From assembly GCA_964648665.1 (NCBI GenBank), contig CAZYOA010000007.1, positions 4,943 to 68,942 on the forward strand: a DNA stretch of 64,000 nucleotides. The letters are read 5' to 3'. This document shows, one piece after another, positions 1 to 64,000 of the stretch. Made by a program: the position numbers and the translations under genes. This stretch comes from an uncultured Planctomycetales bacterium. GTDB taxonomy: Bacteria; Omnitrophota; Gorgyraeia; Zapsychrales; Aceulaceae. The notes beneath the pieces were generated by a model. The model was not told the DNA's origin, made no database searches, and was given only the letters and a program-made list of their open reading frames with translations. Numbering within the stretch: position 1 is the stretch's first letter; each line of letters begins with the position of its first letter.

Positions 1-2
1 TA

Positions 3-1766
3 TTTGTTTCGTTAATTTGGTTCTTTTATTTTTTAATAAAATTTTGGCAGGAACCGCACGCTAAATTTTTTATTGGGATTATATTTTCAATAATGATTAT
101 TCTTAATTGTTATTTGCCGTTTTATTGGTTGTCTGTGTTTGTTTTTGTCATTATTTCATATTTAGTTGTTTATTTCCTTCGCATTAAAAAGGATTTAAGA
201 TTTATTAGTAATTTTATTTCAAAGAATTATATTGTTGTTATTATTTGCTTTTTTGCTCTCGGAGTGTCGCTTTTGTCTGCGTTTAAGGCTTATCATTTGA
301 CAAAAACAGGAGAAGTTATTTGCTTTGAAAGGAAAGCTTATAATTCAGATCCTTATCAAGGTGGAGCGGTGGTGTCTTATGATAAAATTGCTAACAGTTC
401 TCCGAGCACATTATCGTTTTCTGATAGCATTCTTTTAGATCGCGATAGTGTTCTTCCAAGTTCGATTATTTTCTTTTATGTTTCATTCTTTGTTTGGTGT
501 ATTTTGTGCTTAAGCATATTTAACAAATTAATAAAGAAAAGCATTATTTTAATTTTGTTACTTTTGATTTTGATGTGCGTTATTATCGCCGATCAATCGA
601 TTCTTTTTAGAAGTATTTTTCATGTATTCTTTTGGTTTTCTTATATTCGTAATCTTGGAGTATTTGTTTTTGTTTTCTTGCCAATTTTAATTTTGTTTGC
701 AACCTTACAACTCAAGTTGATTTTAAGGGATAAATTATTTAAAAATCGTCGTGCTTGCTTGATATTTATTTCGATTGTTCATGGTGGTCTTTTGACGCTG
801 CTTGTTTTAAATAATGGATTCTTTTCAAGCTATATAACTGTTCTTCTGAGTTTCCTATTCTTTATTTTGATTAATCTAGAAGTTCAGATTCGTCGATGGG
901 TTTATTTTGTTCTTTTAGGTCTCTGTATTGTTGTGCAGCCTGTTGAAGTTATGTGGCGTTTTAGGGATAATATAGAAAACATGTCCTTTATACGAGATAA
1001 GCCAGCAATTCTTGATGCCGTTGCGTATCCTCCCAAAAAAGTAAAATTTTATTTTTCTAGGCCTTCTCGAGAAAACAGTGAAGAGACTTTTACTGCTAGA
1101 GATGCTCACTTGCTTCGGATAAGGATGACAGGGTCAGCTGGATTTCCATTTGAGGGAGCCGGATTTCCGCCTGAATGGTCTTTTTATTTATCTAAAAATA
1201 TTTCTGAAGAAGAATTAAATCAATATGTGCAACATAAGTTTTATATTTATGATCATGTTAAAGCTATTGATAGCGAAGAGAGAAGTTTAAATCTTTTAAA
1301 AGAAATATTCGAAAAGAATACTAACTTAGCTTTGATTTCGAAAGATGGGAAAATAAATAAAAATAATCTGCTTACAAGCTTAGAGATTGATGATCAGGCA
1401 AGCATTGTTGATCGAGCAAAGATTATTTTATCTTCATCTAATTTATTTAGTGTTCTTGATTTCAATACGAATAGTATAAAAGTTGAAACGAATTTTGATA
1501 AAGTAAAGTTTTTAGTTTATACAGATAGCTTCCAATCGGATTGGCGAGTTTTTGTAAATGGACAAAAACAAAACCTGTATCGCTCTAACTTTGGCTTTAA
1601 AGGAGTCGCGCTTCCTAAGGGAAAGAATGTTGTTTTCTTTAAATATTCTCCTCTAGGTGGGCAGATGACATATTTCTTAATATTTTCTACTTATATTGGA
1701 TTATTCTTATGGCTAATTATTTTATTTATTTGGTCATCAAGAAATAGAAAGAAAGAAGATTGTTAA
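3..1766 (+). CDS. YfhO-like polytopic membrane (GT-C type) glycosyltransferase, paralog A; 5' end cut by window edge
   Basis: The frame is open from nt 3, although the track starts it at internal ATG 93. It aligns colinearly with the C-terminal ~590 aa of ORF 2824..5040. It has many TM helices, then a soluble domain (..FLVYTDSFQSDWRVFVNGQ..FKGVALPKG..YSPLGG) and a terminal TM helix, which is the YfhO-type layout. Confidence 0.6.
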   Translation, partial: FVSLIWFFYFLIKFWQEPHAKFFIGIIFSIMIILNCYLPFYWLSVFVFVIISYLVVYFLRIKKDLRFISNFISKNYIVVIICFFALGVSLLSAFKAYHLTKTGEVICFERKAYNSDPYQGGAVVSYDKIANSSPSTLSFSDSILLDRDSVLPSSIIFFYVSFFVWCILCLSIFNKLIKKSIILILLLLILMCVIIADQSILFRSIFHVFFWFSYIRNLGVFVFVFLPILILFATLQLKLILRDKLFKNRRACLIFISIVHGGLLTLLVLNNGFFSSYITVLLSFLFFILINLEVQIRRWVYFVLLGLCIVVQPVEVMWRFRDNIENMSFIRDKPAILDAVAYPPKKVKFYFSRPSRENSEETFTARDAHLLRIRMTGSAGFPFEGAGFPPEWSFYLSKNISEEELNQYVQHKFYIYDHVKAIDSEERSLNLLKEIFEKNTNLALISKDGKINKNNLLTSLEIDDQASIVDRAKIILSSSNLFSVLDFNTNSIKVETNFDKVKFLVYTDSFQSDWRVFVNGQKQNLYRSNFGFKGVALPKGKNVVFFKYSPLGGQMTYFLIFSTYIGLFLWLIILFIWSSRNRKKEDC

Positions 1767-1767
1767 A

Positions 1768-2625
1768 GTGATTTGGAATAATTTTCTACAAAATAAACCA
1801 TTGAAGCAAGCATGGATGTTTATTCTTAGGCGAAATATTATTTTGTATTTTTTGCTTGGAGTGGCAAGTTATTTTTTGATCGGCGAAGTGCGTTTTCCAA
1901 GCAAAATTAATGTGTATCATCTAAATCAGCTTAAAGAAGGTGTTTTGGCGATTGATATGAAGCTTAACAAAGATTTGAAGGTGAGTGCGTATAATTTAAA
2001 ATCAGGCGTTGCCTATTTTGATAGAATTGCAGAACTTGTAGGACCTTTAGCTAGCACGGACGGAAACTTGGGATTTTGTTATTATTATTTAAATGATTAT
2101 AACAAGGCTGTTGCTGCTTATGATGAGGCTATCAAGCGAGATTCGTTAAGGTATACTTATTGGTGGGATCAGGGAATGATTTATTTTAAGCTTAAAGATT
2201 ATAAAAAGGCAATTTCTTATCTTAAAAAAGCTGTTGAATCAATTCCAGATGCCCCTCGTTATTATATTGAAACGGCAAAGGCTTATTCTGGCTTAAACTG
2301 GGATCAATATTTGCTTGAACTTATTCCGTATTATATTCAGCAATCAAAAGACGATGCGCAACTTGCGTATCTTGTTTTGACTCAATGCTATTGGCACATT
2401 GATGAGATTGACAAAGCACGAGATGCTATTTTGGTGGGACTTTTAATTGCTTCAAAAGAAAAAAATCCTTATTATTTAGAGAATTTTGAATATTTCTTAA
2501 AATATAATGGAGAAAAGGGAATTCTTTATTCGAATCTAGAGCCTAAGCTGCATTTTGATTATGATTTTAACCGAGTTCAGATTATTGTCGAAGTTTTTCG
2601 TCGAGCTTCAGATTCATATAAATAA
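1768..2625 (+). CDS. membrane-anchored TPR-repeat protein, partner of YfhO-like paralog A
   Basis: GTG start lies 1 nt after the upstream TAA. An N-terminal TM helix (IILYFLLGVASYFLIG) is followed by TPR-like repeats (GNLGFCYYYLNDYNKAVAAYDEAIKRD; WWDQGMIYFKLKDYKKAISYLKKAVE). The N-terminus MIWNNF.. is conserved with 5042..5917 right up to the GTG, which supports this start. Confidence 0.6.
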   Translation: MIWNNFLQNKPLKQAWMFILRRNIILYFLLGVASYFLIGEVRFPSKINVYHLNQLKEGVLAIDMKLNKDLKVSAYNLKSGVAYFDRIAELVGPLASTDGNLGFCYYYLNDYNKAVAAYDEAIKRDSLRYTYWWDQGMIYFKLKDYKKAISYLKKAVESIPDAPRYYIETAKAYSGLNWDQYLLELIPYYIQQSKDDAQLAYLVLTQCYWHIDEIDKARDAILVGLLIASKEKNPYYLENFEYFLKYNGEKGILYSNLEPKLHFDYDFNRVQIIVEVFRRASDSYK

Positions 2626-2823
2626 ATGTATAGATAAAAATAGATTTTGAAGTTTTGCATTCGACTTAACTTTTAGATTTTCTATTATTTTATTTTTTAT
2701 ATTAATCTAAATATAATTCTTTCTTTATAGAAAATGAACTTTCGTATGTGATTTGCGATTGTATTTAGTGTTGGCTAAGTTTTGAGATATGTTTAAGAAG
2801 AGGATTGGGCAGAGGATTTTAAT

Positions 2824-5040
2824 ATGAAAAAGAAATTTTTCTTGGTTTTGAAATTTATTATTCCTTTTGGTCTTTGGCTTTTTCTTTTTTCTGATTCTGT
2901 TTTAGGGAAGCTTCCCGTTGATTCAGATTGTTATTCATTTTATTCTCTCTTAAAGTATTTTTTAGATAATCTACGAACAGGACACTTTGCTTTGTGGTGT
3001 CCTTTTGTTATGTGGGGAGGGTCATTTTTAGTCGAATTAAATGCATTCGGAGCATTTAATCCATTCTGGCTTTTAGCTTTATTTTTAAATAAAGTTGGAC
3101 TTAATTTTTATTTGTCTTTTTTATGGACGTATATTGGATATTTCTTTATTGGACATATCGGGTTTTATTTTCTTGCAAAAACGTATTTAAAAGATAAATT
3201 CTGCGCCTATGCTGCTTTTCTTCTGCTTCTTTTTTCTACATCTGGATTTCTCATTTTTCATTATCCATATCATGTTTTTATATTCGTTCCTTTAGTTTGG
3301 TTTTTTTATTTTTTTATAGAATTTCTTCAAAAGTTTGATAAAAAGTTTTTTGTTGGAATCATGTTTTTGTTAATGATCATTTTCAATTGTTATTTGCCAT
3401 TTTATTGGTTTTCTGTATTTGTTTTTGTTGTTATTTTGTATATTATAATTTATTTTTCTCGTATTAGGCGGGATTTTAAGTTGATTATTCGTTTTTTTGT
3501 AAAAAATTATGTGGTTGCAATTCTTTGCGTGTTGGCTCTTTGTGTATCAATGGTTCCTGCGCTCAAGGCTTATGACTTGACAAAGAGCGGAGAAGTTGTT
3601 TGTTTTGAAAGAATGCCAAAAAAGGATGTCTATCAAGGTGGAGCGTTAGTTTCTTATGATTCTGTTGCGAAGTCTGCTCCCAGTACGGCATTATTTGTAG
3701 ATAGCCTGATGCTAGATCGTGACAGTGTCCTTCCAAAATCAATTGTATTTTTTTATGTTTCTTTCTTTGTTTGGAGTATTTTGCTTTTAAGTATTTTTAA
3801 TAAAATAAAAAAGAAAAGTATTTTTTTGGGAATGCTTCTTTTAATTTTATTATTTATTCTTATTGTTGATCAATCTATTGTTTTTAAAGGTATTTTTTAT
3901 TTATTCTTTTGGTTTTCGTATATTCGAAACATTGGATTGTTTAGTTTTATTTTTCTTCCTGTTTTAATTTTATTTTCAGCTCTACAGTTGAAGTCGATAC
4001 GAAAGGAGAAGTTATTTGATAATCGATATTCTCGACTAGTTGCTATCTTTATTGTTCACGCTGGTCTTTTAACATTTCTTATTTTAAGTAATGGACTTTT
4101 TTCGAGTTATCTAGCTGTTTCTTTAAGCTTTTTATTTTTTATTTTAATTGCACTTCAAGCGCGCATTCAAAAATGGCTTTGGATTGTCTTGTTGGGATTA
4201 TGTGTTGTCTCTCAGCCTGTCGAGGTTATGTGGCGCTTTAGAGATAATATTCAAAATATGTCTTTTTCTTTTAATAAGTTACCAATTTTTAATAGTATTA
4301 ATTATCCTCCAGCGAAAATAAAGTTTAATTATTCAAGAGTTATCTTTGATAGTAAAAATAAGTATAAAATTAAATCTCCTCATGCGTCGCGAATTCAGAT
4401 GGCTGATTTGATTAATTTTGTTAACACAGGAGCTGGGTTTCCACCTAAATGGTCTTTTTATTTATCTAAAAATATTTCTGAAGAAGAATTAAACCAGTAT
4501 GTGCAGCATAAATTTTATATCTATGATCATGTTAAAGTTATTGATAGTGAAGATGAAAGTTTAAATCTTTTAAAAGAAATATTCGAAAAGAATATTAACT
4601 TAGCTTTAATTTCGAAAGATAAGAAAAGGAATGAAAATAATTTTACTGCAGGTTTAGAGATTAATGGTCAAATAAATATTATTGATCGAGCAAAGATTAT
4701 TTTATCTTCGTCTAATCTATTTAGTGTTCTTGATTTCAATACGAATAGCATAAAGGTTGAAACAAATTTTGATAAAGAAAAGTTTTTAGTTTATACGGAT
4801 AGCTTTCAGTCGGATTGGCGAGTGTTTGTAAATGGACAAGAACAAGACTTGTGTCGATCTAATTTTGGTTTTAAAGGGGTTGCGCTTCCTAGGGGGCAGA
4901 ATATCGTTCTATTTGAATATTCTCCTCTAGGTGGGCAGTTGATATATTTTCTAATATTTTTTATTTATATTGGATTATTTTTATGGTTAATTATTTTGTT
5001 TCTTTGGCCATCAAGAAATAGAAAGAAAGAAGATTTTTAA
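2824..5040 (+). CDS. YfhO-like polytopic membrane (GT-C type) glycosyltransferase, paralog B (full length, 738 aa)
   Basis: The N-terminus (..DSDCYSFYSLLKYFLDNLRTGHFALWCPFVMWGGSF..NAFGAFNPFWLL) resembles the YfhO N-terminal loop. It has more than 10 predicted TM helices. The C-terminal soluble domain plus terminal TM helix are near-identical to paralog A. Confidence 0.6.
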   Translation: MKKKFFLVLKFIIPFGLWLFLFSDSVLGKLPVDSDCYSFYSLLKYFLDNLRTGHFALWCPFVMWGGSFLVELNAFGAFNPFWLLALFLNKVGLNFYLSFLWTYIGYFFIGHIGFYFLAKTYLKDKFCAYAAFLLLLFSTSGFLIFHYPYHVFIFVPLVWFFYFFIEFLQKFDKKFFVGIMFLLMIIFNCYLPFYWFSVFVFVVILYIIIYFSRIRRDFKLIIRFFVKNYVVAILCVLALCVSMVPALKAYDLTKSGEVVCFERMPKKDVYQGGALVSYDSVAKSAPSTALFVDSLMLDRDSVLPKSIVFFYVSFFVWSILLLSIFNKIKKKSIFLGMLLLILLFILIVDQSIVFKGIFYLFFWFSYIRNIGLFSFIFLPVLILFSALQLKSIRKEKLFDNRYSRLVAIFIVHAGLLTFLILSNGLFSSYLAVSLSFLFFILIALQARIQKWLWIVLLGLCVVSQPVEVMWRFRDNIQNMSFSFNKLPIFNSINYPPAKIKFNYSRVIFDSKNKYKIKSPHASRIQMADLINFVNTGAGFPPKWSFYLSKNISEEELNQYVQHKFYIYDHVKVIDSEDESLNLLKEIFEKNINLALISKDKKRNENNFTAGLEINGQINIIDRAKIILSSSNLFSVLDFNTNSIKVETNFDKEKFLVYTDSFQSDWRVFVNGQEQDLCRSNFGFKGVALPRGQNIVLFEYSPLGGQLIYFLIFFIYIGLFLWLIILFLWPSRNRKKEDF

Positions 5041-5041
5041 A

Positions 5042-5917
5042 GTGATTTGGAATAATTTTTTTAAAAATAAAACATTAAAACAAATCTGGATATTTATTTC
5101 TAGACGAAATATTGCTTTTTATTTTCTCCTTGGAATCGCAAGTTATTTTTTGATTGGGAAGGTTCATTTTTTGAACAAAATTAATATTTATCATCTCGAG
5201 CGACCTAGAGAAGACATGTTTAAAGCTGACATCGAATCAGTTGTTGGTAAAAATTTGGCGGTTCATAACCTGAAGTCAGGCATTGTTTATTTTAAAGCGA
5301 TAATGAATCTTACAGAGCCTTTGGCTAGTACTTATGGAAATCTAGGATTTTGTTATTATTATTTAAATGATTATAGCAAAGCTATTGTTGTCTATGGCGA
5401 GGCTATTAAACGAGACCCTCTAAGGTATATTTACTGGTGGGATCAGGGAATGATTTATTTTAAGCTTAAAGATTATAAAAAGGCAATTTTTTATATTAAA
5501 AAAGCTGTTGAATTGATTCCAGATACTTCGCGTTATTATATTGATACAGCTAAATCTTTTCCTATTTTACGATGGCAAGCTCAGATTCTTGAGCTTATTC
5601 CTTTTGCTCTTGAGCGGGCGTTGAATGATATGCAGATTGCATATCTTGTTTTAGCACAGTGTTATTGTAACGTTGGTCAAATTGATGATGCTCAGAATGC
5701 TATTTCATCAGGATTTTTAATTGCTTCAAAAAGATCAAATTCTTTCTATTTAAAGAATTTTGAATATTTCTTGAAACACGGCAAGGAAGGAAGCATTTTT
5801 TTCCCTGGTCTAAAGCCTGAACTACATTTTGATTATAGCTTTAATCGGACGCAAGTTGCTATAAAGGTTTTGGATAAAGTTATAGCTGAAAAACAAGGAT
5901 TGACCAAACAGGACTAA
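5042..5917 (+). CDS. membrane-anchored TPR-repeat protein, partner of paralog B
   Basis: The junction has the same architecture as 1764-1770 (TAA, 1 nt, GTG). It has a TM helix (IAFYFLLGIASYFLIG) and TPR repeats with stretches identical to 1768..2625. Confidence 0.6.
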   Translation: MIWNNFFKNKTLKQIWIFISRRNIAFYFLLGIASYFLIGKVHFLNKINIYHLERPREDMFKADIESVVGKNLAVHNLKSGIVYFKAIMNLTEPLASTYGNLGFCYYYLNDYSKAIVVYGEAIKRDPLRYIYWWDQGMIYFKLKDYKKAIFYIKKAVELIPDTSRYYIDTAKSFPILRWQAQILELIPFALERALNDMQIAYLVLAQCYCNVGQIDDAQNAISSGFLIASKRSNSFYLKNFEYFLKHGKEGSIFFPGLKPELHFDYSFNRTQVAIKVLDKVIAEKQGLTKQD

Positions 5918-5988
5918 GGTTTTCTATATATCTTGATTTTTTCTTATCTTCTTATATAATAATTTAAATATATTAATATATATCTTTT

Positions 5989-6885
5989 ATGATGCAAACA
6001 AAATATCATTCCTATAAAATTCTTCCTGAAGTCATTGTGCCAAGCGATACTGATTATATTGGCATTTATTTAACGAATCGCTGTTTTCTTTCCTGCTCGT
6101 ACTGCATTACCAATATGTTTAATCCTTATGTAAACACAAAAATTTTAAAAGAATTATCAGCATCGGATTGGATTTCATCGATTAATCGATTAAAGTTACC
6201 TGATGGCGTTCCCATAACATTGCAAGGGGGGGAGCCATTTTTACATAAAGGAATATGGGAAATTTTAGAGAATGTTAATCAGAAGATTGATATTTTAACA
6301 GCTCTTCCTGAAAATGTCACAGTACAGGCTGTAAAAGCTTTAAAAGCATTAGATTGGAATAAGAGAGACGCTCCTTATCCAACGATTCGAGTTAGTTTTC
6401 ATCCAGGGCAAAATGATTATAAGGTTTTGATTGACCGAATTAGTAAATTGCAAGAATTCTTAAGTATCGGCTTGTTTCATATTGAGCATCCAGAATACCT
6501 TAATCTTACCGATGAGATTTGTCAGTATGCAAAAAGGCGAGGCGTTGAATTTCGAACAAAAAGTTTCTTAGGGATATGGAACAAAGAGATGTATGGGCGT
6601 TATAAATATTTAGATGCAGCTGTTGGGCATGTTGTTAAGAAAAGTGTTCAATGTCGAAATACGGCATTGCCAGTAGCGCCTGATGGGATAATTTATCGTT
6701 GCCATTCTGATTTATATGCCACAAGAAATGATCTATCTTTAGGGCGACTAAGTGATCCTGATCTTAAAATCGAGCACACATATCGTCAGTGTGGTAATTA
6801 TGGGTTATGTAGCCCATGTGATATAAAAATTAAAACAAATCATCTTCAGCAAGATGGTTATTGTTCAGCGGATATTAAATCTTGA
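5989..6885 (+). CDS. radical SAM enzyme with Cys-rich C-terminus
   Basis: CX3CX2C motif CFLSCSYC near the N-terminus. Gly-rich SAM motif LQGGEPFL. C-terminal cysteines (CRNT..CHSD..CGNYGLCSPC) suggest an auxiliary Fe-S cluster. Confidence 0.7.
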   Translation: MMQTKYHSYKILPEVIVPSDTDYIGIYLTNRCFLSCSYCITNMFNPYVNTKILKELSASDWISSINRLKLPDGVPITLQGGEPFLHKGIWEILENVNQKIDILTALPENVTVQAVKALKALDWNKRDAPYPTIRVSFHPGQNDYKVLIDRISKLQEFLSIGLFHIEHPEYLNLTDEICQYAKRRGVEFRTKSFLGIWNKEMYGRYKYLDAAVGHVVKKSVQCRNTALPVAPDGIIYRCHSDLYATRNDLSLGRLSDPDLKIEHTYRQCGNYGLCSPCDIKIKTNHLQQDGYCSADIKS

Positions 6886-6887
6886 AA

Positions 6888-7811
6888 ATGAAAAGAAAAA
6901 AACGCGTTTTAATTATTAAAACAGGGTTTTCTGAGTTTTTAGACAAAGGAATTTCTGCTACAGTCAGCCTTGGAGATGTTTTGTTTTGTACGATTGTTTT
7001 ACATTTGTACAAGAATGATCATGTGACTTGGGTTGTTTCAAATCAAGCAAAGGATCTTCTTGAGGGGAACCCGTATATTGATAGAGTCTTAGTTTTTAAT
7101 CCGTCTATTTTTAAGAAAATTTATAAAACAAAATATGATATTTTTATTAATTTAGAAAAAGATATTGGTATTTGTGCGTTCTTAGGGAATATTGCAGCAA
7201 AGAAAAGATATGGGTTTTATTTTAATGAAAAGAAGTTTGATATCGAAACTTTTAAGAAGCAAACACGCCATCTTCTTTCTGGGCAAGAAAATCAAAATAA
7301 TATTAGCGAAAATACTGCTGAAATTCTTTATAAGGCTCTTGGGGACAAGTGGGATGGTCAGGGGTTAATTCTAAATCGAAAGAAAAATAAGCCGGTATAT
7401 GATATTGGTTTTAATTATGCTGTTGGTTCAAAGTGGCCAACAAAAGCATGGCCGAAAGAAAATTGGAAAGAATTAGAGAAGACGTTAAAAAAAGATTTTT
7501 CTATTAGTTGGCAAGAAGGGCATAAAAACCTGAATGCTTATATTCGTTGGATTAATAAATGTCGCGTTATTGTGACTTCAGATTCTTTAGGTCAAATGAT
7601 AGGCCAGGCGTTAGGAAAAAAGGTTGTCACGTTGTTTGGGCCGACTAATCATAAGCGCATGCAGAGAATGCCTGGAATCTATATTGTCAATTCTTCGACA
7701 AGATGTTCACATAAGCCGTGTTATATGCCATTTTGCCAGAATTCTAAATTTTGCATGAAAGATATTACACCATTATCTGTTAATAAGAAAATAAGAGGTA
7801 TTTTGAAATGA
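6888..7811 (+). CDS. glycosyltransferase family 9 (heptosyltransferase-like)
   Basis: N-terminal RVLIIKTGFSEFLD..GDVLFCTIVLHLYK pattern and C-terminal ..VIVTSDSLGQMIGQALGKKVVTLFGPT.. typical of GT9. The track starts at a TTG (6882) overlapping the upstream stop, so ATG 6888 is preferred. Confidence 0.55.
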   Translation: MKRKKRVLIIKTGFSEFLDKGISATVSLGDVLFCTIVLHLYKNDHVTWVVSNQAKDLLEGNPYIDRVLVFNPSIFKKIYKTKYDIFINLEKDIGICAFLGNIAAKKRYGFYFNEKKFDIETFKKQTRHLLSGQENQNNISENTAEILYKALGDKWDGQGLILNRKKNKPVYDIGFNYAVGSKWPTKAWPKENWKELEKTLKKDFSISWQEGHKNLNAYIRWINKCRVIVTSDSLGQMIGQALGKKVVTLFGPTNHKRMQRMPGIYIVNSSTRCSHKPCYMPFCQNSKFCMKDITPLSVNKKIRGILK

Positions 7812-8803
7812 TTAAGAATATTCTTGTGACTGGGGCGGGGGGATATGTTGGATCTGTTCTTGTTCCTAAGTTGTTATTAGCTGGATATACGGTTAAAGCT
7901 TTAGATTGGTTTTTATATGGAGAGCATGTTTTTGACGAGATCAAAGATCAGTCGAATTTGGTTAAGATTAAAGGGGATGTTCGTAACCAAGAAATTATTG
8001 AAGAGCTCATGGTGGGCGTTGATGCGGTTATTCATTTAGCGTGTATTTCTAATGATCCAAGCTATGAACTTAATCCAGAGCTATCAAAAACAATTAATTA
8101 TGACGCTTTTTTACCACTTGTTGATATTGCTAAGAAAAACAGTGTCGAGCGCTTTATTTTTGCATCAAGCTCAAGTGTTTATGGCGTTAAGGAAGACCCC
8201 AATGTAACAGAAGAGCTTTCCTTGGAACCTTTGACAGATTATTCAAGATATAAAGTATTGTGTGAAGAATATCTTTTAAAGCAGCAGAGTGAAGAATTTA
8301 CGGTGCTTATTTTAAGACCAGCAACCGTTTGTGGATATTCGCCAAGATTGCGTTTAGATTTAACGGTTAATATTTTAACAACGCATGCTATTTGTAATAA
8401 TAAAATTCTTGTTTTTGGAGGAGATCAAAAAAGGCCGAATATCCATATTGATGATATAGCAGATTTGTATGTTGAATCTTTAAATTATTCAAAAGAAAAG
8501 ATAGCGGGAAAGATTTTTAATTGTGGATATGAAAATCATACTGTTTTAGAAATTGCGAATATGGTTAAAAAGGTTGCGGGAAAAGATGATACCACTCTTG
8601 AAGTTCAGGATTCTAACGATAAGCGATCGTATAGCATTTCGTCAGAAAAGATAAAGAAAGAGTTGGGGTTTTCTCCTCGGCGAGATATTTCGCAAGCTAT
8701 TGAAGATTTAAAGAAAGCATTTGAAAATGGGCTGGTTAAGGATGCTTTGAGCAATCCAAATTATTACAATATTAAGACAATGTTAGCAGCAAATATTAAA
8801 TAA
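7808..8803 (+). CDS. NAD-dependent nucleotide-sugar epimerase/dehydratase (extended SDR)
   Basis: Rossmann motif VTGAGGYVGS and catalytic YxxxK (YSRYK). ATGA overlap with the upstream gene. Confidence 0.75.
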   Translation: MIKNILVTGAGGYVGSVLVPKLLLAGYTVKALDWFLYGEHVFDEIKDQSNLVKIKGDVRNQEIIEELMVGVDAVIHLACISNDPSYELNPELSKTINYDAFLPLVDIAKKNSVERFIFASSSSVYGVKEDPNVTEELSLEPLTDYSRYKVLCEEYLLKQQSEEFTVLILRPATVCGYSPRLRLDLTVNILTTHAICNNKILVFGGDQKRPNIHIDDIADLYVESLNYSKEKIAGKIFNCGYENHTVLEIANMVKKVAGKDDTTLEVQDSNDKRSYSISSEKIKKELGFSPRRDISQAIEDLKKAFENGLVKDALSNPNYYNIKTMLAANIK

Positions 8804-8827
8804 TATAGGCGGTAGTAGTTATTTATT

Positions 8828-9625
8828 ATGGTAAAGAAAATATTTTCTTTTTTAAAACAATTTCCCCCCACTTTCGTTATTGGATACGAAATTTATTCTC
8901 GTATGCCATTTCTTCTTCCGCATGATAAAAGTTATTTTATCTTTCCTCATCTAATGTCAGAAAAGAAGGGCCTAATTTTAGATGTTGGTGCCAATAATGG
9001 TATTTCATCGGCATATTTTCACAAAGTTAATCCTCAGTGGAAAATTATTGCTTTTGAGCCGAATTCAATTCATCGGCGATCGCTGAATCGTTTAAAAAGA
9101 AATTTTAAAGGATTTGATTATCGGCCTATTGGACTTTCAGATCGAGATCAAATATTAACATTTTATACTCCAGTATATTTTGGTTTTCCGCAGCATTGTG
9201 AAACAAGCTCAGAAATAAAATTAAAGAGTTGTTGTCGAAGTCATTGTTTTAGTTTTCTAACAAAGAGAATGAAGTTTCATGAACAAAAAGTTGAGGTTAA
9301 AACTATTGATGAATTAAATTTAAATCCTGATGTTATTAAAATTGATTGTGAAGGTGATGATTTTAAGATTTTAAAAGGAGCAAAAAATACTCTAGAGCGC
9401 TGTCGCCCTTTTATTGTGTTAGAAAATAATGAAAAAGATTACCTTGATCTTGTTCAGTTTGTTGAATCTTTTAATTTTGAGGTTTTCTTTTATGATTATC
9501 AGAAAAGAGAATTATTTGGATCATCGGAGGTTTTTACAAGAGATCAAGATCGCAAAAGAAATCTTGTTATCATTCCTCGAGAAAAGATTGAAGATATTAA
9601 GAAAAAAATAATGGAAAAGAAATAA
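8828..9625 (+). CDS. FkbM-family methyltransferase
   Basis: LILDVGANNGISSAYF SAM-binding motif and the ..IKIDCEGDDFKILKGA.. motif, both characteristic of the FkbM family. Confidence 0.6.
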   Translation: MVKKIFSFLKQFPPTFVIGYEIYSRMPFLLPHDKSYFIFPHLMSEKKGLILDVGANNGISSAYFHKVNPQWKIIAFEPNSIHRRSLNRLKRNFKGFDYRPIGLSDRDQILTFYTPVYFGFPQHCETSSEIKLKSCCRSHCFSFLTKRMKFHEQKVEVKTIDELNLNPDVIKIDCEGDDFKILKGAKNTLERCRPFIVLENNEKDYLDLVQFVESFNFEVFFYDYQKRELFGSSEVFTRDQDRKRNLVIIPREKIEDIKKKIMEKK

Positions 9626-9643
9626 ATATTTGCCATTTGAAAT

Positions 9644-10723
9644 ATGAACAAAAATATAAATAAACAACCTTATAGTCATTTAAAGATCCTTTGGCATCCT
9701 GATAAGCTTCAGGCTTTAAGGGATGGTGTTATGACAGCTCCCCTCTATGTAAGAATAAAGCCAACGAATCGATGTAATCATCGATGTTTTTATTGTAGCT
9801 ATGCGGATAAGGATTTGAAGTTAAGAGAATCTGTTCAATCTTTTGATGAAATTCCATGGAAAATATTAAAAGAAGCTATTTCAGATTTGGCGGACATAAA
9901 GATAAAAGCTGTTACGTTTAGTGGTGGGGGAGAGCCTTTAATGTACCCTTATATTGAAGACGCCTTTAAGTTGATTTTAAAGAAAAAGATTGATCTTTCT
10001 TTGATTACAAATGGACAGTTGCTTTGCGGAAAGAAAGCAGATTTGTTATCTCGGGCAAAATGGGTAAGAATTTCAATGGATAGTTGCAAGTCAAAAACAT
10101 TTTCTAAGATTCGAGGAATTTCGGAAAAGAGTTTTCATGTTATTGCAACTAACATTCGAGCATTTGCAAAGAAGAAGAATAAAAGTTGCGAATTAGGCAT
10201 TAATTTTGTTGTGACTCATCAAAATGCAGATCAAGTTTATGATATGGCAAAATTTGTTAAAGGTTTGGGCGTTAATCATATTAAATATACAGCTCGAATT
10301 ACACGCAATTTATTTGCATATCATAAACCATTTAAGGATATAGTTGTTGAGCAAATTTATAAAGCTCAAAAAAAATTTGGTGATTCTACTTTTAAAACTG
10401 TTAATAAATATGAAGATGATTTTGTGCTTTCGATGAAGGCAAAACGAACATATCATTTTTGTCCAATGGTTCAAGTTTTGACGGTTATTGCCGCTGATTC
10501 TAAAGTTTATCTGTGTCACGATAAGGCGTATGTTCCAAGTGGAGAAATTGGCGATTTAAAGAAGAAGATGTTTAAAGAAATTTGGTTTTCATCAAAAACA
10601 AAGAAAATATTTAAGAATCTTGACCCAGTAAAACAGTGTCGGCATCATTGCGTTTATGATCAACGCAATATTTTTATTAATCAGATTATTTCTAAGCCAG
10701 ATAGCCATGCTAACTTTATTTAA
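9644..10723 (+). CDS. radical SAM enzyme (second)
   Basis: CX3CX2C motif CNHRCFYC, FSGGGEPLMYP, and Cys-rich C-terminus (CPMV..CHDKAY..CRHHC). Confidence 0.7.
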   Translation: MNKNINKQPYSHLKILWHPDKLQALRDGVMTAPLYVRIKPTNRCNHRCFYCSYADKDLKLRESVQSFDEIPWKILKEAISDLADIKIKAVTFSGGGEPLMYPYIEDAFKLILKKKIDLSLITNGQLLCGKKADLLSRAKWVRISMDSCKSKTFSKIRGISEKSFHVIATNIRAFAKKKNKSCELGINFVVTHQNADQVYDMAKFVKGLGVNHIKYTARITRNLFAYHKPFKDIVVEQIYKAQKKFGDSTFKTVNKYEDDFVLSMKAKRTYHFCPMVQVLTVIAADSKVYLCHDKAYVPSGEIGDLKKKMFKEIWFSSKTKKIFKNLDPVKQCRHHCVYDQRNIFINQIISKPDSHANFI

Positions 10724-12254
10724 AAATCTATTTTATAAAACTTTCAATTCAAAATATCGCATATTGGATATAGGAATTTTTGTTGGCTATGCAATATTTA
10801 CATTTTTGCTTGTTCTTCGTCATGAGCCATATATGGATGAGGCGCACTGTTGGCTTATCGCTCGCGATAGCATAAGTATAATTCATTTGATAAAGTTAAT
10901 CCCTTGGACAGGTCAGCCAATTTTATGGAATTTTATTTTATTTCCGTTTGCTCATCTAGGTTTTCCTTTTATCCTGCAGCAATTGTTAACTTGGGTTGCA
11001 GCTGTTTTAATGGTTGGGATTTTTGTATTTCGTTCACCATTTCCTAGATTTGTAAAATATGCATTTGTCTTTTCATTTTGGGCGATTTATGAATATGTCG
11101 CGGTTGCAAGAAATTATGGGTTGACGGCGGCACTACTTTTTCTTGTTGCTGTAATGTATAAGGATCGTTTTCAAAAACCAATTTTGTATGCTGTTTTTGT
11201 TGCCCTTCTTTTTAATTCACATTTCTTTATGTTTTTTATATCAAGTGCACTGGTAGGTGTTTATGCTTGGGAAATGATTCAAGATAAGAAAATTACTAAA
11301 AAAACTTTAATGGCTTTAAGCTTAATGTGCTTAACAGGATTTTTTTGTTTCTTTACAGGAACAATTTTTCCAGAGGGCCATCTTCAGTATAAAGAGATTG
11401 TTATCCCTAATTTTACTTATCCAGCTGAAATCTTTTCAAGAGCATTCTTTCCTCAAGAAATATTTTCGTCATTTTCTCTTTCAGCGATTTCTGCTGGTAT
11501 AATTCTTCTTATTTCATTCTTTCTTTTAGCGCGAATGCCAATTCCTTTCTTTATTCTCAATGTTTGTTTTTGGGGGTCATGGTATATTTCTGCATTTCGA
11601 TTTCATGAGTTTGGAGATCGTCATTGTGGATTAGTTTTGATGCAATTTATCTTTGTTCTATGGCTTACGTACTTATATAAACCGATGATTGTAAAAACAA
11701 AGTTTTTGCAGTGGATAAACAGGATTTCTTTTAAAAAAATACGTATTTTAATTTTGATTTTACTTGCATTGGCGCTGGGTTTTTCGGTTCAGAGATCTTA
11801 TCTATGTGCACGACTAGATTGGCAGTATCCTTTTTCAGCCTCTAGGCAAATGGCAAGTTTTATCAAAGAGATGCCAGAAGGCGTTGTTGCAAATAAAATA
11901 ATTGTTGGTTTTCCACCAGCTTCGATGGCGCCGGTTTCGATTTATTTGCCTGATTGGAAATTTTGGTATCCGGATATTGAAGATTTTGGAACATATTATA
12001 TGTTGAGTTCTTATCGAGATTCCAAAAAAGGAATGAGTCCTACTGAAATTATTGGTACAGCCGGAAAAAGATTTGGCGATCTATCGAAGATATTCTTTCT
12101 TTTTCCTCGTCCCTTGGAAGCGAAGCATGCATTTGGTTATGAATTTTATCTGGTTAAAGCTGCAAGTCCATTTTTAGTTGGGTACGGGGGAGAAAAGTAT
12201 TTCTTATATAAACCTGTTTTTGTGGGACCTTTTAATAAAAATACAGTAAAGTAG
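10707..12254 (+). CDS. polytopic membrane protein, ArnT/PMT-like GT-C glycosyltransferase candidate
   Basis: About 12 hydrophobic helices. An acidic motif sits in the first extracytoplasmic loop (HEPYMDEAHCWLIARD), as in GT-C enzymes. ATG 10707 is preferred over the track start 10656, which overlaps the upstream gene by 68 nt. Confidence 0.4.
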   Translation: MLTLFKNLFYKTFNSKYRILDIGIFVGYAIFTFLLVLRHEPYMDEAHCWLIARDSISIIHLIKLIPWTGQPILWNFILFPFAHLGFPFILQQLLTWVAAVLMVGIFVFRSPFPRFVKYAFVFSFWAIYEYVAVARNYGLTAALLFLVAVMYKDRFQKPILYAVFVALLFNSHFFMFFISSALVGVYAWEMIQDKKITKKTLMALSLMCLTGFFCFFTGTIFPEGHLQYKEIVIPNFTYPAEIFSRAFFPQEIFSSFSLSAISAGIILLISFFLLARMPIPFFILNVCFWGSWYISAFRFHEFGDRHCGLVLMQFIFVLWLTYLYKPMIVKTKFLQWINRISFKKIRILILILLALALGFSVQRSYLCARLDWQYPFSASRQMASFIKEMPEGVVANKIIVGFPPASMAPVSIYLPDWKFWYPDIEDFGTYYMLSSYRDSKKGMSPTEIIGTAGKRFGDLSKIFFLFPRPLEAKHAFGYEFYLVKAASPFLVGYGGEKYFLYKPVFVGPFNKNTVK

Positions 12255-12261
12255 AATTATT

Positions 12262-12918
12262 ATGTCTGAAATTAATTTGCTTAAAAATTATCCTCAAACA
12301 AAAAGAAATCTTGATCAACGCATCGAAGAGAAAACAGAAGATGTTCGATTGATTGCGCGAGAATTCGGGAAAGATTTCTTTGATGGTGATCGAAAATATG
12401 GATACGGAGGGTATTTTTATAATTCAAGATTTTGGCAACCTGTTGTCTCAGATTTCAAGATGTATTATAGTCTCTCATCAAGTAGTCGTATTTTAGATGT
12501 TGGGTGCGGTAAGGGGTTTATGCTTTATGATTTTATGCAATTAATGCCCGGTATTAAGATTCGCGGAGTTGATGTATCTGAATATGCTATTGATAATGCA
12601 AAACAAGAAGTAAAACCTTTTTTAGAGATTTGCGATGCATCAAGTTTACCGTTTGAGGATAGTTCATTTGATTTGGTCATTTCAATCAACACTGTTCATA
12701 ATCTAGAAAGACAAAAGTGTTCTAAAGCGATTCAGGAAATTCAAAGAGTATCAAAAAAAGATTGTTTTATTACTGTTGATGCTTATCAAAACGAAGAAGA
12801 AAAAAAGAAGATGGATGCGTGGAATTTAACAGCCTTAACATATATGTCGGTTGATGAGTGGAAAGAATTCTTTGAAGAAGCTGGGTATCAAGGGGATTAT
12901 TTCTGGTTTATACCATAA
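12262..12918 (+). CDS. class I SAM-dependent methyltransferase
   Basis: Motif I ILDVGCGKGFML, with post-I and motif II (DLVISINTVHN). Confidence 0.7.
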   Translation: MSEINLLKNYPQTKRNLDQRIEEKTEDVRLIAREFGKDFFDGDRKYGYGGYFYNSRFWQPVVSDFKMYYSLSSSSRILDVGCGKGFMLYDFMQLMPGIKIRGVDVSEYAIDNAKQEVKPFLEICDASSLPFEDSSFDLVISINTVHNLERQKCSKAIQEIQRVSKKDCFITVDAYQNEEEKKKMDAWNLTALTYMSVDEWKEFFEEAGYQGDYFWFIP

Positions 12919-12946
12919 AATAGAAATTTTAAGGAAATTTAAGAGA

Positions 12947-13900
12947 ATGAATCAAGCAACAAGAAAAAAACTTTTTTTATCAATGCTTAAAATTCGTAGA
13001 GTTGAAGAGCAAGTTGTTTCTGTTTATGGTCAGAAACAAATGCGTACACCAACTCATTTATCGATTGGGCAAGAAGCTGTAGCTGTTGGTGTTTGTGGAG
13101 CCTTAAAAAAGAATGATCAGGTTTTTGCTTCGCATCGATGTCATGCGGCATTTTTAGCTCGCGGTGGATCTGTTGATCAGTTTTTCTTGGAGATGTGTGG
13201 GCGAAAAGGGGGAATTAATCAGGGTCGAGGGGGATCGGCTCATCTTTCGGATTCTTCAATAGGATTCTTTTCTTCACCAATTTTAGGTGGCATGGTTCCT
13301 GTGGCAACAGGGGCAGCTCTTTCATTTCAATTAAATAAGACGAAGAATGTTGCGGTTGTTTTCTCTGGTGATGCAGGATTGGAAGAAGGTGTTTTTGCTG
13401 AGAGTGTAAATTTTGCTCTTCTTAAGAAACTTCCTATTATTTTTATTTGTGAAAATAATTTGTATTCAACAAATACTCATATTCGTTATCGACAGCCTAA
13501 AATTCCAATTTTTAAAAGAGTTTCAGGTTTGCTTAAGCCAAGGCAAGTTGATGGTAATGATGTTCAAAAGGTTTATGCAGCTGCTAAAAGTGTTGTAGAT
13601 TCTTGCCGAGAAGGAAAAGGGCCATTTTTTTTAGAATTCTTAACGTATAGATTTAGAGAACATGTTGGACCTTTGTACGATTATAATGTTGGATATCGTA
13701 CGAAAAAAGAAGTGTTTGATTGGGAGAAGAAATGTCCTGTTTTGCAGAGTAAAAGGAAAATATTGAAAGAAAAGATTATGAGTGCGAAAGCGATTGAGCT
13801 TGTGGATCAGAAACTGATTGCTGAATTTAAACAATCTTATGTAAAAGCACTTAAAGGTTCGTGGCCGGCTAAAAAAGATTTGGCTAGAGGAGTGTATTGA
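12947..13900 (+). CDS. ThDP-dependent 2-oxoacid dehydrogenase/acetoin-dehydrogenase-type E1 alpha subunit
   Basis: N-terminus LFLSMLKIRRVEEQV..THLSIGQEAVAVG. ThDP motif GDAGLEEGVFAESVNFALLKKLPIIFICENNLYS. ATG 12947 is preferred over the track start 12851. Confidence 0.75.
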   Translation: MNQATRKKLFLSMLKIRRVEEQVVSVYGQKQMRTPTHLSIGQEAVAVGVCGALKKNDQVFASHRCHAAFLARGGSVDQFFLEMCGRKGGINQGRGGSAHLSDSSIGFFSSPILGGMVPVATGAALSFQLNKTKNVAVVFSGDAGLEEGVFAESVNFALLKKLPIIFICENNLYSTNTHIRYRQPKIPIFKRVSGLLKPRQVDGNDVQKVYAAAKSVVDSCREGKGPFFLEFLTYRFREHVGPLYDYNVGYRTKKEVFDWEKKCPVLQSKRKILKEKIMSAKAIELVDQKLIAEFKQSYVKALKGSWPAKKDLARGVY

Positions 13901-13902
13901 TT

Positions 13903-14940
13903 ATGGCTAGACAGATGACATATGCACAGGCAATTTCTGAGGCAACGGTTCAAGGAATGCAAAAAGATTCGAATGTTCTTGTTATGGGTTTGGGTGTCGA
14001 CGATCCTAAGGGCATTTTTGGCACAACGCTTGAGGCTCGAAAGAAGTTTGGATTAAATCGCGTTATCAGTACGCCGGCAAGTGAAAATGCAATGACAGGC
14101 GTTGCCATTGGTGCAGCTTTAAATGGGAAAAGGCCTATTTTTGTTCATGCTCGTAATGATTTTATGTTTTTAGCTTTAGATCAGATTATTAATAATGCTT
14201 CAAAGTGGAAATATGTTTATGGTGAGAATTCGAATGTGCCGATTGTTGTACGGGGAATTATTGGAAAAGGCTGGGGACAGGGCCCAACGCATTCTCAAAG
14301 TATTCAGTCTATAGTTGCTCATTTTCCTGGACTATATGTTGCGATGCCGAGCACACCTTATATCGCAAAAGGTATTTTGCTTAAAAGCTTAGAGTTAAAT
14401 GTTCCTGTTGTTATTTTTGAGCATAGAAGGTTGTATGATTTTAAACAAGATGTTCCGACGGGGAAATATGTTCTTGATTTTGGAAAAGCAAAGATTTTTA
14501 AGAGAGGAAAAGATGTGACTGTTGTTGCAACATCGATTTTGGTTCATCAGGCTTTAAGGGCAGCTAAAATTGTTTCTAAGTTTGGAATTAGTGTCGAAGT
14601 TGTTGATCCTATTACAATTTCTCCGTTAGATGAAAAAACGATTATTTCTTCGGTTAAGAAAACAGGACGCCTGGTGTGCGCAGATACAAGCTGGCTTCGC
14701 TGTGGTGTTGCAAGTGAAATATCGGCTGTTGTTGCCGAAAAGGCATTTCAGTTTTTAAAAGCGCCAATTAAACGAATTGCTTTGCCTGAGTGCCCATGTC
14801 CTGTATCGCGTCAGCTAGAGGATTTCTTTTATAAAGATTATCAAGATATTGTTCGTGCGTGTTTTCAATCTGTAGGCAAGAAAATGCCAGTTAATTTGAT
14901 TAAAGAAAAAGAAGAAGATCCTTTTTTAGGTCCCTATTAA
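13903..14940 (+). CDS. E1 beta subunit (transketolase-like pyrimidine-binding + C-terminal domains)
   Basis: MTYAQAISEA..VLVMGLGVDDPKGIFGTT..VISTPASENAMTGVAIGAAL is typical of E1 beta. It lies immediately downstream of E1 alpha. Confidence 0.75.
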   Translation: MARQMTYAQAISEATVQGMQKDSNVLVMGLGVDDPKGIFGTTLEARKKFGLNRVISTPASENAMTGVAIGAALNGKRPIFVHARNDFMFLALDQIINNASKWKYVYGENSNVPIVVRGIIGKGWGQGPTHSQSIQSIVAHFPGLYVAMPSTPYIAKGILLKSLELNVPVVIFEHRRLYDFKQDVPTGKYVLDFGKAKIFKRGKDVTVVATSILVHQALRAAKIVSKFGISVEVVDPITISPLDEKTIISSVKKTGRLVCADTSWLRCGVASEISAVVAEKAFQFLKAPIKRIALPECPCPVSRQLEDFFYKDYQDIVRACFQSVGKKMPVNLIKEKEEDPFLGPY

Positions 14941-14962
14941 TTCATAAAATTTAAGGTATTGC

Positions 14963-16027
14963 ATGAAAAGCTTTAAAAATCAACTTTTTCATCTAAAGCA
15001 TGAAATTTTAACAGAATTGTTGTATCGCATTCCAGGATTGTTACCTCATCGCTATGTTTTTATTCTGACAAATTTATGTAATCTTAATTGTTCTTTTTGT
15101 TTTCAGAAGAAAACAAGATCTCCTGACGCTATGTTGACTGAGGATTGGCTAAATTTAGCTAATCAACTTCCTAGCTATGCACGCGTGACGTTAACGGGAG
15201 GCGAGCCTTTAATCTTCGAAGGATTTGATCGAGTTTTTGATCAGGTCGCTTCGCGATTTGATTGTAACATGATTACAAATGGTATTTTGTTAACGGAAGA
15301 AAAGATTGATCGAATGCTTTCATATCCGCGCTTTAAGATTTTAGCGATTTCCATTGATGATATCGGCAATCATTCAAGGGGTGTTTCTCGGGTGCAATGG
15401 GATCATGTGAAAAAAATGATTCAATATTTCAGAGAAGCGAAGAAGAAAAAGAAATCGAAATGCCTTTTGGATATTAAAACAATTATTCTTGATGAGAATG
15501 CGGATCAACTTTTTGAGATTCATAAATATTGTATTGAAAAATTGCAATGCGATAATCACTCAATACAATTTCTAAAAGGATCATCTCTTCAACATGCAGA
15601 TGTTATGGTTAAAATGGAGGATATCTTTTTAGAAGCAAAGGCTTCGGTTTATAAAAAGTTTGATATCATTCTAGGTCAAATTGATAAGATTCGTAGTTAT
15701 GCTCAAAAGTCTAAGAAAAATGTTTTTTTACATCCCAAAGTTCTTGATTTGACAAGCAATGATCCTGTTTCAAAGATTTCTTATTTGAATGAAGAAAAGC
15801 ATATTAAGGATAGATTTTGTTTATGCCGATTTCCGTGGTCGAGTGTTCATGTTAATTCTGATGGTCATCTGTTTCCGTGCATGGCTGTTTCTATGGGCAA
15901 TGTAAAAAATGAAAGTTTAAAATTAATTATTGGTTCAGAATCTTCTAAAAAATTTAGAGAGATTATAAGAAAGGAAAAAACTGTCAACGGCTGCAATCGC
16001 TGTGGATGGTTGCGCCCTGTTTTATGA
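14963..16027 (+). CDS. radical SAM enzyme with SPASM/twitch-like C-terminus (third)
   Basis: CNLNCSFC CX3CX2C motif, LTGGEPLIF, and C-terminal CRFPW..FPCMAV..CNRCGW. Confidence 0.7.
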   Translation: MKSFKNQLFHLKHEILTELLYRIPGLLPHRYVFILTNLCNLNCSFCFQKKTRSPDAMLTEDWLNLANQLPSYARVTLTGGEPLIFEGFDRVFDQVASRFDCNMITNGILLTEEKIDRMLSYPRFKILAISIDDIGNHSRGVSRVQWDHVKKMIQYFREAKKKKKSKCLLDIKTIILDENADQLFEIHKYCIEKLQCDNHSIQFLKGSSLQHADVMVKMEDIFLEAKASVYKKFDIILGQIDKIRSYAQKSKKNVFLHPKVLDLTSNDPVSKISYLNEEKHIKDRFCLCRFPWSSVHVNSDGHLFPCMAVSMGNVKNESLKLIIGSESSKKFREIIRKEKTVNGCNRCGWLRPVL

Positions 16028-16806
16028 AAAAAAAATATATGCATAAATTGTTACCCAAATTATTTCATATTTTAAATTATGATACTTTTCATGGAAAAAT
16101 ATTCTCGTTTCTTGTGTCATTATTTCAAATGATTAAGATATTTATTTGTCGTCCTTCTTTAAAATGGTTTTCTTTGTTTAAATTAGTTTTTATTGTTAAG
16201 CCGTTTTATTCTCAGCTTTCAGCTCAACGATTGCTTAATCTTTATCGGCTTGGCGAAGAAGTAAACGCTCTTGGCTTAAAGGGAGATGTGGTAGAGTGTG
16301 GTGTTTGGAACGGTGGCTCTGCAGCAATGATAGCCAGAGGGCTTGATATGCATAAATCTCTAACAAGCCGAAACATTTGGCTTTTTGATTCGTTCGAAGG
16401 CCTTCCTCAGCCAACTGAGCGAGATGATAAGCAAAACAATAAGTATTATTTTGAAGGCGTATGTACAGGAAATGAAAAGAATGTGGATATGATTTTTAAT
16501 AAAATGAACATTTCAAAAGAAAGAGTAAAAATTGTCAAAGGATGGATTAAAGATACTTTTTTAAATACAAAAATTGAAGAAATAAGTCTCTTGCATGTTG
16601 ATATGGATTGGTTTGATTCTATCGAGCTTGTATTAGAACATTTTTATGAGAATGTTGTAAAGGGTGGTTTTGTTGTTATTGATGATTATTATACGCTGCA
16701 AGGCTGTCATGATGCGGTGAATAGTTTTTTAAAAAGAAAAAATCTTCAAGATAGCGTAGATATTATTAAAGTTGATTGGAACGGTGTATATTTTTGCAAA
16801 CCTTAA
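16024..16806 (+). CDS. TylF/macrocin-O-methyltransferase-family methyltransferase
   Basis: GDVVECGVWNGGSAAMIA, LFDSFEGLP and LHVDMDWFDS motifs. ATG 16024 forms an ATGA overlap with the upstream stop. Confidence 0.6.
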   Translation: MKKKYMHKLLPKLFHILNYDTFHGKIFSFLVSLFQMIKIFICRPSLKWFSLFKLVFIVKPFYSQLSAQRLLNLYRLGEEVNALGLKGDVVECGVWNGGSAAMIARGLDMHKSLTSRNIWLFDSFEGLPQPTERDDKQNNKYYFEGVCTGNEKNVDMIFNKMNISKERVKIVKGWIKDTFLNTKIEEISLLHVDMDWFDSIELVLEHFYENVVKGGFVVIDDYYTLQGCHDAVNSFLKRKNLQDSVDIIKVDWNGVYFCKP

Positions 16807-16824
16807 GGATTTATATTTAAAATT

Positions 16825-17739
16825 ATGAAAAATAACAGAAATATTATAGTCTTGGGATCGACTGGGTTTATTGGAAGCGTAATTTTCAAGCATCTTCAAG
16901 AGATTTTTAAAAAAGATAATGTTGCGGGGTTTTCGTCTAAGAACTGTAATTTATTTAATTTACCTATTGTCAAAAAGAAGTTGTTGTGTTTAAAGAAGAA
17001 GGATGTCTTGATTATCGCATCGTCGATATCAAGAACATCAGAGAACAGTCTTGATTCGATGCAAAAGAATATTTTAATGGTGGAAAATATTATAAAAGGG
17101 CTTAATCAAGAATTTATTGGGCAGATTATATATTTAAGTAGCGTCGATGTCTATGGTGTTAAGAAAAAGGACAAAGATGATCTGTCTCTTCGAAGAAAAA
17201 CAATGGATGAGAGTAGCTCGTTGTTTATTGATGATTATTATAGTATGGGGAAAATGGTTAGTGAATTCTTGCTTAAAAATCAATCATTGTCCGGTGGATT
17301 TTCTTTATCTGTTTTGCGCCTCCCAGGAGTTTATGGCTTAGGGGATAAACAAAAAAGTTTAGTTGGTTTGTTTTCTAAGAAATTCTTAGATGATGGGTTT
17401 GTTGAGATTAAGGGAACTGGGAAAATTTTGAGAAATTATGTCTATGTTGAAGATATAAGTAAGGTTGTTGAAAAATGCATCAAGAAAAAAACAAAAGGCA
17501 TTTTTAATATTGTTTCGAAGAAAAGCTTATCGATTTTGGCAATTGCCAAAATCTTAAAGAAATTGTTAAATCCAAAAGCAAAAATTAATTTTAAAACTAA
17601 ATCTATTTCATCAGAAAAAAGAGATCGAGATATTCTTTTTAACAATAAGAGGCTAGAGACTGTTTTTGGAAAAACTGTTGTTTTTTCAATGGAATCTGGA
17701 ATTAAAGAATATTCTTTAAATTATAAAAATGAGTGTTAA
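16825..17739 (+). CDS. NAD(P)-dependent sugar epimerase/ketoreductase (RmlD-like)
   Basis: VLGSTGFIGS Rossmann motif and YSMGK catalytic YxxxK. Confidence 0.6.
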   Translation: MKNNRNIIVLGSTGFIGSVIFKHLQEIFKKDNVAGFSSKNCNLFNLPIVKKKLLCLKKKDVLIIASSISRTSENSLDSMQKNILMVENIIKGLNQEFIGQIIYLSSVDVYGVKKKDKDDLSLRRKTMDESSSLFIDDYYSMGKMVSEFLLKNQSLSGGFSLSVLRLPGVYGLGDKQKSLVGLFSKKFLDDGFVEIKGTGKILRNYVYVEDISKVVEKCIKKKTKGIFNIVSKKSLSILAIAKILKKLLNPKAKINFKTKSISSEKRDRDILFNNKRLETVFGKTVVFSMESGIKEYSLNYKNEC

Positions 17740-18937
17740 TCCTTTCGCCTATATGCAGAGAACATGTTGTTCAGTTTGCAACGAAAAGCTTATTCGTTCA
17801 GTGCTTGATTTTCCTGCGCTTCCGGTTTTGACAGGCGTTTTTACTAAGCAAAAACCTGAAACACAAGATCTTGGATTGGATCAAAGTTTTTTCTTTTGTT
17901 TAAAGTGTGGTCATGGGCAGATTTCAACTGTTATCGATCCAAGTTTTCTGTACAATCAAGATTATAGCTTCAAGACATCTTCGAGTAAGACGGCAACGCG
18001 AGAATTAGAAAAATTTGTTAATTTTCTAGAAAAAGTATCTTTAAATCGTATTTTTAATAAAGTTGTTGATATCGGATGCAACGATTTATATTTACTGAAA
18101 CGTCTTAAGAATAAAGCTAAAGGTTTTTGTGGAGTCGATATGATGCAAGGCTTTGAGGATAGCCAAGAAAATAATTCATCAATAAATTTGATTGCAAAAA
18201 AGGCTGAAGATCTTCAGCCAGATGATTTTGAAAATGAATGTCCTGACCTTGTTGTATCTACACATATGCTTGAACATGTTCAAGAACCAAAAGAAGTTCT
18301 TTGTAACTTGATGCGTTGCGCAGATAAAGATGCTTTGTTTATTTTTGAAGTTCCTTGTTTAGAGCAGATGCTTCAAAGCTATCGATTTGATCGTATTTTT
18401 CATCAGCACTTGCAATATTTTTCATTAACATCTTTTAAAAATCTTTTGAGTCTTGCTGGAGCTGAATATATTGATCATTGTTACAATCCTTCTCATTGGG
18501 GATCTATGATGATTGCATTTAAAAAGAAAACAAATTCTTCTGGTGGAGAAGAGATTTGTTCTAATAAAGATTTGTCAGATGAAATAAGATCTCGATATGA
18601 TATTTTTAGAAAAAATATGAATATAATTTCTAAGGAAATACGCCAGCAAGAGAAGGGATCTGTTGTTGGTTATGGTGCGTCTAATATGCTTCCGATTTTG
18701 TTTTATCATCTTGGGCTAAGAGACAATCTTCTTGATTTAGTTTTCGATGATGATATTATGAAAAATGATCTTTATTTCCAAGGGCTTGGGGTGCGTGTTG
18801 AGAATTTAAGTCAACTTGAACGATTGAAGCATAAAGTTGTTGTTGTGACGGCCTTGGATCATATTGATATTATCACAAAAAAGGTTTTAAATTTTTCTGT
18901 AAATAAAGTTATCGTACCATTGCAAGATTTACCTTAA
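17729..18937 (+). CDS. NDP-hexose C-methyltransferase-type enzyme (TylCIII/NovU-like architecture)
   Basis: N-terminal Zn-ribbon-like CCSVCNEK..CLKCGHG, a central class I methyltransferase motif VVDIGCNDLYLL, and an extra C-terminal domain. This is the three-part layout of sugar C-methyltransferases. Confidence 0.55.
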   Translation: MSVNPFAYMQRTCCSVCNEKLIRSVLDFPALPVLTGVFTKQKPETQDLGLDQSFFFCLKCGHGQISTVIDPSFLYNQDYSFKTSSSKTATRELEKFVNFLEKVSLNRIFNKVVDIGCNDLYLLKRLKNKAKGFCGVDMMQGFEDSQENNSSINLIAKKAEDLQPDDFENECPDLVVSTHMLEHVQEPKEVLCNLMRCADKDALFIFEVPCLEQMLQSYRFDRIFHQHLQYFSLTSFKNLLSLAGAEYIDHCYNPSHWGSMMIAFKKKTNSSGGEEICSNKDLSDEIRSRYDIFRKNMNIISKEIRQQEKGSVVGYGASNMLPILFYHLGLRDNLLDLVFDDDIMKNDLYFQGLGVRVENLSQLERLKHKVVVVTALDHIDIITKKVLNFSVNKVIVPLQDLP

Positions 18938-18948
18938 AGGAGTTTTAA

Positions 18949-19725
18949 ATGGACTTAGGATTAAAGAATAAGATAGCGCTGATTACAGGGGCTGGCAGAG
19001 GCATTGGAAGGGCTACAGCATTAGGTCTCGCTAAAGAAGGATGCAAAATCGTTGTTGTTTCTCGAACAAAAAACGATCTTGATCAAGTGGTTAAGGAGGC
19101 CGGGGGAAAGAAAAAAGGACATGTTGCCATTGCTCTTGATTTAACGAAGAAGGGATCGCCTAAGAAACTTGTATCATTTCTAAAAGCTAAAATTGGTTTG
19201 CCTCAGATTATTATTCATAATTTAGGCGGTGCGTTAAATGTTCGAGACCATTTTTGTTCAATGGCGGATTTTAATAAAATTTATCGACTTAATTTTGAAG
19301 TTGCTGTTGAGCTTAATCTCGATTTGCTTCCTATTATGCAAAAAAAGAAATGGGGAAGAGTTATTCATGTTTCTTCCATAGCGGGTGCTGAAAATCAAGG
19401 GCCCATTCCCTATTGTTGTGCAAAAGCAGCTTTAAATGCATATGTCAGAAGCATGGGTGGCGTTGTTGGTCGCGACAATGTTGTCTTGTCTTCCGTGTTG
19501 CCAGGAGCTGTTTTTACAGAAAAAGGATATTGGGATCATCAATTTAAGCATAATCGTTCTTCGGTTAAGAAATTCTTGAGTGATCGTCAACGTATTGGAC
19601 GATTTGGAACGCCTGAAGAGATTGCAAATATGGTTGTTTTTTTGAGTTCAGAGTTAGCTTCTTTTAATACTGGGAGCATTATTCCTATTGATGGAGCGCA
19701 GGGAAGAGGGTATTTTGAGCAATAA
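18949..19725 (+). CDS. short-chain dehydrogenase/reductase
   Basis: TGAGRGIGRA cofactor motif, catalytic YCCAK, NLGG. Confidence 0.8.
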   Translation: MDLGLKNKIALITGAGRGIGRATALGLAKEGCKIVVVSRTKNDLDQVVKEAGGKKKGHVAIALDLTKKGSPKKLVSFLKAKIGLPQIIIHNLGGALNVRDHFCSMADFNKIYRLNFEVAVELNLDLLPIMQKKKWGRVIHVSSIAGAENQGPIPYCCAKAALNAYVRSMGGVVGRDNVVLSSVLPGAVFTEKGYWDHQFKHNRSSVKKFLSDRQRIGRFGTPEEIANMVVFLSSELASFNTGSIIPIDGAQGRGYFEQ

Positions 19726-20503
19726 TATTATCAATAAAGATCTTAGAAAAAAGATTATAGAAGTTGTATATGGTGCCCAAGAGGGACATATTACAAGTTC
19801 ATTTTCTATTATTGATATTTTGTCTTATCTTTATGAAAATATTCTAAAATTTGATAGTAAGAATCCGTCTTGGGAAGATAGGGATTATTTTATTTTAAGT
19901 AAAGGGCATGGCTGTGTAGCACTTTATGTTATTTTGCAAAAATATGGATTTATACGAGAAGAAGATTTAAAACAGGTGAGTTCCAAAAATGGTATTTTAG
20001 GTGGACATCCTGACATAACCAAGGTGCCAGGTGCTGAAGCATCAACGGGATCGCTAGGTCACGGCATTGCGACGGCTTTAGGAGTGGCACTAGGTTTAAG
20101 AATCAGATCGAAGCACAACAAAGTTATTGTTTTGATTGGCGATGGGGAAAGTAATGAGGGAACGGTGTGGGAAAGTGCGCTTGTTGGCGCTAATTTAAAG
20201 CTGGGAAACCTATGTTGCATTGTTGACAATAATGGTTCTGCCGCACAAGTTTTGCCTGTGCCAGAGATGCAAAAGAAATGGGATGCCTTTGGCTGGGAAA
20301 CTTATGCGATTGACGGTCATTCTGATCAAGAGATTTCGGATGTTTTTAGTAAAATAAAGTTTGAGCACCATACAAAACCAAAAGTGATTATTGCAAATAC
20401 TCTTAAGGGCAAAGGAGTTAGTTTTATGGAAGGCCATGGAGCTTGGCATGCGAAGATTCCTAGCGTTGATGAGTTTGAGAGCGCACTTAAGGAGCTAAGC
20501 TGA
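19688..20503 (+). CDS. transketolase, N-terminal (ThDP-binding) subunit
   Basis: EGHITSSFSIIDIL, LSKGHG, and ThDP motif GDGESNEGTVWESALVGANLKLGNLCCIVDNNG. The true start may be TTG 19715, because 19688 overlaps the SDR gene. Confidence 0.8.
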   Translation: MMERREEGILSNNIINKDLRKKIIEVVYGAQEGHITSSFSIIDILSYLYENILKFDSKNPSWEDRDYFILSKGHGCVALYVILQKYGFIREEDLKQVSSKNGILGGHPDITKVPGAEASTGSLGHGIATALGVALGLRIRSKHNKVIVLIGDGESNEGTVWESALVGANLKLGNLCCIVDNNGSAAQVLPVPEMQKKWDAFGWETYAIDGHSDQEISDVFSKIKFEHHTKPKVIIANTLKGKGVSFMEGHGAWHAKIPSVDEFESALKELS

Positions 20504-21426
20504 TGTCTAATCTAAGAAATGATTTTCCTAAAGTTGTTCATGAAGTTGGTCTTAGGGATCCAAATTTAGTTGTTTTAGTTGGAGACATCAGTCATTATCG
20601 TCTTCAAGGGTTTGCAAAAGATTGCCCAGGACGATATTACAATATTGGCATATGTGAGCCAACGATTGTTAATATGGCAGCAGGATTGTCGAAGATAGGT
20701 TTTTATCCAGTTGTTCATACCATCGCACCTTTTATTGTTGAAAGATCTTTTGAACAGATTAAAATTGATTTTTGTTATCAAAAATTAGGGGGAAATATTA
20801 TTACAGTTGGAAGCGCATTTGATTATGCGTATTTGGGTTGCACGCATCATTGCTATAATGATTTTGCTTTACTTTCGACCTTGCCCAATGTCGAACTTGT
20901 TTATCCTGCAAGTTATGAAGAGCTTGATTTACTTTTTGGACAAACATATAACAACGAATTCTTAACTTATTTTCGCGCGCCAATGTATGGACATGAAGTT
21001 TCATTTAAACCAAGCGATATTACAATTGGAAAAGCAATTCAGGTTCAAGAAGGTGAAGATCTAACTCTTGTGGCAGTTGGAACACAATTAAAATCAGCTA
21101 AAGAAGCAGCGGATGCTTTAAAAGAGCAAGGGATAAGTGTTGATTTAATTTATATTCATACTGTTAAGCCTTTGGATGCACAAACAATAAAAAAGAGTTT
21201 GAAGAAAACAAAGAAATGTTTGGTTATTGAAGAGCATGGAATTTTCGGTGGCGTTTATGATGCTGTGCTTAGGATTTCGCAAGAGTTAGACGAGATAAAG
21301 TGTTTTTCTATTTCGATTCCAAATGATTTTATAAGAGATTATGGAACATATCAGGATTTTTGTTTGAAGTTAGGGTTTTGCCAAGGTGGGGTTCTTAAAA
21401 AAATTAAAGAAGAGGTTTTGATATGA
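20503..21426 (+). CDS. transketolase, C-terminal (pyrimidine-binding) subunit
   Basis: YNIGICEPTIVNMAAGLS.. motif. ATG overlaps the upstream TGA, giving a split-transketolase pair. Confidence 0.8.
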   Translation: MSNLRNDFPKVVHEVGLRDPNLVVLVGDISHYRLQGFAKDCPGRYYNIGICEPTIVNMAAGLSKIGFYPVVHTIAPFIVERSFEQIKIDFCYQKLGGNIITVGSAFDYAYLGCTHHCYNDFALLSTLPNVELVYPASYEELDLLFGQTYNNEFLTYFRAPMYGHEVSFKPSDITIGKAIQVQEGEDLTLVAVGTQLKSAKEAADALKEQGISVDLIYIHTVKPLDAQTIKKSLKKTKKCLVIEEHGIFGGVYDAVLRISQELDEIKCFSISIPNDFIRDYGTYQDFCLKLGFCQGGVLKKIKEEVLI

Positions 21427-22142
21427 AACAATATTTCTCGATTATTGTGCCAGCGTTTAATGAAGAAAAACTTATCACAGACTCAATTGATTCTTTGGTT
21501 GATAACTTTGAGTCTACAAATACAAATTATGAAATTTTAGTTTTCAATGATGGCAGTACTGATCGAACAGGTGAAATTATTGATGAAATTTCTAAAAAGA
21601 ATAAGAATGTTAGAGCTATCCATCGAAAGGTTAATCGTGGAATTGGAGCAAGTACTCGCGAAGCTATAAAAATAGCTAAAGGAGATTGCATCGGTTGGTT
21701 TCCAGGGGATAACAGTATTACGAAAGAATCATATCGAGAATTGATTGTTTTTGCAAAATCTATGAGTGAAGATATTTTAATTACGTATTCTAAGAATAAT
21801 AGAAAACGACCTTTTTTGAGGCGTAATTTATCTAATATCTACACAGCTTTATTAAATTTCTTATTTCGATTAAATCTTAAATATTATAATGGCGCGTCTA
21901 TTCTTCCTGTTGATGTTGTTAGAAAATTTAATCTTCAGGCGAATTGTCATGACACGTTTGCTGAAGTTGTTGTCTTGACTATAAAATCTGGATGTTCATA
22001 TACGCAGCGTCCTTTTATACATAAACCTGGAACAGACAAAACATCTAAGGCTTTGTCCCTAAGGAATGTTTTTAATATTGCGAAGACATTTATGATTTTG
22101 ATAAAAATAGTATATTTCTCAAAACCCAATCAATCAACTTAA
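21423..22142 (+). CDS. family 2 glycosyltransferase (polyprenyl-phosphate sugar synthase-like, DPM1/GtrB type)
   Basis: FSIIVPAFNEE..VFNDGSTDRTGEII.. GT-A signature. ATGA overlap with the upstream gene, and directly precedes the third YfhO-like gene. Confidence 0.7.
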   Translation: MKQYFSIIVPAFNEEKLITDSIDSLVDNFESTNTNYEILVFNDGSTDRTGEIIDEISKKNKNVRAIHRKVNRGIGASTREAIKIAKGDCIGWFPGDNSITKESYRELIVFAKSMSEDILITYSKNNRKRPFLRRNLSNIYTALLNFLFRLNLKYYNGASILPVDVVRKFNLQANCHDTFAEVVVLTIKSGCSYTQRPFIHKPGTDKTSKALSLRNVFNIAKTFMILIKIVYFSKPNQST

Positions 22143-22155
22143 CGTCAAAAAGTTT

Positions 22156-24354
22156 ATGACAAAGAAGATCTTTTCTTTTCTAAAGTTTCTCGCTCCAATT
22201 TCTTTTTTAATATTTTTTCTATGGCCGATGGTATCCGGGAAAAAGTTTATTACAAGCGATACATCTGGCATGTTCGCGTTGATAAAGTTTTTCATAGCGA
22301 ACATTAGTTCAGGAGTTTTTCCTTTATGGAATCCTCTTTCAATGTGGGGATGTCCTGTTTTTATTGAGAATTGTTATTTTAGTGCGTATAATCCTGTTTG
22401 GCTTTTGATTTTAATTCTTTATAAGTTGGGGTTGAGTTATTATTTTTCTTTTCTTTTCACCTGGGTTCTTTATTATCTTTCAGGCGTGTTTGGATTCTAT
22501 TTGTTAGCAAAATCTTTTTTTAAGAGTTCTTTTTTAGGGTATATCTCGTTCTTATTATTGTTATTTTCAGCATTTAGTTTCTTATTCTTTTTTCATTCTA
22601 ATCATGTTTTTATTTATGTCCCCTCAATTTGGTTCTTTTATTTTCTTATTCGATTTATTCAAAAACCAGATCGTCCTATGTTGATGGGGTTAGTTTTTTC
22701 TTTAATGATTGTTTCGACAACTTATTTACCGATATATTGGATTATGTTTATGTTTGCTGTATCGTTATTGTGTTTACTTTTATTCTTTGATTCTTTTAAA
22801 AAGTCTTCTTTAGGTGTCTCTTGTTTTATAAAAAAGAATTATATCTTTACTTTAATTTGCTTTTTTATTTTAGGTGTATCTTGTTTTCCACCGCTAAAAG
22901 CATATTTTGCAACATCTGAGAAACAAGTCGTTTTTGTTGAGCGTCATATCCAAAACCCTGAAGAAGCTTTAGAGGAAGGGGCATCTATAAATCTTGAACA
23001 GCTAAAGCGAGTTGCTCTTGAGCCAAAGTATTTCTTAGAACAATTGTTTCCAGAGAGAAAAGATTTAACTAATCGCAATAAAGGAATTTCTTATGTTCCT
23101 ATTTTTGTTTATATTGTCTTACTTTTTAGTTTTATTTTGCCAATTACGAAGCGAAATGTTTTTCTTGCGCTTTTAACAATGCTGTTTTTCTTTATTATTA
23201 TTGGTCCTTTTTCTCCAGTTTATCCGTTTCTTTTTAATGTCTTGCCGTTTTTAAAATTAATTCATGGAATCGCTTTGTTTCGAATGGCGTTATTAATCTC
23301 ACTTATTCTTTTATCTGTTGAAAATCTTAAATTAATCTTAAGTCAGGAACATTTCTTTATAAAGAATGATCGTCCTTGGATGACAATGATTATTCATGGA
23401 GTTTTCTTGATTTTTCTTTTGATGCAAAAGAACCCATTTTGGACTTCATATGGCACAGTTCTTTTAAGTTATGCTTTTTTTATTTGTGCGTTTTCATCGA
23501 ATGAATTTTTAAAGAAGTTTCGTTTTTTAATTTTGTTTTTATGCATTATTCTTCAACCTGCGCAGATTTTCTTAAATTTCTCAAAACATATATATCAACC
23601 TGCACCTAAAGTTCAAGAATCATTTAAAATGCCATTAAATTCTATGAATTTTGTTTATGAGCGACCTGTTATGCAGGGTAAGTCTTCGATACCGGGTGAT
23701 CAGTATTATCAATATTTCTTATCTTTAAGTTCTATGTCTGAATATCCTGAAATGCTTTTATACGGAGGAGGGATGCCTTCTCGCTGGTCGTATCAATTAT
23801 ATGCTTCTTCGTCTGAAAAAATAATTTCAAATTATTTGAAATATCGATTTTTTGTTTATGATTACATTTTACCGGTTTACGATGAACAATTTGATGAAGT
23901 TGTCTTAGAAGATATTTTTAAAAATCAAGAAAACTTAGCATTTATTTCGCTTTCAAAAAGTGATTCTTTAGATCTATTAAATCTTTCTCAGTTTATGAGA
24001 AAGAAAAAGGATGCTTTAGAATTAGCCTTGCCAATCAAAAAGGAAATGGACCAATTCTCAGTTGTATCGTTTAATGCGAATTCAGTCAAAGTTAAAACAA
24101 ATTTTGATAAAAACAAATTTTTAGTTTATAACGATAGTTATTTGCCGGATTGGCGTGTCTTTGTAAACGGGAAGAAACAGAGAGTTTTTCGGTCTAACGT
24201 TGCTTTTAAGGGTGTTGTTTTGCCAGCGGGTGAAAATATTGTTGAGTTTAGATTTAATTTTCTTGGGGGGACGTACATGAACAATGCTATATACCTTGTT
24301 TATATAGTATTCTTTATTCTTATGATTTGTGCATTTATAATGAAGAAAGAATGA
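22156..24354 (+). CDS. YfhO-like polytopic membrane (GT-C type) glycosyltransferase, paralog C (divergent)
   Basis: Same length and architecture as 2824..5040. Conserved landmarks: ..FPLWNPLSMWGCPVF..YNPVWLL at the N-terminus and ..FLVYNDSYLPDWRVFVNGKKQ..FKGVVLPAGEN.. at the C-terminus. Confidence 0.55.
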   Translation: MTKKIFSFLKFLAPISFLIFFLWPMVSGKKFITSDTSGMFALIKFFIANISSGVFPLWNPLSMWGCPVFIENCYFSAYNPVWLLILILYKLGLSYYFSFLFTWVLYYLSGVFGFYLLAKSFFKSSFLGYISFLLLLFSAFSFLFFFHSNHVFIYVPSIWFFYFLIRFIQKPDRPMLMGLVFSLMIVSTTYLPIYWIMFMFAVSLLCLLLFFDSFKKSSLGVSCFIKKNYIFTLICFFILGVSCFPPLKAYFATSEKQVVFVERHIQNPEEALEEGASINLEQLKRVALEPKYFLEQLFPERKDLTNRNKGISYVPIFVYIVLLFSFILPITKRNVFLALLTMLFFFIIIGPFSPVYPFLFNVLPFLKLIHGIALFRMALLISLILLSVENLKLILSQEHFFIKNDRPWMTMIIHGVFLIFLLMQKNPFWTSYGTVLLSYAFFICAFSSNEFLKKFRFLILFLCIILQPAQIFLNFSKHIYQPAPKVQESFKMPLNSMNFVYERPVMQGKSSIPGDQYYQYFLSLSSMSEYPEMLLYGGGMPSRWSYQLYASSSEKIISNYLKYRFFVYDYILPVYDEQFDEVVLEDIFKNQENLAFISLSKSDSLDLLNLSQFMRKKKDALELALPIKKEMDQFSVVSFNANSVKVKTNFDKNKFLVYNDSYLPDWRVFVNGKKQRVFRSNVAFKGVVLPAGENIVEFRFNFLGGTYMNNAIYLVYIVFFILMICAFIMKKE

Positions 24355-25253
24355 GAATATTTATGAAAGTATTTGAGAAAATAAAAAATGGTTTTCCTTC
24401 TTTAAAGTTTATCTTCTTAAGATTTTGGCTTATTTATGCAATTTTCTTTGTTTCATATATATTTTTAGTTGAAGATGGAACGAGCTCTTTTAAAATCAAT
24501 GAAGTGCTTTCAGAAATGCGGGTTGATTCAGATCTTTCTTTTTATGTTAATGAGGGTGTTGAAATCGAGCCAGAAATGCTTTATCAGGCTATTGAGCATT
24601 ATATTTCCATTGGAGAGTCTGTCGGATTTGATGAGTATCTTCTAGGAAATATCGCAGCTTGTTACTTTTCTTTAGGAAATTATGAGAAATCAATTAACTT
24701 TTATAATCAAGCGATTGAAAAGAATCCACTTCTTTACACGTTTTATTTTGATAAGGGAATTATTTATATACGCTTAAAACAATACAAAGAAGCTTTAGTT
24801 TCTTTTGATCAATCAGTGAGTCTGGTGCCTGAAACTATTACTTATTATATTAATTTTTTTGAGAAACTTAATGGAAAAATAGAAAAATCTTTAGATTTCT
24901 CTCAGTTTTCTTCAGAAAAGAAAGCAGAGATGCAGACTCTTTTGCTGGCTGATTTTTATTCAATCCAGAAAAAGATTATTCAGGACATGAGCGTTATAAA
25001 CAAGGAGCTAAAAAAAATCAGAAGGATAACGCGAGACTTAAGATTAAATAAAGAAATTCAGAATTTTGAAAAACGCCTTTTGGTTTATCAAGAAAGACAA
25101 GATTTTAAATATTTTTTGTCTGGCGAAGAGTTAGATCATGATCCAGATAACCAGGGCAGCCAGATTGTTAATTTTTATTTTAGGAACTTTAGAAGTATCA
25201 TGCTTTTCTCTTCCTTACAAAAAAATCTAGTTGATATAAGTAAGAAATTTTAA
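24351..25253 (+). CDS. membrane-anchored TPR protein with C-terminal coiled coil, partner of paralog C
   Basis: ATGA overlap with the upstream stop. TM helix (FWLIYAIFFVSYIFLV). TPR block GNIAACYFSLGNYEKSINFYNQAIEKNP..FDKGIIYIRLKQYKEALVSF is homologous to the other two TPR partners. Confidence 0.5.
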   Translation: MRIFMKVFEKIKNGFPSLKFIFLRFWLIYAIFFVSYIFLVEDGTSSFKINEVLSEMRVDSDLSFYVNEGVEIEPEMLYQAIEHYISIGESVGFDEYLLGNIAACYFSLGNYEKSINFYNQAIEKNPLLYTFYFDKGIIYIRLKQYKEALVSFDQSVSLVPETITYYINFFEKLNGKIEKSLDFSQFSSEKKAEMQTLLLADFYSIQKKIIQDMSVINKELKKIRRITRDLRLNKEIQNFEKRLLVYQERQDFKYFLSGEELDHDPDNQGSQIVNFYFRNFRSIMLFSSLQKNLVDISKKF

Positions 25254-25267
25254 TAATCTTCTATCTA

Positions 25268-25285
25268 TCGTGAAATATTTCACAG
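25268..25285. promoter_or_regulatory. Rex operator-like inverted repeat (box 1)
   Basis: TCGTGAAATATTTCACAG matches the Rex consensus TTGTGAAnnnnTTCACAA at 12 of 14 specified positions. It lies upstream of rex. Confidence 0.6.
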
Positions 25286-25376
25286 TTATAGAGTATATAG
25301 ATATGTTGTAAACATATGCTATTGTTGTTCTTGTGAGACAGAGAAGATATATTTATCATTTATAATAAATATATCC

Positions 25377-25404
25377 TTGACAAGTTAAAATATGATGCTA
25401 TATT
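25377..25404 (+). promoter_or_regulatory. sigma70-type promoter of rex
   Basis: TTGACA (25377-25382), 16-nt spacer, TATATT (25399-25404), about 40 nt upstream of the rex ATG. Confidence 0.5.
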
Positions 25405-25421
25405 AATGAAATAATTCACTT
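25404..25421. promoter_or_regulatory. weaker Rex operator-like site (box 2), abutting the -10 element
   Basis: TAATGAAATAATTCACTT matches the Rex consensus at 10 of 14 positions. Its position is suited to occluding the promoter. Confidence 0.4.
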
Positions 25422-25441
25422 GATAAATATGGAGAATTCAG

Positions 25442-26059
25442 ATGAACTTGTCTAATAACACAGTTGAGAGAATTACTAAAATATATGGATATCTTGATGC
25501 TCTGGAAGATCGAGAAGTAGGTTTTGTTTCATCAAAAGAGTTGTCTGAAGCTGTTGGTGCAACGGATCATACAATTCGAAAAGATATTAGTCTTTTAAAA
25601 ATAGGAGGCTATACGCGTAAAGGGTATTCAGTTCGATCTTTAAAGTTTGAGTTAGCTGAAAAGCTTGAGCTTAATAAAAAGAGAAAAGCTTGTATTGTTG
25701 GGTTGGGTAGGCTTGGCACAGCACTTTTAGATTACGAGCAGGATAAAGAGGATGGATTTGAGATTGTTGCAGGTTTTGATTGTAGTATTAATAAGCTTGA
25801 GCGTATTCACACTTATATTGAAGTTTTTTCAATGAGTGAATTGGAAAATACTATTAAGGAAAGAGCGATTGATTTGGGTATTGTTACTGTGCCGGTAAAA
25901 GCAGCTCAACAGGTGGCTGATCAATTAATTGAGGTTGGAATAAAAGGAATATTGAATTTTTCTCCAGCAAAGATTGTGGTGCCAAAAAGTATTATTTATT
26001 TAGATATGGATTTTACAAATGCTTTACGATTTATTGCAGCAAAATTTATTATTAAATAA
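25442..26059 (+). CDS. rex: redox-sensing transcriptional repressor Rex
   Basis: N-terminal winged helix (..RITKIYGYL..VSSKELSEAVGATDHTIRKDIS..GYTRKGYSV) followed by Rossmann motif IVGLGRLGTALLDY. Confidence 0.85.
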   Translation: MNLSNNTVERITKIYGYLDALEDREVGFVSSKELSEAVGATDHTIRKDISLLKIGGYTRKGYSVRSLKFELAEKLELNKKRKACIVGLGRLGTALLDYEQDKEDGFEIVAGFDCSINKLERIHTYIEVFSMSELENTIKERAIDLGIVTVPVKAAQQVADQLIEVGIKGILNFSPAKIVVPKSIIYLDMDFTNALRFIAAKFIIK

Positions 26060-26103
26060 AGGGCGCGCCCCGAAAACAAATACCTATTACGAGGAGGTTA
26101 AAG

Positions 26104-27186
26104 ATGACAAGAGTATACAATTTTAGTGCAGGACCAGCAATATTGCCAGAAGAGGTTTTAAAGAAAGCTTCAGGAGAGATGCTTGATTATGATGGATGCG
26201 GAATGTCTGTGATGGAGCTATCTCATCGAGGTAAAGAGTTTAAAGGTATTTTTGAAGCAGCAGAGGCAACTCTGAGAGAGCTTATGAATATTCCTGAGAA
26301 CTATAAGGTTTTATTTCTGCAGGGTGGTGCTTCAATGCAATTTGCAGCAATCCCATTAAATTTGATGACAAAAAATAAAAAAGCAGATTATGTGCATACT
26401 GGTCAATGGACAAAGAAGGCAATTGCTGAAGCAAAGAAGTTTGGCGATGTTAATGTGGTTGCAAGTTCACAAGAAGATAATTTTACTTATGTTCCTGAGC
26501 TTGATCCCAAAACTTTTTCAAAAGATGCAGATTATTTTTATCTTGTCACTAATAATACGATTTACGGAACATGTTGCAAGGATATGCCAGATACAGGTGA
26601 TGTTCCAATTGTTGCGGATATGTCATCTAATATTTTATCTGAACCGATTGATATTAAGAAGTTTGGTGTTATTTTTGCAGGAGCACAAAAGAACATAGGA
26701 CCTGCAGGCCTTACAATCGTGATTATTCGTGAAGATTTAATTGGAAATGCAGTAGAATCTATTCCGACGCTGATTAATTATAAAGTGCAAGTAGACAACG
26801 AATCGATGGCGAATACTCCACCATGCTATTCTATTTATATCGCAGGTTTAGTTTTTCAGTGGATTAAGGAAAAAGGTGGACTGGTCGCGATGAAAAAGAT
26901 TAATGAAGAAAAAGCGGCAATTCTCTATAATTATATTGATAATTCAAGACTGTTTAAAAGCCCGGTTAAAAAAGATAGCCGATCGATGATGAATATTCCT
27001 TTTTTAACCGGAGATGAAGAATTGGATGCTAAATTTATTTCCGAGGCAGATAAAAAAGGACTTAAGACGCTTAAAGGACATCGAACAGTTGGTGGCATGC
27101 GTGCAAGTATTTATAACGCGATGCCAATTGAAGGGGTAAAGGCGTTAGTTGAATTTATGAAAGAGTTTGAAGCTGCAAATGTGTAG
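26104..27186 (+). CDS. serC: 3-phosphoserine aminotransferase
   Basis: YNFSAGPAILPEEVL..MELSHRGKEF..FLQGGAS..GAQKNIGPAG..GGMRASIYNAMP. Strong SD GAGGAGG upstream. Confidence 0.9.
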   Translation: MTRVYNFSAGPAILPEEVLKKASGEMLDYDGCGMSVMELSHRGKEFKGIFEAAEATLRELMNIPENYKVLFLQGGASMQFAAIPLNLMTKNKKADYVHTGQWTKKAIAEAKKFGDVNVVASSQEDNFTYVPELDPKTFSKDADYFYLVTNNTIYGTCCKDMPDTGDVPIVADMSSNILSEPIDIKKFGVIFAGAQKNIGPAGLTIVIIREDLIGNAVESIPTLINYKVQVDNESMANTPPCYSIYIAGLVFQWIKEKGGLVAMKKINEEKAAILYNYIDNSRLFKSPVKKDSRSMMNIPFLTGDEELDAKFISEADKKGLKTLKGHRTVGGMRASIYNAMPIEGVKALVEFMKEFEAANV

Positions 27187-27218
27187 GTTTTATTAACTTT
27201 TAAATGAGCGAGGTTATT

Positions 27219-28394
27219 ATGTATAAAATAAAAACACTTAATAAAATTTCAGCAGATGGGTTAGCTGCGTTTCCTCTGGATAGTTATGAAATTGGAACAG
27301 AGATTGCACAGCCAGATTTGATTATTTTGAGAAGTTTTAAGATGCACGATATGGAGCTTCCTGATTCTTTGTTGGCTGTTGGACGTGCAGGGGCAGGTGT
27401 GAATAATATTCCAATTGAAAAATGTTCTGAAAAAGGAGTCGTTGTTTTTAATACACCTGGAGCCAATGCGAATGCTGTTAAAGAACTTGTTTTGGCTGGA
27501 ATGTTTTTAGCTTCTCGCGATATCGCTGCAGGAATTGAGTTTGCAAAAACTTTAAAAGGAAAAGCAGGCGAGGTTCCGACATTGGTTGAAGGAAATAAAA
27601 AGAATTATGCAGGACAAGAGATTTCTGGAAAAATACTTGGCGTTGTTGGCCTTGGAAAAATTGGAGTCATGGTTGCCAATGCAGCTTTAGACCTAGGTAT
27701 GGATGTTATTGGTTATGATCCTTTTATTTCAGTTGAATCTGCATGGGGGCTATCTCGCGAAGTTAAGCGTGCTGATGGGCTAGATGCTCTTATTGCCAAT
27801 AGTGATTATGTTTCTTTGCATACGCCTTTAACTGATGCAACAAAAGGAATGATTAATGCCGAGAAATTTGATCGCATGAAAAAAGGTGTTCGAATTTTAA
27901 ATTTCTCTCGTGGAGGAATTGTTAATAATGATGATTTAAAGAAAGCGATTGAAGAAGGAATTGTATCACGTTATGTAACTGATTTTCCTGATGATGAACT
28001 TTTAAATATGGATAATGTTATTGCGATTCCTCATCTTGGTGCGTCAACGACAGAGGCTGAGGGTAATTGTGCAACAATGATTGCTAAACAATTACGAGAT
28101 TTTACGGAAACAGGAAAGATCAAGAATTCTGTAAATTTTCCAAATTGTAAACTTGAACAAAATTCTGATTATCGCTTGATGATTATTAATAAGAATATTC
28201 TAAATATGGTTGGGCAAATATCATCTCTTTTGGCTGACGCGAATATTAATATTGCTGAAATGTTAAATAGAAGTAAGGGTGATTATGCTTGTAATATTAT
28301 TGATATTTCTGACGAGCCAACAGAAAATCTTATTAAATCGATTTATGGTATCAAAGGTGTTATAAAAGTAAGAGTAATTAATTTAAAGAAATAG
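27219..28394 (+). CDS. serA: D-3-phosphoglycerate dehydrogenase with C-terminal ACT domain
   Basis: GRAGAGVNNI, NAD motif GVVGLGKIG, HLGAST catalytic region. ATG 27219 (SD GAGG 6 nt upstream) is preferred to the track start 27204. Confidence 0.85.
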   Translation: MYKIKTLNKISADGLAAFPLDSYEIGTEIAQPDLIILRSFKMHDMELPDSLLAVGRAGAGVNNIPIEKCSEKGVVVFNTPGANANAVKELVLAGMFLASRDIAAGIEFAKTLKGKAGEVPTLVEGNKKNYAGQEISGKILGVVGLGKIGVMVANAALDLGMDVIGYDPFISVESAWGLSREVKRADGLDALIANSDYVSLHTPLTDATKGMINAEKFDRMKKGVRILNFSRGGIVNNDDLKKAIEEGIVSRYVTDFPDDELLNMDNVIAIPHLGASTTEAEGNCATMIAKQLRDFTETGKIKNSVNFPNCKLEQNSDYRLMIINKNILNMVGQISSLLADANINIAEMLNRSKGDYACNIIDISDEPTENLIKSIYGIKGVIKVRVINLKK

Positions 28395-28405
28395 AGAGCT
28401 TTTTT

Positions 28406-29656
28406 ATGAGCCAAAATCAGATTGTCGTTATTGGTGCTGGTCCTTCTGGCATGATGGCAGCTATTTCTGCTAGTAGTGCTGGTGCCAATGTTACTTTAGT
28501 TGAAAAGAATGCAATTCTTGGTCGAAAGCTTCTTTTTACCGGTAAGGGCCGGTGCAATCTCACCAATCAATCTTCTTTAGATGAATTTCTAAAACGTTTT
28601 TCTAAAAATAATGCACAGTTTTTACGTGATGCATTTAAAGGTTTATTTGTTGAGGAACTTATTTCATTTTTTGAGATGCGAGGTTTGAAAATGAAAGTTG
28701 AGCGTCAACAAAGAGTATTTCCTCAAACAGATAAATCAAGTAGCATTGTTAAAGTTCTGGTCAAAGAGCTTAAGAAAAATAAAGTTAAATCCCTTGTCAG
28801 CATCGGTGTTAAGAATATTTTAGTTGAACAGGATACTGTTGTGGGTGTTTCTTTGCATGATGGAGAAATCATACAGGCAAATAAAGTTATTTTGGCTACA
28901 GGTGGAACATCTTATCAATTTACAGGATCAACAGGGGATGGATTTAAATTTGCTGAAAGGCTTGGCCACAGGATTATTCCGCCAAGTCCGGGACTTGTCG
29001 CTCTTGTTTCTAAGCAGAAAGATTTAAATGAGCTGTCTGGAGTAACGCTTCGAAATATTAAGCTTTGCTTTAGGGGCGGTAAGAAAGAAATTACAACTTC
29101 AGTTGGAGAGTTTTTGTTTACTGATTTTGGAGTTTCTGGTCCGCTTGTTTTATCGGCAAGCGGAAAAGTTATTGATTGGTTAAGTGATGGACTTAAGGTT
29201 TTTGTTGAGATTGATTTTAAACCTGGACTTTCTTCTGAACAGCTTCAGAAACGATTCTTTAAAGATTTTAAAGTATCCCCAAAGAAGAATATTAAGAATG
29301 CCTTAAAAGATTTCTTGCCGAGAAGACTTGTTGATATTTTTCTTTCGCGTAGTGGTATTTCTCCTGAAAAACAAGTCAATCAAATTACATCTCAAGAGAG
29401 AGAAAATCTTATTATATTTTTCAAGCATTTTCCTATTGAAATTAAAGAAAGCCTTCCGATGGAAGAGGCTATGGTTACCCGTGGCGGAATCTCTTTAAAA
29501 GATATTAACCCTCGAACTATGGAGTCTAAGAAAGTTAAGGGTCTTTATTTTGCAGGAGAAGTTATTGATGTTGATGGTGATACGGGTGGATTTAATTTAC
29601 AAGCGGCTTTTTCAACGGGTTATCTTGCTGGACAATCTGCTTGTTGTTGTACTTAG
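28406..29656 (+). CDS. NAD(FAD)-utilising flavoprotein, HI0933/BaiN-like family
   Basis: VVIGAGPSGMMAA dinucleotide motif, TGKGRCNLTN, and C-terminal ..LYFAGEVIDVDGDTGGFNLQAAFSTG. Confidence 0.75.
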   Translation: MSQNQIVVIGAGPSGMMAAISASSAGANVTLVEKNAILGRKLLFTGKGRCNLTNQSSLDEFLKRFSKNNAQFLRDAFKGLFVEELISFFEMRGLKMKVERQQRVFPQTDKSSSIVKVLVKELKKNKVKSLVSIGVKNILVEQDTVVGVSLHDGEIIQANKVILATGGTSYQFTGSTGDGFKFAERLGHRIIPPSPGLVALVSKQKDLNELSGVTLRNIKLCFRGGKKEITTSVGEFLFTDFGVSGPLVLSASGKVIDWLSDGLKVFVEIDFKPGLSSEQLQKRFFKDFKVSPKKNIKNALKDFLPRRLVDIFLSRSGISPEKQVNQITSQERENLIIFFKHFPIEIKESLPMEEAMVTRGGISLKDINPRTMESKKVKGLYFAGEVIDVDGDTGGFNLQAAFSTGYLAGQSACCCT

Positions 29657-29751
29657 AGATTTATTTTATAAAAAAAGTTTCGTGTTAAAATGAGCTGTTG
29701 TTTAGGTGTAGGGCTAAACAAGAAATATTTTTTATAGCAAGGAGAAGACGT

Positions 29752-30099
29752 ATGATAAAATTTGTTGGATTATTCTTAGGATTGATATTTTGCTTATTTA
29801 CTCAAGATGTATTCGCTCATCCACCGGTGCGTATCGATGTTTCTTATGATGCACCAACAAAAACAGTAACCGCTGTGATTGTTCATCCTGTGGCAAATCC
29901 AAAGTCTCATTATATAGAAAAAGTTGATGTTTCTGTTAATGGAAAAGAGGTTGAGGATAAAATATTTTCTTCTCAGGAGAATGCAAGCGAGCAAACTGTT
30001 AGTTATGAGCTTAAAGATGTAAAATCTGGAGATGTGATCGGCATTGAAGGGTATTGTAATATTTCTGGAAAGAAAGAAAATACAATTATAGTGCAATGA
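29752..30099 (+). CDS. exported superoxide-reductase-like (neelaredoxin/desulfoferrodoxin domain II-like) protein
   Basis: Signal peptide MIKFVGLFLGLIFCLFTQDVFA. AHPPVRID.., ..VIVHPVANPKSHYIEKVDV.. and ..GYCNISG parallel the SOR ligand motifs (xHVPxI, HPxxxxHxI, CNxHG), but the last His is Ser. Confidence 0.45.
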   Translation: MIKFVGLFLGLIFCLFTQDVFAHPPVRIDVSYDAPTKTVTAVIVHPVANPKSHYIEKVDVSVNGKEVEDKIFSSQENASEQTVSYELKDVKSGDVIGIEGYCNISGKKENTIIVQ

Positions 30100-30437
30100 A
30101 AGAAAAAATAATATTTAGCATTCTTCGTATTTCTTTAGGTGTTGTTTTTCTCGTCTTTGGTATTGGAAAGTTTACTGGAGATTATTGGGCGAGAAGCATG
30201 GAAGCAATGACGATTGTTCAAGCGATGCCGTGGAATCCGCAATATTCTGTCTGGGCATTTGGTGCCATCGAAATTTTAACAGCCACATTTTTAATTCTTG
30301 GTTTTTTTGTGCGTTTTGTAGCTGTTTTAGCTGGTTTACAACTTTTATCGATTTTGATTGTTTTGCAGTTTCAGGAAATTCGCGACATTGGGCTTTTAGG
30401 GGCTGCAATATTTTTAACGTTTTATGAAAGAAAATAA
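30096..30437 (+). CDS. DoxX-family membrane protein
   Basis: 113 aa with 4 TM helices and an N-terminal LRISLGVVFLVFGIGKF motif typical of DoxX. ATGA overlap with the upstream gene. Confidence 0.6.
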   Translation: MKEKIIFSILRISLGVVFLVFGIGKFTGDYWARSMEAMTIVQAMPWNPQYSVWAFGAIEILTATFLILGFFVRFVAVLAGLQLLSILIVLQFQEIRDIGLLGAAIFLTFYERK

Positions 30438-30466
30438 CATTCTAACTTCTTCTTATTCTATCAGCA

Positions 30467-31606
30467 GTGAACAATCTTAAAACTCACCTTATTTGCTTGG
30501 AATGTCCTAATGGATGCAATCTAAGACTTGATTGGAAAACAGATACGTCTGTCTCAATTTCAGAAAATAAATGTGCTAAAGGTATTATTTTTGCATCACG
30601 TATTCTAAAAAAAGAAAAACAAGCACATATTACAGTAGACGCTTGTTCTAAGCACTTGAGCAAAGAAATTTTATCTAAAATTATTTCGTTTTGGGATATC
30701 GAGATTGATCGATTGCGTTATGATATTGATATTCAGGGAAGCCCCGAGAGAACTGTTTTTCGTGTTGTTGTTGAAGATAAGAAGAATAATTTATATTTAT
30801 TAGAGGAGATTGAGCAAAAAACACTTTTAAAGAAGCAAAAAATAGTTAAAAGTCTTGAGTTTTTATCGGACAAAGATCTTAAATATGTTCAACCATATTT
30901 TAAAAACAGAAACGAAGATTATATTATTTCTCAGGAAGGTCGATTGTGGCAGATGATTAAGTTTGTTCCGAGTGTTCGGCTTAATCGACGAGAATATATG
31001 TACGACGAATGGCGTGGAGATGTTTTAGCTGACTTTCTGATTGATCTCAAAACAAAATCTAAAGAGTTAGTGTTTTTTAGGGAAGAAAAGGCGTTTTCAA
31101 TTAAAAAATATATTTATCGATTAGTTCAGAAGATTGAATCTTATTGTCCAGAGGCAAAGAAAGATGTTGATTTTGTAGTTAATTTTCTCGATAAAGATTT
31201 TATGAATATTCACGATGAGCTTCCTGTGTGTTTTTGTCATGGTGATTTTCATCCGATGAATATTGTTTGGGGACAAAAGAAAATAGAATATGTGATTGAT
31301 TGGGAGTTCTTAGGGATTAAGCCAGAGATTTATGATATGTGTAATTTAATCGGATGTGTTGGGATAGAGCATCCATCAAGTCTTTATGAGGGGCTGATTC
31401 TTCCTTTTGTAAGAAAAATAAAAGCAGCAAAGATTTTTTCAAATATTAGTTTTGAGTATTTGATTGAATTTATTATTGCACTTCGTTTTGCTTGGCTTTC
31501 TGAGTGGCTTAGACGTGAAGATGAAGACATGATTGATCTTGAGCTGACTTATATGAAACTTTTAATTGAGCAAAAAGAAGATATTAAAAAGGCATGGGGT
31601 CTATAA
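30467..31606 (+). CDS. fusion protein: DUF1667-like Cys motif N-domain + aminoglycoside/choline-kinase-type phosphotransferase domain
   Basis: N-terminus LICLECPNGCNL..ENKCAKG. C-terminus CHGDFHPMNIVW..VIDWEF (HxDxxxxN catalytic loop and metal-binding D). GTG start. Confidence 0.5.
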   Translation: MNNLKTHLICLECPNGCNLRLDWKTDTSVSISENKCAKGIIFASRILKKEKQAHITVDACSKHLSKEILSKIISFWDIEIDRLRYDIDIQGSPERTVFRVVVEDKKNNLYLLEEIEQKTLLKKQKIVKSLEFLSDKDLKYVQPYFKNRNEDYIISQEGRLWQMIKFVPSVRLNRREYMYDEWRGDVLADFLIDLKTKSKELVFFREEKAFSIKKYIYRLVQKIESYCPEAKKDVDFVVNFLDKDFMNIHDELPVCFCHGDFHPMNIVWGQKKIEYVIDWEFLGIKPEIYDMCNLIGCVGIEHPSSLYEGLILPFVRKIKAAKIFSNISFEYLIEFIIALRFAWLSEWLRREDEDMIDLELTYMKLLIEQKEDIKKAWGL

Positions 31607-31695
31607 ATTTAGATATTTGAGTCTTGACTGATTTTTCTTGAAGTAGTAAAATTTATTTTAGAAAGAAATTTTAGTGAAAATAATAGGAGGTAAAT

Positions 31696-32310
31696 ATGGG
31701 AAATAAAATATTTATTGTTCTTTTGCTATCAGGCGTTGTTTTAAATTTAGGATTTTCTCGCGCGCCATGTTCAGATAAAGTTACAAAGAAGGATCTGGAA
31801 AAAGAAATTAAAGTTTTGCAGAAGAAAGTAGATTTTCTTGAAGTAGAGATTCAAAGAAATCATGGAGATTTTGGAAGTTTGTTTTTTGGGCGACGTCCGA
31901 AGAATCATTGGGATCCTTTTAAGGAGATGGAGAGGATGCAGGATGAAATGGATCATAGATTTCAACGCTCCTTCGGACGAATAGGTCCAGAACAGGGAAT
32001 GTTTACAACATCAATGAATTTTGATTATGATTTTGGGTTTAAGGATGATGGAGGTTATTATGAATTAATGATAGATATGCAAGGGTTGGATGAAAAAAGT
32101 TTAGATGTAAAGATAGAGGGGGAGTCGATTACAATAAAAGGGTATTATGATAAACAAGAGTCGCAAGAAAGTCCAGATAGCTTTTATAGTTCGAAAAACT
32201 TCGGATCGTTCTTAAGTATTGTGCCGTTACCTGTAGATGCGGATGCATCAAAAGCAGAAACGCAAAGGAAAAAAGATCGTCTTATAATTAAGATTCCAAA
32301 AAGATCATAA
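31696..32310 (+). CDS. small heat-shock protein (Hsp20/alpha-crystallin) with N-terminal signal peptide
   Basis: MGNKIFIVLLLSGVVLNLGFS hydrophobic leader, a coiled-coil linker, WDPFKEMERMQDEMDHRF, and an alpha-crystallin-like block ..YELMIDMQGLDEKSLDVKIEGESITIKG.. Confidence 0.65.
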   Translation: MGNKIFIVLLLSGVVLNLGFSRAPCSDKVTKKDLEKEIKVLQKKVDFLEVEIQRNHGDFGSLFFGRRPKNHWDPFKEMERMQDEMDHRFQRSFGRIGPEQGMFTTSMNFDYDFGFKDDGGYYELMIDMQGLDEKSLDVKIEGESITIKGYYDKQESQESPDSFYSSKNFGSFLSIVPLPVDADASKAETQRKKDRLIIKIPKRS

Positions 32311-32333
32311 GAAGTAAGAGTGATATAATTTAA

Positions 32334-32366
32334 AGAGGGCGGCTTTCAGAAAGCCGCCCTTTAATT
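32334..32366 (+). terminator. rho-independent terminator after hsp20
   Basis: Perfect 11-bp stem AGGGCGGCTTT / AAAGCCGCCCT with loop CAG (32336-32360), followed by TTTAATTT. Confidence 0.8.
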
Positions 32367-32416
32367 TAATGAATAATAAATGATTTTTAAAATAGCTGGA
32401 TAGGCTGCATAATTAT

Positions 32417-32668
32417 ATATGGTATGCATATATTCTAGAAGCTCAAGACACGTGACTTTATATAGGCATTACAAATGACATTGATCGATGCATGAAGATG
32501 CATAAAAATGGTAAGATTGCACGTTTTGCACGTATTTTTGAATTTAAGGAATTTTTGCATTCTGAAGAGTGTGGAATAAAAAGAGCTGATGTCCTTAAGC
32601 GGGAATGTGAAATAAAGAAGATTATACGAGAAAAGAAGTTGAAGCTTATTGTGGAAAGTCGTATCTAG
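32417..32668 (+). pseudogene. decayed GIY-YIG (UPF0213/YhbQ-like) nuclease gene
   Basis: Translation is (I)WYAYILEAQDT*LYIGITNDIDRCMKMHKNG..LKRECEIKKIIREKKLKLI, which carries the GIY and YIG motifs, Arg and Glu. There is an in-frame TGA at 32453-32455. The expected start codon reads ATA (32417), with a TAG 27 nt upstream in frame. It is not in the ORF track. Confidence 0.6.
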
Positions 32669-34059
32669 GTTTTCTTGATATCAATACACAAGACAAAGAT
32701 GTCATCTTGAAATTCTTTATCCTTAAATGAATTTAAAGCATCAATTAATTTCTGATTAAATATTTTCGCTTTTAAATCAAAATGATTCCTGATAAATCCT
32801 TCAAAGCGAGTTTCACCAAATTCTTCCATATTTTTATTCTTAGTTTCTGTTACTCCATCCGTAAAAAGAATCAATTTGTCACCTTTTAGGAAAGGTATTT
32901 CTTTTTCAGTGCCAGGGTCATTTTGGTTGTTGATAGAAATGCCTAAAAGCGTGTTCATAGAATCAAGTTGTTCAACCTGAGAATCTCTTGATCGATAAAG
33001 GTATTGACCTGGATGGCCATGATTAGCAAAAGTAAGCGTCATTTTTTCAAAATCAAGAAGACAGCAGAATGCGCTTAGAAACATATGGGTATCTTTAAAG
33101 TCTGTTTTAATAAAAGTATTGAGTTTTTGTAAAAGAAGATTTGGATCTTGTGTTTCCTTTGCTAAAGCTTCAAACTCAGAATGAATACGATTGACGAGAA
33201 GGGCTGCTGATACGCCATGACCTGTCACGTCGCTGATAAAGAATAAAATCTTATTTTGATCAACGAAGTGAAATTTTGCATAATCGCCACCAACATAGGA
33301 CATAGGAAGATAGCTGACTGCAATATCGGCAAGATTTGTGCTGATTGATTTTGGGATTAAGGTCTTATGAATACGTTTAGCAAGTTTTAGCTCGTCTTGC
33401 ATCTGATCGTTCTTTGCCTCGACCTCCTTTAAAAGAATGAAATTTTCTATTTCTCGTTGAGCATCCTTTTTTCTAACAACAAAACATAACATCGCTGATA
33501 AAAGAAGCAAGATGATTCCCATAATCCATGATTCCGTGACTTCGGAAGCAGGTTGAAGATAGGCATAATGAGTAAAAATATAAGCAGTAACTAAGAAATA
33601 GGTAAGGAAATAAAAAATTGTAATTGGGATAAGCTCAAAAGCATTCCACGGTAAGATAAAACATCCGAAGAATAAAGAAAAAAGATGAGCGGAAACAACA
33701 TCATCCATTGTTGTTGGGTACAAAATATCAAGATATGACATAAAGCTAATGACTGCAAAAACAACGATATATCCATAAATTTTTATTCGAAGCAGGTTAT
33801 GCGTTTTTTTAGATAAACGGCAAAAAAGAAAAATTGTAATCGCGAGTGCTAAGAAAGCACCATATTCAGAGGCATAAAAAGAAAAGTTGTATCGATAGAA
33901 AAAATATAAAGCATCATGAATAACGTAAAGGGTAAGGTAGAATCCTACAACTAAAGAAAAAATAAGTTGAATTCGTTCTCGAAAGAGCAAAACGCTTTGC
34001 TCTTTAAATTCATCAAGATATTCTTTTGGTAAGGGTTGATTTTTTTTAAATAGCTTCAT
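32665..34059 (-). CDS. membrane-bound PP2C/SpoIIE-family serine phosphatase
   Basis: About 7 N-terminal TM helices followed by a PP2C domain (GGDYAKF..FFISDVTGHGVSAALL..LFTDGVTE). Confidence 0.75.
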   Translation of the reverse strand: MKLFKKNQPLPKEYLDEFKEQSVLLFRERIQLIFSLVVGFYLTLYVIHDALYFFYRYNFSFYASEYGAFLALAITIFLFCRLSKKTHNLLRIKIYGYIVVFAVISFMSYLDILYPTTMDDVVSAHLFSLFFGCFILPWNAFELIPITIFYFLTYFLVTAYIFTHYAYLQPASEVTESWIMGIILLLLSAMLCFVVRKKDAQREIENFILLKEVEAKNDQMQDELKLAKRIHKTLIPKSISTNLADIAVSYLPMSYVGGDYAKFHFVDQNKILFFISDVTGHGVSAALLVNRIHSEFEALAKETQDPNLLLQKLNTFIKTDFKDTHMFLSAFCCLLDFEKMTLTFANHGHPGQYLYRSRDSQVEQLDSMNTLLGISINNQNDPGTEKEIPFLKGDKLILFTDGVTETKNKNMEEFGETRFEGFIRNHFDLKAKIFNQKLIDALNSFKDKEFQDDIFVLCIDIKKT

Positions 34060-34456
34060 TGTAATCTTTTAAAAATTTTATCCAAACGTTTCGAGATCTG
34101 GGTCCATCGAATTCCATAAAAAAGATTCCTTGCCATGTGCCTAATTGAATCTTCCCATTCTCAACGATAAAAGTCTGAGAGAAATTGATTAAGCTTCCCT
34201 TTATGTGTGCGTCGGAGTTTCCTTCGGCGTGCTGGTAATTGTCAGCCTGAGGAATTTTTTTACCAAGAAAATAAAGTATATCATCTTTAACATCTGGATC
34301 AGCATTTTCATTTACAGTAATACCGGCTGTTGTGTGTGGAGAGAAAACAGTTAGAAGCCCTGAGCGAAAGGTATTTTCAGAAATTAACTTTTGAATATTT
34401 GGAGTAATATCAACAATTTGATTACGGCTTTGTGTCGAAATTTGAATTGTATGCAT
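34046..34456 (-). CDS. YjbQ/UPF0047 family protein
   Basis: ..VFSPHTTAGITVNENADPDVKDD..GNSDAHIKGSL..LGTWQGIFFMEFDGPRSR, diagnostic of the family. Confidence 0.8.
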   Translation of the reverse strand: MHTIQISTQSRNQIVDITPNIQKLISENTFRSGLLTVFSPHTTAGITVNENADPDVKDDILYFLGKKIPQADNYQHAEGNSDAHIKGSLINFSQTFIVENGKIQLGTWQGIFFMEFDGPRSRNVWIKFLKDYNEAI

Positions 34457-34538
34457 AAAACAATTATATAATGCATTTTTTATTTCTCAATACATTTTCT
34501 TCAGATATAATTATAGAGGATTTTTGAAAGGATCTCTT

Positions 34539-35087
34539 ATGAAAAAAATAAATGAGAAAATACTGTTTGCTGGAAAATGGATTTCAGTTAAAGAAGCTGT
34601 ATTTCTAAATAAAGAAAATCAGGAGCTTAGCTGGGAATTTATTAAAAGAGAGAATGCGGTATCAAGCGTTATTGTTGTTCCTATTTTAATTCCGTCAAAA
34701 AGATTTGTTATTATAAAACAATATCGTCCTGCGATTAATGATTATATTTTGGCTTTTCCGGCAGGGCTTTCTGATGGCAATGATGCTCAAGCCTTGATAG
34801 AGCTAAAAGAAGAAACAGGATATGTTGGAAGAGTTATTAACAGAAGTCCGATGCTTCAAATTAATTTTGGACTCATGGATGAAAAAAGTCAAACTGTTGT
34901 TGTTCATATTGATGAAGGAAATGTCCAAAATCAAAATCCTCAACAAGATCTTGAGCCAACAGAGGAAATCGAAGTTATTTTAGTGGAACATAATCGAACA
35001 AGAGAATTTTTATTAAACGAGGCAAGAGGGGGTGTACGTATTGCTGCAGGCTTGTGGTATGTTTTGGGTTTGGATTTAAGCATTTAG
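34539..35087 (+). CDS. NUDIX hydrolase (ADP-ribose pyrophosphatase-like)
   Basis: Nudix box GLSDGNDAQALIELKEETGY. ATG 34539 is preferred to the TTG track start. Confidence 0.7.
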   Translation: MKKINEKILFAGKWISVKEAVFLNKENQELSWEFIKRENAVSSVIVVPILIPSKRFVIIKQYRPAINDYILAFPAGLSDGNDAQALIELKEETGYVGRVINRSPMLQINFGLMDEKSQTVVVHIDEGNVQNQNPQQDLEPTEEIEVILVEHNRTREFLLNEARGGVRIAAGLWYVLGLDLSI

Positions 35088-35113
35088 ATAAACAAAGGCT
35101 TGGAAAGGAGCAT

Positions 35114-35278
35114 ATGATGAAAATTGGAAAAAGAAGTGTTAAAGTTTTCAAGATGAAGAATCGAAAAGGTTATGCTGCGCTTTGTTGCGATCATCTTACG
35201 GAAGGATTGACTCAAAAACAATCTTTAGTGCGTATGGAAAAAGCTTTAGCGCGAACAGATCGAAAAGCAAAGAAATAG
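35114..35278 (+). CDS. small basic hypothetical protein (54 aa)
   Basis: SD GGAAAGGAG lies just upstream of ATG 35114. The longer track ORF (35054) overlaps the Nudix gene. No recognisable motif. Confidence 0.3.
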   Translation: MMKIGKRSVKVFKMKNRKGYAALCCDHLTEGLTQKQSLVRMEKALARTDRKAKK

Positions 35279-35426
35279 ACATTCTAAGCAATGCTCCATA
35301 AAATGTCCAAAATAGTAGTTTTATTGGGATTTTTATATATATGCATGGAAATAAAAGACTTTTTACTCCACCTCAAAGTATTTGATATAAAGCGACTTAG
35401 AGAAAATAAGATTTTATAAAAGAAAG

Positions 35427-35455
35427 GGAACTTTTTGTTCCTTTTCTTTGTCTAA
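35427..35455 (+). promoter_or_regulatory. ECF (RpoE-like) promoter upstream of the sigma factor gene
   Basis: GGAACTT, 17-nt spacer, TCTAA. The TTG used as ORF start in the track (35448) lies inside this element. Confidence 0.6.
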
Positions 35456-35474
35456 TAAAGTAGAGAGGAATATT

Positions 35475-36035
35475 ATGCAAGAAATTGCACAAGATATCTT
35501 GGAAAGATCAGCTGCTGGAGACCTTGCGGCGTTTGAGTGCCTTTATAGGGCTAGCAGTGGGCTTGTTTACAATGTAGCATTCCGTATTGTCGATAGTCAT
35601 CAAGATGCTGAAGAGGTTACTCAAGATGTTTTTGTGAATGTCTATAAGAATTTAAGTAAATTTGAATTTCGCTCATCATTTAAAACATGGATTTATCGCA
35701 TTACAATTAATGCTGCTCTTAATCGATCTAAGAAAATGATTAAAGAGAAAAAGCGAACTGCTGTTTTAAGTGATTATCAAATTGATTCAGTAAGTTTTAA
35801 AGAGCAGAAAGCTAATGATTCAAAGCCTGATGATGAATTGGTTCATCGTCTTTTATCAAGTCTTAATCCGGATCAAAAGGCATGTGTGGTTCTGAGAAAT
35901 ATTGAGGGTTTAAGTTATGAAGAAATCTCTAGATCTTTAAATATAAACATCAATACGGTTCGGTCGCGACTTAAGAGAGCTAGAGAGAAAATGGGAAAGC
36001 TTATTAAGAAAAGAGGTGATCATGATGAATTGTAA
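35475..36035 (+). CDS. ECF-type RNA polymerase sigma-70 factor
   Basis: Region 2 (..VYNVAFRIVDSHQDAEEVTQDVFVNVYKNL..WIYRITINAALN) and region 4 (LRNIEGLSYEEISRSLNININTVRSRLKRAREKM). ATG 35475 is preceded by GAGAGG. Confidence 0.85.
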   Translation: MQEIAQDILERSAAGDLAAFECLYRASSGLVYNVAFRIVDSHQDAEEVTQDVFVNVYKNLSKFEFRSSFKTWIYRITINAALNRSKKMIKEKKRTAVLSDYQIDSVSFKEQKANDSKPDDELVHRLLSSLNPDQKACVVLRNIEGLSYEEISRSLNININTVRSRLKRAREKMGKLIKKRGDHDEL

Positions 36036-36507
36036 GAGTATTCAAGAATTGTTATTAACTGATTATGTCGATGGTGAAATGAGTGATTCTGAGCGTAAGA
36101 TTATTGATGATCATTTAAAGAGTTGTCAAAAGTGTGAAGAGTTTGCGTTGTTAGCGAAAAAGGTCGGGGTTGATTCTTTTTCTGACACTGAAAGAGTTTC
36201 ACCTTCTGAGAATGTTTGGCAGCGTATTAAAATGCAAGTTAGTTCTAGTTCTGAGAAGTGCAATATTTTTAATAATATTTTTTCCTTAGAAAACATAAAG
36301 AATGCTTTTGCTCTGATGCGACCCAGATTAGTCTTGGCGAGCATTTTATTTGTTGTTTTATCAACAACATTATTTATTAAGGTTTCAGAGCAGAATTTGG
36401 CTTTAAAACAGGAAGAACAAGTTGTTGTTTATTTAGCAACGCTAAGTGAGGATGATGATTCTTTTGATGAAGATTTTGAAACAAATATCGAGAAATATTT
36501 TTTGTAA
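36016..36507 (+). CDS. anti-sigma factor (zf-HC2 type, single TM)
   Basis: C..IQELLLTDYVDGEMS..HLKSCQKCEEF zinc-finger anti-sigma motif, one TM helix (LVLASILFVVLSTTLFI), and overlap with the sigma gene. Confidence 0.7.
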   Translation: MIMMNCKSIQELLLTDYVDGEMSDSERKIIDDHLKSCQKCEEFALLAKKVGVDSFSDTERVSPSENVWQRIKMQVSSSSEKCNIFNNIFSLENIKNAFALMRPRLVLASILFVVLSTTLFIKVSEQNLALKQEEQVVVYLATLSEDDDSFDEDFETNIEKYFL

Positions 36508-36513
36508 AATGAA

Positions 36514-36542
36514 GGAACTTTTTAGAAGTTTGTTTTGTCTAA
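36514..36542 (+). promoter_or_regulatory. second ECF (RpoE-like) promoter, upstream of the Spy/CpxP-like gene
   Basis: GGAACTT, 17-nt spacer, TCTAA, with the same spacing and extended GGAACTTTTT...TTTGTCTAA context as 35427-35455. The track start TTG 36535 lies inside it. Confidence 0.6.
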
Positions 36543-36564
36543 GATAGTGAAAGGAGGAAAGATT

Positions 36565-37101
36565 ATGAGAAATAAAAAGTTAATGTTTTTAGCGGTTGTT
36601 GTTATGATTTTTGCTTGGACTAGCATTGCTCAGGCAAGAGGACATGATCGCGGGTATGGAGATGGTCCAAACATAGAGGGGCGGGGACCAGGCGAGGAAG
36701 AGATTCAGAAGATGCACAAAGGACTTGATATCACAGAGGAACAAGCTGTGCAGCTTAAAGCGAATCGGGAACAACAGAAAGGAAGGATGAAAAACCTTAA
36801 AGAGCGGGTAAAGGAAAAACGTCAAGCTCTTAAAGAGGTGCTAGAAAAAGAAGGCGTAACGGAAGTTTCTGTTGAAGCGTCAGCAACAGCTTTAAAAGAT
36901 GTGCAGGCTAGCTTGGTTGATGAGAAAATAAGAAGTGTTTTGTCGGTAAAATCGATTTTAACACCAGAGCAATATGAGAAGTTTAACGAAAAGATGGGAA
37001 AAAGGCGTCCGCGTAAAGAAAAAGAGGAAAAAAAGCAAGGGCGAAGATCTGATCGTGAGGATGAGGGCGAGGATCGAGGGCCCCATCGAGATCATTGGTA
37101 A
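36565..37101 (+). CDS. periplasmic Spy/CpxP-family (LTXXQ) protein
   Basis: Signal peptide (LMFLAVVVMIFAWTSIAQA), LTXXQ-type motifs (DITEEQ, LTPEQYEKF), a helical charged body, and SD AAAGGAGG before ATG 36565. Confidence 0.65.
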   Translation: MRNKKLMFLAVVVMIFAWTSIAQARGHDRGYGDGPNIEGRGPGEEEIQKMHKGLDITEEQAVQLKANREQQKGRMKNLKERVKEKRQALKEVLEKEGVTEVSVEASATALKDVQASLVDEKIRSVLSVKSILTPEQYEKFNEKMGKRRPRKEKEEKKQGRRSDREDEGEDRGPHRDHW

Positions 37102-37124
37102 GCTTTTGTAGTGGTTGGAAAGAG

Positions 37125-37158
37125 AAAGAGCTCTGTTTATTAAAACAAAGCTCTTTTT
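37125..37158. terminator. bidirectional hairpin terminator between convergent genes
   Basis: 14-bp stem AAAGAGCTCTGTTT / AAACAAAGCTCTTT (1 mismatch) with loop ATTA, an A-run on the left and a T-run on the right. Confidence 0.6.
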
Positions 37159-37168
37159 AGTTTGGTAT

Positions 37169-37636
37169 TTATTTAAAGCTTTTAAGCAAATCCCACGTTT
37201 TTTGACCAATAACGCTATCCATCATAAGCCCGTAATCTTTTTGAAAATGTCCAATCGCATTAATTGTATTTGGACCAATTCTTCCATCAAGAGTGCCATC
37301 ATAATACCCAGCATTTTTAAGCGCTGTCTGGACTTGCACAGGTGTGGCATTGACACGAATGATGCCTAATCCATCTTTCGCTTCCATGGCTTCTTTTGAA
37401 GGTTTTTCAGGTTCTGTTAGCTTGGAAAGCTGAACGTTTTTTTGCTCAACTTTCTTTGAAAGATTATTGATTTTAGTATAAAGGCGAGAAATTTCTCGGT
37501 CTTTCTTGTTAACTTCATTTTCTAGAATATGAATTCGATTACTTAGTTCGCCAGTTTGTGCTTTGTATCCTGTTGTTGTTTGACAGCCACTAAATATTAA
37601 TCCAGTTAAAATGAGTACAAAGAATTTCTTATACAT
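37169..37636 (-). CDS. lipoprotein with coiled coil and peptidoglycan-binding (PG_binding_1) domain
   Basis: Lipobox LIFSGC. C-terminal ..ALKNAGYYDGTLDGRIGPNTINAIGHFQKDYGL..GQKTW. Confidence 0.7.
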   Translation of the reverse strand: MYKKFFVLILTGLIFSGCQTTTGYKAQTGELSNRIHILENEVNKKDREISRLYTKINNLSKKVEQKNVQLSKLTEPEKPSKEAMEAKDGLGIIRVNATPVQVQTALKNAGYYDGTLDGRIGPNTINAIGHFQKDYGLMMDSVIGQKTWDLLKSFK

Positions 37637-37734
37637 GACAATCTCCTTAAATATATAGTTAATAACTAACTGATTGTAGTTGATGACTAGCTTTATTTCA
37701 AGCGACTTTTAAATTTTCGAGAATTAGAAAAAAG

Positions 37735-37763
37735 TTGACAGCAGAAGTGTTTAATCGTACTAT
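37735..37763 (+). promoter_or_regulatory. sigma70-type promoter of the Cys-rich peptide/permease/arsC unit
   Basis: TTGACA (37735-37740), 17-nt spacer, TACTAT (37758-37763). The track ORF start (TTG 37735) is actually the -35 box. Confidence 0.5.
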
Positions 37764-37800
37764 CAATAAAAATAAGTTTATCTATTTTAAGGAGGAAATT

Positions 37801-37950
37801 ATGGGATGTTGTGATCCGAAAAAGGAAAATTTTATAGTAAAATGGTTTAAAGATTTATTTGATAAAGTTGATCAAAAGTTAGAAAAAGAAAGCCAAGAAA
37901 AATCTTGTTGTTGCGATAAGGATGAGGATGATCAGAAATGTTGCAGTTAG
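37801..37950 (+). CDS. 49-aa cysteine-cluster protein
   Basis: SD GGAGGA is 5 nt before ATG 37801. Sequence MGCCDPKKENFIVKWFKDLFDKVDQKLEKESQEKSCCCDKDEDDQKCCS has 7 Cys, all in vicinal runs. It overlaps the permease start by 13 nt. Confidence 0.5.
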   Translation: MGCCDPKKENFIVKWFKDLFDKVDQKLEKESQEKSCCCDKDEDDQKCCS

Positions 37951-38903
37951 CAGTTGATTGGCTTACTTATTCGTTGATAAATCTTGATCCTGCATCGCAT
38001 TGGGCAAAAGCGTTGAATTTCTTTATTTATGATACTGTTAAAATTATGCTTTTGTTATTTTTTGTTATTGCGATCTTAGGATTCTTTCGTAGTTTTATCG
38101 ATGAGAACCGAATTAAAGCATGGCTTGTTGGCAAAAAGATTTTTGCTAACTTCTTTGCAGCAAGCTTCGGCGCGCTAACACCTTTTTGTTCGTGCTCTTC
38201 AATTCCCATCTTTTTAAGTTTTGTTAAGCTTGGAGTTCCTTTGGGGGTGATGTTTTCTTTTTTAATTACATCTCCCTTGATTAATGAATATTTAGTTGTT
38301 TTGATGTTGGGATTTTTTGGTTGGAAAATTACAGCGATGTATATTGCCAGCGGAATGTTTGTTGGTATTTTTGTTGGTTTAATTCTTGGCAAAATGAATT
38401 TAGAGAGATATTTGGTTAAAGATCTGATTGATAATGAAAATAAATCTTCAAATGCTGTGGAGTTTCGTTCATTAAAGCAAAGAGTTTTATTTGGTGTTAA
38501 TGAAGCTAAGTCTATTTTAAAGAAATTATGGATTTGGATTATTGTTGGTGTTGGTGTTGGCGCTATCATCCATAATTATATCCCAAAAGAAATGATTGAT
38601 TCCGTGTTGAATAAGACAGGAATATTTTCTGTTCCTATAGCTACGCTTTTAGGTGTTCCGATGTATGGAAGTTGTGCAGCGATTGTGCCGATTGCTGTTG
38701 CGCTTTTTAGAAAAGGCGTTCCTCTAGGAACAGCGCTTGCGTTTATGATGGCAACAAGTGCTTTAAGTCTTCCTGAAGCTGTTATTTTAAGACGAGCTAT
38801 GCGCCTTCAACTTATTGCAATATTTTTTGGAATTACAACGCTGGGGATTATTTTTACTGGTTATCTATTTAATTTCTTGCAAAACCTTTTAATCAACTCC
38901 TAA
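37938..38903 (+). CDS. DUF318/YraQ/ArsP-type permease
   Basis: About 8 TM helices and the family-typical TPFCSCSSIP motif. Confidence 0.7.
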   Translation: MLQLAVDWLTYSLINLDPASHWAKALNFFIYDTVKIMLLLFFVIAILGFFRSFIDENRIKAWLVGKKIFANFFAASFGALTPFCSCSSIPIFLSFVKLGVPLGVMFSFLITSPLINEYLVVLMLGFFGWKITAMYIASGMFVGIFVGLILGKMNLERYLVKDLIDNENKSSNAVEFRSLKQRVLFGVNEAKSILKKLWIWIIVGVGVGAIIHNYIPKEMIDSVLNKTGIFSVPIATLLGVPMYGSCAAIVPIAVALFRKGVPLGTALAFMMATSALSLPEAVILRRAMRLQLIAIFFGITTLGIIFTGYLFNFLQNLLINS

Positions 38904-38909
38904 TGTTTA

Positions 38910-39326
38910 ATGAAAGAAAAAGTTTTATTTGTTTGTATTCATAATTCTGCAAGAAGTCAAATGGCCGAAGAAATTTTAAGGCAAATGGCACATGATCGCT
39001 TTGAAGTTGAAAGCGCAGGCATCGAGCCTGGTGAAATTAATCCGTTGGTTGTGCAAGTTCTAAAAGAGTTCTGCATCGATATTTCAAATAAAAAAACACA
39101 ATTCGTATCCAGTCTTCTTGAAAATAAAAGAATATATAATTATGTGATTACAGTTTGTGATGAAGCGTCAGCTGAGAAATGTCCTGGTTTTCCATCAGAT
39201 GCTATTCGAATTCATTGGAGTTTTGAAGACCCGTCAAAATTGCAGGGATCGGATCAAGAAAAAATAAAGAAAATTCGTATGATTCACAATCAAATTTACG
39301 ATAGAATTAAAGAGTGGCTTGTTTAA
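38910..39326 (+). CDS. arsC: arsenate reductase, LMW-PTPase/thioredoxin-coupled type
   Basis: P-loop CIHNSARSQMAE (CX5R) plus the downstream Cys pair in VCDEASAEKCPGF. Confidence 0.8.
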   Translation: MKEKVLFVCIHNSARSQMAEEILRQMAHDRFEVESAGIEPGEINPLVVQVLKEFCIDISNKKTQFVSSLLENKRIYNYVITVCDEASAEKCPGFPSDAIRIHWSFEDPSKLQGSDQEKIKKIRMIHNQIYDRIKEWLV

Positions 39327-39361
39327 AGAATTGTAATTTTTATTTTGAATAAGGAGAAGGA

Positions 39362-41476
39362 ATGTCTATAAAAAAGTTTTCAACATTTGAAGGTGTTTTT
39401 ATTCCAAGCCTTTTAAGTATTTTTGGCGTTATTATGTATTTGCGCTTAGGTTGGGTTGTTGGAGAGGTTGGGCTTATTGGTGCAATTTTAATTATTATTT
39501 TAAGTAATGTTATTAGTCTTACAACAGGACTATCTATTTCTTCAATTGTTACAAATATTCGCATAGGGCATGGTGGGGCGTATTCGATTATTACAAAATC
39601 TCTTGGCATTGAAGCTGGGGGTGCAATTGGTTTACCACTGTATCTTGCTCAGGCAATTTCTGTAGCTTTTTATATTGTTGGTTTTACAGAATCTTGGATT
39701 TATGCATTTCCGCAACATGATTTTTTAATAGTATCGTTGATTGTTTGGCTTGTTGTCTTGTTTGTTTCCTATCTAAGTGCTCGATTTGCTTTTCGATTAC
39801 AATATGGTGTCTTAGTTATTATTGCGATATCTTTTTTTTCTATATTTTTAAGTACAACTACGCAAGGCAATCCCGAACCTTTATATTTTCCAAAGTTTTC
39901 AGGAGACTTTTTTAAGGCCTTTGCTGTTTTCTTTCCAGCCGTTACCGGGTTTATGGCGGGACTCTCAATGTCTGGAGAATTGGACGATGCAAAGAAAAGT
40001 ATTCCGCAAGGAACATTGTGGGCAATTTTCGTAAGCGTTGTTATTTATTTAGTATTAACGTTTTGGTTTTGGCAGCGCGCATCAAGTGGAGCTTTAATTT
40101 CTAATACTTCGCTGATTGTTGATTTAGGTCGTTGGCGAATTCCAATTCTTGCAGGAATTATGGGAGCAACGCTTTCTTCGGCTTTAAATATGTGCGTTAC
40201 AGCGCCGCGAACACTTTTTGCCTTAAGTCAGAAATTAGATATTTCTATTTTAAAACCTTTTATTTATCGTAATAATCAAGGTGAGCCGACAACAGCTATT
40301 CTTTTGACTTCTTTTATAGCCCTTATTACAATTTTAGTAGGAACGCTTAATCAAGTTGCTAGTCTTTTAACTATGTTTTTCTTGATTACGTATGGATTGA
40401 TTAATCTTTCTGTTTTTATTGAGCAGACGATTGGCATTGCTAGTTTTCGACCATCTTTTAAAGTGTCAAAGATGATTTCATTTAGCGGAGCTGTTGGATG
40501 TGTCATTGTGATGTTTTTGATCAACCCGCTGTTTAGTTTAATTTCTATTGGTGTTATTTTTGTTCTTTATATATGGTTGATGAGAAAAGAGACAAAAAAA
40601 TATTCACCAAATGTTAGAAGTGGACTTTTAATCTTTTTAGCGGAACAAATGGCAAAAGCAGCTGCGAAGTTGCCTTATTATCCTAAAATTTGGAAACCTA
40701 ATCTTGTTGTGTTTGTTGAAGATATAAAGAACTTCTTCTCAGCTGTTCCGTTGATTCATTCCATTGTTTATCCTAGCGGACGCTTGACAGCGTTTCAGGT
40801 TTCAAGCAAGGAAGATAAGCAAAAGGATTATGAAAAAGTTTGTGAAGTTTTAGAACCTTTTAAAAGCAATGGTATTTTGACTGAGGCGATTGTTGTTGAA
40901 AATCCTGATGTTTCTTCGAGTGCAGTAACAATTTTACAAACGGTTAAGAATACTCATTTTCCTCCAAACACATTTTTATATTTGCTTGGGGATGATGTGT
41001 CTAAAGATGAGCAAGCTTTTGAGATTATTAAGAGGGCATCTCTTGAAAATCTTGGAGTTATCGTTTTAAAACAAGATCCTGATGCTGACCTTGATCAAGA
41101 AAATCCAGCTGTTAATCTTTGGATTAGAAAAGGAAGTCCGAATATTGATCTTTCTATTTTGACAACATTACAATTGAAAAAAAGCTGGGATGGCTTTATC
41201 CGTATTCTTCAAATTATTGAATCAAATGAAGAGAGGGATAGCGCCGTGGCGTATTTATCTCGATTGGCAGAGTTGATGCGTCTTCCTCAAGATGTAGATA
41301 TACAGGTTTTAACTGGAAAGTTTCCGGAAATTTTAGAGCAGGCACCAGCTGCGCAAATAAATATTCTTGGAATGGCTGAGAATCCAGACCTTGCTTTAGT
41401 TCGCAAGGTCTCTGATGTCATAAAAACACCTGTTTTATTTCTGAGAGATTCTTCGCATGAAAGTGCCGTGGCATAA
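39362..41476 (+). CDS. cation-chloride cotransporter (SLC12)-like APC-superfamily permease with large cytoplasmic C-domain
   Basis: N-terminal FEGVFIPSLLSIFGVIMYLRLGWVVGEVGL closely parallels the SLC12 TM1 signature. About 12 TM helices followed by a ~270-aa soluble tail. Confidence 0.65.
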   Translation: MSIKKFSTFEGVFIPSLLSIFGVIMYLRLGWVVGEVGLIGAILIIILSNVISLTTGLSISSIVTNIRIGHGGAYSIITKSLGIEAGGAIGLPLYLAQAISVAFYIVGFTESWIYAFPQHDFLIVSLIVWLVVLFVSYLSARFAFRLQYGVLVIIAISFFSIFLSTTTQGNPEPLYFPKFSGDFFKAFAVFFPAVTGFMAGLSMSGELDDAKKSIPQGTLWAIFVSVVIYLVLTFWFWQRASSGALISNTSLIVDLGRWRIPILAGIMGATLSSALNMCVTAPRTLFALSQKLDISILKPFIYRNNQGEPTTAILLTSFIALITILVGTLNQVASLLTMFFLITYGLINLSVFIEQTIGIASFRPSFKVSKMISFSGAVGCVIVMFLINPLFSLISIGVIFVLYIWLMRKETKKYSPNVRSGLLIFLAEQMAKAAAKLPYYPKIWKPNLVVFVEDIKNFFSAVPLIHSIVYPSGRLTAFQVSSKEDKQKDYEKVCEVLEPFKSNGILTEAIVVENPDVSSSAVTILQTVKNTHFPPNTFLYLLGDDVSKDEQAFEIIKRASLENLGVIVLKQDPDADLDQENPAVNLWIRKGSPNIDLSILTTLQLKKSWDGFIRILQIIESNEERDSAVAYLSRLAELMRLPQDVDIQVLTGKFPEILEQAPAAQINILGMAENPDLALVRKVSDVIKTPVLFLRDSSHESAVA

Positions 41477-41549
41477 TAACTCTAGGTGATTTTAGAAATT
41501 TAAGTATAATAGATAAGAATTGTTAATCATATTTTAAAAAGGGGGATTC

Positions 41550-41822
41550 ATGAAGATTAAAGAGCTTGAAATTAATAAAAAACTTCGATTGTGGCAGATT
41601 ATTGTTTTAATACAGCTTGTTTTAGTAATTTTTTTAGGGCTATTGGGCTTTCAGCAGAATTCAACTTTAGCTGTTCAAAGAGCGCATATTAATGTTTTAG
41701 AAGAAGCTGTGCAAATTAGAGAGCAAAATTCTCTTGTTTTATCAAGAAGACTTGTTGCGGCGATGACGCTTTTGCAGTCTGCGGCACAGCAAATTACAGG
41801 CAACGGATCTGTTGTTGAGTAA
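41550..41822 (+). CDS. small single-TM hypothetical protein
   Basis: SD GGGGGA upstream and one TM helix (LWQIIVLIQLVLVIFLGLLGF). No motif recognised. Confidence 0.35.
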   Translation: MKIKELEINKKLRLWQIIVLIQLVLVIFLGLLGFQQNSTLAVQRAHINVLEEAVQIREQNSLVLSRRLVAAMTLLQSAAQQITGNGSVVE

Positions 41823-41923
41823 ATATTAAAAAGATTCAGGACCCCTTCTTTTTTTAGTTTTTTATGCTATATTTGAGTTAGAAGTAATTGTTCTTTTTTT
41901 GTAGTTGTTGTACTTTTCAGGTC

Positions 41924-41955
41924 CCGCCAGGGAATGCTTCCCTGGCGGTTTTTTT
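41924..41955 (+). terminator. strong rho-independent terminator
   Basis: Perfect 11-bp stem CCGCCAGGGAA / TTCCCTGGCGG with loop TGC, followed by T7. Confidence 0.85.
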
Positions 41956-42015
41956 ATAGAATAAAGTTATTCTTAACGTATAATAAGTGTATATTAACAA
42001 TAAATTGAGAAAAAT

Positions 42016-42705
42016 ATGATGCCCACATTTCACTTGATCATCCTTTTGATAGCTTTCGTTGTTGTTTCTGTTTGTGTTATTGTTTTTTTCTTTCCTTCGG
42101 AAGAGAAGAAGAGAAAGAAGAAGAAAAGAAAGAATGCTCCTGTAGAAATTTCTTCTGAAGAAAAGAAGTGGCAAGAAGCTGCTGTTAAGTTGCGAAAGCA
42201 TATTGAGAAACTTCATCAAGATATTGATGTCTTAAAGATGCAACAAAAAAAGACGAATGATCAGCTTAAAGAAAAGAATCAGGCCATGGTAAAGATTGAA
42301 GAAAAACTAAAAAGAGAAAAGAAGTGGTTTTCTGAGCAGGAAGCTTCTTTGGGGCAGCGAACAAAACAGATGCGTGAACTTAAGATGGATATCGCGAGGG
42401 CGCAGACAGAGCGAGAAAATGAGTATTCTTTGAGGCTAGGCTCTGAGCGGGAGCTTAGAGACTTGAAAAAAGACATGCAGTCGATTAACACTGAAAAGAA
42501 AAGTTTGCTTCTGAAAGTAACAGAATTAAGTTTTGAAAGTAAGCATCAAAAAGAAGAAATCCTTGAGATTAAGAAGACAAATAAAGAGCTTTCAAAGAAA
42601 AAGGATGAGAAGGAAAATCAGTGGGTTGCAAAATCTGAATTTGTAAAACTTGAAAAAGAATTAAAAGATAAAGAAAAAGAAATCCAAAAGCTTCAAGAAA
42701 TATAG
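42016..42705 (+). CDS. membrane-anchored coiled-coil protein
   Basis: N-terminal TM helix (LIILLIAFVVVSVCVIVFFF), a Lys-rich stretch, then ~190 aa of heptad-like K/E-rich sequence. Confidence 0.4.
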   Translation: MMPTFHLIILLIAFVVVSVCVIVFFFPSEEKKRKKKKRKNAPVEISSEEKKWQEAAVKLRKHIEKLHQDIDVLKMQQKKTNDQLKEKNQAMVKIEEKLKREKKWFSEQEASLGQRTKQMRELKMDIARAQTERENEYSLRLGSERELRDLKKDMQSINTEKKSLLLKVTELSFESKHQKEEILEIKKTNKELSKKKDEKENQWVAKSEFVKLEKELKDKEKEIQKLQEI

Positions 42706-42720
42706 TATTTTTAGGAATTT

Positions 42721-43902
42721 ATGTTTTCCAAACGAACTAGCTGGTCTTTAGAAAAAAATCCTCTAACACATCTTTATGAAGATTTAAAAAGTCAAGGTTG
42801 TGACATTTTAGATTTGACTGTGTCGAATCCAACAAAATGTCATATTGATTATCCAGAAGAAAAAATCTTAAACCCTCTCTTAAATAAAGAAAATATTTTA
42901 TATCAACCTGTATCGTCGGGATTGGTGTCTGCACGAGAATCTGTTTCGTCTATTTATGAAGAGGTTGGAATATCGATAGATCCTAGCTGTGTTATCTTAA
43001 CGTCGAGTACGAGCGAAGCGTATTCTTTTTTGTTTCGTCTTCTTTTGGATGAAGGAGACCATATTCTTTTGCCTAGGCCTAGCTATCCATTATTTGAATT
43101 CTTGGCGAATTTAAACGATGTGAATGCTGATTTTTATTCTTTAACATATGATCAAAATTGGAAAATTGATTTTAAAAAGCTAGAAGCTCTTATTGGAGAA
43201 AAGACTCGGGCTATCGTTTTAGTGAATCCTAACAATCCAACGGGTTCTTTTGTTTCAGCTGAGGAGTTAGAAGAAATAAATAAAATCTGCAAGAAACATA
43301 ATATTAGTATTATTTGTGATGAAGTTTTTTTTGATTATGATTTTCAGTCAAGTGGTTGCGGGGGAGATAGCTTGGTGCATAATCAGGAAGTTTTAACTTT
43401 TGTTTTAGGAGGATTATCAAAAGCTTTGGGGCTTCCTCAGATGAAGCTGTCTTGGATTCTTACTTCTGGGCCTAATCAGCAAGTAGATGAAGCCTTAGGG
43501 CGATTGGAAATTATTTGTGATACGTATCTTTCTGTATCAACGCCTTCTCAGAATGCCTTAAGCGATTGGCTGTCTTTAAAGACTGATATGCAGAAAAGAA
43601 TTAAGAGTCGCCTGGAGAGCAATTTACTTACTTTTAATAAAATTTTGCATGAAAGAAAAGATTTGCTTGAGATGCGTAATCCTCAGGGTGGATGGTATGC
43701 AATTGCTAAAATTTTAAGAAATGTCGAGGAAGAAAAATTAGTTTACGATCTTCTTAAGGAAAAACATGTTTTTATTCATCCTGGCTATTTCTTTGATTTT
43801 GAGGATGAGCCGTATTTTGTCTTTAGTCTTTTAACCTCTCCGGAAATATTTTCTGAAGGCCTTCAAAGAATAATTTCTTATTTGGACGTTTTTTCTGAAT
43901 AA
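42721..43902 (+). CDS. class I/II PLP-dependent aminotransferase
   Basis: ..VNPNNPTGS.. and the PLP-lysine region GGLSKALGLPQMKLSW. Confidence 0.75.
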   Translation: MFSKRTSWSLEKNPLTHLYEDLKSQGCDILDLTVSNPTKCHIDYPEEKILNPLLNKENILYQPVSSGLVSARESVSSIYEEVGISIDPSCVILTSSTSEAYSFLFRLLLDEGDHILLPRPSYPLFEFLANLNDVNADFYSLTYDQNWKIDFKKLEALIGEKTRAIVLVNPNNPTGSFVSAEELEEINKICKKHNISIICDEVFFDYDFQSSGCGGDSLVHNQEVLTFVLGGLSKALGLPQMKLSWILTSGPNQQVDEALGRLEIICDTYLSVSTPSQNALSDWLSLKTDMQKRIKSRLESNLLTFNKILHERKDLLEMRNPQGGWYAIAKILRNVEEEKLVYDLLKEKHVFIHPGYFFDFEDEPYFVFSLLTSPEIFSEGLQRIISYLDVFSE

Positions 43903-43984
43903 TCTAAATTAACAAGCTTGCAAACTTTCTTGGATTTGATAATATAGTACTTATATATACATATATTTATTAATAGGGGGAGAA

Positions 43985-44461
43985 ATGGAACAAAGACCAT
44001 CGTGGGATGAATATTTTTTAAAATTGGCTATGTTGGCTTCTGAACGAGCAACGTGCCCTAGAATGCATTGTGGATGTGTTCTTGTTAGAGATAAGAATGT
44101 TATTGCGACTGGATATAATGGTTCTATTCCCGGAGATGATCATTGTGAGGATGTTGGTTGCTGGGTTGTCGATAATCATTGTATTCGAACGAATCATGCA
44201 GAAATGAATGCTCTTATGCAAGCAGCAAAAAGGGGCCATCCGGTTATTGGCGCAATTGCTTATGTGACAAATATGCCGTGTACAACTTGTGCGAAGGCGT
44301 TGATCGCTGCGGGCATTAATCGAGTGGTTGTATTCTCAGATTTTCATGATACTTTGGCGGTTCAATTCTTCAAGAAGGCAAATATTGCTATTGATAAAGT
44401 TGCCAAGCCGTCTTGCCAAATAAACTATGATTTGGATAGTTATTCATCGGCAAGAAAATAA
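43985..44461 (+). CDS. dCMP/cytidine deaminase-family zinc enzyme (ComEB-like)
   Basis: HAEMNAL and PCTTCAKAL zinc-ligand motifs. Confidence 0.8.
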   Translation: MEQRPSWDEYFLKLAMLASERATCPRMHCGCVLVRDKNVIATGYNGSIPGDDHCEDVGCWVVDNHCIRTNHAEMNALMQAAKRGHPVIGAIAYVTNMPCTTCAKALIAAGINRVVVFSDFHDTLAVQFFKKANIAIDKVAKPSCQINYDLDSYSSARK

Positions 44462-44485
44462 TTTTATAAAAATGGATAAAGCCTA

Positions 44486-45292
44486 ATGAAGCGTTTTATT
44501 TTTCTTCTTCTTTTCTTGTTGATTATTTTCTTTCTTATTCGTTATGTCGAGAACAAGAGTCTTTTCTTTCCTGATAAAGATTTGAGCATGTATGCCAATG
44601 ATTTTTCGCCAGATTGCCAAGATATTTATTTTAAAACAGATGATGGAGTTGTTTTAAATGGATGGTTTTTTAAAAATAGGAGAGCTTTGAAGACGATGTT
44701 ATTCCTTCATGGAAATGCAGGGAATGTTAGTCATCGGCTAGATAAGCTTTTGATGTTTCATGATATGGGATTTAATATTTTTATTGTTGATTACAGGGGT
44801 TATGGGCGAAGTGAAGGCGCTGCCAGCGAGCAGGGGCTCTACAGGGATGCAAGAGCGGCTTATGATTATCTTAAAAGTCGAAATGATGTTGATATGGACA
44901 AAGTTGTTGGGTATGGAGAATCTTTAGGTGGAGCCATTATTATTGATCTTGCTCAAGATAGAAAATTCTCAGCCTTGATTGTAGATTCAACTTTTTCTCG
45001 AATATCAGATATGGCTAAACTTGTTTATCCATATCTTCCTAGTTTTTTATTGTTTTCAAAAATGGATTCGTTAAGCAAGGTTGGCGATATGGATTTTCCA
45101 AAATTATTTATTCATAGCAGACAAGATGATATTGTTCCTTTTGAGCTTGGTCAAAATCTTTTTGAAAAAGCTTCTGAGCCTAAAGAATTTCTTGAGATTA
45201 AAGGCGACCATAACGAAGGGTTTCTGAAATCTAGAGGTGTATATACAAAAGGAATTAAAAGTTTTTTAAAAAAACAAGGTCTTGATTCTTGA
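44486..45292 (+). CDS. alpha/beta hydrolase with N-terminal anchor
   Basis: HGNAGN oxyanion region, nucleophile elbow GESLGG, and late D and H (..RQDDIVPF.., GDHNEG). Confidence 0.7.
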   Translation: MKRFIFLLLFLLIIFFLIRYVENKSLFFPDKDLSMYANDFSPDCQDIYFKTDDGVVLNGWFFKNRRALKTMLFLHGNAGNVSHRLDKLLMFHDMGFNIFIVDYRGYGRSEGAASEQGLYRDARAAYDYLKSRNDVDMDKVVGYGESLGGAIIIDLAQDRKFSALIVDSTFSRISDMAKLVYPYLPSFLLFSKMDSLSKVGDMDFPKLFIHSRQDDIVPFELGQNLFEKASEPKEFLEIKGDHNEGFLKSRGVYTKGIKSFLKKQGLDS

Positions 45293-46488
45293 GTCAGAAA
45301 TTTCTTCGAACATTCAAAACAAAGATTTTAGATAAAAAGTCTAAGCCGATTATTCTAAGAGGTGTAAATTTAGGCGGATGGCTTATGATGGAGGGCTATA
45401 TCTTACATAGTCCAAATGAAGGTGTTCGAAAATTCAAAAGAAATTTCTCTTCTCATCTTGGTGATCAGGCTTTGAATTCTTTTGAGAAAGAATTTACTAA
45501 AGCATTTATTCAAGAAAAAGATATTAAAAATATTGCTTCTCTAGGGTTTAACTGTATTCGCTTGCCGTTTCATTATAAATTAATTGAAACAAAACCTTAT
45601 TGTTATAGTCAAAAAGGTTTAAAAGTTTTGGACAAGACTGTTGAGTGGGCAAAAAAGCATGGCTTGTATATTATTTTAGATTTGCATGCAGCTGTGGGAT
45701 GTCAAAATCATGATTGGCATTCAGATAGTCTTGGTAAGGCGGATTTGTGGAAAAGAGAAAGTTTTCAAAAACGCACAGTTGCGCTTTGGTCTTTTTTAGC
45801 TAAGCATTATGCTGATGATCCAACGATTGCTGGATACGATATTCTTAATGAAGCTGTTGTGCATGATAAAGAGAAATTAAATCAATTTTATCATCGAGTT
45901 ATTGAAGGTATCCGAGAGCACGATAAGAATCATATTTTATTTATTGAAGGAAATCTTTGGGCAACAGATATTTCCTGTCTAGATGATTTTGTTGATGACA
46001 ATATAGTTTTAAGTATTCATTTTTATCACCCTATTGATTTTGTTTTTAATTTTGTCCAGAACCAGTCGTATCCTTTAAAAAAGAATTGGGATAAAATAAT
46101 GCTTAAGAATATAGTCCAGACTTATGTAGATTTTGCGAAAAAAAGAAAATGTCCAGTTTTCGTAGGAGAGTTTGGGGTTAATTATCGATATAATGAATAT
46201 GGTGAGGTTGACTGGCTTAAATATGTGCTGAGCCTCTTTAAAAAACATCAATTTCATTGGACTTACTGGACATATAAAGCAATTAAGAATTCTTGCTTCC
46301 CTGATGGAGTGCTAAGTTATTATCCGAATAGTTCTTGGATTAATCGCCAGGGACCAAAAATGGGGTGGGAGACTTATAAGAGTTTGTGGTCATCGTCACG
46401 AAAGGAAATAATTCAATCTTGGGACACAAAGAATTTTGAACCCAATACAAAAGTTGTTTTAGCTCTTAAAAATGCCAAATCTAAATGA
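45289..46488 (+). CDS. glycoside hydrolase family 5 (cellulase-like)
   Basis: RGVNLGGWL, acid/base YDILNEA, nucleophile FVGEFG. TTG start overlaps the upstream TGA. Confidence 0.7.
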   Translation: MSQKFLRTFKTKILDKKSKPIILRGVNLGGWLMMEGYILHSPNEGVRKFKRNFSSHLGDQALNSFEKEFTKAFIQEKDIKNIASLGFNCIRLPFHYKLIETKPYCYSQKGLKVLDKTVEWAKKHGLYIILDLHAAVGCQNHDWHSDSLGKADLWKRESFQKRTVALWSFLAKHYADDPTIAGYDILNEAVVHDKEKLNQFYHRVIEGIREHDKNHILFIEGNLWATDISCLDDFVDDNIVLSIHFYHPIDFVFNFVQNQSYPLKKNWDKIMLKNIVQTYVDFAKKRKCPVFVGEFGVNYRYNEYGEVDWLKYVLSLFKKHQFHWTYWTYKAIKNSCFPDGVLSYYPNSSWINRQGPKMGWETYKSLWSSSRKEIIQSWDTKNFEPNTKVVLALKNAKSK

Positions 46489-47278
46489 AATAACAAGTTT
46501 TAGTAATCCTCGCGTCAAAGAAGTTGTTAAGCTGAGAGAGAGAAGTGTTCGCGATAAAATGAATCTCATGATTGTTGAGGGCCTTCGAGAAACTATGCGA
46601 GGATTCGACGCGGGCATTTATTTTAAAGATTTGTATTTCTCAAAGAATTTTTTTGAAGAAAACCAGCATGATAGTTTTATTCAGGAGGCTTGTTCATTAG
46701 TAGAAAATGTTTTCTTATTGAAAAAAGATATTTTTGAAAAAATTAGTTTTGGTAATCGAAAAGAGGGTATTCTTGCTATCTGTAAGCAACCTGAAGCTAA
46801 ATTCTCAGATCTTAAATTATCGTCTAATCCGTTGTTGGTTGTTGTTGAATCATTGGAGAAGCCAGGAAATTTAGGAGCTATTTTAAGAACATGTGACGGA
46901 GCTGGGGTTGAGGCTGTAATTGTTTGTGATGAAGTGGCAGATATCTATAATCCGAATGTGATTCGTTCAAGTACAGGTGTTATTTTCTCAGTTCCAGTTA
47001 TTAAAGCAAGTAGTCAAGAGACTGTTAAGTTTCTCAAAGAAAATAAAATAATAATTTGTGCTACTTTTTTAGGTTCTGAAAAAGAATATACAAAAATTAA
47101 TATGAAAAATCCTTTAGCTGTTGTTGCGGGAAGTGAGAAAAACGGGCTCGATGATTTCTGGCGTAATTCTGCAGATGAGATCGTATCTATTTCTATGCGC
47201 GGAAAAGCCGACTCGCTTAATGTCTCTGTCGCAACATCGATAATACTTTATGAAGCCATCCGACAAAGAAATATCTAA
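46472..47278 (+). CDS. SpoU/TrmH-family RNA 2'-O-methyltransferase
   Basis: EKPGNLGAILRTCDGAGV, ..AGSEKNGL.., LNVSVATSIILYE. Confidence 0.75.
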   Translation: MPNLNEITSFSNPRVKEVVKLRERSVRDKMNLMIVEGLRETMRGFDAGIYFKDLYFSKNFFEENQHDSFIQEACSLVENVFLLKKDIFEKISFGNRKEGILAICKQPEAKFSDLKLSSNPLLVVVESLEKPGNLGAILRTCDGAGVEAVIVCDEVADIYNPNVIRSSTGVIFSVPVIKASSQETVKFLKENKIIICATFLGSEKEYTKINMKNPLAVVAGSEKNGLDDFWRNSADEIVSISMRGKADSLNVSVATSIILYEAIRQRNI

Positions 47279-47984
47279 TATTCGTCTCCAGGTTTTTTTA
47301 TCGCGTTCCGGGGTATGTTCTCGACGAAAAGCAATGGAGCTTGTTCAGTCACAAAGGGTGTCGGTTAATGGACAAATTAATTGTGAGCCATCAACGCCGA
47401 TTGATCCTAGCAGAGATGTTGTGTACGTTGATCAGAAATTAATTAAAGGTCAGCATTATCAATATATTCTTTTAAATAAGCCAGCTGGATATACGACGAC
47501 TTCAAAAGATCCTTTTGCCAAAAAGACTGTTTTTGATCTTTTGCCAGAGAATCTTCGAAGTTTAAATCCTGTTGGGCGTTTAGATCGAGAAACAGAAGGA
47601 CTCCTTGTTTTTACAAATGATGGTGATTTGGCGTACAAGTTAACTCATCCAAAGTTTAACATTGATAAAGTTTACAAGGTTACAATTGTTGGAGCATTGA
47701 AATCAAAAACTCGCTTGTGCATTGAAGAAGGCATTGTTGTTGATGGAAAAAAGACTGCTCGATGCAATATCTTTGATGTTCAAACTTCGATAAACCAAAC
47801 GACGTTAGCAATTAAAATTCATGAAGGTCGAAAAAGACAAGTTCGCGTAATGTTTGGGAAGATGAAACATTATGTTCGGTATTTAAAGCGTGAAGAACAG
47901 GGACCTTTAAAATTGGGAACACTAAAATTAGGAAAATGGAGAGATTTGACATCTCAGGAAATAAAAAGCCTTAAAGAATTATGA
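47250..47984 (+). CDS. pseudouridine synthase (RsuA/RluB family) with S4 domain
   Basis: S4 region RLQVFLSRSGVCSRRKAMELV..VSVNG and catalytic GRLDRETEGLLVFTNDG. Confidence 0.8.
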   Translation: MKPSDKEISNIRLQVFLSRSGVCSRRKAMELVQSQRVSVNGQINCEPSTPIDPSRDVVYVDQKLIKGQHYQYILLNKPAGYTTTSKDPFAKKTVFDLLPENLRSLNPVGRLDRETEGLLVFTNDGDLAYKLTHPKFNIDKVYKVTIVGALKSKTRLCIEEGIVVDGKKTARCNIFDVQTSINQTTLAIKIHEGRKRQVRVMFGKMKHYVRYLKREEQGPLKLGTLKLGKWRDLTSQEIKSLKEL

Positions 47985-49921
47985 TTACAATTACAAATCT
48001 TTCAAAGAATTTTACAAATCGAACATTATTCAATGATGTTTCGATTAGCATTTATCCAAACGAGAAAATTGGTCTTACGGGACCAAATGGTTCAGGAAAA
48101 ACAACTTTGTTCTCGATCATTCGAGGAGAGATGGAGCCAACGGGCGGAGAGATCCAGATGCAAAAGAATTTAAATATTGGTTATTTGCCTCAAGAAGCCT
48201 CTTTTGATTCTAAGCGAACCGTCTTAGAAGAATTAACATCTGGTGATGATCGAATGATTGCGCTGAAGAAAGAAAAAAGAAATTTAGAAGATTCGAATAA
48301 GGCAGACACGATGCGATATGGGGATGTTTTGCATCAGCTTGAAGAGCTTGGAATTTATGAACTAGAGCATCGGGCAGAAAAGATTTTAGCTGGACTTGGA
48401 TTTCAACAAAGTGATTTTCATAAACCTGTTAGTCATCTTAGTGGTGGCTGGCAGATGCGAACACTTTTGGCAAAGCTTTTGGCGTATCAATACGATATTC
48501 TTTTATTAGATGAGCCTACAAATTATTTAGATCTAAATGCAACGCTTTGGCTAAAAGATTTCTTAAGTCATTACAAAGGAACATTTGTTATGATTTCGCA
48601 TGATAAAATCTTTTTAGATGATGTCACCAATTATAATATTGTTCTTGAAAATGCGCGCATTGTAAAAGTTAAGGGTAATTATACAGAATATGAAGAACAA
48701 AAAGGTCAGCAAGAAGTTAGTCTTGAAAAAAGACAAAGAATAATTGAAAAGAAGAGACAGCAGCTAGAGCGATTTTGTGAACGTTTTCATGCGCAGCCAA
48801 ATCGAGCTTCAGCGGTTCGCAATAAGCGTAAAATGATTGAGCGTATGGAAAACATCGAGATTGATTATAAGCGAAGAAGTATTAAGGATTTTGAGTTTTC
48901 TGACATCGATCGAAGTGGGTATAATGTTATTAATCTTGATAAAGTTTCTAAGTCTTACGGAGAAACAAAAGTTTATGAAAATTTAGATTTCGAGATTATA
49001 AGAGGACAGCGTGTTTGTTTGGTTGGAGAAAATGGCGCCGGAAAGTCAACGCTGTTAAAGATACTGGCTAATACTATTTCTGCTGATACGGGTACTCGAC
49101 GGTTAGGTCACAACGTGGATCTTGGGTATTTCTCACAAACCCGGCTAGATGTTCTAAATCCAATGAGCACTGTCTTAGATGAGGTCTCAGCAAGTGCGCA
49201 GGGAAAAGTTCGAGCGCAAGAAGTGCGAAGCTTGTTAGGACTTTTCAATTTTCATGATGATGATGTTTTTAAAACGGTTCGAGTCTTGTCTGGAGGAGAA
49301 AAAAGTCGCGTTATTCTCGCAAAGCTTTTAGTTGATCCGCCTAATTTTATCTTATTGGATGAGCCAACAACGCATTTGGATATTGATGGAGTTGAAGCGT
49401 TAACAAGAGCATTTCAGGCTTATGATGGCACATTGTGTTTTATTAGTCATGATTTATTCTTTGTTAAAGAAATTGCAAATCATGTTGTTGAAGTTGATTG
49501 TGGAAAGGTAAAGCAATTTCATGGAGGATTAGATTATTATCTTGAAAAAAGAATTGTAGAAGATGAAAAACAGGTTAAAGAAAAGAAGCAGATAAAATTA
49601 GAGAAGAAGAAAGAAAAAGAACAGAAAAAGAAACAAAGAAATGTAAGTTCCGTGATTGATGAGCTTCATAAGAAGCATAAACAAGCATTAAAAAAAGTTG
49701 CTGATAATAAAAAAGAAATTCAGAAGTTAGAAAAAGAAAAGATGGATCTGGAAACAGAAAACTATATAAAAGCGCGCGTTCTTTCCGAGCCTCATAGCCA
49801 AAGAAATAGTGAAACACTTAAGGAATTTGGTAGGCGTTTAAAATTTATTCAAAAACGCACTCGAGAAATTGAGATATTGATAAAGTCTCTGAAAAAAGAG
49901 AATAGGGAAATTAAAGGTTAA
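47981..49921 (+). CDS. ABC-F family ATPase (two ABC domains, no TMD) with charged coiled-coil tail
   Basis: Walker A GPNGSGKTT and GENGAGKST, signatures LSGGWQ and LSGGEK, Walker B LLLDEPTNYLD and ILLDEPTTHLD. Confidence 0.85.
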   Translation: MITITNLSKNFTNRTLFNDVSISIYPNEKIGLTGPNGSGKTTLFSIIRGEMEPTGGEIQMQKNLNIGYLPQEASFDSKRTVLEELTSGDDRMIALKKEKRNLEDSNKADTMRYGDVLHQLEELGIYELEHRAEKILAGLGFQQSDFHKPVSHLSGGWQMRTLLAKLLAYQYDILLLDEPTNYLDLNATLWLKDFLSHYKGTFVMISHDKIFLDDVTNYNIVLENARIVKVKGNYTEYEEQKGQQEVSLEKRQRIIEKKRQQLERFCERFHAQPNRASAVRNKRKMIERMENIEIDYKRRSIKDFEFSDIDRSGYNVINLDKVSKSYGETKVYENLDFEIIRGQRVCLVGENGAGKSTLLKILANTISADTGTRRLGHNVDLGYFSQTRLDVLNPMSTVLDEVSASAQGKVRAQEVRSLLGLFNFHDDDVFKTVRVLSGGEKSRVILAKLLVDPPNFILLDEPTTHLDIDGVEALTRAFQAYDGTLCFISHDLFFVKEIANHVVEVDCGKVKQFHGGLDYYLEKRIVEDEKQVKEKKQIKLEKKKEKEQKKKQRNVSSVIDELHKKHKQALKKVADNKKEIQKLEKEKMDLETENYIKARVLSEPHSQRNSETLKEFGRRLKFIQKRTREIEILIKSLKKENREIKG

Positions 49922-50173
49922 ATGAAATTAAAAGTTGATCTTCATCATATTTTCTCAGACGGTAAAGAGCTTCAAAAAACATTAACAGATATCATGTCTC
50001 AAGCTCAGGCTAAACGCGTTAAACTTGTTGAAATTATTCCTGGAAAAGGTTCCGGACAGCTTAAAAAACATGTATTAAGATTTCTGGAAAAAAACTACAA
50101 AAACGTTTATCATAGGATAGAGAAGGATGATAAAAACTGGGGACGAATCTTTGTCCATTTTCGTTTTAAATAA
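49922..50173 (+). CDS. Smr-domain protein
   Basis: VDLHH..A...L..., ..VEIIPGKGSGQLKKHVLRFL.. matches the Smr core (LDLHG..IIHGKG.G.L). Confidence 0.55.
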   Translation: MKLKVDLHHIFSDGKELQKTLTDIMSQAQAKRVKLVEIIPGKGSGQLKKHVLRFLEKNYKNVYHRIEKDDKNWGRIFVHFRFK

Positions 50174-50183
50174 AGGATTTTCG

Positions 50184-50570
50184 ATGCGCATTATTCTATC
50201 TATTTGTTTGATTGTATTTTTATCTTCAGGGTGTAGTTTTCTGCATGCGGAAGAATTGTTCCGACTTAAATCTGCGGGTGCTAACATGGCTGGTCAGCAG
50301 AAATATGTAACTGCAAAGGATGTTCAATTTGAAAAACTTCTTAAAGCGATCAAGGAAGATGAGATATCAGAATATAAAACAAAAAAAGATTTTAGTGATC
50401 AGTTTGGTGATCCTATATTTAAGAAAAAACCTTTGAATCTAGAAGAGTATTCGCAGCTGTGGCTTTATCGTTATTGCGATAAGATATATGGTTCAGAAAA
50501 AGTATATTTGTATTTTGGTGATGCAGGAAACTTGATTAAATGGGAACATCGAAACGCGAAGTCTCAATAA
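50184..50570 (+). CDS. lipoprotein, unknown function
   Basis: MRIILSICLIVFLSSGCSF lipobox. ATG 50184 is preferred to the track start 50127, which overlaps the Smr gene. Confidence 0.5.
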   Translation: MRIILSICLIVFLSSGCSFLHAEELFRLKSAGANMAGQQKYVTAKDVQFEKLLKAIKEDEISEYKTKKDFSDQFGDPIFKKKPLNLEEYSQLWLYRYCDKIYGSEKVYLYFGDAGNLIKWEHRNAKSQ

Positions 50571-51205
50571 GGAAGATTTATCAAAAACTCTATTCAAGCC
50601 TTGGTCCTCAAGGCTGGTGGCCTGCCAAAACACGCCTTGAAGTTATTATCGGCGCAATCCTTGTCCAGAACACGAACTGGAATAACACAAAAAAAGCAAT
50701 TGAGAATTTACGATTACATCGACTTTTATCTTTAAAAGAATTAAGGGCAATTGATCAAAAGAATATTTCTTTTTTGATTCGATCATCAGGCTATTTTCGG
50801 ATGAAAGCAAAGAGATTAAAAAATTTTGTTGATTTTCTTTTTAAAGAATTTGATGGAAGCTTAAATGCAATGGCAAGACGAGAGACGGGAGAATTGCGTG
50901 AAAAACTTTTAAGCATTAATGGAGTTGGTCCAGAGACTGCCGATTCAATTCTTTTGTATGCTTTTAAGAAACCTGTTTTCGTTGTCGATACATATACAGA
51001 AAGAATTTTTTCTAGACATGGATTCTTTAAAGAAAAAATTAGCTACCAGGTTCTCCAAGATTTATTCTTAAAGAACCTAATAGCTGATGTTGACGTATTT
51101 AATGAGTATCATGCATTGATAGTTTATGTGGGTAAAACTTTTTGCAAAGCAAGAAACCCTTTATGTGAAAAGTGTCCTTTAAGAAGTTTTTCTCATGCAA
51201 TCTAG
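50540..51205 (+). CDS. HhH-GPD superfamily base-excision glycosylase (endonuclease III-related)
   Basis: ..INGVGPETADSILLYAF..PVFVVDTYTERIF.. HhH-GPD core and C-terminal Cys cluster CKARNPLCEKCPL. Confidence 0.7.
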   Translation: MGTSKREVSIRKIYQKLYSSLGPQGWWPAKTRLEVIIGAILVQNTNWNNTKKAIENLRLHRLLSLKELRAIDQKNISFLIRSSGYFRMKAKRLKNFVDFLFKEFDGSLNAMARRETGELREKLLSINGVGPETADSILLYAFKKPVFVVDTYTERIFSRHGFFKEKISYQVLQDLFLKNLIADVDVFNEYHALIVYVGKTFCKARNPLCEKCPLRSFSHAI

Positions 51206-51735
51206 ACTGTAACAGTTTCGCTGACAAAGGATGTGCAGTGTTCTCTTAAAACATCTCTTAAATGTTCATCAAATAAAATAACATTTTTATATATTGTTTC
51301 GCCACGCGACATGTTTTTCTTTGATGAGCGAAGCGTTTGTGCTTTAAAAAGATGTGATGTCTTAGACCGTTGATTTGAGAAATTAATTCTGATTTCCAGG
51401 GAAGAGACATCTTTTAAGCAAAGACGTGTTTCACAGCAAAGTCCTAAAAGACTGATGTTGGTTGAAGATGTTTTGATGACGATGTCGTTAAACATAATCT
51501 CAATAGGAAAATTTACGCTAAATCGACGATAGCGTCTTTTTTCTACAAAAACATCAATGTCGTTAGAGGTTCCTAGTCGAGCTAGCTTCCAAGTGTTTCC
51601 ATAGTTTTTAACCCAATCAACAGCTGCTGTTGCAAATCCAATTTCTTTTTTATATTTTTCGCTCTCAATCCATTTATGTTTTCGAATTTCCATAAGCGCT
51701 AAGCTATCTTTTAAAAATGAATATTTCTTTTTCAT
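51202..51735 (-). CDS. PilZ-domain (c-di-GMP binding) protein
   Basis: RRYRRF (RxxxR) and NISLLGL (D/NxSxxG) motifs in the C-terminal half. Confidence 0.55.
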   Translation of the reverse strand: MKKKYSFLKDSLALMEIRKHKWIESEKYKKEIGFATAAVDWVKNYGNTWKLARLGTSNDIDVFVEKRRYRRFSVNFPIEIMFNDIVIKTSSTNISLLGLCCETRLCLKDVSSLEIRINFSNQRSKTSHLFKAQTLRSSKKNMSRGETIYKNVILFDEHLRDVLREHCTSFVSETVTV

Positions 51736-51875
51736 TCTTCACCCTCCTGAAGTTATCTTAATAAATTGTAAGCAATGATTATAGCAATCAAAAGAGTGAA
51801 TTCAAGTTCTAAAACAAATATTTTCAAAAATTTCGTTTAACGTTTATAATAAGTAAACAAAAAAAAGGAGGATGT

Positions 51876-52025
51876 ATGATGTGTCCAATGATGGGTGATC
51901 CAAAAGTGATGGCGTGCATGATGTTTTTAAAGCTTGCACTGATATTGTGGATTCTGTATGCACCGATGATGGTCGTTCGCAGGCTTGATCAGATTCTAAA
52001 ATTGATGCAAGAAGATAAAAAATAG
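51876..52025 (+). CDS. 49-aa Met/Cys-rich single-TM micro-protein (not in ORF track)
   Basis: SD AAGGAGG (51865-51871). Sequence MMCPMMGDPKVMACMMFLKLALILWILYAPMMVVRRLDQILKLMQEDKK. Stop is 5 nt before the dinB ATG. The 72-aa minus-strand track ORF here is its antisense shadow. Confidence 0.4.
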   Translation: MMCPMMGDPKVMACMMFLKLALILWILYAPMMVVRRLDQILKLMQEDKK

Positions 52026-52030
52026 TTTTG

Positions 52031-53191
52031 ATGTTGGCACACACTATTGTGCATATCGACATGGATGCTTTTTTTGCCGCTATTGAACAAGTGGATAATC
52101 CAAGCCTAAAAGGAAAGCCTGTTGTTATTGGCGCAGATCCGAAGAAAGGGCAAGGTCGCGGTGTTGTTTCGACGTGTTCTTACGAGGCAAGAAAGTTTGG
52201 CATTCATTCGGCTATGCCTATCTCCAAGGCTTACCAGAAATGTCCGCATGCAATATTTTTACCGGGCAGGATGTCTCGGTATCATGAGATGTCAGAGCGC
52301 ATTTTTAAGATTTTATATGATTTTACGCCTGATGTAGAACCGATTAGCGTTGATGAGGCGTTTTTAGATATTACGGGAACAGAGCGAATCCACGGTCCTG
52401 CGCTAGACGCAGGCCTTAAGATTAAAAAAAGCATTAAAGAGAAAACAGGCTTGATTGCTTCTGTGGGAATTGCACCCATTAAGATGGCTGCAAAGATTGC
52501 ATCTGACCTTTGTAAGCCAGACGGCATTCTTGAGATTAAGAAGGATCATCTGATAGATTTTTTGTGGCCTTTACCTATTGAAAAACTTTGGGGCGTAGGA
52601 CCAAAGACAAAGGCAATTTTAAATGGCCTGGGCATTAAAACAATTCGAGATCTTGCGCATCATGAAAGAGAAGATCTTTGTCAGAAGCTAGGAGAGACAG
52701 GCGATCATCTTTATTGTCTTTCTCACGGCATCGATCAGCGCTCTGTTGAGTTTAATGATGAAGTAAAGTCTGTGAGTCATGAGCATACTTTTCAGCATGA
52801 TACGAGTGACAAGGAAGTCTTGCATAGAACGTTTTTATATTTAAGTGAAAAAGTTTCAAGACGTCTTCGTGTTGAGAAATTAAGGGGTAAGACAATTACG
52901 ATTAAAGTACGTTATGAGGGATTTAAGACGTATACGCGCGCAGTAACTCTTTCAGTGTCGACAAATTTTATTGATGATATTTATTCAAATGCTCGAAATT
53001 TGTTTGAAGGATTTTACACAGCCGCTAATAAAGTGAGGTTGCTTGGTGTAAGAGTTTCAAATTTTAAAGAATTGTATATTCAAGATAGCTTATTTAAAGA
53101 GAATGCTAAAGAAAAGAAAGAGCGTATTCACAAGGCTGTTGATTTGATTAAGAATAAGTATGGAGAGAAATCAATTCATCGAGCAATATAA
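52031..53191 (+). CDS. dinB: DNA polymerase IV (Y-family)
   Basis: IVHIDMDAFFAAIEQ, ..VVSTCSYEARKFGIHSAM.., SVDEAFLD, GVGPKT. Confidence 0.9.
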   Translation: MLAHTIVHIDMDAFFAAIEQVDNPSLKGKPVVIGADPKKGQGRGVVSTCSYEARKFGIHSAMPISKAYQKCPHAIFLPGRMSRYHEMSERIFKILYDFTPDVEPISVDEAFLDITGTERIHGPALDAGLKIKKSIKEKTGLIASVGIAPIKMAAKIASDLCKPDGILEIKKDHLIDFLWPLPIEKLWGVGPKTKAILNGLGIKTIRDLAHHEREDLCQKLGETGDHLYCLSHGIDQRSVEFNDEVKSVSHEHTFQHDTSDKEVLHRTFLYLSEKVSRRLRVEKLRGKTITIKVRYEGFKTYTRAVTLSVSTNFIDDIYSNARNLFEGFYTAANKVRLLGVRVSNFKELYIQDSLFKENAKEKKERIHKAVDLIKNKYGEKSIHRAI

Positions 53192-53236
53192 AAAATTCTT
53201 TACAGAGATAATGAGTTTAAGGATACTATAGGGGCT

Positions 53237-53617
53237 ATGAAGAACATTGTTATTCGAATAAGAGATTTAGAGTTTAAGGGAAAGTTAAATGGATCGCAAG
53301 CTGCCGGACAGGTTTGGGATGCTTTGCCAATTAAGTCATTTACAAGTCTTTGGGGACAAGAAGTTTATTTTCAGATTCCAGTTAAATGTGAACTTGAACA
53401 GGGATTTTCGTCTGAAACAGTAGAAATTGGAGATCTTGGATATTGGCCAGAAGGAGATTGCTTTTGTATATTCTTTGGATCTACGCCAATTAGTAAACCT
53501 GGCGAGATTCGCTCTGCTAGTTCTGTTAATATTATTGGAAAAATTGAGGGTGACTGGCAAAAGTTAAATTCTGTTAAAGAAAACGAAATGGTTTTAGTTG
53601 AAGAAGACGATTTATAA
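53237..53617 (+). CDS. cyclophilin-like-fold protein (DUF3830/TM1367-like)
   Basis: ..FKGKLNGSQAAGQVWDALP..WGQEVYF..GDLGYWPEGDCFCIFFG.. pattern of that family, recognised by eye only. Confidence 0.45.
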   Translation: MKNIVIRIRDLEFKGKLNGSQAAGQVWDALPIKSFTSLWGQEVYFQIPVKCELEQGFSSETVEIGDLGYWPEGDCFCIFFGSTPISKPGEIRSASSVNIIGKIEGDWQKLNSVKENEMVLVEEDDL

Positions 53618-53631
53618 AATAAAGGAGTGGT

Positions 53632-54720
53632 ATGGAAATTTCTCTGTGGGTTTTGTTAGGTTCGATTTTTGCTATTGTTGTTTCTTTTGGAGCAACCATA
53701 TTAATTTTAAAAGAAATTATTCGAAAAGAAGTTCGTCAAGAGTTTGACTTTTCTCGAGGACAGCTAGAAGAGAAATCAGTTGCTGAGATGGAAATTAAGA
53801 AACAGGCTGTTGAGCATTCAGTTAAAGATTTAAAGGATTCTATTGAAAAATACTCACAACTTGTTCACCGATTTGAAAAAGACCGAGATGAAAAATATGG
53901 AAGTCTTGCGAATGAGCTTAAGAATACTTCTCAGGTGACATTAAAGCTGCAGGAAACAACGAATCAGCTTACTAACGTTTTAGGAAATAATCAAAAAAGA
54001 GGGGAATGGGGCGAACGGATGGCTCAAGACATTATTGAGCTTTGTGGCTTGCGTGAAGGTATCAATTATAAAAAGCAGGCAAAAATTGATTCTTCTGGCA
54101 CGAAACCAGATTATACATTTTTGCTTCCTAACAAACATAAAATTAATATGGACGTTAAGTTTCCATTGAGCAATTATCGAGAAATGGTTAATACTGAAGA
54201 CGCAAATCAAAAGGAATTGTATAAAAAACAATTTTTATCTGATGTTAAGCAACGTTTAAAAGAGATTCGAAGCCGTTCGTATATTAATCCATCTGAAGGA
54301 ACTTTAGATTTTGTGCTGGTATTTATTCCCAATGAACAAGTTTTTGGATTTATTCAAGAAAGTTTTCCCTTTATGATGGATGAAGCTTTGAAACAAAAGG
54401 TTGTTTTGTGTTCGCCGTTTACTTTGTATTCTATGCTTTCTGTAATTCGTCAAGCATTTGAAAATTTTTATTACGAAAAAGCGACAAAAGAAATTATTCG
54501 CATGATTGATCTTTTTGTAAAGACGTATGCAACATTTAAAGATCGATTTACCGCTCTTGGCGAGTCGATGAAAAAGACAGTTCATTTATATGCTGATATC
54601 CGCGATAAAAGTTTTAAGAATTTAGATACAAAGATTAATCGTATTGAAGATTTTAAAAAAGGAAAAATGTCTTCTTCGGACGAACCGGGTGCGATTGAAT
54701 TGAATCAAGAAGTGGAATAG
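53632..54720 (+). CDS. rmuC: DNA recombination protein RmuC
   Basis: N-terminal TM helix, coiled coil, ..KRGEWGERMAQDIIELCGL..YKKQ.., ..DFVLVFIPNEQVF.. nuclease-like core. Confidence 0.8.
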   Translation: MEISLWVLLGSIFAIVVSFGATILILKEIIRKEVRQEFDFSRGQLEEKSVAEMEIKKQAVEHSVKDLKDSIEKYSQLVHRFEKDRDEKYGSLANELKNTSQVTLKLQETTNQLTNVLGNNQKRGEWGERMAQDIIELCGLREGINYKKQAKIDSSGTKPDYTFLLPNKHKINMDVKFPLSNYREMVNTEDANQKELYKKQFLSDVKQRLKEIRSRSYINPSEGTLDFVLVFIPNEQVFGFIQESFPFMMDEALKQKVVLCSPFTLYSMLSVIRQAFENFYYEKATKEIIRMIDLFVKTYATFKDRFTALGESMKKTVHLYADIRDKSFKNLDTKINRIEDFKKGKMSSSDEPGAIELNQEVE

Positions 54721-54722
54721 TT

Positions 54723-55430
54723 ATGGCAATTGTTTTCTATTTAAAATCTTTTCCTAAACATCTCTCTGCCTTTACTACAGATAATCAATGTGATTTCTTT
54801 TTTGATAAAAGTACGCCAAGATTGTCTTTATGTCAAAAAAGGTTTCTAGCGAGAAATAAAATTAAAGATATAGAGAATCTCTATAATATTCAGCAGATTC
54901 ATGGAAAGCGAGTTGTTTGCGTAAAGAAAAAAGATTTTAATAATCAAAAACAAATTCCTAAAGCTGATGCATTAATCACGAATGATTTAAACGTTGCTTT
55001 AGCGGTGCGCACAGCAGATTGTATTCCTTTATTTTTATTTGACCCTAAGCATAAGGCGATTGGCCTTGTTCATGGTGGATGGAAATCTGTTAAGAAGGAG
55101 ATTGTTAAATCTACTGTTAAGGAAATGAGTAAAAAATATCAAACAAATCCAAAGGATTTGAGAGTTGCTTTTGGTCCGTCTGTTCGTAAGTGTTGCTTTG
55201 AGGTTAAGGAAAAGTTTTCAAGAAATTTTCCTGAAGAATATTTTAAAAAAGATAATAAATATTATGTCGATCTTATTGCTGTGGCTAAAAAACAACTGAG
55301 CTGTCTTGGTGTTCAGGAAAGAAATATATTTGATTCGAATATTTGCACATGTTGTGATAAAAAGTTTTTTTCATACAGAAGAGGGGATGTTGCTTCTGGG
55401 CGAATGGTTTCAGTTTTCATGCTCACTTAA
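54723..55430 (+). CDS. pgeF: YfiH/PgeF-family (polyphenol-oxidase-like, peptidoglycan editing factor) protein
   Basis: ..RTADCIPLFLFD..GLVHGGWKS.., C-terminal CTCCDKKFFSYRR. Confidence 0.8.
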   Translation: MAIVFYLKSFPKHLSAFTTDNQCDFFFDKSTPRLSLCQKRFLARNKIKDIENLYNIQQIHGKRVVCVKKKDFNNQKQIPKADALITNDLNVALAVRTADCIPLFLFDPKHKAIGLVHGGWKSVKKEIVKSTVKEMSKKYQTNPKDLRVAFGPSVRKCCFEVKEKFSRNFPEEYFKKDNKYYVDLIAVAKKQLSCLGVQERNIFDSNICTCCDKKFFSYRRGDVASGRMVSVFMLT

Positions 55431-55510
55431 GGCTAAATAACAGATAAATATTTTGTAAAATATTAACTTTAAGTTAGAATAAGGCACAGTACATTTTGGT
55501 ATAAGGAATT

Positions 55511-55846
55511 ATGGTGAAGATTATTGTTTTGATAACAGCTGAGGATGAAAGTCAGGCTAAGAAAATTTCTATTAAGCTTTTGGAAAATAAACTGGTTGCG
55601 TGTTGTAATATTATAAAAGATGTAAAATCATTTTTTTGGTGGAATAGCAAAATTGATTCAAGTAGCGAGGTGATGTTAGTTGCCAAAACAACAAAAAAAC
55701 TTTTTTCGAAAGTTGTTAAGCTAACTAAGAAATATCACAGTTATGATGTCCCAGAAATTATTGCTTTACCGATTGTTGACGGATCTCAGGATTTTTTAAA
55801 GTGGATTGATACATCTGTATCAGATCAAGGAGAATGTTATGAATAA
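55511..55846 (+). CDS. cutA: divalent-cation tolerance protein CutA
   Basis: ..KLVACCNII..SFFWWNSKI..SEVMLVAKT.. family signature. Confidence 0.8.
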   Translation: MVKIIVLITAEDESQAKKISIKLLENKLVACCNIIKDVKSFFWWNSKIDSSSEVMLVAKTTKKLFSKVVKLTKKYHSYDVPEIIALPIVDGSQDFLKWIDTSVSDQGECYE

Positions 55847-56336
55847 GTATTTTCGTATTATCGGATTTTGTGCCCTTGCTTTTTTTGCTATAACTTTAAC
55901 GAAAGCATCAAGTCAAAGTTTTATTTTTAAGAATCCGTTAGAAGGGAAAAAAGCTCCATCTTTTAGTCTTTCGACACTAGATGAGAGGTCTGTTGATTTT
56001 TCTAAATATCGAGAAAATAAGAAAACTGTTTTGTTTTTTTGGACTACGTGGTGTCCGCATTGCCGAACAGCTTTGAGAGATTTAAATTCACGACAAGATG
56101 AAATTAAACAAAGAAACATCGCTTTGGTTACTGTTAATGTGGGGGAAAATAGATCTAATGTTGAGTCGTATCGTCGAAAGAATAATATTACAATGGATAT
56201 CTTTTTAGATGAAGATTCTTCTGTCTCTGAGAAGTATGGCGTTTCAGGGATTCCAAGTTTTTATTATATTAATGAAGATGGTATTATTAAAGCGACAAAC
56301 CACAATCTTCCAGAAAACTTTGAAACTCTTTTTTAA
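55839..56336 (+). CDS. exported thiol:disulfide oxidoreductase (TlpA/ResA-like thioredoxin fold)
   Basis: Signal/anchor MNKYFRIIGFCALAFFAITL, active site WCPHC, GIPSFYYI cis-Pro loop. SD AAGGAGAA before ATG 55839. Confidence 0.75.
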   Translation: MNKYFRIIGFCALAFFAITLTKASSQSFIFKNPLEGKKAPSFSLSTLDERSVDFSKYRENKKTVLFFWTTWCPHCRTALRDLNSRQDEIKQRNIALVTVNVGENRSNVESYRRKNNITMDIFLDEDSSVSEKYGVSGIPSFYYINEDGIIKATNHNLPENFETLF

Positions 56337-56352
56337 ATCTGTATCTTAAGCT

Positions 56353-57831
56353 TTAATCTTCTTGCTGTTCTGCTGGTGTTGTCCAGTCTTCAAGCTGTGC
56401 TTCTTTACGTAACCGAATCAAGAAGTTGCTAAAAGCATTGTCTTTTTTATCTTTAAGAATTCGCTGTTTTAAGTCTTCTTTTTGTTTTTCAAATTCATTC
56501 TCATTAATTGAAACAAATGCATTTAGATATAAAATGCAATATGCATTATCTGTTTTAACAGGATCACTTAAACGGTTGCTTGCAGTTAAGGCGAAGGCGG
56601 CGTTATGAAATTCAGGAGATGATCCGATTAAAGGCAGATATTCCCCCCGCTTAAATGGTGCAGGTTTTTCAATCTTAAGTTCCAAATTCTTAGAAGCATC
56701 GTCTAGATTAAGATTTGATTGATTTTCAAAAGAAGTCTTAATCTGATTTAGCGATTCTGATGCGGCTTTCTTAGCGAGATCTTTTGATTTTGTGCGCTTA
56801 ACGGCACTTTCAATTTGTTTTTTTGCAAGCTCAAAACTTGGAACATAAGATTCTCTCTGGTCTTTTAAACTTAGAATATAAAATCCTTTAGATGTTTCAA
56901 TCGGACCTTTAATGTTGTTTGATTCCAGTGTAAGTGCGTGCTCGAAAAGTTCTAAAGGCCAACCAAGATTAAGGTTTGGTTGTTGAGAGCTAAAGAATCC
57001 ACTTTCTTGAATTGTTAGCCCATGTTTTTTAGCTAGTTCAGAAATTGTGATGTTTTCAAAAAGGTCTTCTTTGAGTTGAGTTGCTTGATCTTTAATTTTT
57101 GATTTCTGATCGTCTTCTGCCTTTTCGGGATATTCAAGAGCTAAATACTCGACGTTGATCATAAATGGAATCTTAAAATCGTCTTTATGTTCTTCATAGT
57201 AGCTAACAGCTTCTTCTTTGGTGATTTCAGTTGTACTTATGTAACTGACAAAAGAAAAAGGGATATAAGAAATATCAACTTTCTCATTTTGATTTTTATA
57301 GGCTTGAAGAACTTCTTCATCTGAGACTGTGATAGGATCAGTTTCTTGCTCGTACATTTTCTTAAATATCAAAGAATCACGAATTCCTTCTTCAAAGTCA
57401 CGGGGTTTGCATCCAAAGACATATTGAACAATTTGATTATATAAACTAGGATCAAATTTGTCATTGCGTTTAAAAATATTGAGTTCAGCAATATTTTTGA
57501 TAACATCAGCATTTTTAATTTTTATTTTTTGTTTTTTAGCTTCATGTAAAAGAACTAATCTATCCCAGGTTTCGGATTCAAGATCTAGAAAATCTTTAAT
57601 CTTAAAGAAGTTTTCTCCGTATCTTAATATTGCCTGATTTCGAACATGCAAGAAAGCATCTCCAAAGTCTTGTTTTGAGATCTTTTTACCAAAAATCTTA
57701 CCCACATAAGAGCCAGAATCTGGTTGAAGCAGGGAAGAGCCAATCCCAAAGAAAACAAATGAAATTGTAATCATAATTGCTAAGACCCAAGCTACTTTCT
57801 TTGCAGCACCTCTTCTAAAAGCTTTTAACAT
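56353..57831 (-). CDS. periplasmic chaperone / peptidyl-prolyl isomerase, PpiD/SurA-like
   Basis: N-terminal TM anchor (VAWVLAIMITISFVFFGI), SurA-N-like region, degenerate parvulin segment (..IKGPIETSKGFYILSL..). Confidence 0.7.
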   Translation of the reverse strand: MLKAFRRGAAKKVAWVLAIMITISFVFFGIGSSLLQPDSGSYVGKIFGKKISKQDFGDAFLHVRNQAILRYGENFFKIKDFLDLESETWDRLVLLHEAKKQKIKIKNADVIKNIAELNIFKRNDKFDPSLYNQIVQYVFGCKPRDFEEGIRDSLIFKKMYEQETDPITVSDEEVLQAYKNQNEKVDISYIPFSFVSYISTTEITKEEAVSYYEEHKDDFKIPFMINVEYLALEYPEKAEDDQKSKIKDQATQLKEDLFENITISELAKKHGLTIQESGFFSSQQPNLNLGWPLELFEHALTLESNNIKGPIETSKGFYILSLKDQRESYVPSFELAKKQIESAVKRTKSKDLAKKAASESLNQIKTSFENQSNLNLDDASKNLELKIEKPAPFKRGEYLPLIGSSPEFHNAAFALTASNRLSDPVKTDNAYCILYLNAFVSINENEFEKQKEDLKQRILKDKKDNAFSNFLIRLRKEAQLEDWTTPAEQQED

Positions 57832-57954
57832 GGTAACTCCTAAATTGATGATTTCTTTAAATTTTTCTGATTATAGACCTCTCTACACCATTTTGCAAGG
57901 AGTTTTCGGGTTTATGCACGTAAGCGCTGGTTTTGTGGCAAAAATGCCCCCATA

Positions 57955-57963
57955 TGCTATACT
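57955..57963 (+). promoter_or_regulatory. extended -10 promoter element upstream of the giant ORF
   Basis: TGcTATACT (TG 57955-57956, TATACT 57958-57963), 33 nt upstream of ATG 57996. No convincing -35 or SD was seen. Confidence 0.35.
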
Positions 57964-57995
57964 TTAGAAAATTCTTACTTATATAAAGATTACTT

Positions 57996-60900
57996 ATGAA
58001 TATATATATATTTAAAAATAAAATTTTATTAAAAGCCATTTCTTTGTTTGTTATTTTGGCATTCGGGGAAAGCGTGCTTTTTCCTTCATATATTCCTAAA
58101 GCATTGGCTCAGAATGCTTTAGGAATGCCTTCTGCAGGGACACTTGTTAATTTAAGTGAGCCTTTTACGCCTTTGATTGTGCGAGGACTACAGGTTTTTC
58201 CAAAAGATCCTCTGAGGCTTAATTTCATCATTGATCAAGCTGAATCTAAGCTCGAAAATCAAGAACTTAAGAAAGAAACAGAGAAATTAATTAGTTATTT
58301 CTTATCTGCTTTGACTTTAAAAGAAGACAATCTTTGGGTTAATCTTTCGCCTCATGAAAAGCATCGGATTATTCCTGATGATCTTGCAAGGACAGAGATG
58401 GGAAGAGATATGTTGGCTCAGGACTATCTTTTAAAGCAAGTGACGGCATCTTTGATTCATCCTGAAGGTAAAACAGGAAAGGAGTTCTGGGGGCGCGTAT
58501 ACAAAAAGGCTTATGAGCAATATGGCACAACCCAGATTCCTATAGATACGTTTAATAAGGTTTGGATTGCTCCTAACAAGGTTAAAGTTTACGTAAAAGC
58601 AGACAGAGCCTTCGTTGTGGAATCTTCGCTAAAAGTGATGCTAGAGCAAGATTACCTCGCGCTTAAAAGAAGCGCAGATTTTCAAAAAACGAGGGATGCA
58701 TTTTTAAAATCCGATAATGCTCTTGCCTCTGAAATTGTTCGAGAGATTTTGATTCCTGAACTTGAGAAAGAAGTTAATGAGGGCAAAAACTTCGCTCAAT
58801 TACGGCAAATTTATAATTCGATGATTTTAGCAACATGGTTTAAGGATAGATTAAAACAATCCATTTTAAGTCAGATTTACGCAGATCAAGGCAAGATTAA
58901 AGGTATCGATCCTGTGGATAGTAAGGTTTCTCAAAAGATTTATAATCAGTATTTAGAAGCTTTTGAAAAAGGTGTTTGCGATTTTGTAAAGATTGAGAAA
59001 GATCTTGGGACAGATAAGAATATTCCAAGAAAATATTTCTCTGGCGGAATTGAATGTGTTACGCCAGGCGATATTGAATATAAATCTAATCTTTCAGGGC
59101 GTGCACCAAGATGGGTGGCCAGTTCAGATTTACAAAAAGTTGATCTAAGCCTTAAGCCGATTTTTGATGATAATATTGTTTCTAAGAATATCTCTTCGTC
59201 GAATATTCTTACGTCTACTTTTTTAGGTTTTAAAGCTTCAGAATATTCGCCTGAGGAGCGTAAGCGTATTTCTAAAGAGATTCGTTTAAAAGTTCAAGAA
59301 ATGTTTGGAGATGATTTCTATGGTTGGATTGAGAGAAACAAAAAAGAAAAAGGTTCTCAAGAGAAAATTGAAGAAGTTGCAATTTCTTTGGCAGGAAATC
59401 CAGACTTTATTAAATCTTCTAGAAAAGCGGAAAGCGTTAATAGTGAGATCATTCGCTATGCTGTTAGAAATAAAATTTTTCTAGGAACATCAGTTAGGTT
59501 TCGTGATTTCCTCGCAGAGATAAAAAAACATTTGTCGGAAGATCTTAAGAGTAAAGTTTTAAGCGTTAGTGTGAATTTTGAAGATTATGCTTATTTTATG
59601 TCAGCACTTAATCATCCAGAGATTATCAAGATTGTAGATTCTGAAGATTTTCGTAATTTAGATGAGCATTATCGCCTGACAGCATTATTAATTAGGATGA
59701 AAGAATTTGGTGCGTCTTTTAGCGATGAAACACGTCTTAACAATTATTTCAGAATTCTTCCCGATAAAGTTACAGGCAAGATTTCTAAGGATTATTTTAT
59801 TAGTCATGCGATAACTGTTAAAGATGTTGTGATGATTAAAAAAGATGTGGAAGATAATTCTCAAATGCAGGATTTCTTAAGAGAATTAAGATATCAAGGA
59901 GTTGTTGAGGACAAGCAGCTTGATATGGTTTTACAGAAAGCGCGAGATCTTAAACTAGAAATTGGAAATCAAGAAATAAATATTCATCGTAAAAGATTTA
60001 TAAATGAGATTTTAAGAAAGTTTCCTAGTGAAGATTTTCAGCTTAAGAAGAATATGATAGATATGTTTGGAGAAAATGTTCATCAGTGGACTAGGCGGCA
60101 TAAGACAACTAAAAAAAGAGGGGATGCCACAAGAGATGTTATAAAAAGTCTCATTGAAGATAAAGAATTTCAAAATATTCTTTTAGATAGAGAAAAAGAC
60201 GTTTTATTTGAAATGATCTCATATTTTATTGCGAATGATATTGATCTTTATGCATCTGGGATAAGAGATTTTATGGAGAAGTTGTATGAGGAATTGCCGG
60301 AAAGTCTGATAAAATATCTTCCTGGCAAAGAAGCGAAATATGTAAAATTTTCAGATTTCGTTTATATTCGAGCATCATTGGAGCATCCTGACATAAAAAA
60401 CTTCTTTAAGTCTAAAGAATATCAAGAAGAAATGAAGCCTTTCAGGTTGTTGGCTTTTATTAAGAAAATAAGACAACTAGCACCATTGCAATCCTATAGC
60501 TTGCCCGCTATTTACAACGCGTTACCAAATATTTTAGATTCAAAAATTTTTAAAGAAAGAGATATCTTCTCAAATGATTTTTCATTTGATTTTGTTAATC
60601 TTGTTTATAGTATTTTAAAAATAAAAAAGATTTCTGAAGAATTTAAAACTCTTCGATTTAGATTATTAAATCGTTCACAAAAAGCGCATGCGTTAAAGAA
60701 TAAGCTGTTAAAAGAAAGTTTTTTGTTAAGAAAAATGGAGTTTTCAGGTAAGCATGATACATTCTTTACACAAGCTGTTGAGTATCTGAATGTTGATCAT
60801 TCTGAAATATCAGATTTGATTGTTAAGAATTTTGGACTAAAATCAAATGTTTGGCTGCAAAATCATAAGAACGAAAGCGCAAAAGAGGATTCTAAAGAAA

Positions 60901-63900
60901 TTGATAAAGCTATTGATTCGATTCTAAGGGATGCGGAATTTAAAAAGTCGCTGAATGATCCAGAAGAAGAGATTAGCACCTGGTTCTTAAAGACGGCAAT
61001 TAAAAATGATATTTCTTTAGGAACGTCTAATTTGCAAACAGCTTTAAGATCTTTAAAAAAGAAAGTTTCGAAAGATGTCGCCCAGAGAATTCGCTTGCCT
61101 CTTATTTCGTGTTCAGATTATATGCATTTAATTGCAGGACTTCAGCATCGTTCTGTTTTAAAATATTTAAGATCAAAGAAATTTTTAGAAGCGCCGGAAA
61201 CACATAGACTTACTTTTCTTTTTTCAAAAGTTGTTGAAGTTTCTTCTGTTAACACTGTAGATTTGCATCATATTTTTCAAGCCCTTCCTTCTAAAATTTC
61301 ACCATATTTAACCCGAGATAAGATTTTTTCAAATCCAATAACTTTAAAGGCGGCTCAAAATGTTATTGAGACTTTTGAAGATCAGGCAATACAAAATTTT
61401 ATTAAATCTAAAAAGTTTTTGTTGATGGATAGTGATGAAAAAATTCAAGAAATTATTAGCATGGCAATAAGAAATTCCCTCCCTTTATCAGATGTAGATA
61501 TCACGCCTGCAATAAAGAATTTTATATATCGAATAATTAATAGGGGGAATTTAGAAAAGATTTCAATTAGCGATCTCATTGATTCTGCTTTTGAATCCGC
61601 AGGAATCTTTGAGTGGATGAAAAAGCAAAAAATTGTAAATATGAGTAAATCTAAACTTTTAAAGAAATGCGAGAATGCTTGGAAGGACGAAAGTTTTATA
61701 GACATGTTTAGTGAAGATTCTCAGCATTCTCATGCTCTAGAGATTATTCAGTATTTCTTTAAAAAGTCTATTAATCTTGGAACACCATCCTTGAGTATCT
61801 TTTTAGATCTTTTAAGGAAATCGGCTCCGGAAGAATTGAGAGAGAAGATAAAAGATTTTCATATTACGTTGCTCGATTACGCTACTGTGATAGCTTTTGT
61901 TGATGATATTGGGACCCAAAAAGAAATAGATTCTAAAGAATTCCAAAGCATTCCGCCATACTTAAAGATTATTCGGTTAGTTGATATGGCACGAAATAAT
62001 GGGTATGCGATAAAGACAGATCGGTTGTCTTCTATTTATCAAGCGTTACCTGAAAGATTGAGCGCGAAAACTTTTAAGAATCAGCTTTTAATGATATATC
62101 TGTCCTTAGATGAAGCTTATGAAATTATGAAAGATTTAAGATCAAAAGAAATGCGTAAGTATTTCTCATCAAAGCGAATTTCTACACGTAAAAATATTAA
62201 TAGAGATGTTGATCTTTTAATTAAGAAAGCAAGAAGACAAGAATATATGTGGGCCAAAGAAAAGGTAGGCTACGGTCAAAGAGCATTTCTTAAGAAGATT
62301 CTTCTTTATTTAGGAAAGCATGGATATGGAGCTGCGGTTGGATTTTCTAAGAAAGAAATTTTATCTCAGGATATTGATGACAGCATAAGCCTTAACGGAA
62401 AGGCTCGTGTTTCTTTGGGAAGCGCGGAATCTGGTTTTAATGCGATGTCTTTTGATAATATTGCGAGAGTTGTTAACACGGTTGTAGATGAAACAGAAAA
62501 ATGGATTATAAAGAATAAAGCTAAGAATAATAAAAAGGAAGTTCATGAAGATAGCCAGCTAAAAGTTCTCTTGGCTTACGATCAAGACGATTTTACTCAG
62601 AAAACCGCATCATATATTTTCTCTGTTTTAAACGCAGAAGGAATCAATACTAACATTGTTTTAGATAACGATGATGAAGATCGTTTTTTAATTGAACAAA
62701 CCAAAGAGGAGTTTTTATCGAAATATAATTTTGGAATTTCTGTTCGCATGAGCAGGCTTTCACCTTATGCATGGATGAGATTTTTCTTTAACGGAGAGCC
62801 CTTGCCAGAAGATTTAAAGCAAGAGATTGATCAGCGTCTTCAGAGACAAGGAAGCAAGCAAAAGTATTTTCATGATATTAGCCTTTTAAATGCCTGGAAG
62901 CATTATGCTATCGAAAAAAATGACTTAGAAATTGCTGCCTCACCAGTTTTAAATAATAAAAATCAGAATACAGCTAAAGCATCTTCTATTATTAAATCTA
63001 GACCTTGGTTGTCTAATTCTAGATTTAAAAATCCTAAAAGAGTTGATGAGCTTAAAGAGATAAGAAGAGAGAGGTTTCGATGGGAGGCAACAAGAAAAAG
63101 AGCGGAAGAGCGAAGAAGTGCGCTTAAAAAGAGGTTAGGACAAAAAGCGTATGAAGAAATTATTGATCAAGAATATAAAAAAATTTTTCATGAAGTTGGA
63201 AACTATCGTGCTGTTTTATGTAATCTGTTAAAAGAGCTGTTGCCTGATTTGAAAGATTGGGAGCATTTTGATGATATTAATAATTTTGTAGATCAGAGCC
63301 TTGATGAATTTGAATTTGCTCGAACGTGTAGTGAGCAAAAAGATGCAACTCGAAAAGCGTACCTAAAGAAACTCAGCACAGATTTAATCTTGATTCAAAC
63401 AAAAATGATTAGCTTAGACAGAGAAAAGAGAAATTTAGAAAATTATCCTATTCTTTTATCAGGATTTAGACAATTTAGAGAGCTCTTGAGTGTGGCAGAA
63501 GAAGATGATTTTAGTTTTTCTGATGTTCATTTGCAGATGGCAAATCTTAATTCTGTTATTGAAAATTCATATCATCAAAAACAACGAGAGACTATTGATA
63601 TTAGCATAAACTTTTCTTTTGAAATTGAAGATATCCCTCTTGATGCGTTCAGGTTTAGTCATGTGATTATAAATCTTATTAAAAATGCGAAAGAGTCTAT
63701 AGGCCAAACAGATGGCTTAATCTCTATTAAAACGGAAAAAGATGGTGATTTTGCAAAAATTACTGTTTCAGATACAGGTCCAGGGATTGACTCAGAGATG
63801 TTTCCAAAATTGTTTAAATTCGAAGCTACGTATGGAAAGGTAGATGGCCATGGCATAGGGCTTAATTTATGTAAAAAGATTGTCGAGGCGCATGGAGGAA

Positions 63901-64000
63901 CGATAAAAGGGGAAAATATTATAGGCAGCACAATCGAAGAACCTTTAGGCGCACGATTTGTTATTCATCTTCCGCTTAAGAGTAGTTCTGTGGTTATTGC
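57996..64000 (+). CDS. giant exported/membrane-anchored multi-repeat protein with C-terminal GHKL (histidine-kinase-like) ATPase; 3' end beyond window
   Basis: In-frame TAA at 57984, ATG at 57996, then 2001 codons with no stop to nt 64000 (checked by reading triplets). It is absent from the supplied track, presumably because it has no stop in the window. The N-terminal hydrophobic leader is followed by ALAQN. C-terminal N-box HVIINLIKNAKES, G1 DTGPGI, G2 GHGIGL. Confidence 0.8.
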   Translation, partial: MNIYIFKNKILLKAISLFVILAFGESVLFPSYIPKALAQNALGMPSAGTLVNLSEPFTPLIVRGLQVFPKDPLRLNFIIDQAESKLENQELKKETEKLISYFLSALTLKEDNLWVNLSPHEKHRIIPDDLARTEMGRDMLAQDYLLKQVTASLIHPEGKTGKEFWGRVYKKAYEQYGTTQIPIDTFNKVWIAPNKVKVYVKADRAFVVESSLKVMLEQDYLALKRSADFQKTRDAFLKSDNALASEIVREILIPELEKEVNEGKNFAQLRQIYNSMILATWFKDRLKQSILSQIYADQGKIKGIDPVDSKVSQKIYNQYLEAFEKGVCDFVKIEKDLGTDKNIPRKYFSGGIECVTPGDIEYKSNLSGRAPRWVASSDLQKVDLSLKPIFDDNIVSKNISSSNILTSTFLGFKASEYSPEERKRISKEIRLKVQEMFGDDFYGWIERNKKEKGSQEKIEEVAISLAGNPDFIKSSRKAESVNSEIIRYAVRNKIFLGTSVRFRDFLAEIKKHLSEDLKSKVLSVSVNFEDYAYFMSALNHPEIIKIVDSEDFRNLDEHYRLTALLIRMKEFGASFSDETRLNNYFRILPDKVTGKISKDYFISHAITVKDVVMIKKDVEDNSQMQDFLRELRYQGVVEDKQLDMVLQKARDLKLEIGNQEINIHRKRFINEILRKFPSEDFQLKKNMIDMFGENVHQWTRRHKTTKKRGDATRDVIKSLIEDKEFQNILLDREKDVLFEMISYFIANDIDLYASGIRDFMEKLYEELPESLIKYLPGKEAKYVKFSDFVYIRASLEHPDIKNFFKSKEYQEEMKPFRLLAFIKKIRQLAPLQSYSLPAIYNALPNILDSKIFKERDIFSNDFSFDFVNLVYSILKIKKISEEFKTLRFRLLNRSQKAHALKNKLLKESFLLRKMEFSGKHDTFFTQAVEYLNVDHSEISDLIVKNFGLKSNVWLQNHKNESAKEDSKEIDKAIDSILRDAEFKKSLNDPEEEISTWFLKTAIKNDISLGTSNLQTALRSLKKKVSKDVAQRIRLPLISCSDYMHLIAGLQHRSVLKYLRSKKFLEAPETHRLTFLFSKVVEVSSVNTVDLHHIFQALPSKISPYLTRDKIFSNPITLKAAQNVIETFEDQAIQNFIKSKKFLLMDSDEKIQEIISMAIRNSLPLSDVDITPAIKNFIYRIINRGNLEKISISDLIDSAFESAGIFEWMKKQKIVNMSKSKLLKKCENAWKDESFIDMFSEDSQHSHALEIIQYFFKKSINLGTPSLSIFLDLLRKSAPEELREKIKDFHITLLDYATVIAFVDDIGTQKEIDSKEFQSIPPYLKIIRLVDMARNNGYAIKTDRLSSIYQALPERLSAKTFKNQLLMIYLSLDEAYEIMKDLRSKEMRKYFSSKRISTRKNINRDVDLLIKKARRQEYMWAKEKVGYGQRAFLKKILLYLGKHGYGAAVGFSKKEILSQDIDDSISLNGKARVSLGSAESGFNAMSFDNIARVVNTVVDETEKWIIKNKAKNNKKEVHEDSQLKVLLAYDQDDFTQKTASYIFSVLNAEGINTNIVLDNDDEDRFLIEQTKEEFLSKYNFGISVRMSRLSPYAWMRFFFNGEPLPEDLKQEIDQRLQRQGSKQKYFHDISLLNAWKHYAIEKNDLEIAASPVLNNKNQNTAKASSIIKSRPWLSNSRFKNPKRVDELKEIRRERFRWEATRKRAEERRSALKKRLGQKAYEEIIDQEYKKIFHEVGNYRAVLCNLLKELLPDLKDWEHFDDINNFVDQSLDEFEFARTCSEQKDATRKAYLKKLSTDLILIQTKMISLDREKRNLENYPILLSGFRQFRELLSVAEEDDFSFSDVHLQMANLNSVIENSYHQKQRETIDISINFSFEIEDIPLDAFRFSHVIINLIKNAKESIGQTDGLISIKTEKDGDFAKITVSDTGPGIDSEMFPKLFKFEATYGKVDGHGIGLNLCKKIVEAHGGTIKGENIIGSTIEEPLGARFVIHLPLKSSSVVI
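59230..62350 (+). repeat. four tandem, divergent ~254-aa protein-level repeats inside the giant ORF
   Basis: Anchor motifs recur at a 759-765 nt period: MFGDDFYGW (59301), MFGENVHQW (60063), NFGLKSNVW (60828), AGIFEW (~61600). Each is followed by ..[ND]I.LGT[SP].., ..[DS][YF]..[IL]...L.H.., ..EF......RL..[LF].. and ..[IY][FY].ALP.. Confidence 0.6.

Follow-up and report, generated by a model that had tools for sequence, protein, structure and literature searches.

Tandem duplication and mosaic identity of a YfhO-family glycosyltransferase and TPR protein gene unit in an uncultured Omnitrophota bacterium

Two tandem units at the head of a glycosylation gene cluster

The window analysed here, a stretch of 64,000 nucleotides (GCA_964648665.1, CAZYOA010000007.1:4943-68942) from an uncultured Omnitrophota bacterium, opens with two colinear copies of a two-gene unit at 3-2625 (copy A) and 3283-5917 (copy B), offset by 3274-3280 nt. 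Each unit consists of a gene for a YfhO-family GT-C glycosyltransferase, followed by a gene for a membrane-anchored TPR protein. The GT-C gene of copy A occupies 3..1766, with its 5' end cut by the window edge and the frame open from nt 3, and its TPR partner gene 1768..2625 (285 aa; TPR_1/2/8 matches; an N-terminal TM helix, then TPR repeats). The corresponding genes of copy B lie at 2824..5040 (738 aa) and 5042..5917 (291 aa, with TPR matches). All genes, segments and tracts given here and below are on the plus strand. In agreement with the colinearity claimed in the original prediction, direct-repeat families pair 1-2573 with 3281-5847 at a spacing of 3274-3280 nt, and the open reading frames end at the predicted stops (1766/5040 and 2625/5917). 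The strings that it quoted were also confirmed (at 93/3373, at 1176/4450 with 44 nt, and at 2161/5435 with 55 nt); the exact run at the second of these is actually 46 nt long and begins at 1174.

The two units are separated by a unique spacer of 198 nt (2626..2823). In local alignments it has no significant similarity to the flank preceding A or to that following B, the scores staying within the shuffle range. The junction from A through the spacer to B is shared by three assemblies (NCBI, JGI and ENA), which are a few SNPs apart. The ENA contig (L085) has the same arrangement, with 99.98% identity over 15917 nt. The JGI contig (L003), 99.93% identical to window positions 1-4441, extends 2.3 kb upstream of nt 1 and contains the complete GT-C gene of copy A (L003:1869-4091). 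Its start lies 456 nt upstream of nt 1, and the ATG at 93, which had been paired with 3373, is an internal Met of copy A. As copy A is complete on this contig and is preceded there by a DUF4140/DUF4139 gene unrelated to the cassette, the tandem array consists of two units; copy A is cut by the window edge, as had been noted, while the suggested extension of the array further upstream is not seen. Overall, the copies are 73% identical, and their TPR proteins share 59% of their amino acids. The open reading frames of both copies are intact and dN/dS is about 0.2, which supports the view that both copies are functional and kept under purifying selection.

On the Omnitrophota chromosome, the array comes first in a gene cluster of roughly 25 kb for sugar modification and glycosylation. 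Besides many sugar-modifying enzymes, the cluster encodes a GT2 (GT-A fold) glycosyltransferase at 21423..22142 (239 aa; PF00535 at 1e-27), a candidate polyprenyl-phosphate sugar synthase, for which NCBIfam gives weak matches, far below cutoff throughout, to PpgS, ArnC-type and PgfS models. Directly downstream of it lies a third, diverged unit at 22156..25253, which the original prediction did not mention. It encodes a GT-C protein of 732 aa (22156-24354; 35% identity to copy B over the full length in BLASTP) and a TPR protein of 308 aa (24327-25253; 27-43% identity), with Pfam matches to YfhO and to TPR families, and judged by these identities it is an ancient paralogue of the cassette.

A syntenic cluster in the related genome GCA_028693815.1 has one unit only, and the genes after it are orthologous to those after copy B. 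This single-copy orthologue was used as the outgroup (O) and as a control for the divergence between A and B. The cassette is 42-55% identical to this relative, compared with 64-88% for neighbouring genes. The cassette is conserved across Omnitrophota, whose genomes carry several members of the family. Among 78 full-length homologues from other loci of the phylum, 57 have the TPR gene as their next gene, and in two more (L034 and L043) both parts are fused in the same order into one protein. Tandem arrays of the cassette are also present in other genomes (L016, L033 and L034).

The YfhO-family enzyme and its TPR partner

Single-profile matches to the YfhO family are marginal: with a gathering cutoff of 28.5 bits for PF09586, copy A scores 30.3, the third unit 31.6 and copy B 23.2, and all of these matches are confined to the last ~130 residues (profile positions ~690-832 of 835). 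Profile comparison extends the homology over nearly the whole protein. An alignment of the Omnitrophota proteins (A1) and one of 14 PF09586-carrying proteins, two of them named YfhO in their source (A3), were matched by hhalign with a probability of 99.94 and an E-value of 2.9e-37 over 626 columns (22-709 of 748). The AF2 model of the copy B enzyme (pLDDT 81.8, pTM 0.84) has the GT-C fold. Its best PDB matches in Foldseek are AglB, EmbA/B, PglB, ArnT and AftD, with probabilities of 0.9-1.0 but weak E-values (5e-3 to 1e-1) and TM-scores of 0.3-0.5, and the C-terminal beta-sandwich matches an AftD module with an rmsd of 2.0 Å.

An aspartate in the first extracytoplasmic loop, D35, is shared by A, B and O and by at least 90% of the A1 sequences. 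The surrounding A1 consensus I~~Dt~s (DSDCYS in copy B) is aligned by hhalign with an S-D stretch of the YfhO profile; the single invariant Asp of A3, D71, may be the residue in this stretch. D35 may well be the catalytic residue. The TPR protein of copy B is all-helical in its AF2 model, where residues 10-37 form a TM helix and residues 49-246 the repeats, and the positive-inside rule predicts that the TPR domain is on the non-cytoplasmic (periplasmic) side.

The cassette would pair a GT-C enzyme, made of a polytopic membrane domain with a catalytic first periplasmic loop, a periplasmic alpha/beta plus beta-sandwich C-terminal domain and a last TM helix, with a translationally coupled partner that is anchored by a single TM helix and has its TPR domain in the periplasm. 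Outside the membrane, YfhO enzymes glycosylate teichoic acids or Ser/Thr-rich proteins with Und-P-sugars that a GT-A partner makes (PMC8035078, PMC12041528). Homology suggests that the GT-C enzymes of the window take a sugar carried by a polyprenyl phosphate and pass it to a periplasmic acceptor. The TPR partner probably assists in holding or selecting this acceptor, and copies A and B probably differ in donor or acceptor specificity.

The multi-component YfhO systems, such as CsbB-GtcA-YfhO of B. subtilis and S. aureus and the streptococcal PgtC2 and PgfM1/PgfM2, resemble the cassette in full-length profile homology, in the modelled GT-C fold and in the Asp of the first outer loop. Like YfhO and AftD, the enzyme has an extracytoplasmic C-terminal beta-sandwich, of the kind proposed there for acceptor binding (PMC8035078). 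A small GT2 enzyme is likewise encoded in the cluster, directly before the third unit, and the Pgf system of S. mutans also has two YfhO paralogues in one operon (PMC12041528). The clade of the window, however, is distant and Omnitrophota-specific, with Pfam matches near or below the cutoff, and its host belongs to a diderm-type uncultured phylum in which teichoic acids are not known. In nearly all cases the Omnitrophota enzyme comes with a TPR protein, in some as a fusion, a combination not described for Firmicutes YfhO. Among the titles and abstracts searched, none stood out as reporting a YfhO enzyme with a TPR partner. In a further difference from the CsbB-GtcA-YfhO type, no gene for a GtrA-type flippase was recognised within the cluster (1-25253).

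A GT-C enzyme that depends on polyprenyl-phosphate sugars is also combined with a TPR domain in the eukaryotic O-mannosyltransferases TMTC1-4 and TMEM260 and in bacterial PMT/ArnT-like proteins with C-terminal TPRs. The TPR domain of TMTC proteins lies in the ER lumen. Two Omnitrophota genomes have both parts in one polypeptide and in the same order, as in the TMTC proteins, which are members of the GT-C/PMT clan (PMC7801869; for TMEM260, PMC10214176). The GT-C domain of the window is nevertheless of the YfhO branch and not PMT/ArnT-like, and the domain search of the window genes gave no match to a PMT model. Its TPR part is encoded by a separate, translationally coupled gene and has its own TM anchor, and an extra beta-sandwich domain and TM helix stand between the catalytic domain and the TPR part. 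We therefore reject membership in the TMTC type; the resemblance is one of architecture only.

Mosaic identity between copies A and B

Identity between the two copies varies strongly along the unit. At the nucleotide level it is about 70% in the membrane region, falls to about 50% at A 1035-1125, rises to 82-93% at A 1150-1800, drops again to about 50% at A 1890-1980, reaches 82-94% at A 2070-2250 and is 60-70% in the rest of the TPR gene. Both the uneven conservation and the diverged membrane domains of the original prediction are thus recovered, and uniform divergence is not seen. Its block of ~55 identical nucleotides in the TPR genes measures exactly 55 nt at 2161/5435 and is the longest exact run between A and B (maximum of 41 nt in 1000 column shuffles). 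The last ~190 aa of the GT-C proteins, which it called nearly identical, are in fact 84% identical in protein and 88% in nucleotides.

Two fast-evolving segments interrupt the conserved stretches. The linker from the membrane domain to the C-terminal domain (A 1000..1150, B 4277-4424) is 48-56% identical in nucleotides and 44% in amino acids. Here d(AB)/d(xO) is about 1.0, A and B being as diverged from each other as either is from the outgroup, and the AF2 model of copy B has pLDDT values of 61-77. Directly after the TM anchor of the TPR protein, the segment at A 1900..2020 (B 5174-5294) retains 30% amino acid and 47-53% nucleotide identity, again equal to the distances from the outgroup.

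Interval tests on the A/B/O triplet delimit two tracts in which A and B are closer to each other than elsewhere. On the GT-C side, tract 1 (A 1183..1878; B 4457..5152; offset 3274) takes in the C-terminal domain in the periplasm and the last TM helix; it then crosses the stop/start junction and covers the TM anchor at the N-terminus of the TPR protein. Its d(AB)/d(xO) is 0.25-0.55. At the variable sites of the triplet, A and B differ at a fraction of 0.32 inside this tract versus 0.61 outside. The chi-square is 77.4 (permutation maximum 25.9) for all sites and 28 (permutation maximum 19) for third codon positions alone, the observed value being reached in none of 300 permutations in either case. 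As the 5' edge of the tract abuts the fast-evolving linker, its sharpness partly reflects differing constraint. With tract 1 masked, tract 2 was found at A 2088..2269 and B 5362..5543 (chi-square 37.8 versus a maximum of 24.3, 0 of 300 permutations). It covers the canonical TPR repeats, including the 55-nt run; A differs from B at a fraction of 0.29, and d(AB)/d(xO) is about 0.3, compared with 0.7-1.0 outside the tracts.

Alternative explanations and the history of the array

Could such a mosaic arise without recombination, from much stronger purifying selection on the C-terminal domain and the TPR repeats? Strong C-terminal constraint was the alternative offered in the original prediction, and the family does conserve the last ~110 aa and the canonical TPR repeats comparatively well (identity of A or B to O 66-74% and 60-67%, respectively), with very low dN in places within the tract (0.01-0.08). 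Synonymous divergence, however, halves inside the tract as well, in line with the third-position test: in the C-terminal 190 codons, pS between A and B is 0.31 (0.23-0.40) and pN 0.078, compared with 0.56 (0.49-0.62) and 0.18 in the membrane domain. Towards the outgroup, the same codons are as diverged as the membrane domain (pS 0.59-0.60 and pN 0.29 versus pN 0.25-0.26; amino acid identity 55% versus 57-60%). The ratio of Kimura distances, C-terminal to membrane domain, is accordingly 0.5 for A-B but 1.1-1.3 for A-O and B-O, and 2.8 for P0005/P0006, a close orthologue pair used as a control for domain rates. In other paralogue pairs this C-terminal segment is the least conserved part, and residues 541-625, least conserved in every other comparison, have an A-B distance of only 0.23. 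The tract also continues beyond the stop/start junction, where the N-terminus of the TPR protein is poorly conserved (A-O 37-44%) but A-B identity is 70-73%. Since the synonymous sites drop too and the C-terminal domain is no better conserved among orthologues, constraint is rejected as a very improbable cause, and the sequence comparisons support gene conversion as the source of the mosaic.

The other alternatives concern the origin of the copies. Copy A may be a xenologue from a related Omnitrophota lineage, inserted beside the resident copy B and recombined afterwards: the spacer has no detectable similarity to the unit flanks, divergence between A and B outside the tracts approaches that from the single-copy relative, and several family members per Omnitrophota genome would make donors plentiful. 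We regard this as unlikely, as A and B are each other's closest in every segment, gene order, spacing and length are identical in both units, and the recurrence of cassette arrays suggests that local duplication is common; it would in any case alter the origin of copy A only and leave the explanation of the mosaic unchanged. A reversed order of events is about equally unlikely. Here the whole unit would have been duplicated recently, no earlier than the similar tracts suggest, and homologous recombination with a diverged allele from another strain or species would then have replaced one copy's membrane domain and most of its TPR gene. With three sequences its two-depth block pattern is formally the same as that of internal conversion, A, B and O nearly form a trichotomy outside the tracts, and the faster divergence of the cassette relative to its neighbours would fit frequent exchange. 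It requires, however, at least three imported blocks sparing two internal islands, which is less parsimonious than two short conversion tracts; a donor-like sequence was not found in the genome or metagenome scans, and A and B are still mutually closest outside the tracts (Kimura distance 0.38 versus 0.53-0.60 to O). An assembly artefact, with two strain alleles joined head to tail or a mis-assembled repeat, had been named as a possible refutation of the duplication. The window does come from a metagenome-assembled genome, the ENA contig stops inside copy A, 81 nt upstream of nt 1, which hints at assembly difficulty, and 55 nt is a common maximal k-mer size. Yet the three assemblies concur on the junction, the JGI contig is continuous from the unrelated upstream gene through copy A into B, and alleles of one locus would share flanks, whereas these copies are only 73% identical and enclose a unique spacer; we consider an artefact extremely improbable.

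The best explanation as a whole, which we hold to be quite probable, is a two-copy cassette array that diverged and in which two tracts were then converted. The analysis shows the duplication and its extent, the mosaic, the exclusion of constraint and the family and fold of the enzyme; the recombination mechanism, the timing and the biochemical role are inferred. Around or after the split from the single-copy relative, the lineage of this genome would have duplicated the unit or gained a second, diverged copy next to the existing one. Both copies, intact and under purifying selection, would then have drifted apart to about 70% nucleotide identity, until non-reciprocal homologous recombination between the neighbours overwrote two stretches. 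The longer one, of about 0.7 kb, would take in the 3' third of the GT-C gene and, across the junction, ~110 nt (about 37 codons) at the start of the TPR gene; the shorter, of about 0.18 kb, would lie in the TPR repeats. Since then the tracts would have gained about 12% nucleotide differences. As they now have a dS of about 0.4, the conversion originally proposed is supported by the drop in pS and the interval tests, but its description as ongoing is not. With dS at 1.0-1.5, synonymous sites beyond the tracts are almost saturated, and relative ages are therefore rough. The scans found no second genome that carries orthologues of A and B together (the best others in the genome collection have at most 41% identity, and the metagenome scan gave the same contig only); the case for concerted evolution therefore rests on a single close outgroup rather than on tree incongruence, its classic proof. 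In L016, the other tandem pair that was compared, there is no comparable C-terminal excess, and conversion is hence not a general property of these arrays.

Gene conversion between bacterial paralogues is exemplified by the duplicated tuf genes of enterobacteria and by the pilin and opa families. The array resembles these in its patches of excess identity between nearby paralogues, which extend to synonymous sites, and in tracts of 0.2-0.7 kb that ignore gene boundaries, and it represents a real but ordinary kind of genome evolution. It differs in having no sign of a programmed variation system. Its tracts are also old, with their 12% divergence, and make up only about a quarter of the unit, so that the two copies are diverging overall rather than being kept identical.

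Organization and extent of the tandem array

The first 5.9 kb of the window contain four open reading frames, all on one strand, which form two units of a YfhO-like GT-C glycosyltransferase gene and a gene for a TPR protein. In copy A, the GT-C frame (3..1766, + strand) is open at the window edge and is followed by the TPR frame (1768..2625, +); in copy B the corresponding frames lie at 2824..5040 (+) and 5042..5917 (+). Direct-repeat families pair positions 1-2573 with 3281-5847 at a spacing of 3274-3280 nt, and within the genes a global alignment of A and B shows just two 3-nt gaps. The sequence strings and coordinates given in the original prediction were each located at their quoted position, and the colinearity of the copies was borne out. 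Overall, the copies are 73% identical, with a longest exact run of 55 nt as compared to a maximum of 41 nt in 1000 column shuffles. When the junction spacer was aligned with the unit flanks to locate the end points of the duplication, the scores were inside the shuffle range, and a scan for promoter and terminator consensus sequences between 2500 and 6100 gave no excess over shuffles.

By protein search the locus was assigned to Candidatus Omnitrophota, and its context was obtained via the A-like protein P0002, the orthologue P0003 and the TPR protein P0046. A JGI contig of the same locus (L003, 6766 bp) matches window 1-4441 at 99.93% identity and reaches 2325 nt further upstream. Copy A is whole on this contig and starts 456 nt before window nt 1; the gene upstream of it is a DUF4140/DUF4139 gene, with no further unit. 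The tandem array consists of exactly two units, and the suggestion that it continues upstream is not upheld. An ENA contig (L085) matches window 1-15917 at 99.98% identity. As the junction of copy A, spacer and copy B is common to three assemblies, it is very unlikely that the tandem arrangement is an assembly artefact.

The ENA contig (k141_694989, 131.5 kb) ends inside copy A, 81 nt before the first nucleotide of the window. Over the N-terminal part of copy A, where assemblers seem to break, the identity to copy B is 82%; only the short JGI contig reads through this region. In an exact-sequence look-up of copy B, no record matched.

Mosaic similarity: gene conversion versus constraint

The global alignment confirmed that conservation between the copies is uneven, the identity being strongly non-uniform. 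Nucleotide identity amounts to ~70% in the membrane domain, falls to ~50% at A 1035-1125, rises to 82-93% at A 1150-1800, falls again to ~50% at A 1890-1980 and reaches 82-94% at A 2070-2250, while the remaining TPR gene is 60-70% identical to its end. The C-terminal similarity of the GT-C proteins is indeed high, but the description of this part as nearly identical was too strong, as the last 190 residues are 84% identical.

To separate conversion from constraint, copies A and B were compared by codon alignments with an outgroup, O, the single unit that a related genome, GCA_028693815.1, has in its syntenic cluster (locus L001), where the genes after O are orthologous to those after copy B. 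In the membrane domain (498 codons), A and B share 69% amino acid identity with 0.56 synonymous differences per site (pS, 95% CI 0.49-0.62) and 0.18 nonsynonymous differences per site (pN), and the comparisons A-O and B-O give 57-60% identity, pS 0.61-0.65 and pN 0.25-0.26. In the C-terminal 190 codons, the A-B values are 84% identity, pS 0.31 (95% CI 0.23-0.40) and pN 0.078, as compared to 55% identity, pS 0.59-0.60 and pN 0.29 for A-O and B-O. By these sequence measures the C-terminal domain is conserved no better than the membrane domain between orthologues, while between the paralogues it is far more alike, silent sites included. Kimura distances calculated with additional family members agree: dividing the C-terminal by the membrane-domain distance gives 0.5 for A-B, 1.1-1.3 for the two comparisons with O, and 2.8 for P0005/P0006, a pair of close orthologues that served as control. 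In every other pair, conservation is lowest at residues 541-625.

At triplet-variable sites, A differs from B at 0.32 inside A 1183..1878 (tract 1; B 4457-5152) and at 0.61 outside. An interval test gave a chi-square of 77 for this tract versus a maximum of 26 in 300 permutations, and of 28 versus 19 with third codon positions alone. With tract 1 masked, a second tract at A 2088..2269 (B 5362-5543) was significant (chi-square 38 versus 24), and a third, upstream of the window, was marginal. The membrane domain has a d(AB)/d(xO) ratio of 0.7-0.9 and two fast linkers one of ~1.0, as compared to 0.25-0.55 in tract 1 and ~0.3 in tract 2. Tract 1 covers the periplasmic C-terminal domain and last transmembrane helix of the enzyme, crosses the stop/start junction (1766/1768) and includes the first ~37 TPR codons with the membrane anchor of the partner protein. 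Elevated A-B similarity persists to approximately TPR codon 55, and the TPR N-terminal region is 70-73% identical between A and B versus just 37-44% between A and O.

Strong constraint on the C-terminal domain, which the original prediction had offered beside gene conversion, would explain a protein region that is alike in both copies. The orthologues, however, are as diverged there as in the membrane domain, and the A-B divergence drops at silent sites too; as the outgroup-controlled and the silent-site tests agree, pure constraint without conversion is rejected as the cause of the mosaic. The same tests support gene conversion between the adjacent copies, which we consider the best explanation and by which the tracts would share a younger common ancestry than their surroundings. 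The reverse order, a recent duplication and subsequent import of diverged alleles, is formally possible, but it is less parsimonious and its donor was not found. If copy A were a xenologue, the origin of that copy would be a different one, with the explanation of the mosaic unchanged.

The window holds two tandem units of a conserved GT-C and TPR cassette, and the two internal tracts of younger ancestry do not respect the gene boundary. RecA-type non-reciprocal recombination between the adjacent copies, later than the duplication and very roughly one third to one half as old, may have produced the tracts, the figure being rough in view of saturation. The tracts are not young (dS ~0.4, nucleotide divergence ~12%). 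Exact runs of 46 and 55 nt were also considered as very recent micro-conversion and dropped, since they are marginal at most given the 88-90% local identity (chance P ~0.2 and ~0.05, respectively, by our own estimate). Three SNPs between assemblies (window 186, 416 and 3442) all lie outside the tracts and are uninformative about ongoing conversion.

Both copies are intact, with a dN/dS of ~0.2. In Tajima's relative-rate test the TPR protein of copy B, the copy in the ancestral position, has 35 unique amino acid changes versus 20 in copy A (p = 0.04), a weak hint that it may be evolving faster; the difference between the GT-C proteins is not significant. In scans for closer relatives with both copies, metagenomes returned just the contig already known and the best relatives in genomes had ≤41% identity.

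That tandem paralogues of bacteria undergo partial gene conversion is known, and the event itself is unsurprising; the case is a clean and well-controlled one from an uncultured phylum. It also cautions that domain-wise identity between paralogues can arise without constraint.

The GT-C enzyme and its TPR partner

The Pfam YfhO match of the enzymes is weak and covers only the last ~130 residues, with 30.3 bits for copy A, 23.2 for copy B and 31.6 for the third unit of the window at a cutoff of 28.5. A profile of the Omnitrophota clade aligned over 626 columns (probability 99.9, E 3e-37) with one built from proteins that carry PF09586, among them two named YfhO at source, and in the first outer loop an Asp-containing stretch is matched to the corresponding S-D stretch of the latter. 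A PDB sequence search with the family profile gave matches at chance level only. In the AF2 model of copy B (pLDDT 81.8, pTM 0.84), a polytopic helical domain is followed by a linker of low confidence at ~480-540 and by an alpha/beta and beta-sandwich domain at 540-700, and a transmembrane helix closes the chain. The PDB structures that match the model best are those of the GT-C enzymes AglB, EmbA/B, PglB and ArnT, and its beta-sandwich superimposes on an AftD module with an rmsd of 2.0 Å, all with weak E-values. The family is a known one, and the enzyme is a remote member of it. YfhO enzymes move undecaprenyl-phosphate-carried sugars, loaded by a GT-A partner, onto teichoic acids (PMC8035078), and their acceptors also include Ser/Thr-rich regions of membrane proteins (PMC12041528).

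The TPR protein consists of an N-terminal transmembrane helix and helical TPR repeats (model pLDDT 68). From our own reading of the sequences by the positive-inside rule, the enzyme's C-terminal tail and the TPR protein's N-terminus are predicted to lie in the cytoplasm and the TPR domain in the periplasm, and natural GT-C-TPR fusions are consistent with this topology. Among 80 loci surveyed in other Omnitrophota genomes, 57 of the 78 full-length homologues are followed by a same-strand TPR gene, 2/78 have both parts in one polypeptide, 3/78 are at contig ends and for 16/78 the partner was undetected. The fusion in two other Omnitrophota genomes argues that the GT-C and TPR proteins act together. 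Both fused proteins, at L034 9959-13372 (1137 aa) and L043 9950-13177 (1075 aa), have the order GT-C, then TPR. Tandem cassette arrays also occur at L016 1667-7978, L033 4844-8875 and L034 9959-14052. The pair at L016 (40% identity) was considered as a second C-terminal mosaic and rejected, the C-terminal excess of similarity being absent.

The enzymes may glycosylate a periplasmic or outer acceptor with a polyprenyl-phosphate sugar built by the surrounding cluster, and the paralogues may differ in specificity. By analogy with TMTC-type enzymes, the TPR partner could aid acceptor binding (PMC7801869, PMC10214176). The split cassette is a possible bacterial counterpart of the GT-C plus TPR design of the eukaryotic TMTC enzymes; should the TPR protein act as an acceptor adaptor, the design would extend to a split bacterial system and would point to variable envelope glycosylation in Omnitrophota. 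These bacteria are very small, possibly host-dependent cells. A more far-reaching proposal, which we regard as improbable when all its parts are taken jointly, is that the cassette is a phylum-wide, multi-copy, modular surface-glycosylation device with the TPR subunit as acceptor-selecting adaptor of the GT-C, in which the tract 1 region would be the subunit docking interface, kept swappable from one paralogous pair to another as the parts for catalysis and acceptor binding diversify. Within the parts of the literature covered by our search, a phylum-conserved, split and sometimes fused pairing of YfhO-type GT-C and TPR proteins seems to be undescribed.

The third unit and the sugar-modifying cluster

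Window 1-25253 forms one same-strand cluster of sugar-modifying genes. It encodes several radical SAM and SPASM enzymes, a GT9-like transferase, epimerases/dehydratases, an SDR, FkbM and C-methyltransferases and a TylF-type O-methyltransferase, together with two thiamine-dependent E1/transketolase-like gene pairs (12851-14940 and 19688-21426). The two thiamine-dependent pairs, the radical SAM/SPASM enzymes, the C-methyltransferase and the TylF-type enzyme suggest that the sugar made is an unusual branched or heavily methylated one. At its far end, a GT2 gene (21423-22142, +, 239 aa) directly precedes a third YfhO-like and TPR cassette (22156-25253, +), an arrangement that recalls csbB-yfhO. 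With 35% protein identity, this third unit is an old paralogue.

Compared with the orthologues at L001 (window 1-17739 versus L001 10001-22217), the cassette proteins have 42-55% identity versus 64-88% for the neighbouring sugar-biosynthesis genes, which identifies the cassette as the fast-evolving part of the cluster. Conserved Omnitrophota-wide, with several copies in a genome, at times fused and evolving faster than the adjacent sugar-synthesis genes, the cassette is the more useful by-product of this analysis. An FkbM-type methyltransferase (8828-9625) and a 532-aa polytopic membrane protein (10656-12254) have no counterpart in the syntenic L001 cluster; these two genes and the extra copy A are the differences between the two clusters. 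The membrane protein has a soluble C-terminal part and no Pfam or NCBIfam match, and was rejected as a fourth family member (hhalign probability 0.7).

The rest of the window has ordinary chromosomal content, with no tRNA genes and no Rfam families at gathering score in the whole 64 kb. Nearly all genes of the window are on the + strand, and the GC skew is steadily positive.

Follow-up and report, generated by a model that had tools for sequence, protein, structure and literature searches.

Two ThDP-dependent enzyme pairs in one operon of an uncultured bacterium: a plausible locus for C-branched, methylated sugars

The ThDP enzymes listed as keto-sugar branching catalysts include split transketolases as well as E1-type enzymes (PMC12247030). 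Pairs of the AviB1/B2, AlmDI/DII, Pau11/12 and KbDH types are held to add a pyruvate-derived C2 unit to a keto-sugar, so that a tertiary alcohol results (PMC12247030, PMC4753412), and in vitro coupling of pyruvate to ketones has been demonstrated for KbDH-alpha/beta (PMC12247030). Split transketolases have been proposed to install the hydroxyacetyl branch of miharamycin and amipurimycin, a role that is unproven in vitro (PMC12247030). Here, we describe a locus that carries enzymes of both kinds, located in a 64-kb window (the whole stretch of DNA that was analysed). Because its E1 pair stands apart from the dehydrogenases and has its relatives among nucleotide-sugar genes, the locus plausibly makes one or more C-branched, C-methylated and O-methylated sugars, as judged from context.

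Layout of the operon

The gene array at 5989-25253 forms a single, tightly packed and co-directional operon of about 19 kb with gaps of at most 28 nt; all genes described here lie on the + strand. It comprises three radical SAM enzymes, four or five methyltransferases, three SDRs, a GT9-like gene, a GT2, a YfhO-like/TPR pair and two ThDP enzyme pairs. The latter had been called independent in a previous, sequence-only reading of this DNA, but both belong to this one array. The genes named in that reading all exist, at the coordinates given or a few codons away, and its assignment of intervening genes as radical SAM enzyme and as TylF-like and TylCIII-type methyltransferases is borne out by Pfam and, for the C-methyltransferase, by PDB matches.

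A radical SAM protein, rSAM_A (5989..6885; PF04055), opens the conserved core and is followed by a GT9-like, heptosyltransferase-family glycosyltransferase (6882..7811; PF01075, 1.5e-12), which overlaps each neighbour by 4 nt and has relatives at 54-62% identity. The extended SDR Epi1 (7808..8803), a candidate nucleotide-sugar C4-dehydrogenase, finds its best PDB match in 6VO6/6VO8 (145 bits) and is about 35% identical to 6VO6, which we take to be Cj1427, a GDP-heptose C4-dehydrogenase. Then come an FkbM-family methyltransferase (8828..9625; PF05050, TIGR01444), the radical SAM/SPASM protein rSAM_B (9644..10723; PF04055 and PF13186; 60% identity with its L006 orthologue; L numbers denote loci) and a polytopic membrane protein of about 515 aa (10707..12254; gene call from L001) without a Pfam or NCBIfam match. 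Between the two ThDP pairs lie a further radical SAM/SPASM protein, rSAM_C (14963..16027; PF04055 and PF13186), with orthologues at 47-57% identity in L168, L170, L046 and L076, and a TylF-family methyltransferase (16024..16806; PF05711, 5.3e-49). Next is the extended SDR Epi2 (16825..17739; PF01370; motifs GSTGFIG and YSMGK), a candidate ketoreductase or epimerase. Its earlier label, RmlD-like, lacks specific support, given that Pfam returns Epimerase and 3Beta_HSD only and that the PDB matches to GalE or dehydratases are weak; the Epi2 homologues of L168 and L170, located directly 5' of the transketolase, do match RmlD_sub_bind. The TylC3/TcaB9-type sugar C-methyltransferase (17753..18937) has a Methyltransf_13/23/14 architecture, an N-terminal CxxC...CxxC in its translation, and 4RV9 (D-mycarose 3-C-methyltransferase) and TcaB9 as best PDB matches.

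The split transketolase and its counterparts

The N-terminal, ThDP-binding half of the split transketolase (19691..20503; PF00456, 1.1e-38; best PDB match 6YAK, 8e-65) carries the GDGES..NN motif noted previously, in the form GDGES-N27-NN. The C-terminal, pyrimidine-binding half (20503..21426; PF02779/PF02780; best PDB match 6YAJ, 3.7e-40) begins with an ATG that shares nucleotides with the N half's stop codon. Also as noted, an SDR precedes the pair: this classical SDR (18949..19725; PF00106/PF13561) is translationally coupled to the transketolase, overlapping the N half by 35 nt, and its orthologues adjoin a transketolase or YerE-like gene in L110, L115, L122, L153 and L173. Residue assignments, drawn from alignments at about 30% identity, indicate that the N half keeps the equivalents of H26, H66, H100 and H261 and the C half those of E411, H473 and R358, whereas the residues S385, H461 (here G), D469 (here L) and R520 of E. 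coli TktA and the genuine split transketolase 6YAJ are not retained. ThDP-binding and catalytic residues are thus kept, and four of the five checked substrate-binding residues are lost. By these alignments, the substrate pocket is altered, and the loss is common to a glycan-locus family, as the same replacements occur in six other homologues from glycan loci.

Might the transketolase nevertheless be an ordinary pentose-phosphate enzyme that supplies, for example, sedoheptulose 7-phosphate for a heptose and leaves branching to the E1 pair only? The intact catalytic residues would suit such a role, as would the resemblance of Epi1 to a presumed GDP-heptose dehydrogenase, the heptosyltransferase-family GT9 gene of the operon, and the SIS_2 (GmhA-like) genes in the transketolase contexts L173 and L174, one of which also contains an HldE-like kinase/nucleotidyltransferase. 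We consider it unlikely, however: the four pocket residues retained in 6YAJ have been exchanged in the window and six other family members, the enzyme is coupled to an SDR and travels with a sugar C-methyltransferase, a YerE-like carboligase replaces it in L122 and L153, and neither GmhA nor HldE is encoded in the window.

The second ThDP enzyme is interchangeable, being a split transketolase in some loci and YerE-like in others. In L122 and L153, the YerE-like enzyme again stands beside an SDR and a C-methyltransferase, and the three-domain ThDP enzyme of L005 has the YerE-like JanthE (8RPH) as its best match. The transketolase family of the window is abundant in environmental glycan loci, and an E1 pair is found within 10 kb in three of six sampled contexts of transketolase N-half homologues. 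Conversely, at least 15 other sampled contigs combine an E1 pair and another ThDP enzyme (L005, L006, L071, L089, L093, L100, L110, L115, L117, L118, L122, L153, L168, L169 and L170). Four further cases show an E1 alpha match and a transketolase match on contigs of equal size, two of which (26,260 and 30,751 bp) are L168 and L170. The view that the two systems rarely coexist, expressed in the sequence-only reading as 'unusual', is contradicted by these counts. Since the pairing recurs in many environmental bacteria, it would therefore represent an undescribed variant of known chemistry rather than a one-off.

The E1 pair and its neighbours

The E1 alpha-type subunit (12947..13900; PF00676, E 3.6e-56) belongs to an E2-independent clade and is adjoined, as previously described, by the E1 beta-type subunit (13903..14940), which consists of a pyrimidine-binding (PF02779, Transket_pyr) and a C-terminal domain (PF02780, Transketolase_C). 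The ThDP motif GDAG..NN reported for E1 alpha is present, its spacing being 26 residues from GDA to NN instead of 27, and E1 beta keeps the conserved Glu within the stretch TPASEN. The claim that the window encodes no E2 or E3 partner stands: tblastn with E. coli AceF and Lpd, which did detect E2/E3 in other fetched loci, gave zero matches at E <= 1e-5, and Pfam scans over most other ORFs of at least 80 aa found no E2/E3 domain in the window. The phylogenetic comparison with E2/E3-linked dehydrogenases, proposed along with that claim, reveals no clustering of the window pair with them: a neighbour-joining tree built from 160 E1 alphas, without support values, gathers every E2/E3-linked sequence in one clade and leaves the window E1 alpha outside it. 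The relatives of the pair lie among nucleotide-sugar genes. Among loci flanked by 5 kb or more on either side, nucleotide-sugar genes (a nucleotidyltransferase, 4,6-dehydratase-family, DegT, Epi1-family or C-methyltransferase gene) are nearby in 47 of 53 E2/E3-less E1 loci versus none of 17 E2/E3-linked ones.

The constant companions of the E1 pair are an Epi1-type SDR, the most constant neighbour gene of the window's E1 clade, and MT218, a class I SAM methyltransferase of 218 aa (12262..12918; Methyltransf_25/31/11), whose orthologues (43-69% identity) adjoin E1 alpha/beta in many loci, including those of Pelagibacteraceae. The order rSAM_A, GT9-like, Epi1, MT218, E1 alpha, E1 beta is kept in L005, L006, L007, L089 and L093, with L007 having this core without E1 beta. 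Identities within the core are mostly 52-70%; rSAM_A ranges from 35 to 67% over the five loci, with 35-38% in L089 and L093. Relatives of the pair are found in SAR11, Chloroflexota, Oligoflexia, archaea and Marinomonas. The cultured Marinomonas aquimarina has the succession NTP-transferase, 4,6-dehydratase, E1 alpha, E1 beta, transketolase N, transketolase C, and then one unassigned gene and an aldo-keto reductase. In paulomycin biosynthesis, the aldo-keto reductase Pau7 reduces the acetyl branch (PMC4753412).

Alternatively, the ThDP enzymes may form no carbon-carbon bond on a sugar ring at all and instead use small 2-oxoacids or aldehydes to produce a non-sugar substituent (for instance an acyloin, an amino-alcohol or a hydroxyalkyl group) that is later attached to a glycan or lipid. 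Free acyloins can be generated by E1-type and AHAS-type enzymes (PMC12247030), radical SAM enzymes and methyltransferases are numerous in the locus, the window is devoid of sugar-activation genes, and relatives also carry class I/II aminotransferases, zinc alcohol dehydrogenases and B12-radical SAM enzymes. Such a scenario is nonetheless improbable in light of the tight linkage of a nucleotide-sugar-type SDR to the E1 pair across many phyla, the position of the Marinomonas pair directly after an NTP-transferase and a 4,6-dehydratase, the presence of a TylC3/TcaB9-type methyltransferase, a family known to act on NDP-keto-sugars, and the prevalence of NDP-sugar genes in the E2-less loci.

Against the NCBIfam equivalog PDH_E1_alph_y, the window E1 alpha scores 260 bits, below the cut-off of 394; E2/E3-linked E1 alphas (n=4) reach 339-455 and sugar-context ones (n=4) 255-310. 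Because of this score, its position outside the E2/E3-linked clade and the sugar-gene neighbourhoods, we conclude on sequence grounds that the E1 pair represents neither a pyruvate nor an acetoin dehydrogenase. That it serves an ordinary dehydrogenase for pyruvate, acetoin or branched-chain oxoacids with E2/E3 encoded elsewhere, and sits in the glycan operon by chance, is very unlikely: Pfam and NCBIfam do name it PDH E1, among PDB entries it matches human PDH E1 alpha best (160 bits), the catalytic His of YR..EH is kept and the visible portion of the genome amounts to 64 kb only, yet the pair is operonic, with gaps of 2-28 nt, and none of the 53 sampled E2-less relatives, most of them among sugar genes, has E2/E3 within 10 kb.

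Pathway, delivery and relation to described systems

How might the operon build a branched sugar? We envision that 5989-25253 tailors a sugar and then hands it over to a lipid carrier, a scheme that we favour by a modest degree and whose substrates, step order and product we infer from gene context. The substrate would probably be a nucleotide sugar whose activation genes lie in another part of the genome; Pfam and NCBIfam scans find no sugar nucleotidyltransferase, 4,6-dehydratase or heptose-pathway gene in the 64-kb window. Judging from sequence, the keto acceptor is more likely supplied by the candidate SDR Epi1, located outside the region delimited by the sequence-only reading, which might oxidise a ring hydroxyl, probably at C4, to a ketone. 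The E2-free E1 pair would then decarboxylate pyruvate on ThDP and transfer the two-carbon unit onto this ketone, yielding a C-acetyl-branched tertiary alcohol. Conceivably, the TylC3-type enzyme methylates a carbon adjoining a ketone, and O-methyl or other methyl groups come from the 218-aa, FkbM and TylF methyltransferases. The split transketolase may work as a pair with the classical SDR: the SDR would make or resolve a ketone, and the transketolase would move a hydroxyacetyl group, the second two-carbon unit, to a keto acceptor that carries no phosphate. This acceptor could be another position on the ring or the carbonyl of the branch installed first. Epi2 might reduce what remains, and the three radical SAM enzymes might contribute further tailoring. 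Finally, the small GT2 would put the product onto polyprenyl phosphate, and YfhO-like GT-C proteins with their TPR partners would pass it on, outside the cytoplasm, to an acceptor in the envelope or on a protein.

This GT2 (21423..22142; PF00535), a candidate polyprenyl-phosphate sugar synthase, aligns over nearly its full length with the PpgS and AglJ models, weakly and below cut-off; L005, L006 and L168 likewise have such a gene behind their second ThDP enzyme. It is followed by the third YfhO-like GT-C membrane protein of the window (22156..24354; PF09586; 33-36% identity to copies 1 and 2) and its TPR partner (24363..25253; TPR families), which ends the array; in L168, the two are a single fused protein of 1065 aa. 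A Rex-type gene (PF06971 and PF02629) begins at 25442, 188 nt past the TPR gene. The other two copies lie 5' of the operon: copy 1 (3..1766; C-terminal PF09586 match), truncated where its open frame exits the 5' end of the window, with a TPR partner (1768..2625; TPR Pfam families) 59% identical to that of copy 2 (5042..5917; TPR families), and copy 2 itself (2824..5040; weak C-terminal PF09586 match), 68% identical to copy 1 and with a ribosome-binding site AGAGGA 7 nt 5' of its ATG. No Wzx, Wzy or ABC exporter is encoded in the 64-kb window, and delivery looks like lipid-carrier-mediated glycosylation via GT2 and YfhO/TPR, not like the classical export of an O-antigen or capsule. The proposal of a locus for C-branched, C- and O-methylated sugars in a surface-glycan setting is hence upheld in part: the E1 clade, the sugar neighbourhoods and the precedents speak for it, whereas delivery is apparently by lipid carrier and the window has no sugar-activation gene.

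In Bacillus subtilis, CsbB, a GT2 polyprenyl-phosphate sugar synthase, and YfhO, a GT-C transferase, glycosylate lipoteichoic acid. The window resembles this system in that its small GT2 immediately precedes a YfhO-family membrane protein, the YfhO matches being weak and confined to the C-terminal part; it differs in having three YfhO paralogues, each with a TPR partner, and a host that is probably diderm. YerE and YerE-like enzymes (yersiniose, erwiniose; JanthE), which serve Gram-negative lipopolysaccharide, likewise create a ThDP-dependent branch on a keto-sugar for a surface glycan, and a YerE-like gene holds the transketolase's position in L005, L006, L089, L093, L122 and L153. The window itself, however, has no three-domain YerE-like enzyme, and the enzyme in this position has a fold of the transketolase type as opposed to the decarboxylase/AHAS type.

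With the split transketolase of Carboxydothermus hydrogenoformans (6YAK/6YAJ), the best PDB match of both halves (222 and 141 bits), the window enzyme shares the two-chain architecture and the ThDP-binding and catalytic residues, but where 6YAJ keeps TH..EDG..SHQ and LGR, it has TVGS..YLGCTHH and no equivalent of Arg520. The miharamycin and amipurimycin transketolases, a precedent absent from the sequence-only reading, are similarly encoded by two genes in a sugar-tailoring cluster, beside an oxidoreductase that would form the keto acceptor (PMC12247030). The 13 reported sequences are all from Streptomycetes (PMC12247030), whereas the window family is environmental, has lost four substrate-pocket residues and co-occurs with an E1 pair. 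Compared by context and expected chemistry, the E1-type branching pairs (AviB1/B2, AlmDI/DII, Pau11/12, KbDH) are also two-gene alpha/beta systems without E2/E3, set among ketoreductases, methyltransferases and aminotransferases. They belong to actinomycete antibiotic clusters, whereas the window comes from an uncultured bacterium, probably one of the Omnitrophota, its product is apparently a cell-envelope glycan, and its keto acceptor probably stems from a 6VO6-like SDR instead of a 4,6-dehydratase.

Layout of the gene array

Nineteen genes, overlapping or separated by gaps of no more than 28 nt, make up an array that extends from 5989 to 25253, in a window of 30-37% GC where nearly all genes lie on the plus strand. 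Its upstream part encodes a radical SAM enzyme, a GT9-like protein, a GalE-family SDR, an FkbM methyltransferase, a radical SAM/SPASM enzyme, a 515-aa membrane protein and a 218-aa methyltransferase, and its downstream part consists of a 239-aa GT2 followed by a YfhO-like membrane protein with its TPR partner. Between them lie the genes from which a sequence-only reading of the DNA had proposed a sugar-branching locus (12947-21426); all of the genes that it named were found, but they form only the middle of the longer array. They begin with E1 alpha (12947-13900; PF00676, E 3.6e-56; GDAG, then NN) and, 2 nt further on, E1 beta (13903-14940). A radical SAM/SPASM enzyme, a TylF-family methyltransferase, an extended SDR, a TylC3/TcaB9-type C-methyltransferase and a classical SDR (18949-19725) follow; the last overlaps the N half of a split transketolase (19691-20503; GDGES-N27-NN), whose C half (20503-21426) in turn overlaps the GT2 gene downstream.

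The same genes are also carried by the 131-kb metagenome contig ERZ27317826 k141_694989, and the closest named relatives (84% for E1 alpha, 86% for the transketolase N half) presumably belong to one 106,129-bp contig of a Candidatus Omnitrophota MAG. A horizontally transferred island was considered and rejected, as a GC anomaly is absent. No sugar-activation gene was found in the window, scanning it for Rfam families and tRNAs gave no match and hence no taxonomic marker, and promoter and terminator scans of 5800-25600 stayed at chance level. Past the array, unrelated genes begin with a Rex-type gene (25442 onward; PF06971 and PF02629). Further on, an ORF of more than 2004 codons (57987-63998) continues past the 3' end of the window; its sole Pfam match, over residues 1886-1998 of what can be seen, is HATPase_c, an ATPase domain of the histidine-kinase type. 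The mid-operon membrane protein (10707-12254, polytopic, about 515 aa) has no Pfam or NCBIfam match, and BLAST matched it only in L001, a copy of the same contig, and in none of the related cassettes.

The E1 pair and its conserved surroundings

Is the E1 pair part of a dehydrogenase, or a sugar enzyme? Its cofactor sites are intact: E1 beta keeps the cofactor-activating Glu within TPASEN, and E1 alpha has the GDAG and NN elements reported earlier, albeit with a spacing of 26 residues counted from GDA (GDA-N26-NN) instead of 27. With AceF and Lpd of E. coli as queries, tblastn found neither E2 nor E3 in the 64-kb window, and Pfam revealed none among most of its other ORFs of at least 80 aa, while the same tblastn detected E2 and E3 beside the E1 genes of 22 other loci. 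When 160 E1 alphas were placed in a neighbour-joining tree, calculated without support values, all E2/E3-linked sequences formed one clade, and the E1 alpha of the window fell outside it, beside those of L006 and L007 (handles of this kind denote numbered related loci or contigs). The 53 related loci on the window's side of this tree are all devoid of E2/E3.

The remaining evidence comes from model scores and gene context. On the NCBIfam equivalog model for the pyruvate dehydrogenase (PDH) E1 alpha, which has a cut-off of 394 bits, the protein scores 260, and thus within the range of four sugar-context E1 alphas (255-310) and below that of four E2/E3-linked ones (339-455). In a count of loci flanked by 5 kb or more on each side, one or more nucleotide-sugar-type genes (nucleotidyltransferase, 4,6-dehydratase family, DegT aminotransferase, SDR of the GalE-like type found in this array, or C-methyltransferase) occur in 47 of the 53 E2/E3-less loci and in none of the 17 E2/E3-linked ones. 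Score, clade and context together lead us to reject a PDH or an acetoin dehydrogenase. Because the score lies below the cut-off, E2/E3 are missing, the clade is separate and sugar genes surround the pair, it does not belong among dehydrogenases with E2/E3 nearby, and on this point the sequence-only reading holds. The window also has features of the AviB1/B2 type of branching enzyme, as far as gene content and context go: adjacent E1 genes, no E2/E3, and clustered SDR and sugar-tailoring genes. The pair is thus probably an E2-free sugar-branching enzyme.

Relatives recovered by a contig search with E1 alpha alone are at most 49% identical; closer ones came from protein look-ups and a metagenome scan. 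Among these loci, the order radical SAM, GT9-like, GalE-family SDR, 218-aa methyltransferase (12262-12918 in the window), E1 alpha, E1 beta recurs in L005 (derived from a 3.36-Mb contig), L006, L007, L089 and L093, with E1 beta missing from L007. Most identities within this core fall at 52-70%, but that of the radical SAM gene is just 35-38% in L089 and L093. A reduced set, made up of the SDR, the 218-aa methyltransferase and the E1 pair, is found in the Pelagibacteraceae single-cell genomes L012, L046 and L076; no more than part of it is present in L009, a deltaproteobacterial MAG, and in L011, a Methanosarcinales MAG, and two Chloroflexota MAGs (L060, L067) have the SDR and the E1 pair only. 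The first three genes of the window's array (radical SAM, GT9-like and SDR; 5989-8803) overlap one another by 4 nt, and this trio is kept mostly at 54-70% identity in the five contigs L005, L006, L007, L089 and L093, which stem from other samples.

How might a carboligase of this kind obtain its ketone? The conserved GalE-family SDR (7808-8803), which we call Epi1, finds its best PDB match in 6VO6/6VO8 (145 bits, roughly 35% identity), the former of which we take, also from its molecule name, to be Cj1427 of Campylobacter jejuni. That enzyme converts GDP-D-glycero-D-manno-heptose into a 4-keto sugar by oxidation at C4 (PMC10680097). By analogy, a Cj1427-like enzyme would furnish a ring ketone, which is exactly what a ThDP carboligase requires. 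The C-methyltransferase of the array scores just under the cut-off for Methyltransf_13 (28.4 against 31.3 bits), also matches Methyltransf_23 and Methyltransf_14, and aligns with PDB 4RV9 and TcaB9 over residues 12-362. With CxxC...CxxC in its translation, it fits the TylC3/TcaB9 layout of an N-terminal zinc-binding, a central SAM and a characteristic C-terminal domain.

In L168 (3015-6649), E1 alpha and E1 beta are separated by genes for an SDR and for a methyltransferase of about 230 aa, and the same two genes lie between E1 beta and the gene for a YerE-like carboligase in L005, L006, L089 and L100. These positions suggest that the two enzymes may act directly on the E1 product.

The split transketolase and its partners

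Both halves of the transketolase find their best match in the bona fide split transketolase of Carboxydothermus (6YAK, 8e-65; 6YAJ, 3.7e-40). A DXS-like identity is rejected, since DXS is a far poorer match to the N half than transketolase is. In alignments of about 30% identity to E. coli TktA, whose numbering we use, the cofactor and catalytic positions are kept (H26, H66, H100, GDG, NN, H261, E411 and H473), and four of the five substrate residues checked in these same alignments are changed: H461 to Gly and D469 to Leu, with S385 and R520 also replaced and R358 alone retained. We take these five residues to be the binders of the sugar phosphate and the C2 hydroxyl, as in the yeast and E. 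coli structures. TktA and 6YAJ retain them, as is apparent from THAG..EDGASHQ in 6YAJ versus TVGS..YLGCTHH in the window. The same substitutions occur in six other glycan-locus homologues, the Marinomonas protein keeping D469. Loss of these residues argues against a plain pentose-phosphate role, and the pattern fits a different acceptor.

This transketolase family is large and well conserved, the best 120 matches listed to the N half being 60-86% identical. As in clusters of the miharamycin/amipurimycin type, the two transketolase genes of the window adjoin an oxidoreductase, the classical SDR at 18949-19725, within a sugar-tailoring cluster. That the enzyme branches a keto-sugar is, judged from its residues and neighbours, a real possibility, if one that falls somewhat short of even. 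Literature searches turned up no relevant account of a transketolase in an O-antigen or capsule cluster. Unusual gene forms were seen in an archaeal MAG (L175, GCA_043817815.1), where a 541-aa protein (10821-12446) fuses a transketolase C half to a SAM methyltransferase domain and a miniature pair (16925-18084) comprises an E1_dh protein of 209 aa and a Transket_pyr protein of 176 aa; a 173-aa Transket_pyr fragment similar to that of L175 is present in L173.

The combination of an E1 pair with a second ThDP enzyme is recurrent and modular. A full E1 pair lies within 10 kb of a transketolase-N homologue in half of the six contexts retrieved (L168, L169 and L170), and four pairs of E1 alpha and transketolase matches agree in the length of their longest contig (13,134, 20,381, 26,260 and 30,751 bp, the last two being the contigs of L168 and L170). 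Sampling centred on E1 found both systems in L110, L115 and L071. The E1 pair is absent from L173, a Tara Oceans marine metagenome contig in which an Epi1-type SDR, a C-methyltransferase, an SDR and both transketolase halves are consecutive, accompanied by a 217-aa methyltransferase. A second ThDP enzyme is present in 8 of 23 SDR/methyltransferase-type loci with enough flank, and in seven of these eight it has three domains. The three-domain enzyme of L005 best matches the YerE-like carboligase JanthE (8RPH). Such YerE-like enzymes (single chains of about 590 aa; TPP_enzyme_N/M/C) occur in related cassettes and were not found in the window. In L122 and L153, a YerE-like gene adjoins the same two genes, SDR and C-methyltransferase, that border the transketolase in the window, and a small GT2 gene lies directly 3' of the second carboligase in the window, L005, L006 and L168.

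The E1-centred and transketolase-centred neighbourhoods therefore suggest two modules. Module A would consist of the Epi1-type SDR, the 218-aa methyltransferase and the E1 pair, sometimes with the additional SDR and the methyltransferase of about 230 aa; module B would combine an SDR and the C-methyltransferase with a second carboligase, which can be of the split-transketolase or of the YerE-like kind. Both ThDP systems are found together in a cultured bacterium, Marinomonas aquimarina CECT 5080 (L071, NZ_FLOC01000001.1), in the order NTP-transferase, 4,6-dehydratase, E1 alpha, E1 beta, transketolase N, transketolase C, a further gene and an aldo-keto reductase (8220-15849). This locus also includes LicD, a cytidylyltransferase and two GT2 genes.

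A candidate pathway and its relation to known chemistry

How might the finished sugar reach its destination? The GT2 gives weak, below-cut-off yet near full-length alignments to models of the polyprenyl-phosphate sugar synthases PpgS and AglJ. Three YfhO-like GT-C membrane proteins are each followed by a TPR protein (3-5917; 22156-25253); the two pairs upstream of the array, the first of which is cut by the window start, are tandem duplicates with identities of 68% and 59%. In L168, YfhO and TPR parts are fused into one protein of 1065 aa, which supports a functional pair. The arrangement recalls the eukaryotic GT-C/TPR glycosyltransferases of the TMTC type. In each of four related cassettes (L005, 17034-18074; L006, 17253-18320; L168, 12670-15699; L170, 11724-12757), two proteins of about 170 aa without Pfam match lie ahead of the YfhO-like gene; no counterpart was found in the window.

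We envision a scenario in which Epi1 would form a keto-sugar, the E1 pair would add an acetyl branch, and the C-methyltransferase and the O-methyltransferases would decorate the product. The classical SDR and the transketolase might then add a second two-carbon unit, either at another ketone or at the branch carbonyl, and the second extended SDR would reduce the remaining ketone. Finally, the GT2 would place the sugar on polyprenyl phosphate, and the YfhO-like proteins with their TPR partners would move it to an acceptor outside the membrane. We give this overall model of the operon a slight preference. Weak evidence that the substrate may be a heptose comes from the GT9 family, from the likeness of Epi1 to 6VO6 and from the presence of GmhA-like and HldE-like genes in L173 and L174.

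A bolder version, which we consider rather unlikely, is a widespread, modular double-carboligase pathway in uncultured bacteria, in which the E2-free E1 pair and then the re-tooled transketolase, or a YerE-like enzyme in its stead, would work on one keto-sugar, possibly a heptose, with YfhO-TPR transfer to envelope or protein acceptors. If true, it would yield a higher sugar with two branches or an extended side chain, and the transketolase family would be the first to use non-phosphorylated keto-sugars in the making of primary glycans, as well as the first of its kind outside Streptomyces. Irrespective of this, the two enzyme types occur commonly in operons for envelope glycans, in uncultured phyla as well as in SAR11 and at least one marine bacterium in culture, where they behave as exchangeable modules and constitute a large new pool of carboligases; the transketolase family can be recognised by its substrate-pocket change. 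There is also a hint that the Omnitrophota envelope carries unusual higher sugars. M. aquimarina CECT 5080 offers a tractable model for both ThDP enzymes, in which transketolase-type branching can be decided.

Branched sugars are rare and antigenic, and provide useful chiral tertiary alcohols. To our knowledge, E1-type branching enzymes have so far been described solely from actinomycete antibiotic clusters. Three ThDP classes are recognised as branching keto-sugars: YerE-like enzymes, which serve lipopolysaccharide; E1-type pairs, which serve actinomycete antibiotics, always deliver a pyruvate-derived C2 unit and include KbDH, active on ketones in vitro; and split transketolases (PMC12247030). 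The last have been proposed, not proven, to install the hydroxyacetyl branch in miharamycin and amipurimycin, where they adjoin an oxidoreductase thought to form the ketone, and transketolase-type branching as such is a hypothesis drawn from 13 Streptomyces sequences (PMC12247030). A subsequent reduction has precedent in paulomycin, where the aldo-keto reductase Pau7 reduces the acetyl branch added by the E1-type pair Pau11/Pau12 (PMC4753412). The chemistry considered here is thus of known kinds. New with respect to the literature consulted are its setting, in operons for envelope glycans in Omnitrophota, SAR11 and further lineages that are mostly uncultured, the way in which an E1 pair is coupled as a module to an exchangeable second carboligase, the specific substitutions in the pocket of an abundant transketolase family, and the GT2 and YfhO-TPR delivery arm.

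What the first reader, a model, noticed from the sequence alone, without database searches (positions are those of the whole stretch)
35427..36542. Two near-identical RpoE-type promoters (GGAACTT-N17-TCTAA) define a mini-regulon: sigma/anti-sigma and a Spy/CpxP-like chaperone
**Observation**
- The first site is at 35427-35455: GGAACTTTTTGTTCCTTTTCTTTGTCTAA.
- The second site is at 36514-36542: GGAACTTTTTAGAAGTTTGTTTTGTCTAA.
- They share the -35 element, the 17-nt spacing and the -10 element.
- Each lies about 20 nt upstream of a strong SD and ATG: the ECF sigma gene at 35475 and the LTXXQ chaperone gene at 36565.
- The motif matches the established RpoE-like ECF consensus (GGAACTT / TCnAA).
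- In both cases the ORF track's TTG 'start' is part of the TTTGTCTAA -10 region, so the track ORFs are over-extended.

**Inference**
- This gives a directly testable, sequence-defined envelope-stress regulon.
- It also gives a search motif for the rest of the genome.
Basis: partly seen in the sequence, partly recalled or inferred. Interest (0 to 1): 0.55.

Follow-up and report, generated by a model that had tools for sequence, protein, structure and literature searches.

The report
Self-activating stress sigma factor promoters
Two matching promoter sites in an uncultivated Omnitrophota bacterium almost certainly let a stress sigma factor switch on its own operon and a neighbouring periplasmic Spy-like protein; the reading is sound, but this kind of module has already been catalogued.

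Summary
GGAACTT-N17-TCTAA occurs exactly twice in 64 kb, at 35427-35455 and 36514-36542, against 0.09 expected.

- **Position.** The sites lie 19 and 22 nt before the ATGs of an ECF sigma gene and an LTXXQ/PF13801 gene. A zinc-finger, one-helix anti-sigma gene sits between them.
- **Conservation.** In 46 orthologous loci, mostly Omnitrophota, the same motif ([G/A]GAACTTT-N13-TTGTCTAA) gives 65 hits against 0.25 expected.
  - 27 loci carry it directly upstream of sigma.
  - 11 carry it upstream of a preceding gene.
  - 21 of 43 carry a second copy before the LTXXQ gene.
- **Close relatives.** The -35 and -10 blocks are invariant while the spacer has diverged.

It is not new in kind. The published ECF classification describes groups ECF281 and ECF111 with this gene order and a GTCTAA -10; ECF281's predicted motif is GGAACTT-Xn-GTCTAA. 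Neither group has a studied member.

The increments here are phylum-wide conservation, a dedicated internal promoter, DUF6515 as a further target, and an undescribed conserved anti-sigma C-terminus (GTxIEEYFL).

Interest is low to moderate.

The parts
35427..35455 (+). P1: ECF-type promoter. The -35 is GGAACTTT (35427-35434) and the -10 is TTGTCTAA (35448-35455). The predicted start is about 35460-35462.
   Evidence: - Exact match; 32.1 bits.
- Blocks invariant in L081, L083 and L084 while the spacer diverges.
- The same motif lies directly upstream of 27 of 46 sigma orthologues.
- The start position is inferred from the 5/6-nt discriminator of E. coli sigma-E promoters (PMC1312014).
35475..36035 (+). 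ECF (group IV) sigma factor, 186 aa
   Evidence: - Pfam Sigma70_r2 and Sigma70_r4_2.
- TIGR02937 100 bits, above its cut-off of 42.9; no equivalog cut-off is reached.
- Nearest solved structures are M. tuberculosis SigE, AlgU and E. coli RpoE.
- 4655 homologues; the closest named is Ca. Aceula lacicola at 80% identity.
36025..36507 (+). Anti-sigma factor, 160 aa.
- N-terminal zinc-binding anti-sigma domain (Cys3, H-x3-C-x2-C).
- One transmembrane helix (about residues 100-120).
- A 41-aa acidic external tail ending in NIEKYFL.
- Overlaps the sigma stop codon by 11 nt.
   Evidence: - Pfam zf-HC2.
- HxxxCxxC in 41 of 42 orthologues and in 145 of 146 full-length cluster representatives.
- The start at ATG 36025 fits the orthologues' MNC... 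N-termini.
- The transmembrane helix was read by eye in the sequence.
36478..36504 (+). Codons for the conserved extreme C-terminus of the anti-sigma factor. The window has FETNIEKYFL; the family consensus is (F/Y/L)GTxIE(E/K/Q)YFL-COOH.
   Evidence: - Motif present in 31 of 42 orthologues.
- Present in 129 of 146 full-length representatives of 50%-identity clusters.
- No mention found in the searchable literature.
36514..36542 (+). P2: a second ECF-type promoter, beginning 6 nt after the anti-sigma stop codon. The -35 is GGAACTTT and the -10 is TTGTCTAA. The predicted start is about 36547-36549.
   Evidence: - Exact match; 28.8 bits.
- Blocks invariant and spacer fully diverged in L081, L083 and L084.
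- An equivalent site precedes the +2 gene in 21 of 43 orthologous loci.
36565..37101 (+). Secreted LTXXQ / PF13801 protein, 178 aa. It belongs to the Spy/CpxP/ZraP/CnrX superfamily, and its signal peptide ends ...SIAQA.
   Evidence: - Pfam LTXXQ 39.8 bits and Metal_resist 31.9 bits, both above their cut-offs.
- All 22 aligned targets hit PF13801 and 20 hit PF07813.
- A profile against the PDB hits Spy at 4.5e-9, then ZraP and CpxP.
- The AF2 core is a helical hairpin (pLDDT 85-91 for residues 44-146). The top fold matches are CnrXs, ZraP, Spy and CpxP, all weak.
37123..37158 (+). Terminator-like hairpin with a U-run that closes the three-gene unit. It lies between convergent genes.
   Evidence: RNA fold of 37102-37168 gives -16.6 kcal/mol and z = -2.2. 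It was not picked up by the consensus terminator scan, so the evidence is moderate.
35300..35333 (+). Conserved hairpin plus U/A-run after the small upstream ORF. It is a possible terminator that insulates P1 from upstream transcription.
   Evidence: It is conserved in all four close relatives and is predicted as a stem by RNAalifold, but it has almost no covariation. The assignment is tentative.

Best explanation
**What it is.** The region is a self-contained ECF sigma module of an Omnitrophota bacterium. Three co-directional genes (sigma, membrane ZAS anti-sigma, secreted LTXXQ/PF13801 protein) are driven by two promoters that the encoded sigma itself recognises.

**How it most likely works.**
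- At rest, the anti-sigma's zinc-binding cytoplasmic domain holds the sigma at the membrane.
- A signal from outside the cytoplasm, or a thiol/metal signal, inactivates or degrades the anti-sigma.
- Free sigma then binds core RNA polymerase and initiates at P1 and at P2.
  - P1 gives positive autoregulation. The co-made anti-sigma resets the system.
  - P2 starts 6 nt after the anti-sigma stop codon and adds extra transcription of the LTXXQ gene alone.
- No terminator was detected between the anti-sigma gene and P2. The LTXXQ gene should therefore receive read-through from P1 plus P2, and be the most strongly induced product.
- The LTXXQ protein is exported and most likely acts as a Spy-like, ATP-independent holdase or stress adaptor in the periplasm.

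**Shown versus inferred.**
- Shown: the sequences, the gene families, the statistical excess, and conservation of motif, spacing and position across a phylum.
- Inferred: that this sigma (not another) reads the sites, the start sites, the inducing signal, and the biochemical role of the LTXXQ protein.
For: - **Window statistics.**
  - Two exact sites against 0.09 expected.
  - 32.1 and 28.8 bits against a maximum of 22.2 in 200 shuffles.
- **Orthologous loci.**
  - 65 hits of at least 18 bits in 346 kb against 0.25 expected; 63 are on the sigma strand.
  - 21 of the 65 were training sites, so 44 are independent.
  - Fixed spacing in 21 of 23 regex hits.
  - The site is directly upstream of sigma in 27 of 46 loci and upstream of the preceding co-directional gene in 11 of 46.
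- **Linkage of the three genes.**
  - A PF13801/LTXXQ gene sits at +2 in 43 of 46 loci with at least 40% sigma identity (two of the three exceptions have under 500 nt of downstream sequence).
  - It sits at +2 in 0 of 32 loci below 40% identity.
  - 21 of the 43 have their own site.
- **Footprinting** at 72-80% protein identity: -35 and -10 invariant, spacer diverged.
- **Specificity.**
  - The sigma-4 helix is identical to E. coli sigma-E at the RSRxxRARE stretch seen in the -35 DNA complex 2H27.
  - The E. coli sigma-E consensus is GGAACTTTT / GGTCAAAA with a 15-19 nt spacer (PMC1312014).
- **Independent scan.** An independent metagenome scan with the 18-base core pattern returned sites in front of 14 sigma, 16 LTXXQ and 3 DUF6515 genes out of 82.
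- **Published prediction.** The same motif and gene order are predicted for ECF281, and similar ones for ECF111.
Against: - There are no transcript data of any kind. The organism is uncultivated.
- About half of the orthologous loci lack a detectable P2 (22 of 43), so the internal promoter is dispensable in many lineages.
- 8 of 46 loci lack a strong site upstream of sigma.
- The motif is shared with at least one other ECF clade (29-36% identical sigmas next to VIT/vWA genes). Cross-recognition by a paralogue elsewhere in the genome cannot be excluded from a 64-kb window.
- The predicted leaders are very short (about 13-17 nt).
- The weight matrix was trained on regex-selected sites, so its core columns are inflated. 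The P2 sites and the shuffle controls do not depend on that.
Confidence: 0.85

Rival explanations
1. The LTXXQ/PF13801 protein is not only an output. It is part of the sensing or feedback device: a periplasmic partner of the anti-sigma factor, acting as CpxP does on CpxA or CnrX on CnrY. It would bind the conserved external tail and be titrated away by misfolded proteins or metals.
For: - The +2 gene is linked to this sigma/anti-sigma pair in 43 of 46 orthologous loci, and in none of the more distant loci.
- The anti-sigma's short external tail ends in a conserved decapeptide (129 of 146 representatives), which implies a specific partner or protease.
- The top fold matches of the model are CnrXs, the sensor partner of an ECF anti-sigma.
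- CpxP is in the same Pfam family.
- The authors of the ECF classification stress that neighbours can be regulators or targets.
Against: - A dedicated sigma-dependent promoter in front of the gene marks it as a target first of all.
- By sequence the family is nearer to Spy than to CpxP, and CnrX is not hit at all.
- The family alignment has no conserved His, Met or Cys that could form a CnrX-like metal site; only two Gln are invariant.
- Loci whose anti-sigma lacks the C-terminal motif (for example L016, L019, L030, L034) still keep the LTXXQ gene.
- Fold E-values are weak (0.09-0.4).
Confidence: 0.22
2. The module responds to heavy metals or thiol-reactive compounds rather than to envelope protein misfolding. 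The ZAS domain or a metal-binding periplasmic protein would act as the sensor.
For: - All 22 +2 proteins hit PF13801, 'Heavy-metal resistance'.
- The published summaries for ECF281 and ECF111 propose heavy-metal and/or envelope stress.
- The HxxxCxxC motif plus an N-terminal Cys is almost invariant.
- The neighbouring genes on the far side are a Cys-rich peptide, an ArsP_1 permease and an LMWPc phosphatase, assigned by synteny with L083.
Against: - The LTXXQ family has no conserved metal ligands.
- The neighbouring permease cluster carries no copy of the motif.
- The Pfam name reflects ZraP/CnrX relatives, not a tested function.
- Many ZAS domains bind zinc structurally without sensing.
Confidence: 0.3
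3. The two sites are read by a different ECF sigma encoded elsewhere in the genome, and the local sigma has another specificity.
For: The same 18-base core pattern occurs beside a second, distantly related ECF clade in metagenome loci. ECF groups derived from the old ECF20 share similar motifs.
Against: - The motif travels with this sigma orthologue across at least 38 of 46 loci, in the classical autoregulatory position.
- The sigma-4 recognition helix matches that of a sigma known to read GGAACTT.
- No other clear ECF sigma gene is present in the window; the only other tblastn hits have E-values of 0.079 and 0.31.
Confidence: 0.04
4. The matches are chance products of an AT-rich genome (33% G+C), or a local duplication with no function.
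For: - The spacers are T-rich, as is the genome.
- The loose pattern GGAAC-N17-22-TCTAA alone is not significant.
Against: - 0 of 100 shuffles give two matches to the full pattern, and no shuffle reaches the observed scores.
- The spacers of P1 and P2 differ, so this is not a duplication.
- Conservation holds across genomes of 40-60% G+C.
Confidence: 0.01

Closest known systems
ECF281, especially subgroup ECF281s2, of the ECF classification 2.0 (Casas-Pastor et al. 2021, PMC7826278 and bioRxiv supplements)
   Same: - A one-helix zinc-finger anti-sigma at +1.
- A heavy-metal-resistance (PF13801) protein at +2.
- A predicted autoregulatory motif GGAACTT-Xn-GTCTAA. All three are matched here.
- BLASTP to two ECF281 reference sigmas gives 98-100 bits, against 87 for E. 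coli RpoE.
   Different: - The listed taxa are Firmicutes, Actinobacteria, Deinococcus and Proteobacteria, not Omnitrophota.
- Identity to the references is only 30-33%.
- Formal HMM assignment could not be run.
- The published description has no second promoter before the +2 gene and no studied member.
ECF111 of the same classification
   Same: - A one-helix anti-sigma at +1.
- An LTXXQ or heavy-metal-resistance protein at +2.
- A -10 of GTCTAAA.
[quoted passage not shown]
- Candidatus Omnitrophica ECFs are listed under ECF111 and ECF25.
   Different: - Its predicted -35 is TTGAACCT, not GGAACTTT.
- Its anti-sigma is listed as 'CAS', not ZAS.
- No studied member.
E. coli sigma-E (RpoE)/RseA envelope-stress system
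   Same: - Near-identical promoter logic: GGAACTTTT / GGTCAAAA, a 15-19 nt spacer and a 5-6 nt discriminator.
- An identical sigma-4 DNA-reading stretch.
- Autoregulation, a co-transcribed membrane anti-sigma, and periplasmic folding factors as targets (the last point is established knowledge).
   Different: - The sigma is not an orthologue (TIGR02939 102 bits against a cut-off of 236).
- The anti-sigma is ZAS-type with a 41-aa tail, not RseA with RseB.
- The preferred spacer is 17 nt rather than 16.
- In E. coli, spy and cpxP are under Bae/Cpx two-component control, not sigma-E (my own knowledge).
CnrYXH of Cupriavidus metallidurans (ECF291)
   Same: An ECF sigma works together with a small membrane anti-sigma and a periplasmic four-helix protein of the PF13801 superfamily. 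CnrXs is the top fold match of the model.
   Different: - CnrY is not ZAS and lies upstream (position -2).
- The CnrX metal ligands (His/Glu/Met, from memory) have no conserved counterparts here.
- CnrH is a weaker sequence match (1.4e-8).
- No efflux operon is attached.
Spy / CpxP / ZraP periplasmic stress proteins
   Same: - Pfam LTXXQ, with two (L/I)TxxQ motifs and a signal peptide.
- A helical hairpin core.
- The family profile hits Spy (4.5e-9), ZraP and CpxP structures.
   Different: - The score is far below the Spy and CpxP equivalog cut-offs (41 against 174, and 23 against 238).
- Control is by an ECF sigma rather than by two-component systems.
- The long charged C-terminal tail is predicted to be disordered.

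Membership tests
ECF (group IV) sigma-70 family | Only the sigma-2 and sigma-4 domains, in a protein of about 180-200 aa | tested here: met
   Pfam Sigma70_r2 (residues 23-86) and Sigma70_r4_2 (121-173) in 186 aa. TIGR02937 scores 100 bits against a cut-off of 42.9.
ECF (group IV) sigma-70 family | A cognate anti-sigma factor encoded next to the sigma and co-transcribed with it | tested here: met
   A zf-HC2 protein overlaps the sigma stop codon by 11 nt. HxxxCxxC is conserved in 41 of 42 orthologues. Physical binding was not tested.
ECF (group IV) sigma-70 family | An autoregulatory promoter with AAC in the -35 and a GTC/CGT-type -10 | tested here: met
   The sequence and its conservation are met. 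Promoter activity itself is not testable with these tools.
RpoE (ECF02) orthologue with RseA/RseB | Equivalog-level similarity to RpoE | tested here: not met
   TIGR02939 scores 102.1 bits against a cut-off of 236.15.
RpoE (ECF02) orthologue with RseA/RseB | An RseA-type anti-sigma and RseB downstream | tested here: not met
   The downstream genes are zf-HC2 and LTXXQ/PF13801.
ECF281 (classification 2.0) | A one-helix zinc-finger anti-sigma at +1 | tested here: met
   the definition is.
ECF281 (classification 2.0) | A heavy-metal-resistance (PF13801) protein at +2 (subgroup s2) | tested here: met
   PF13801 scores 31.9 bits against a cut-off of 29.2. It is present in 43 of 46 orthologous loci.
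ECF281 (classification 2.0) | The predicted target motif GGAACTT-Xn-GTCTAA | tested here: met
   Both window sites contain GGAACTT...GTCTAA.
ECF281 (classification 2.0) | Assignment by the group's HMM (ECF Hub) | not testable with these tools
   Only a BLASTP comparison to two reference members was possible. It gave 98-100 bits and 30-33% identity, slightly above RpoE at 87 bits. That is not decisive.
ECF111 (classification 2.0) | A one-helix anti-sigma at +1 and an LTXXQ or heavy-metal-resistance protein at +2 | tested here: met
   the definition is. Omnitrophica are listed under ECF111.
ECF111 (classification 2.0) | The predicted motif TTGAACCT-Xn-GTCTAAA | tested here: inconclusive
   The -10 GTCTAA(T/G) agrees. 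The -35 here is GGAACTTT and shares only GAAC with TTGAACCT.
Spy/CpxP (LTXXQ, PF07813) family | A Pfam match above the gathering score, two LTXXQ-type motifs and a signal peptide | tested here: met
   - PF07813 scores 39.8 bits against a cut-off of 24.3.
- The motifs are DITEEQ and ILTPEQ (family consensus LGLTPEQ / ILTPEQF).
- The N-terminal signal peptide was read by eye.
Spy/CpxP (LTXXQ, PF07813) family | Equivalog-level similarity to Spy or CpxP | tested here: not met
   NF007769 (Spy) scores 41.1 bits against a cut-off of 174. NF009392 (CpxP) scores 22.7 against 238.
Spy/CpxP (LTXXQ, PF07813) family | ATP-independent holdase activity | not testable with these tools
   This needs a biochemical assay.
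CnrX-type periplasmic metal sensor | Conserved metal-binding residues (His/Glu/His/Met in CnrX; list from memory) | tested here: not met
   The family alignment A4 has no conserved His, Met or Cys. CnrX is absent from the sequence hits, although the fold resemblance is top-ranked and weak.

The most novel reading that the evidence does not exclude
The conserved anti-sigma C-terminus (F/Y)GTxIE(E/K)YFL-COOH may be the switch of the system.

- The Spy-like LTXXQ protein, or a PDZ-type protease, would dock on this hydrophobic tail.
- When unfolded periplasmic proteins titrate the LTXXQ protein away, the exposed tail would make the short-tailed anti-sigma a substrate for intramembrane or C-terminal proteolysis.
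- The sigma is then released and more LTXXQ protein is made from P2.

This would be a chaperone-titration sensor like Cpx/CpxP, wired to an ECF sigma instead of a histidine kinase, and widespread in Omnitrophota and allied uncultivated phyla.
Probability: 0.15. Interest if true: 0.55.

Novelty: new member of a known kind. Interest (0 to 1): 0.27.

Why it matters
**Practical value**
- It corrects two start codons. Public gene calls also over-extend them: L081 starts the LTXXQ gene at a TTG inside the promoter spacer.
- It gives a well-supported promoter model for a phylum with no cultured representatives and no mapped promoters.
- It offers a compact sigma, anti-sigma and promoter set that could be tested directly in a heterologous host, as was done for other orthogonal ECF switches.

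**Biological value**
- The ECF111/ECF281-type module, so far only predicted and with no studied member, is near-universal among the sampled Omnitrophota.
- Its neighbouring PF13801 protein is a direct target with its own promoter in about half the lineages.
- Its anti-sigma carries an undescribed, strongly conserved C-terminal peptide that points to where the signal enters.

None of this changes current understanding of ECF signalling.

Tried and rejected
1. **HtrA/DegP as a regulon member.** Four metagenome hits (L112, L130, L139, L143) seemed to put the motif before an HtrA gene. The sequence shows the motif inside the 3' part of a conserved upstream ORF (...CxxC...ELF...CLS...), 131-144 nt before htrA. 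These are coding-sequence coincidences, not promoters.
2. **A third window site at 18652** (16.6 bits). It has GGGATC instead of GGAAC and lies inside ORF 17729-18937. Rejected.
3. **Other recurrent targets in the window.** tblastn found no homologue of DUF6515, of the 129-aa 'DWDKAGKALAVIEG' protein, of VIT/vWA, or of the 270-290-aa family.
4. **A sigma-70-like match** TTGTCT-17-TATTAT at 35448-35476. Its -10 overlaps the ATG, so it cannot give a productive transcript.
5. **The palindrome** GGAACAAAAAGTTCC within P1 (flagged as terminator-like on the minus strand). It is not conserved in close relatives, so it is treated as chance.
6. **Rfam** at gathering thresholds over the whole window gave no hit. 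RNAalifold on the P1 upstream region gave a weak structure without covariation.
The 5-sequence alignment gave only a moderate model (pLDDT 68), and fold matches could not separate Spy from CnrX.
8. **Word-index searches** with the LTXXQ and anti-sigma proteins returned only 5 and 3 relatives. The full HMMER search was needed for the anti-sigma.
9. **Formal ECF-group assignment** was not possible. BLASTP to two ECF281 references was not decisive.
Full report
**1. The observation**

Both 29-nt strings are present at the stated coordinates. GGAACTT-N15-19-TCTAA matches nowhere else on either strand of the 64-kb window. Dinucleotide-preserving shuffles give 0.09 matches on average, and none of 100 gives two. 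A looser pattern (GGAAC-N17-22-TCTAA) is not significant by itself. The weight therefore lies in the longer identical blocks, GGAACTTTTT and TTTGTCTAA, and in what follows.

The -10 blocks end 19 and 22 nt before ATG 35475 and ATG 36565, each preceded by a purine-rich Shine-Dalgarno sequence. The mechanical ORF list begins both ORFs at TTG codons (35448, 36535) inside TTTGTCTAA. Sigma orthologues are 186 aa long with an invariant Met1, and the LTXXQ relatives start with their signal peptides.

**2. The genes**

| Gene | Coordinates | Evidence |
|---|---|---|
| ECF sigma, 186 aa | 35475-36035 | Sigma70_r2 plus r4_2. Passes only the ECF superfamily cut-off; no equivalog. RpoE model 102 bits against 236. 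|
| Anti-sigma, 160 aa | 36025-36507 | zf-HC2 with Cys3 and H-x3-C-x2-C, one transmembrane helix, a 41-residue acidic external tail. Overlaps the sigma stop codon by 11 nt. |
| Secreted protein, 178 aa | 36565-37101 | Hits both LTXXQ (PF07813) and Metal_resist (PF13801) above their cut-offs. |

- A hairpin with a U-run at 37123-37158 closes the unit before a convergent gene.
- Only 6 nt separate the anti-sigma stop codon from the -35 of the second site, and no terminator was detected there. The LTXXQ gene should thus receive read-through from P1 plus its own initiation at P2.
- The organism is an Omnitrophota bacterium. The closest named relative of the sigma is Candidatus Aceula lacicola (80% identity), and nearly all strong hits are labelled Omnitrophota/Omnitrophica. 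The window has 33% G+C.

**3. Comparative test**

A scan of species-representative genomes with a profile of the sigma returned 80 loci. Of these, 46 carry a sigma at least 40% identical, mostly from Omnitrophota.

- Upstream regions showed the motif by eye.
- A regex found GGAACTT/GAAACTT-N16-GTCTA with the window's spacing in 21 of 23 cases.
- A 37-nt matrix from those 21 sites has extra, unselected conservation: T after GGAACTT, TT before GTCTAA, and a final A.

Results of scanning with that matrix:

| Sequence scanned | Observed | Control |
|---|---|---|
| Window | 32.1 and 28.8 bits; next hit 16.6 bits, inside an ORF | Best of 200 shuffles: 22.2 bits |
| 46 loci (346 kb) | 65 hits of at least 18 bits, 63 on the sigma strand | 0.25 expected |

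Where the sites lie in the 46 loci:

- 27 loci have the site directly upstream of sigma.
- 11 have it upstream of a preceding co-directional gene, which is a DUF6515 secreted protein in 8.
- 8 have only degenerate versions, or no upstream sequence.

The +2 gene:

- A PF13801/LTXXQ gene lies at +2 in 43 of the 46 loci. Two of the three exceptions have too little downstream sequence.
- It is present in 0 of 32 loci whose sigma is below 40% identical.
- 21 of the 43 have their own site in front of it.
- These second sites were not part of the training set.

In the four closest loci (72-80% sigma identity, fully syntenic), GGAACTTTTT and TGTCTAAG are invariant at both promoters. The 12 nt between them have diverged completely. 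This is the pattern expected of a two-block promoter.

**4. Specificity**

- The sigma's nearest solved relatives are M. tuberculosis SigE, P. aeruginosa AlgU and E. coli RpoE.
- Its sigma-4 recognition helix (GLSYEEI...TVRSRLKRARE) matches the E. coli sigma-E4 segment crystallised on -35 DNA in 2H27 (GLSYEEI...TVRSRIFRARE).
- E. coli sigma-E promoters have GGAACTTTT and (T/C)GGTCAAAA, a spacer of 15-19 nt between GGAACTT and TCAAA (16 preferred), and a 5-6 nt discriminator (PMC1312014).
- The window's 17-nt spacer lies in that range. Starts are therefore predicted near 35460-35462 and 36547-36549, giving short leaders that still hold the Shine-Dalgarno sequences. This step is inference.

**5. 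What is already known**

The ECF classification 2.0 (Casas-Pastor et al. 2021) describes two matching groups.

- **ECF281.** It has a one-helix zinc-finger anti-sigma at +1, a heavy-metal-resistance protein at +2 (subgroup s2) and a predicted target motif GGAACTT-Xn-GTCTAA. It has no studied member.
- **ECF111.** It has a one-helix anti-sigma at +1, an LTXXQ or heavy-metal-resistance protein at +2 and a motif TTGAACCT-Xn-GTCTAAA. [quoted passage not shown]

The same supplement lists Candidatus Omnitrophica ECFs under ECF111 and ECF25. The window module meets every contextual feature of ECF281 and most of ECF111. Which HMM it falls under could not be tested. BLASTP to two ECF281 references (98-100 bits) is only slightly better than to RpoE (87 bits). 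Either way, the kind is known and the motif was already predicted at group level.

**6. The LTXXQ protein**

- A profile of 22 promoter-linked relatives hits Spy (4.5e-9), ZraP and CpxP structures, but not CnrX.
- The AlphaFold model is moderate (pLDDT 68; core residues 44-146 at 85-91) and is a helical hairpin with disordered charged ends.
- Foldseek ranks CnrXs, ZraP, Spy and CpxP together with weak E-values.
- The family alignment has no conserved His, Met or Cys. A CnrX-like metal site is therefore not supported.
- A Spy-like holdase or a CpxP-like adaptor remains the best guess. Its activity is untested.

**7. An unreported feature**

The anti-sigma's external tail ends in (F/Y/L)GTxIE(E/K/Q)YFL-COOH.

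- The motif is present in 31 of 42 locus-derived orthologues.
- It is present in 129 of 146 full-length representatives of 50%-identity clusters found by an exhaustive HMMER search. In that set the ZAS motif is present in 145 of 146.
- No paper in the searchable library mentions it.
- A conserved hydrophobic C-terminus on a 40-residue tail suggests a docking site for a partner or a protease. It is the basis of the 'novel case', which remains speculative.
- Loci that lack the motif still keep the LTXXQ gene. This argues mildly against an obligatory tail-LTXXQ pairing.

**8. The wider regulon**

An exact-pattern scan of metagenome contigs (GGAACTTTTT-N12-TGTCTAAG) returned 82 sites.

- 14 precede sigma genes, 16 precede LTXXQ genes and 3 precede DUF6515 genes.
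- Recurrent others, at 6-60 nt from the site:
  - VIT plus vWA proteins.
  - An unnamed 270-290-aa secreted family.
  - Glycine-rich small proteins.
  - ExbD, TonB and DUF3300.
- The VIT/vWA and 270-290-aa cases lie beside sigmas only 29-36% identical to this one. The motif therefore serves at least two ECF clades and is not a unique address.
- Four apparent HtrA targets were artefacts of a conserved coding sequence.
- In the window and in 20 kb around each close relative, only P1 and P2 are found.

**9. Verdict**

The module is a typical autoregulated ECF unit of an already catalogued type. The additions are modest: phylum-wide conservation, a dedicated internal promoter, DUF6515 as an alternative first gene, and the conserved anti-sigma C-terminus.

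Confidence that both sites are functional promoters of the adjacent sigma is about 0.85. The inducing signal (misfolding or metal/thiol) is open, and so is the role of the LTXXQ protein as an output or as a feedback component.

Noticed in passing
window 36478-36504 (anti-sigma C-terminus): The extreme C-terminus of the anti-sigma factor, (F/Y/L)GTxIE(E/K/Q)YFL-COOH, is the best-conserved part of its external region. It is present in 129 of 146 cluster representatives. No description was found in the searchable literature.
   Followed up: partly
window 35300-35333 and 35362-35395: Two intergenic blocks upstream of P1 are invariant in the close relatives. The first (AAAATGTCC...TGGGATTTT plus a U/A run) looks like a terminator hairpin after the small upstream ORF. 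The second (TTTTTACTCCACCTCAAAGTATTTG) is unexplained. There is no Rfam hit and no covariation.
   Followed up: partly
window 35114-35278 (+): A 54-aa basic ORF (MMKIGKRSVKVF...CCDHLTEG...) has no Pfam or NCBIfam match. It is called as a gene at the same position in L081-L084.
   Followed up: no
window 37735-39326 (+): Next to the module lie a 71-aa Cys-rich ORF, a 321-aa ArsP_1-type permease and a 138-aa LMWPc phosphatase. Names are assigned by synteny and equal lengths with the L083 gene calls. This is a metal(loid)-type cluster, and it carries no copy of the ECF motif.
   Followed up: partly
L081 11049-11591; window 35448 and 36535: Public gene calls for the Aceula relative start the LTXXQ gene at a TTG inside the P2 spacer. 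This is the same over-extension as in the window's ORF list.
   Followed up: yes
L003, L005, L010, L021, L022, L024, L029, L039, L046 (about 600-900 nt upstream of sigma): In these loci a DUF6515 secreted protein (ending ...GPQGEYYxxHPTVEQLKxLYGK) is inserted between the promoter and the sigma gene. It is thus the first gene of the autoregulated operon. The window has no homologue.
   Followed up: partly
L088, L110, L137, L141, L144, L151, L152 and others: The same 18-base motif precedes VIT+vWA proteins (about 780 aa) and an unnamed 270-290-aa secreted family. Both lie beside ECF sigmas only 29-36% identical to this one. A second ECF clade therefore shares the promoter motif.
   Followed up: partly
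L112, L130, L139, L143: The motif occurs inside the 3' coding part of a conserved ORF upstream of htrA. It is preserved by protein constraints (...ELF...CLS...). This is a false-positive class for pattern searches with this motif.
   Followed up: yes
L093, L102, L123, L135: The motif is followed by a conserved non-coding stretch of about 190 nt before the next gene (TTG start after AGGAGG). It may be a long structured leader or a small RNA under the same sigma type.
   Followed up: no
L015 (minus strand, 2254) and L026 (5568): A 129-aa secreted protein (S[DH]WDKAGKALAVIEG...) is preceded by the motif in two loci. In one of them it is transcribed divergently from the sigma gene. It has no Pfam family.
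   Followed up: no
window 35427-35441: The -35 of P1 and the start of its spacer form a perfect palindrome, GGAACTTTTTGTTCC. The close relatives do not have it, so it is probably chance.
   Followed up: partly
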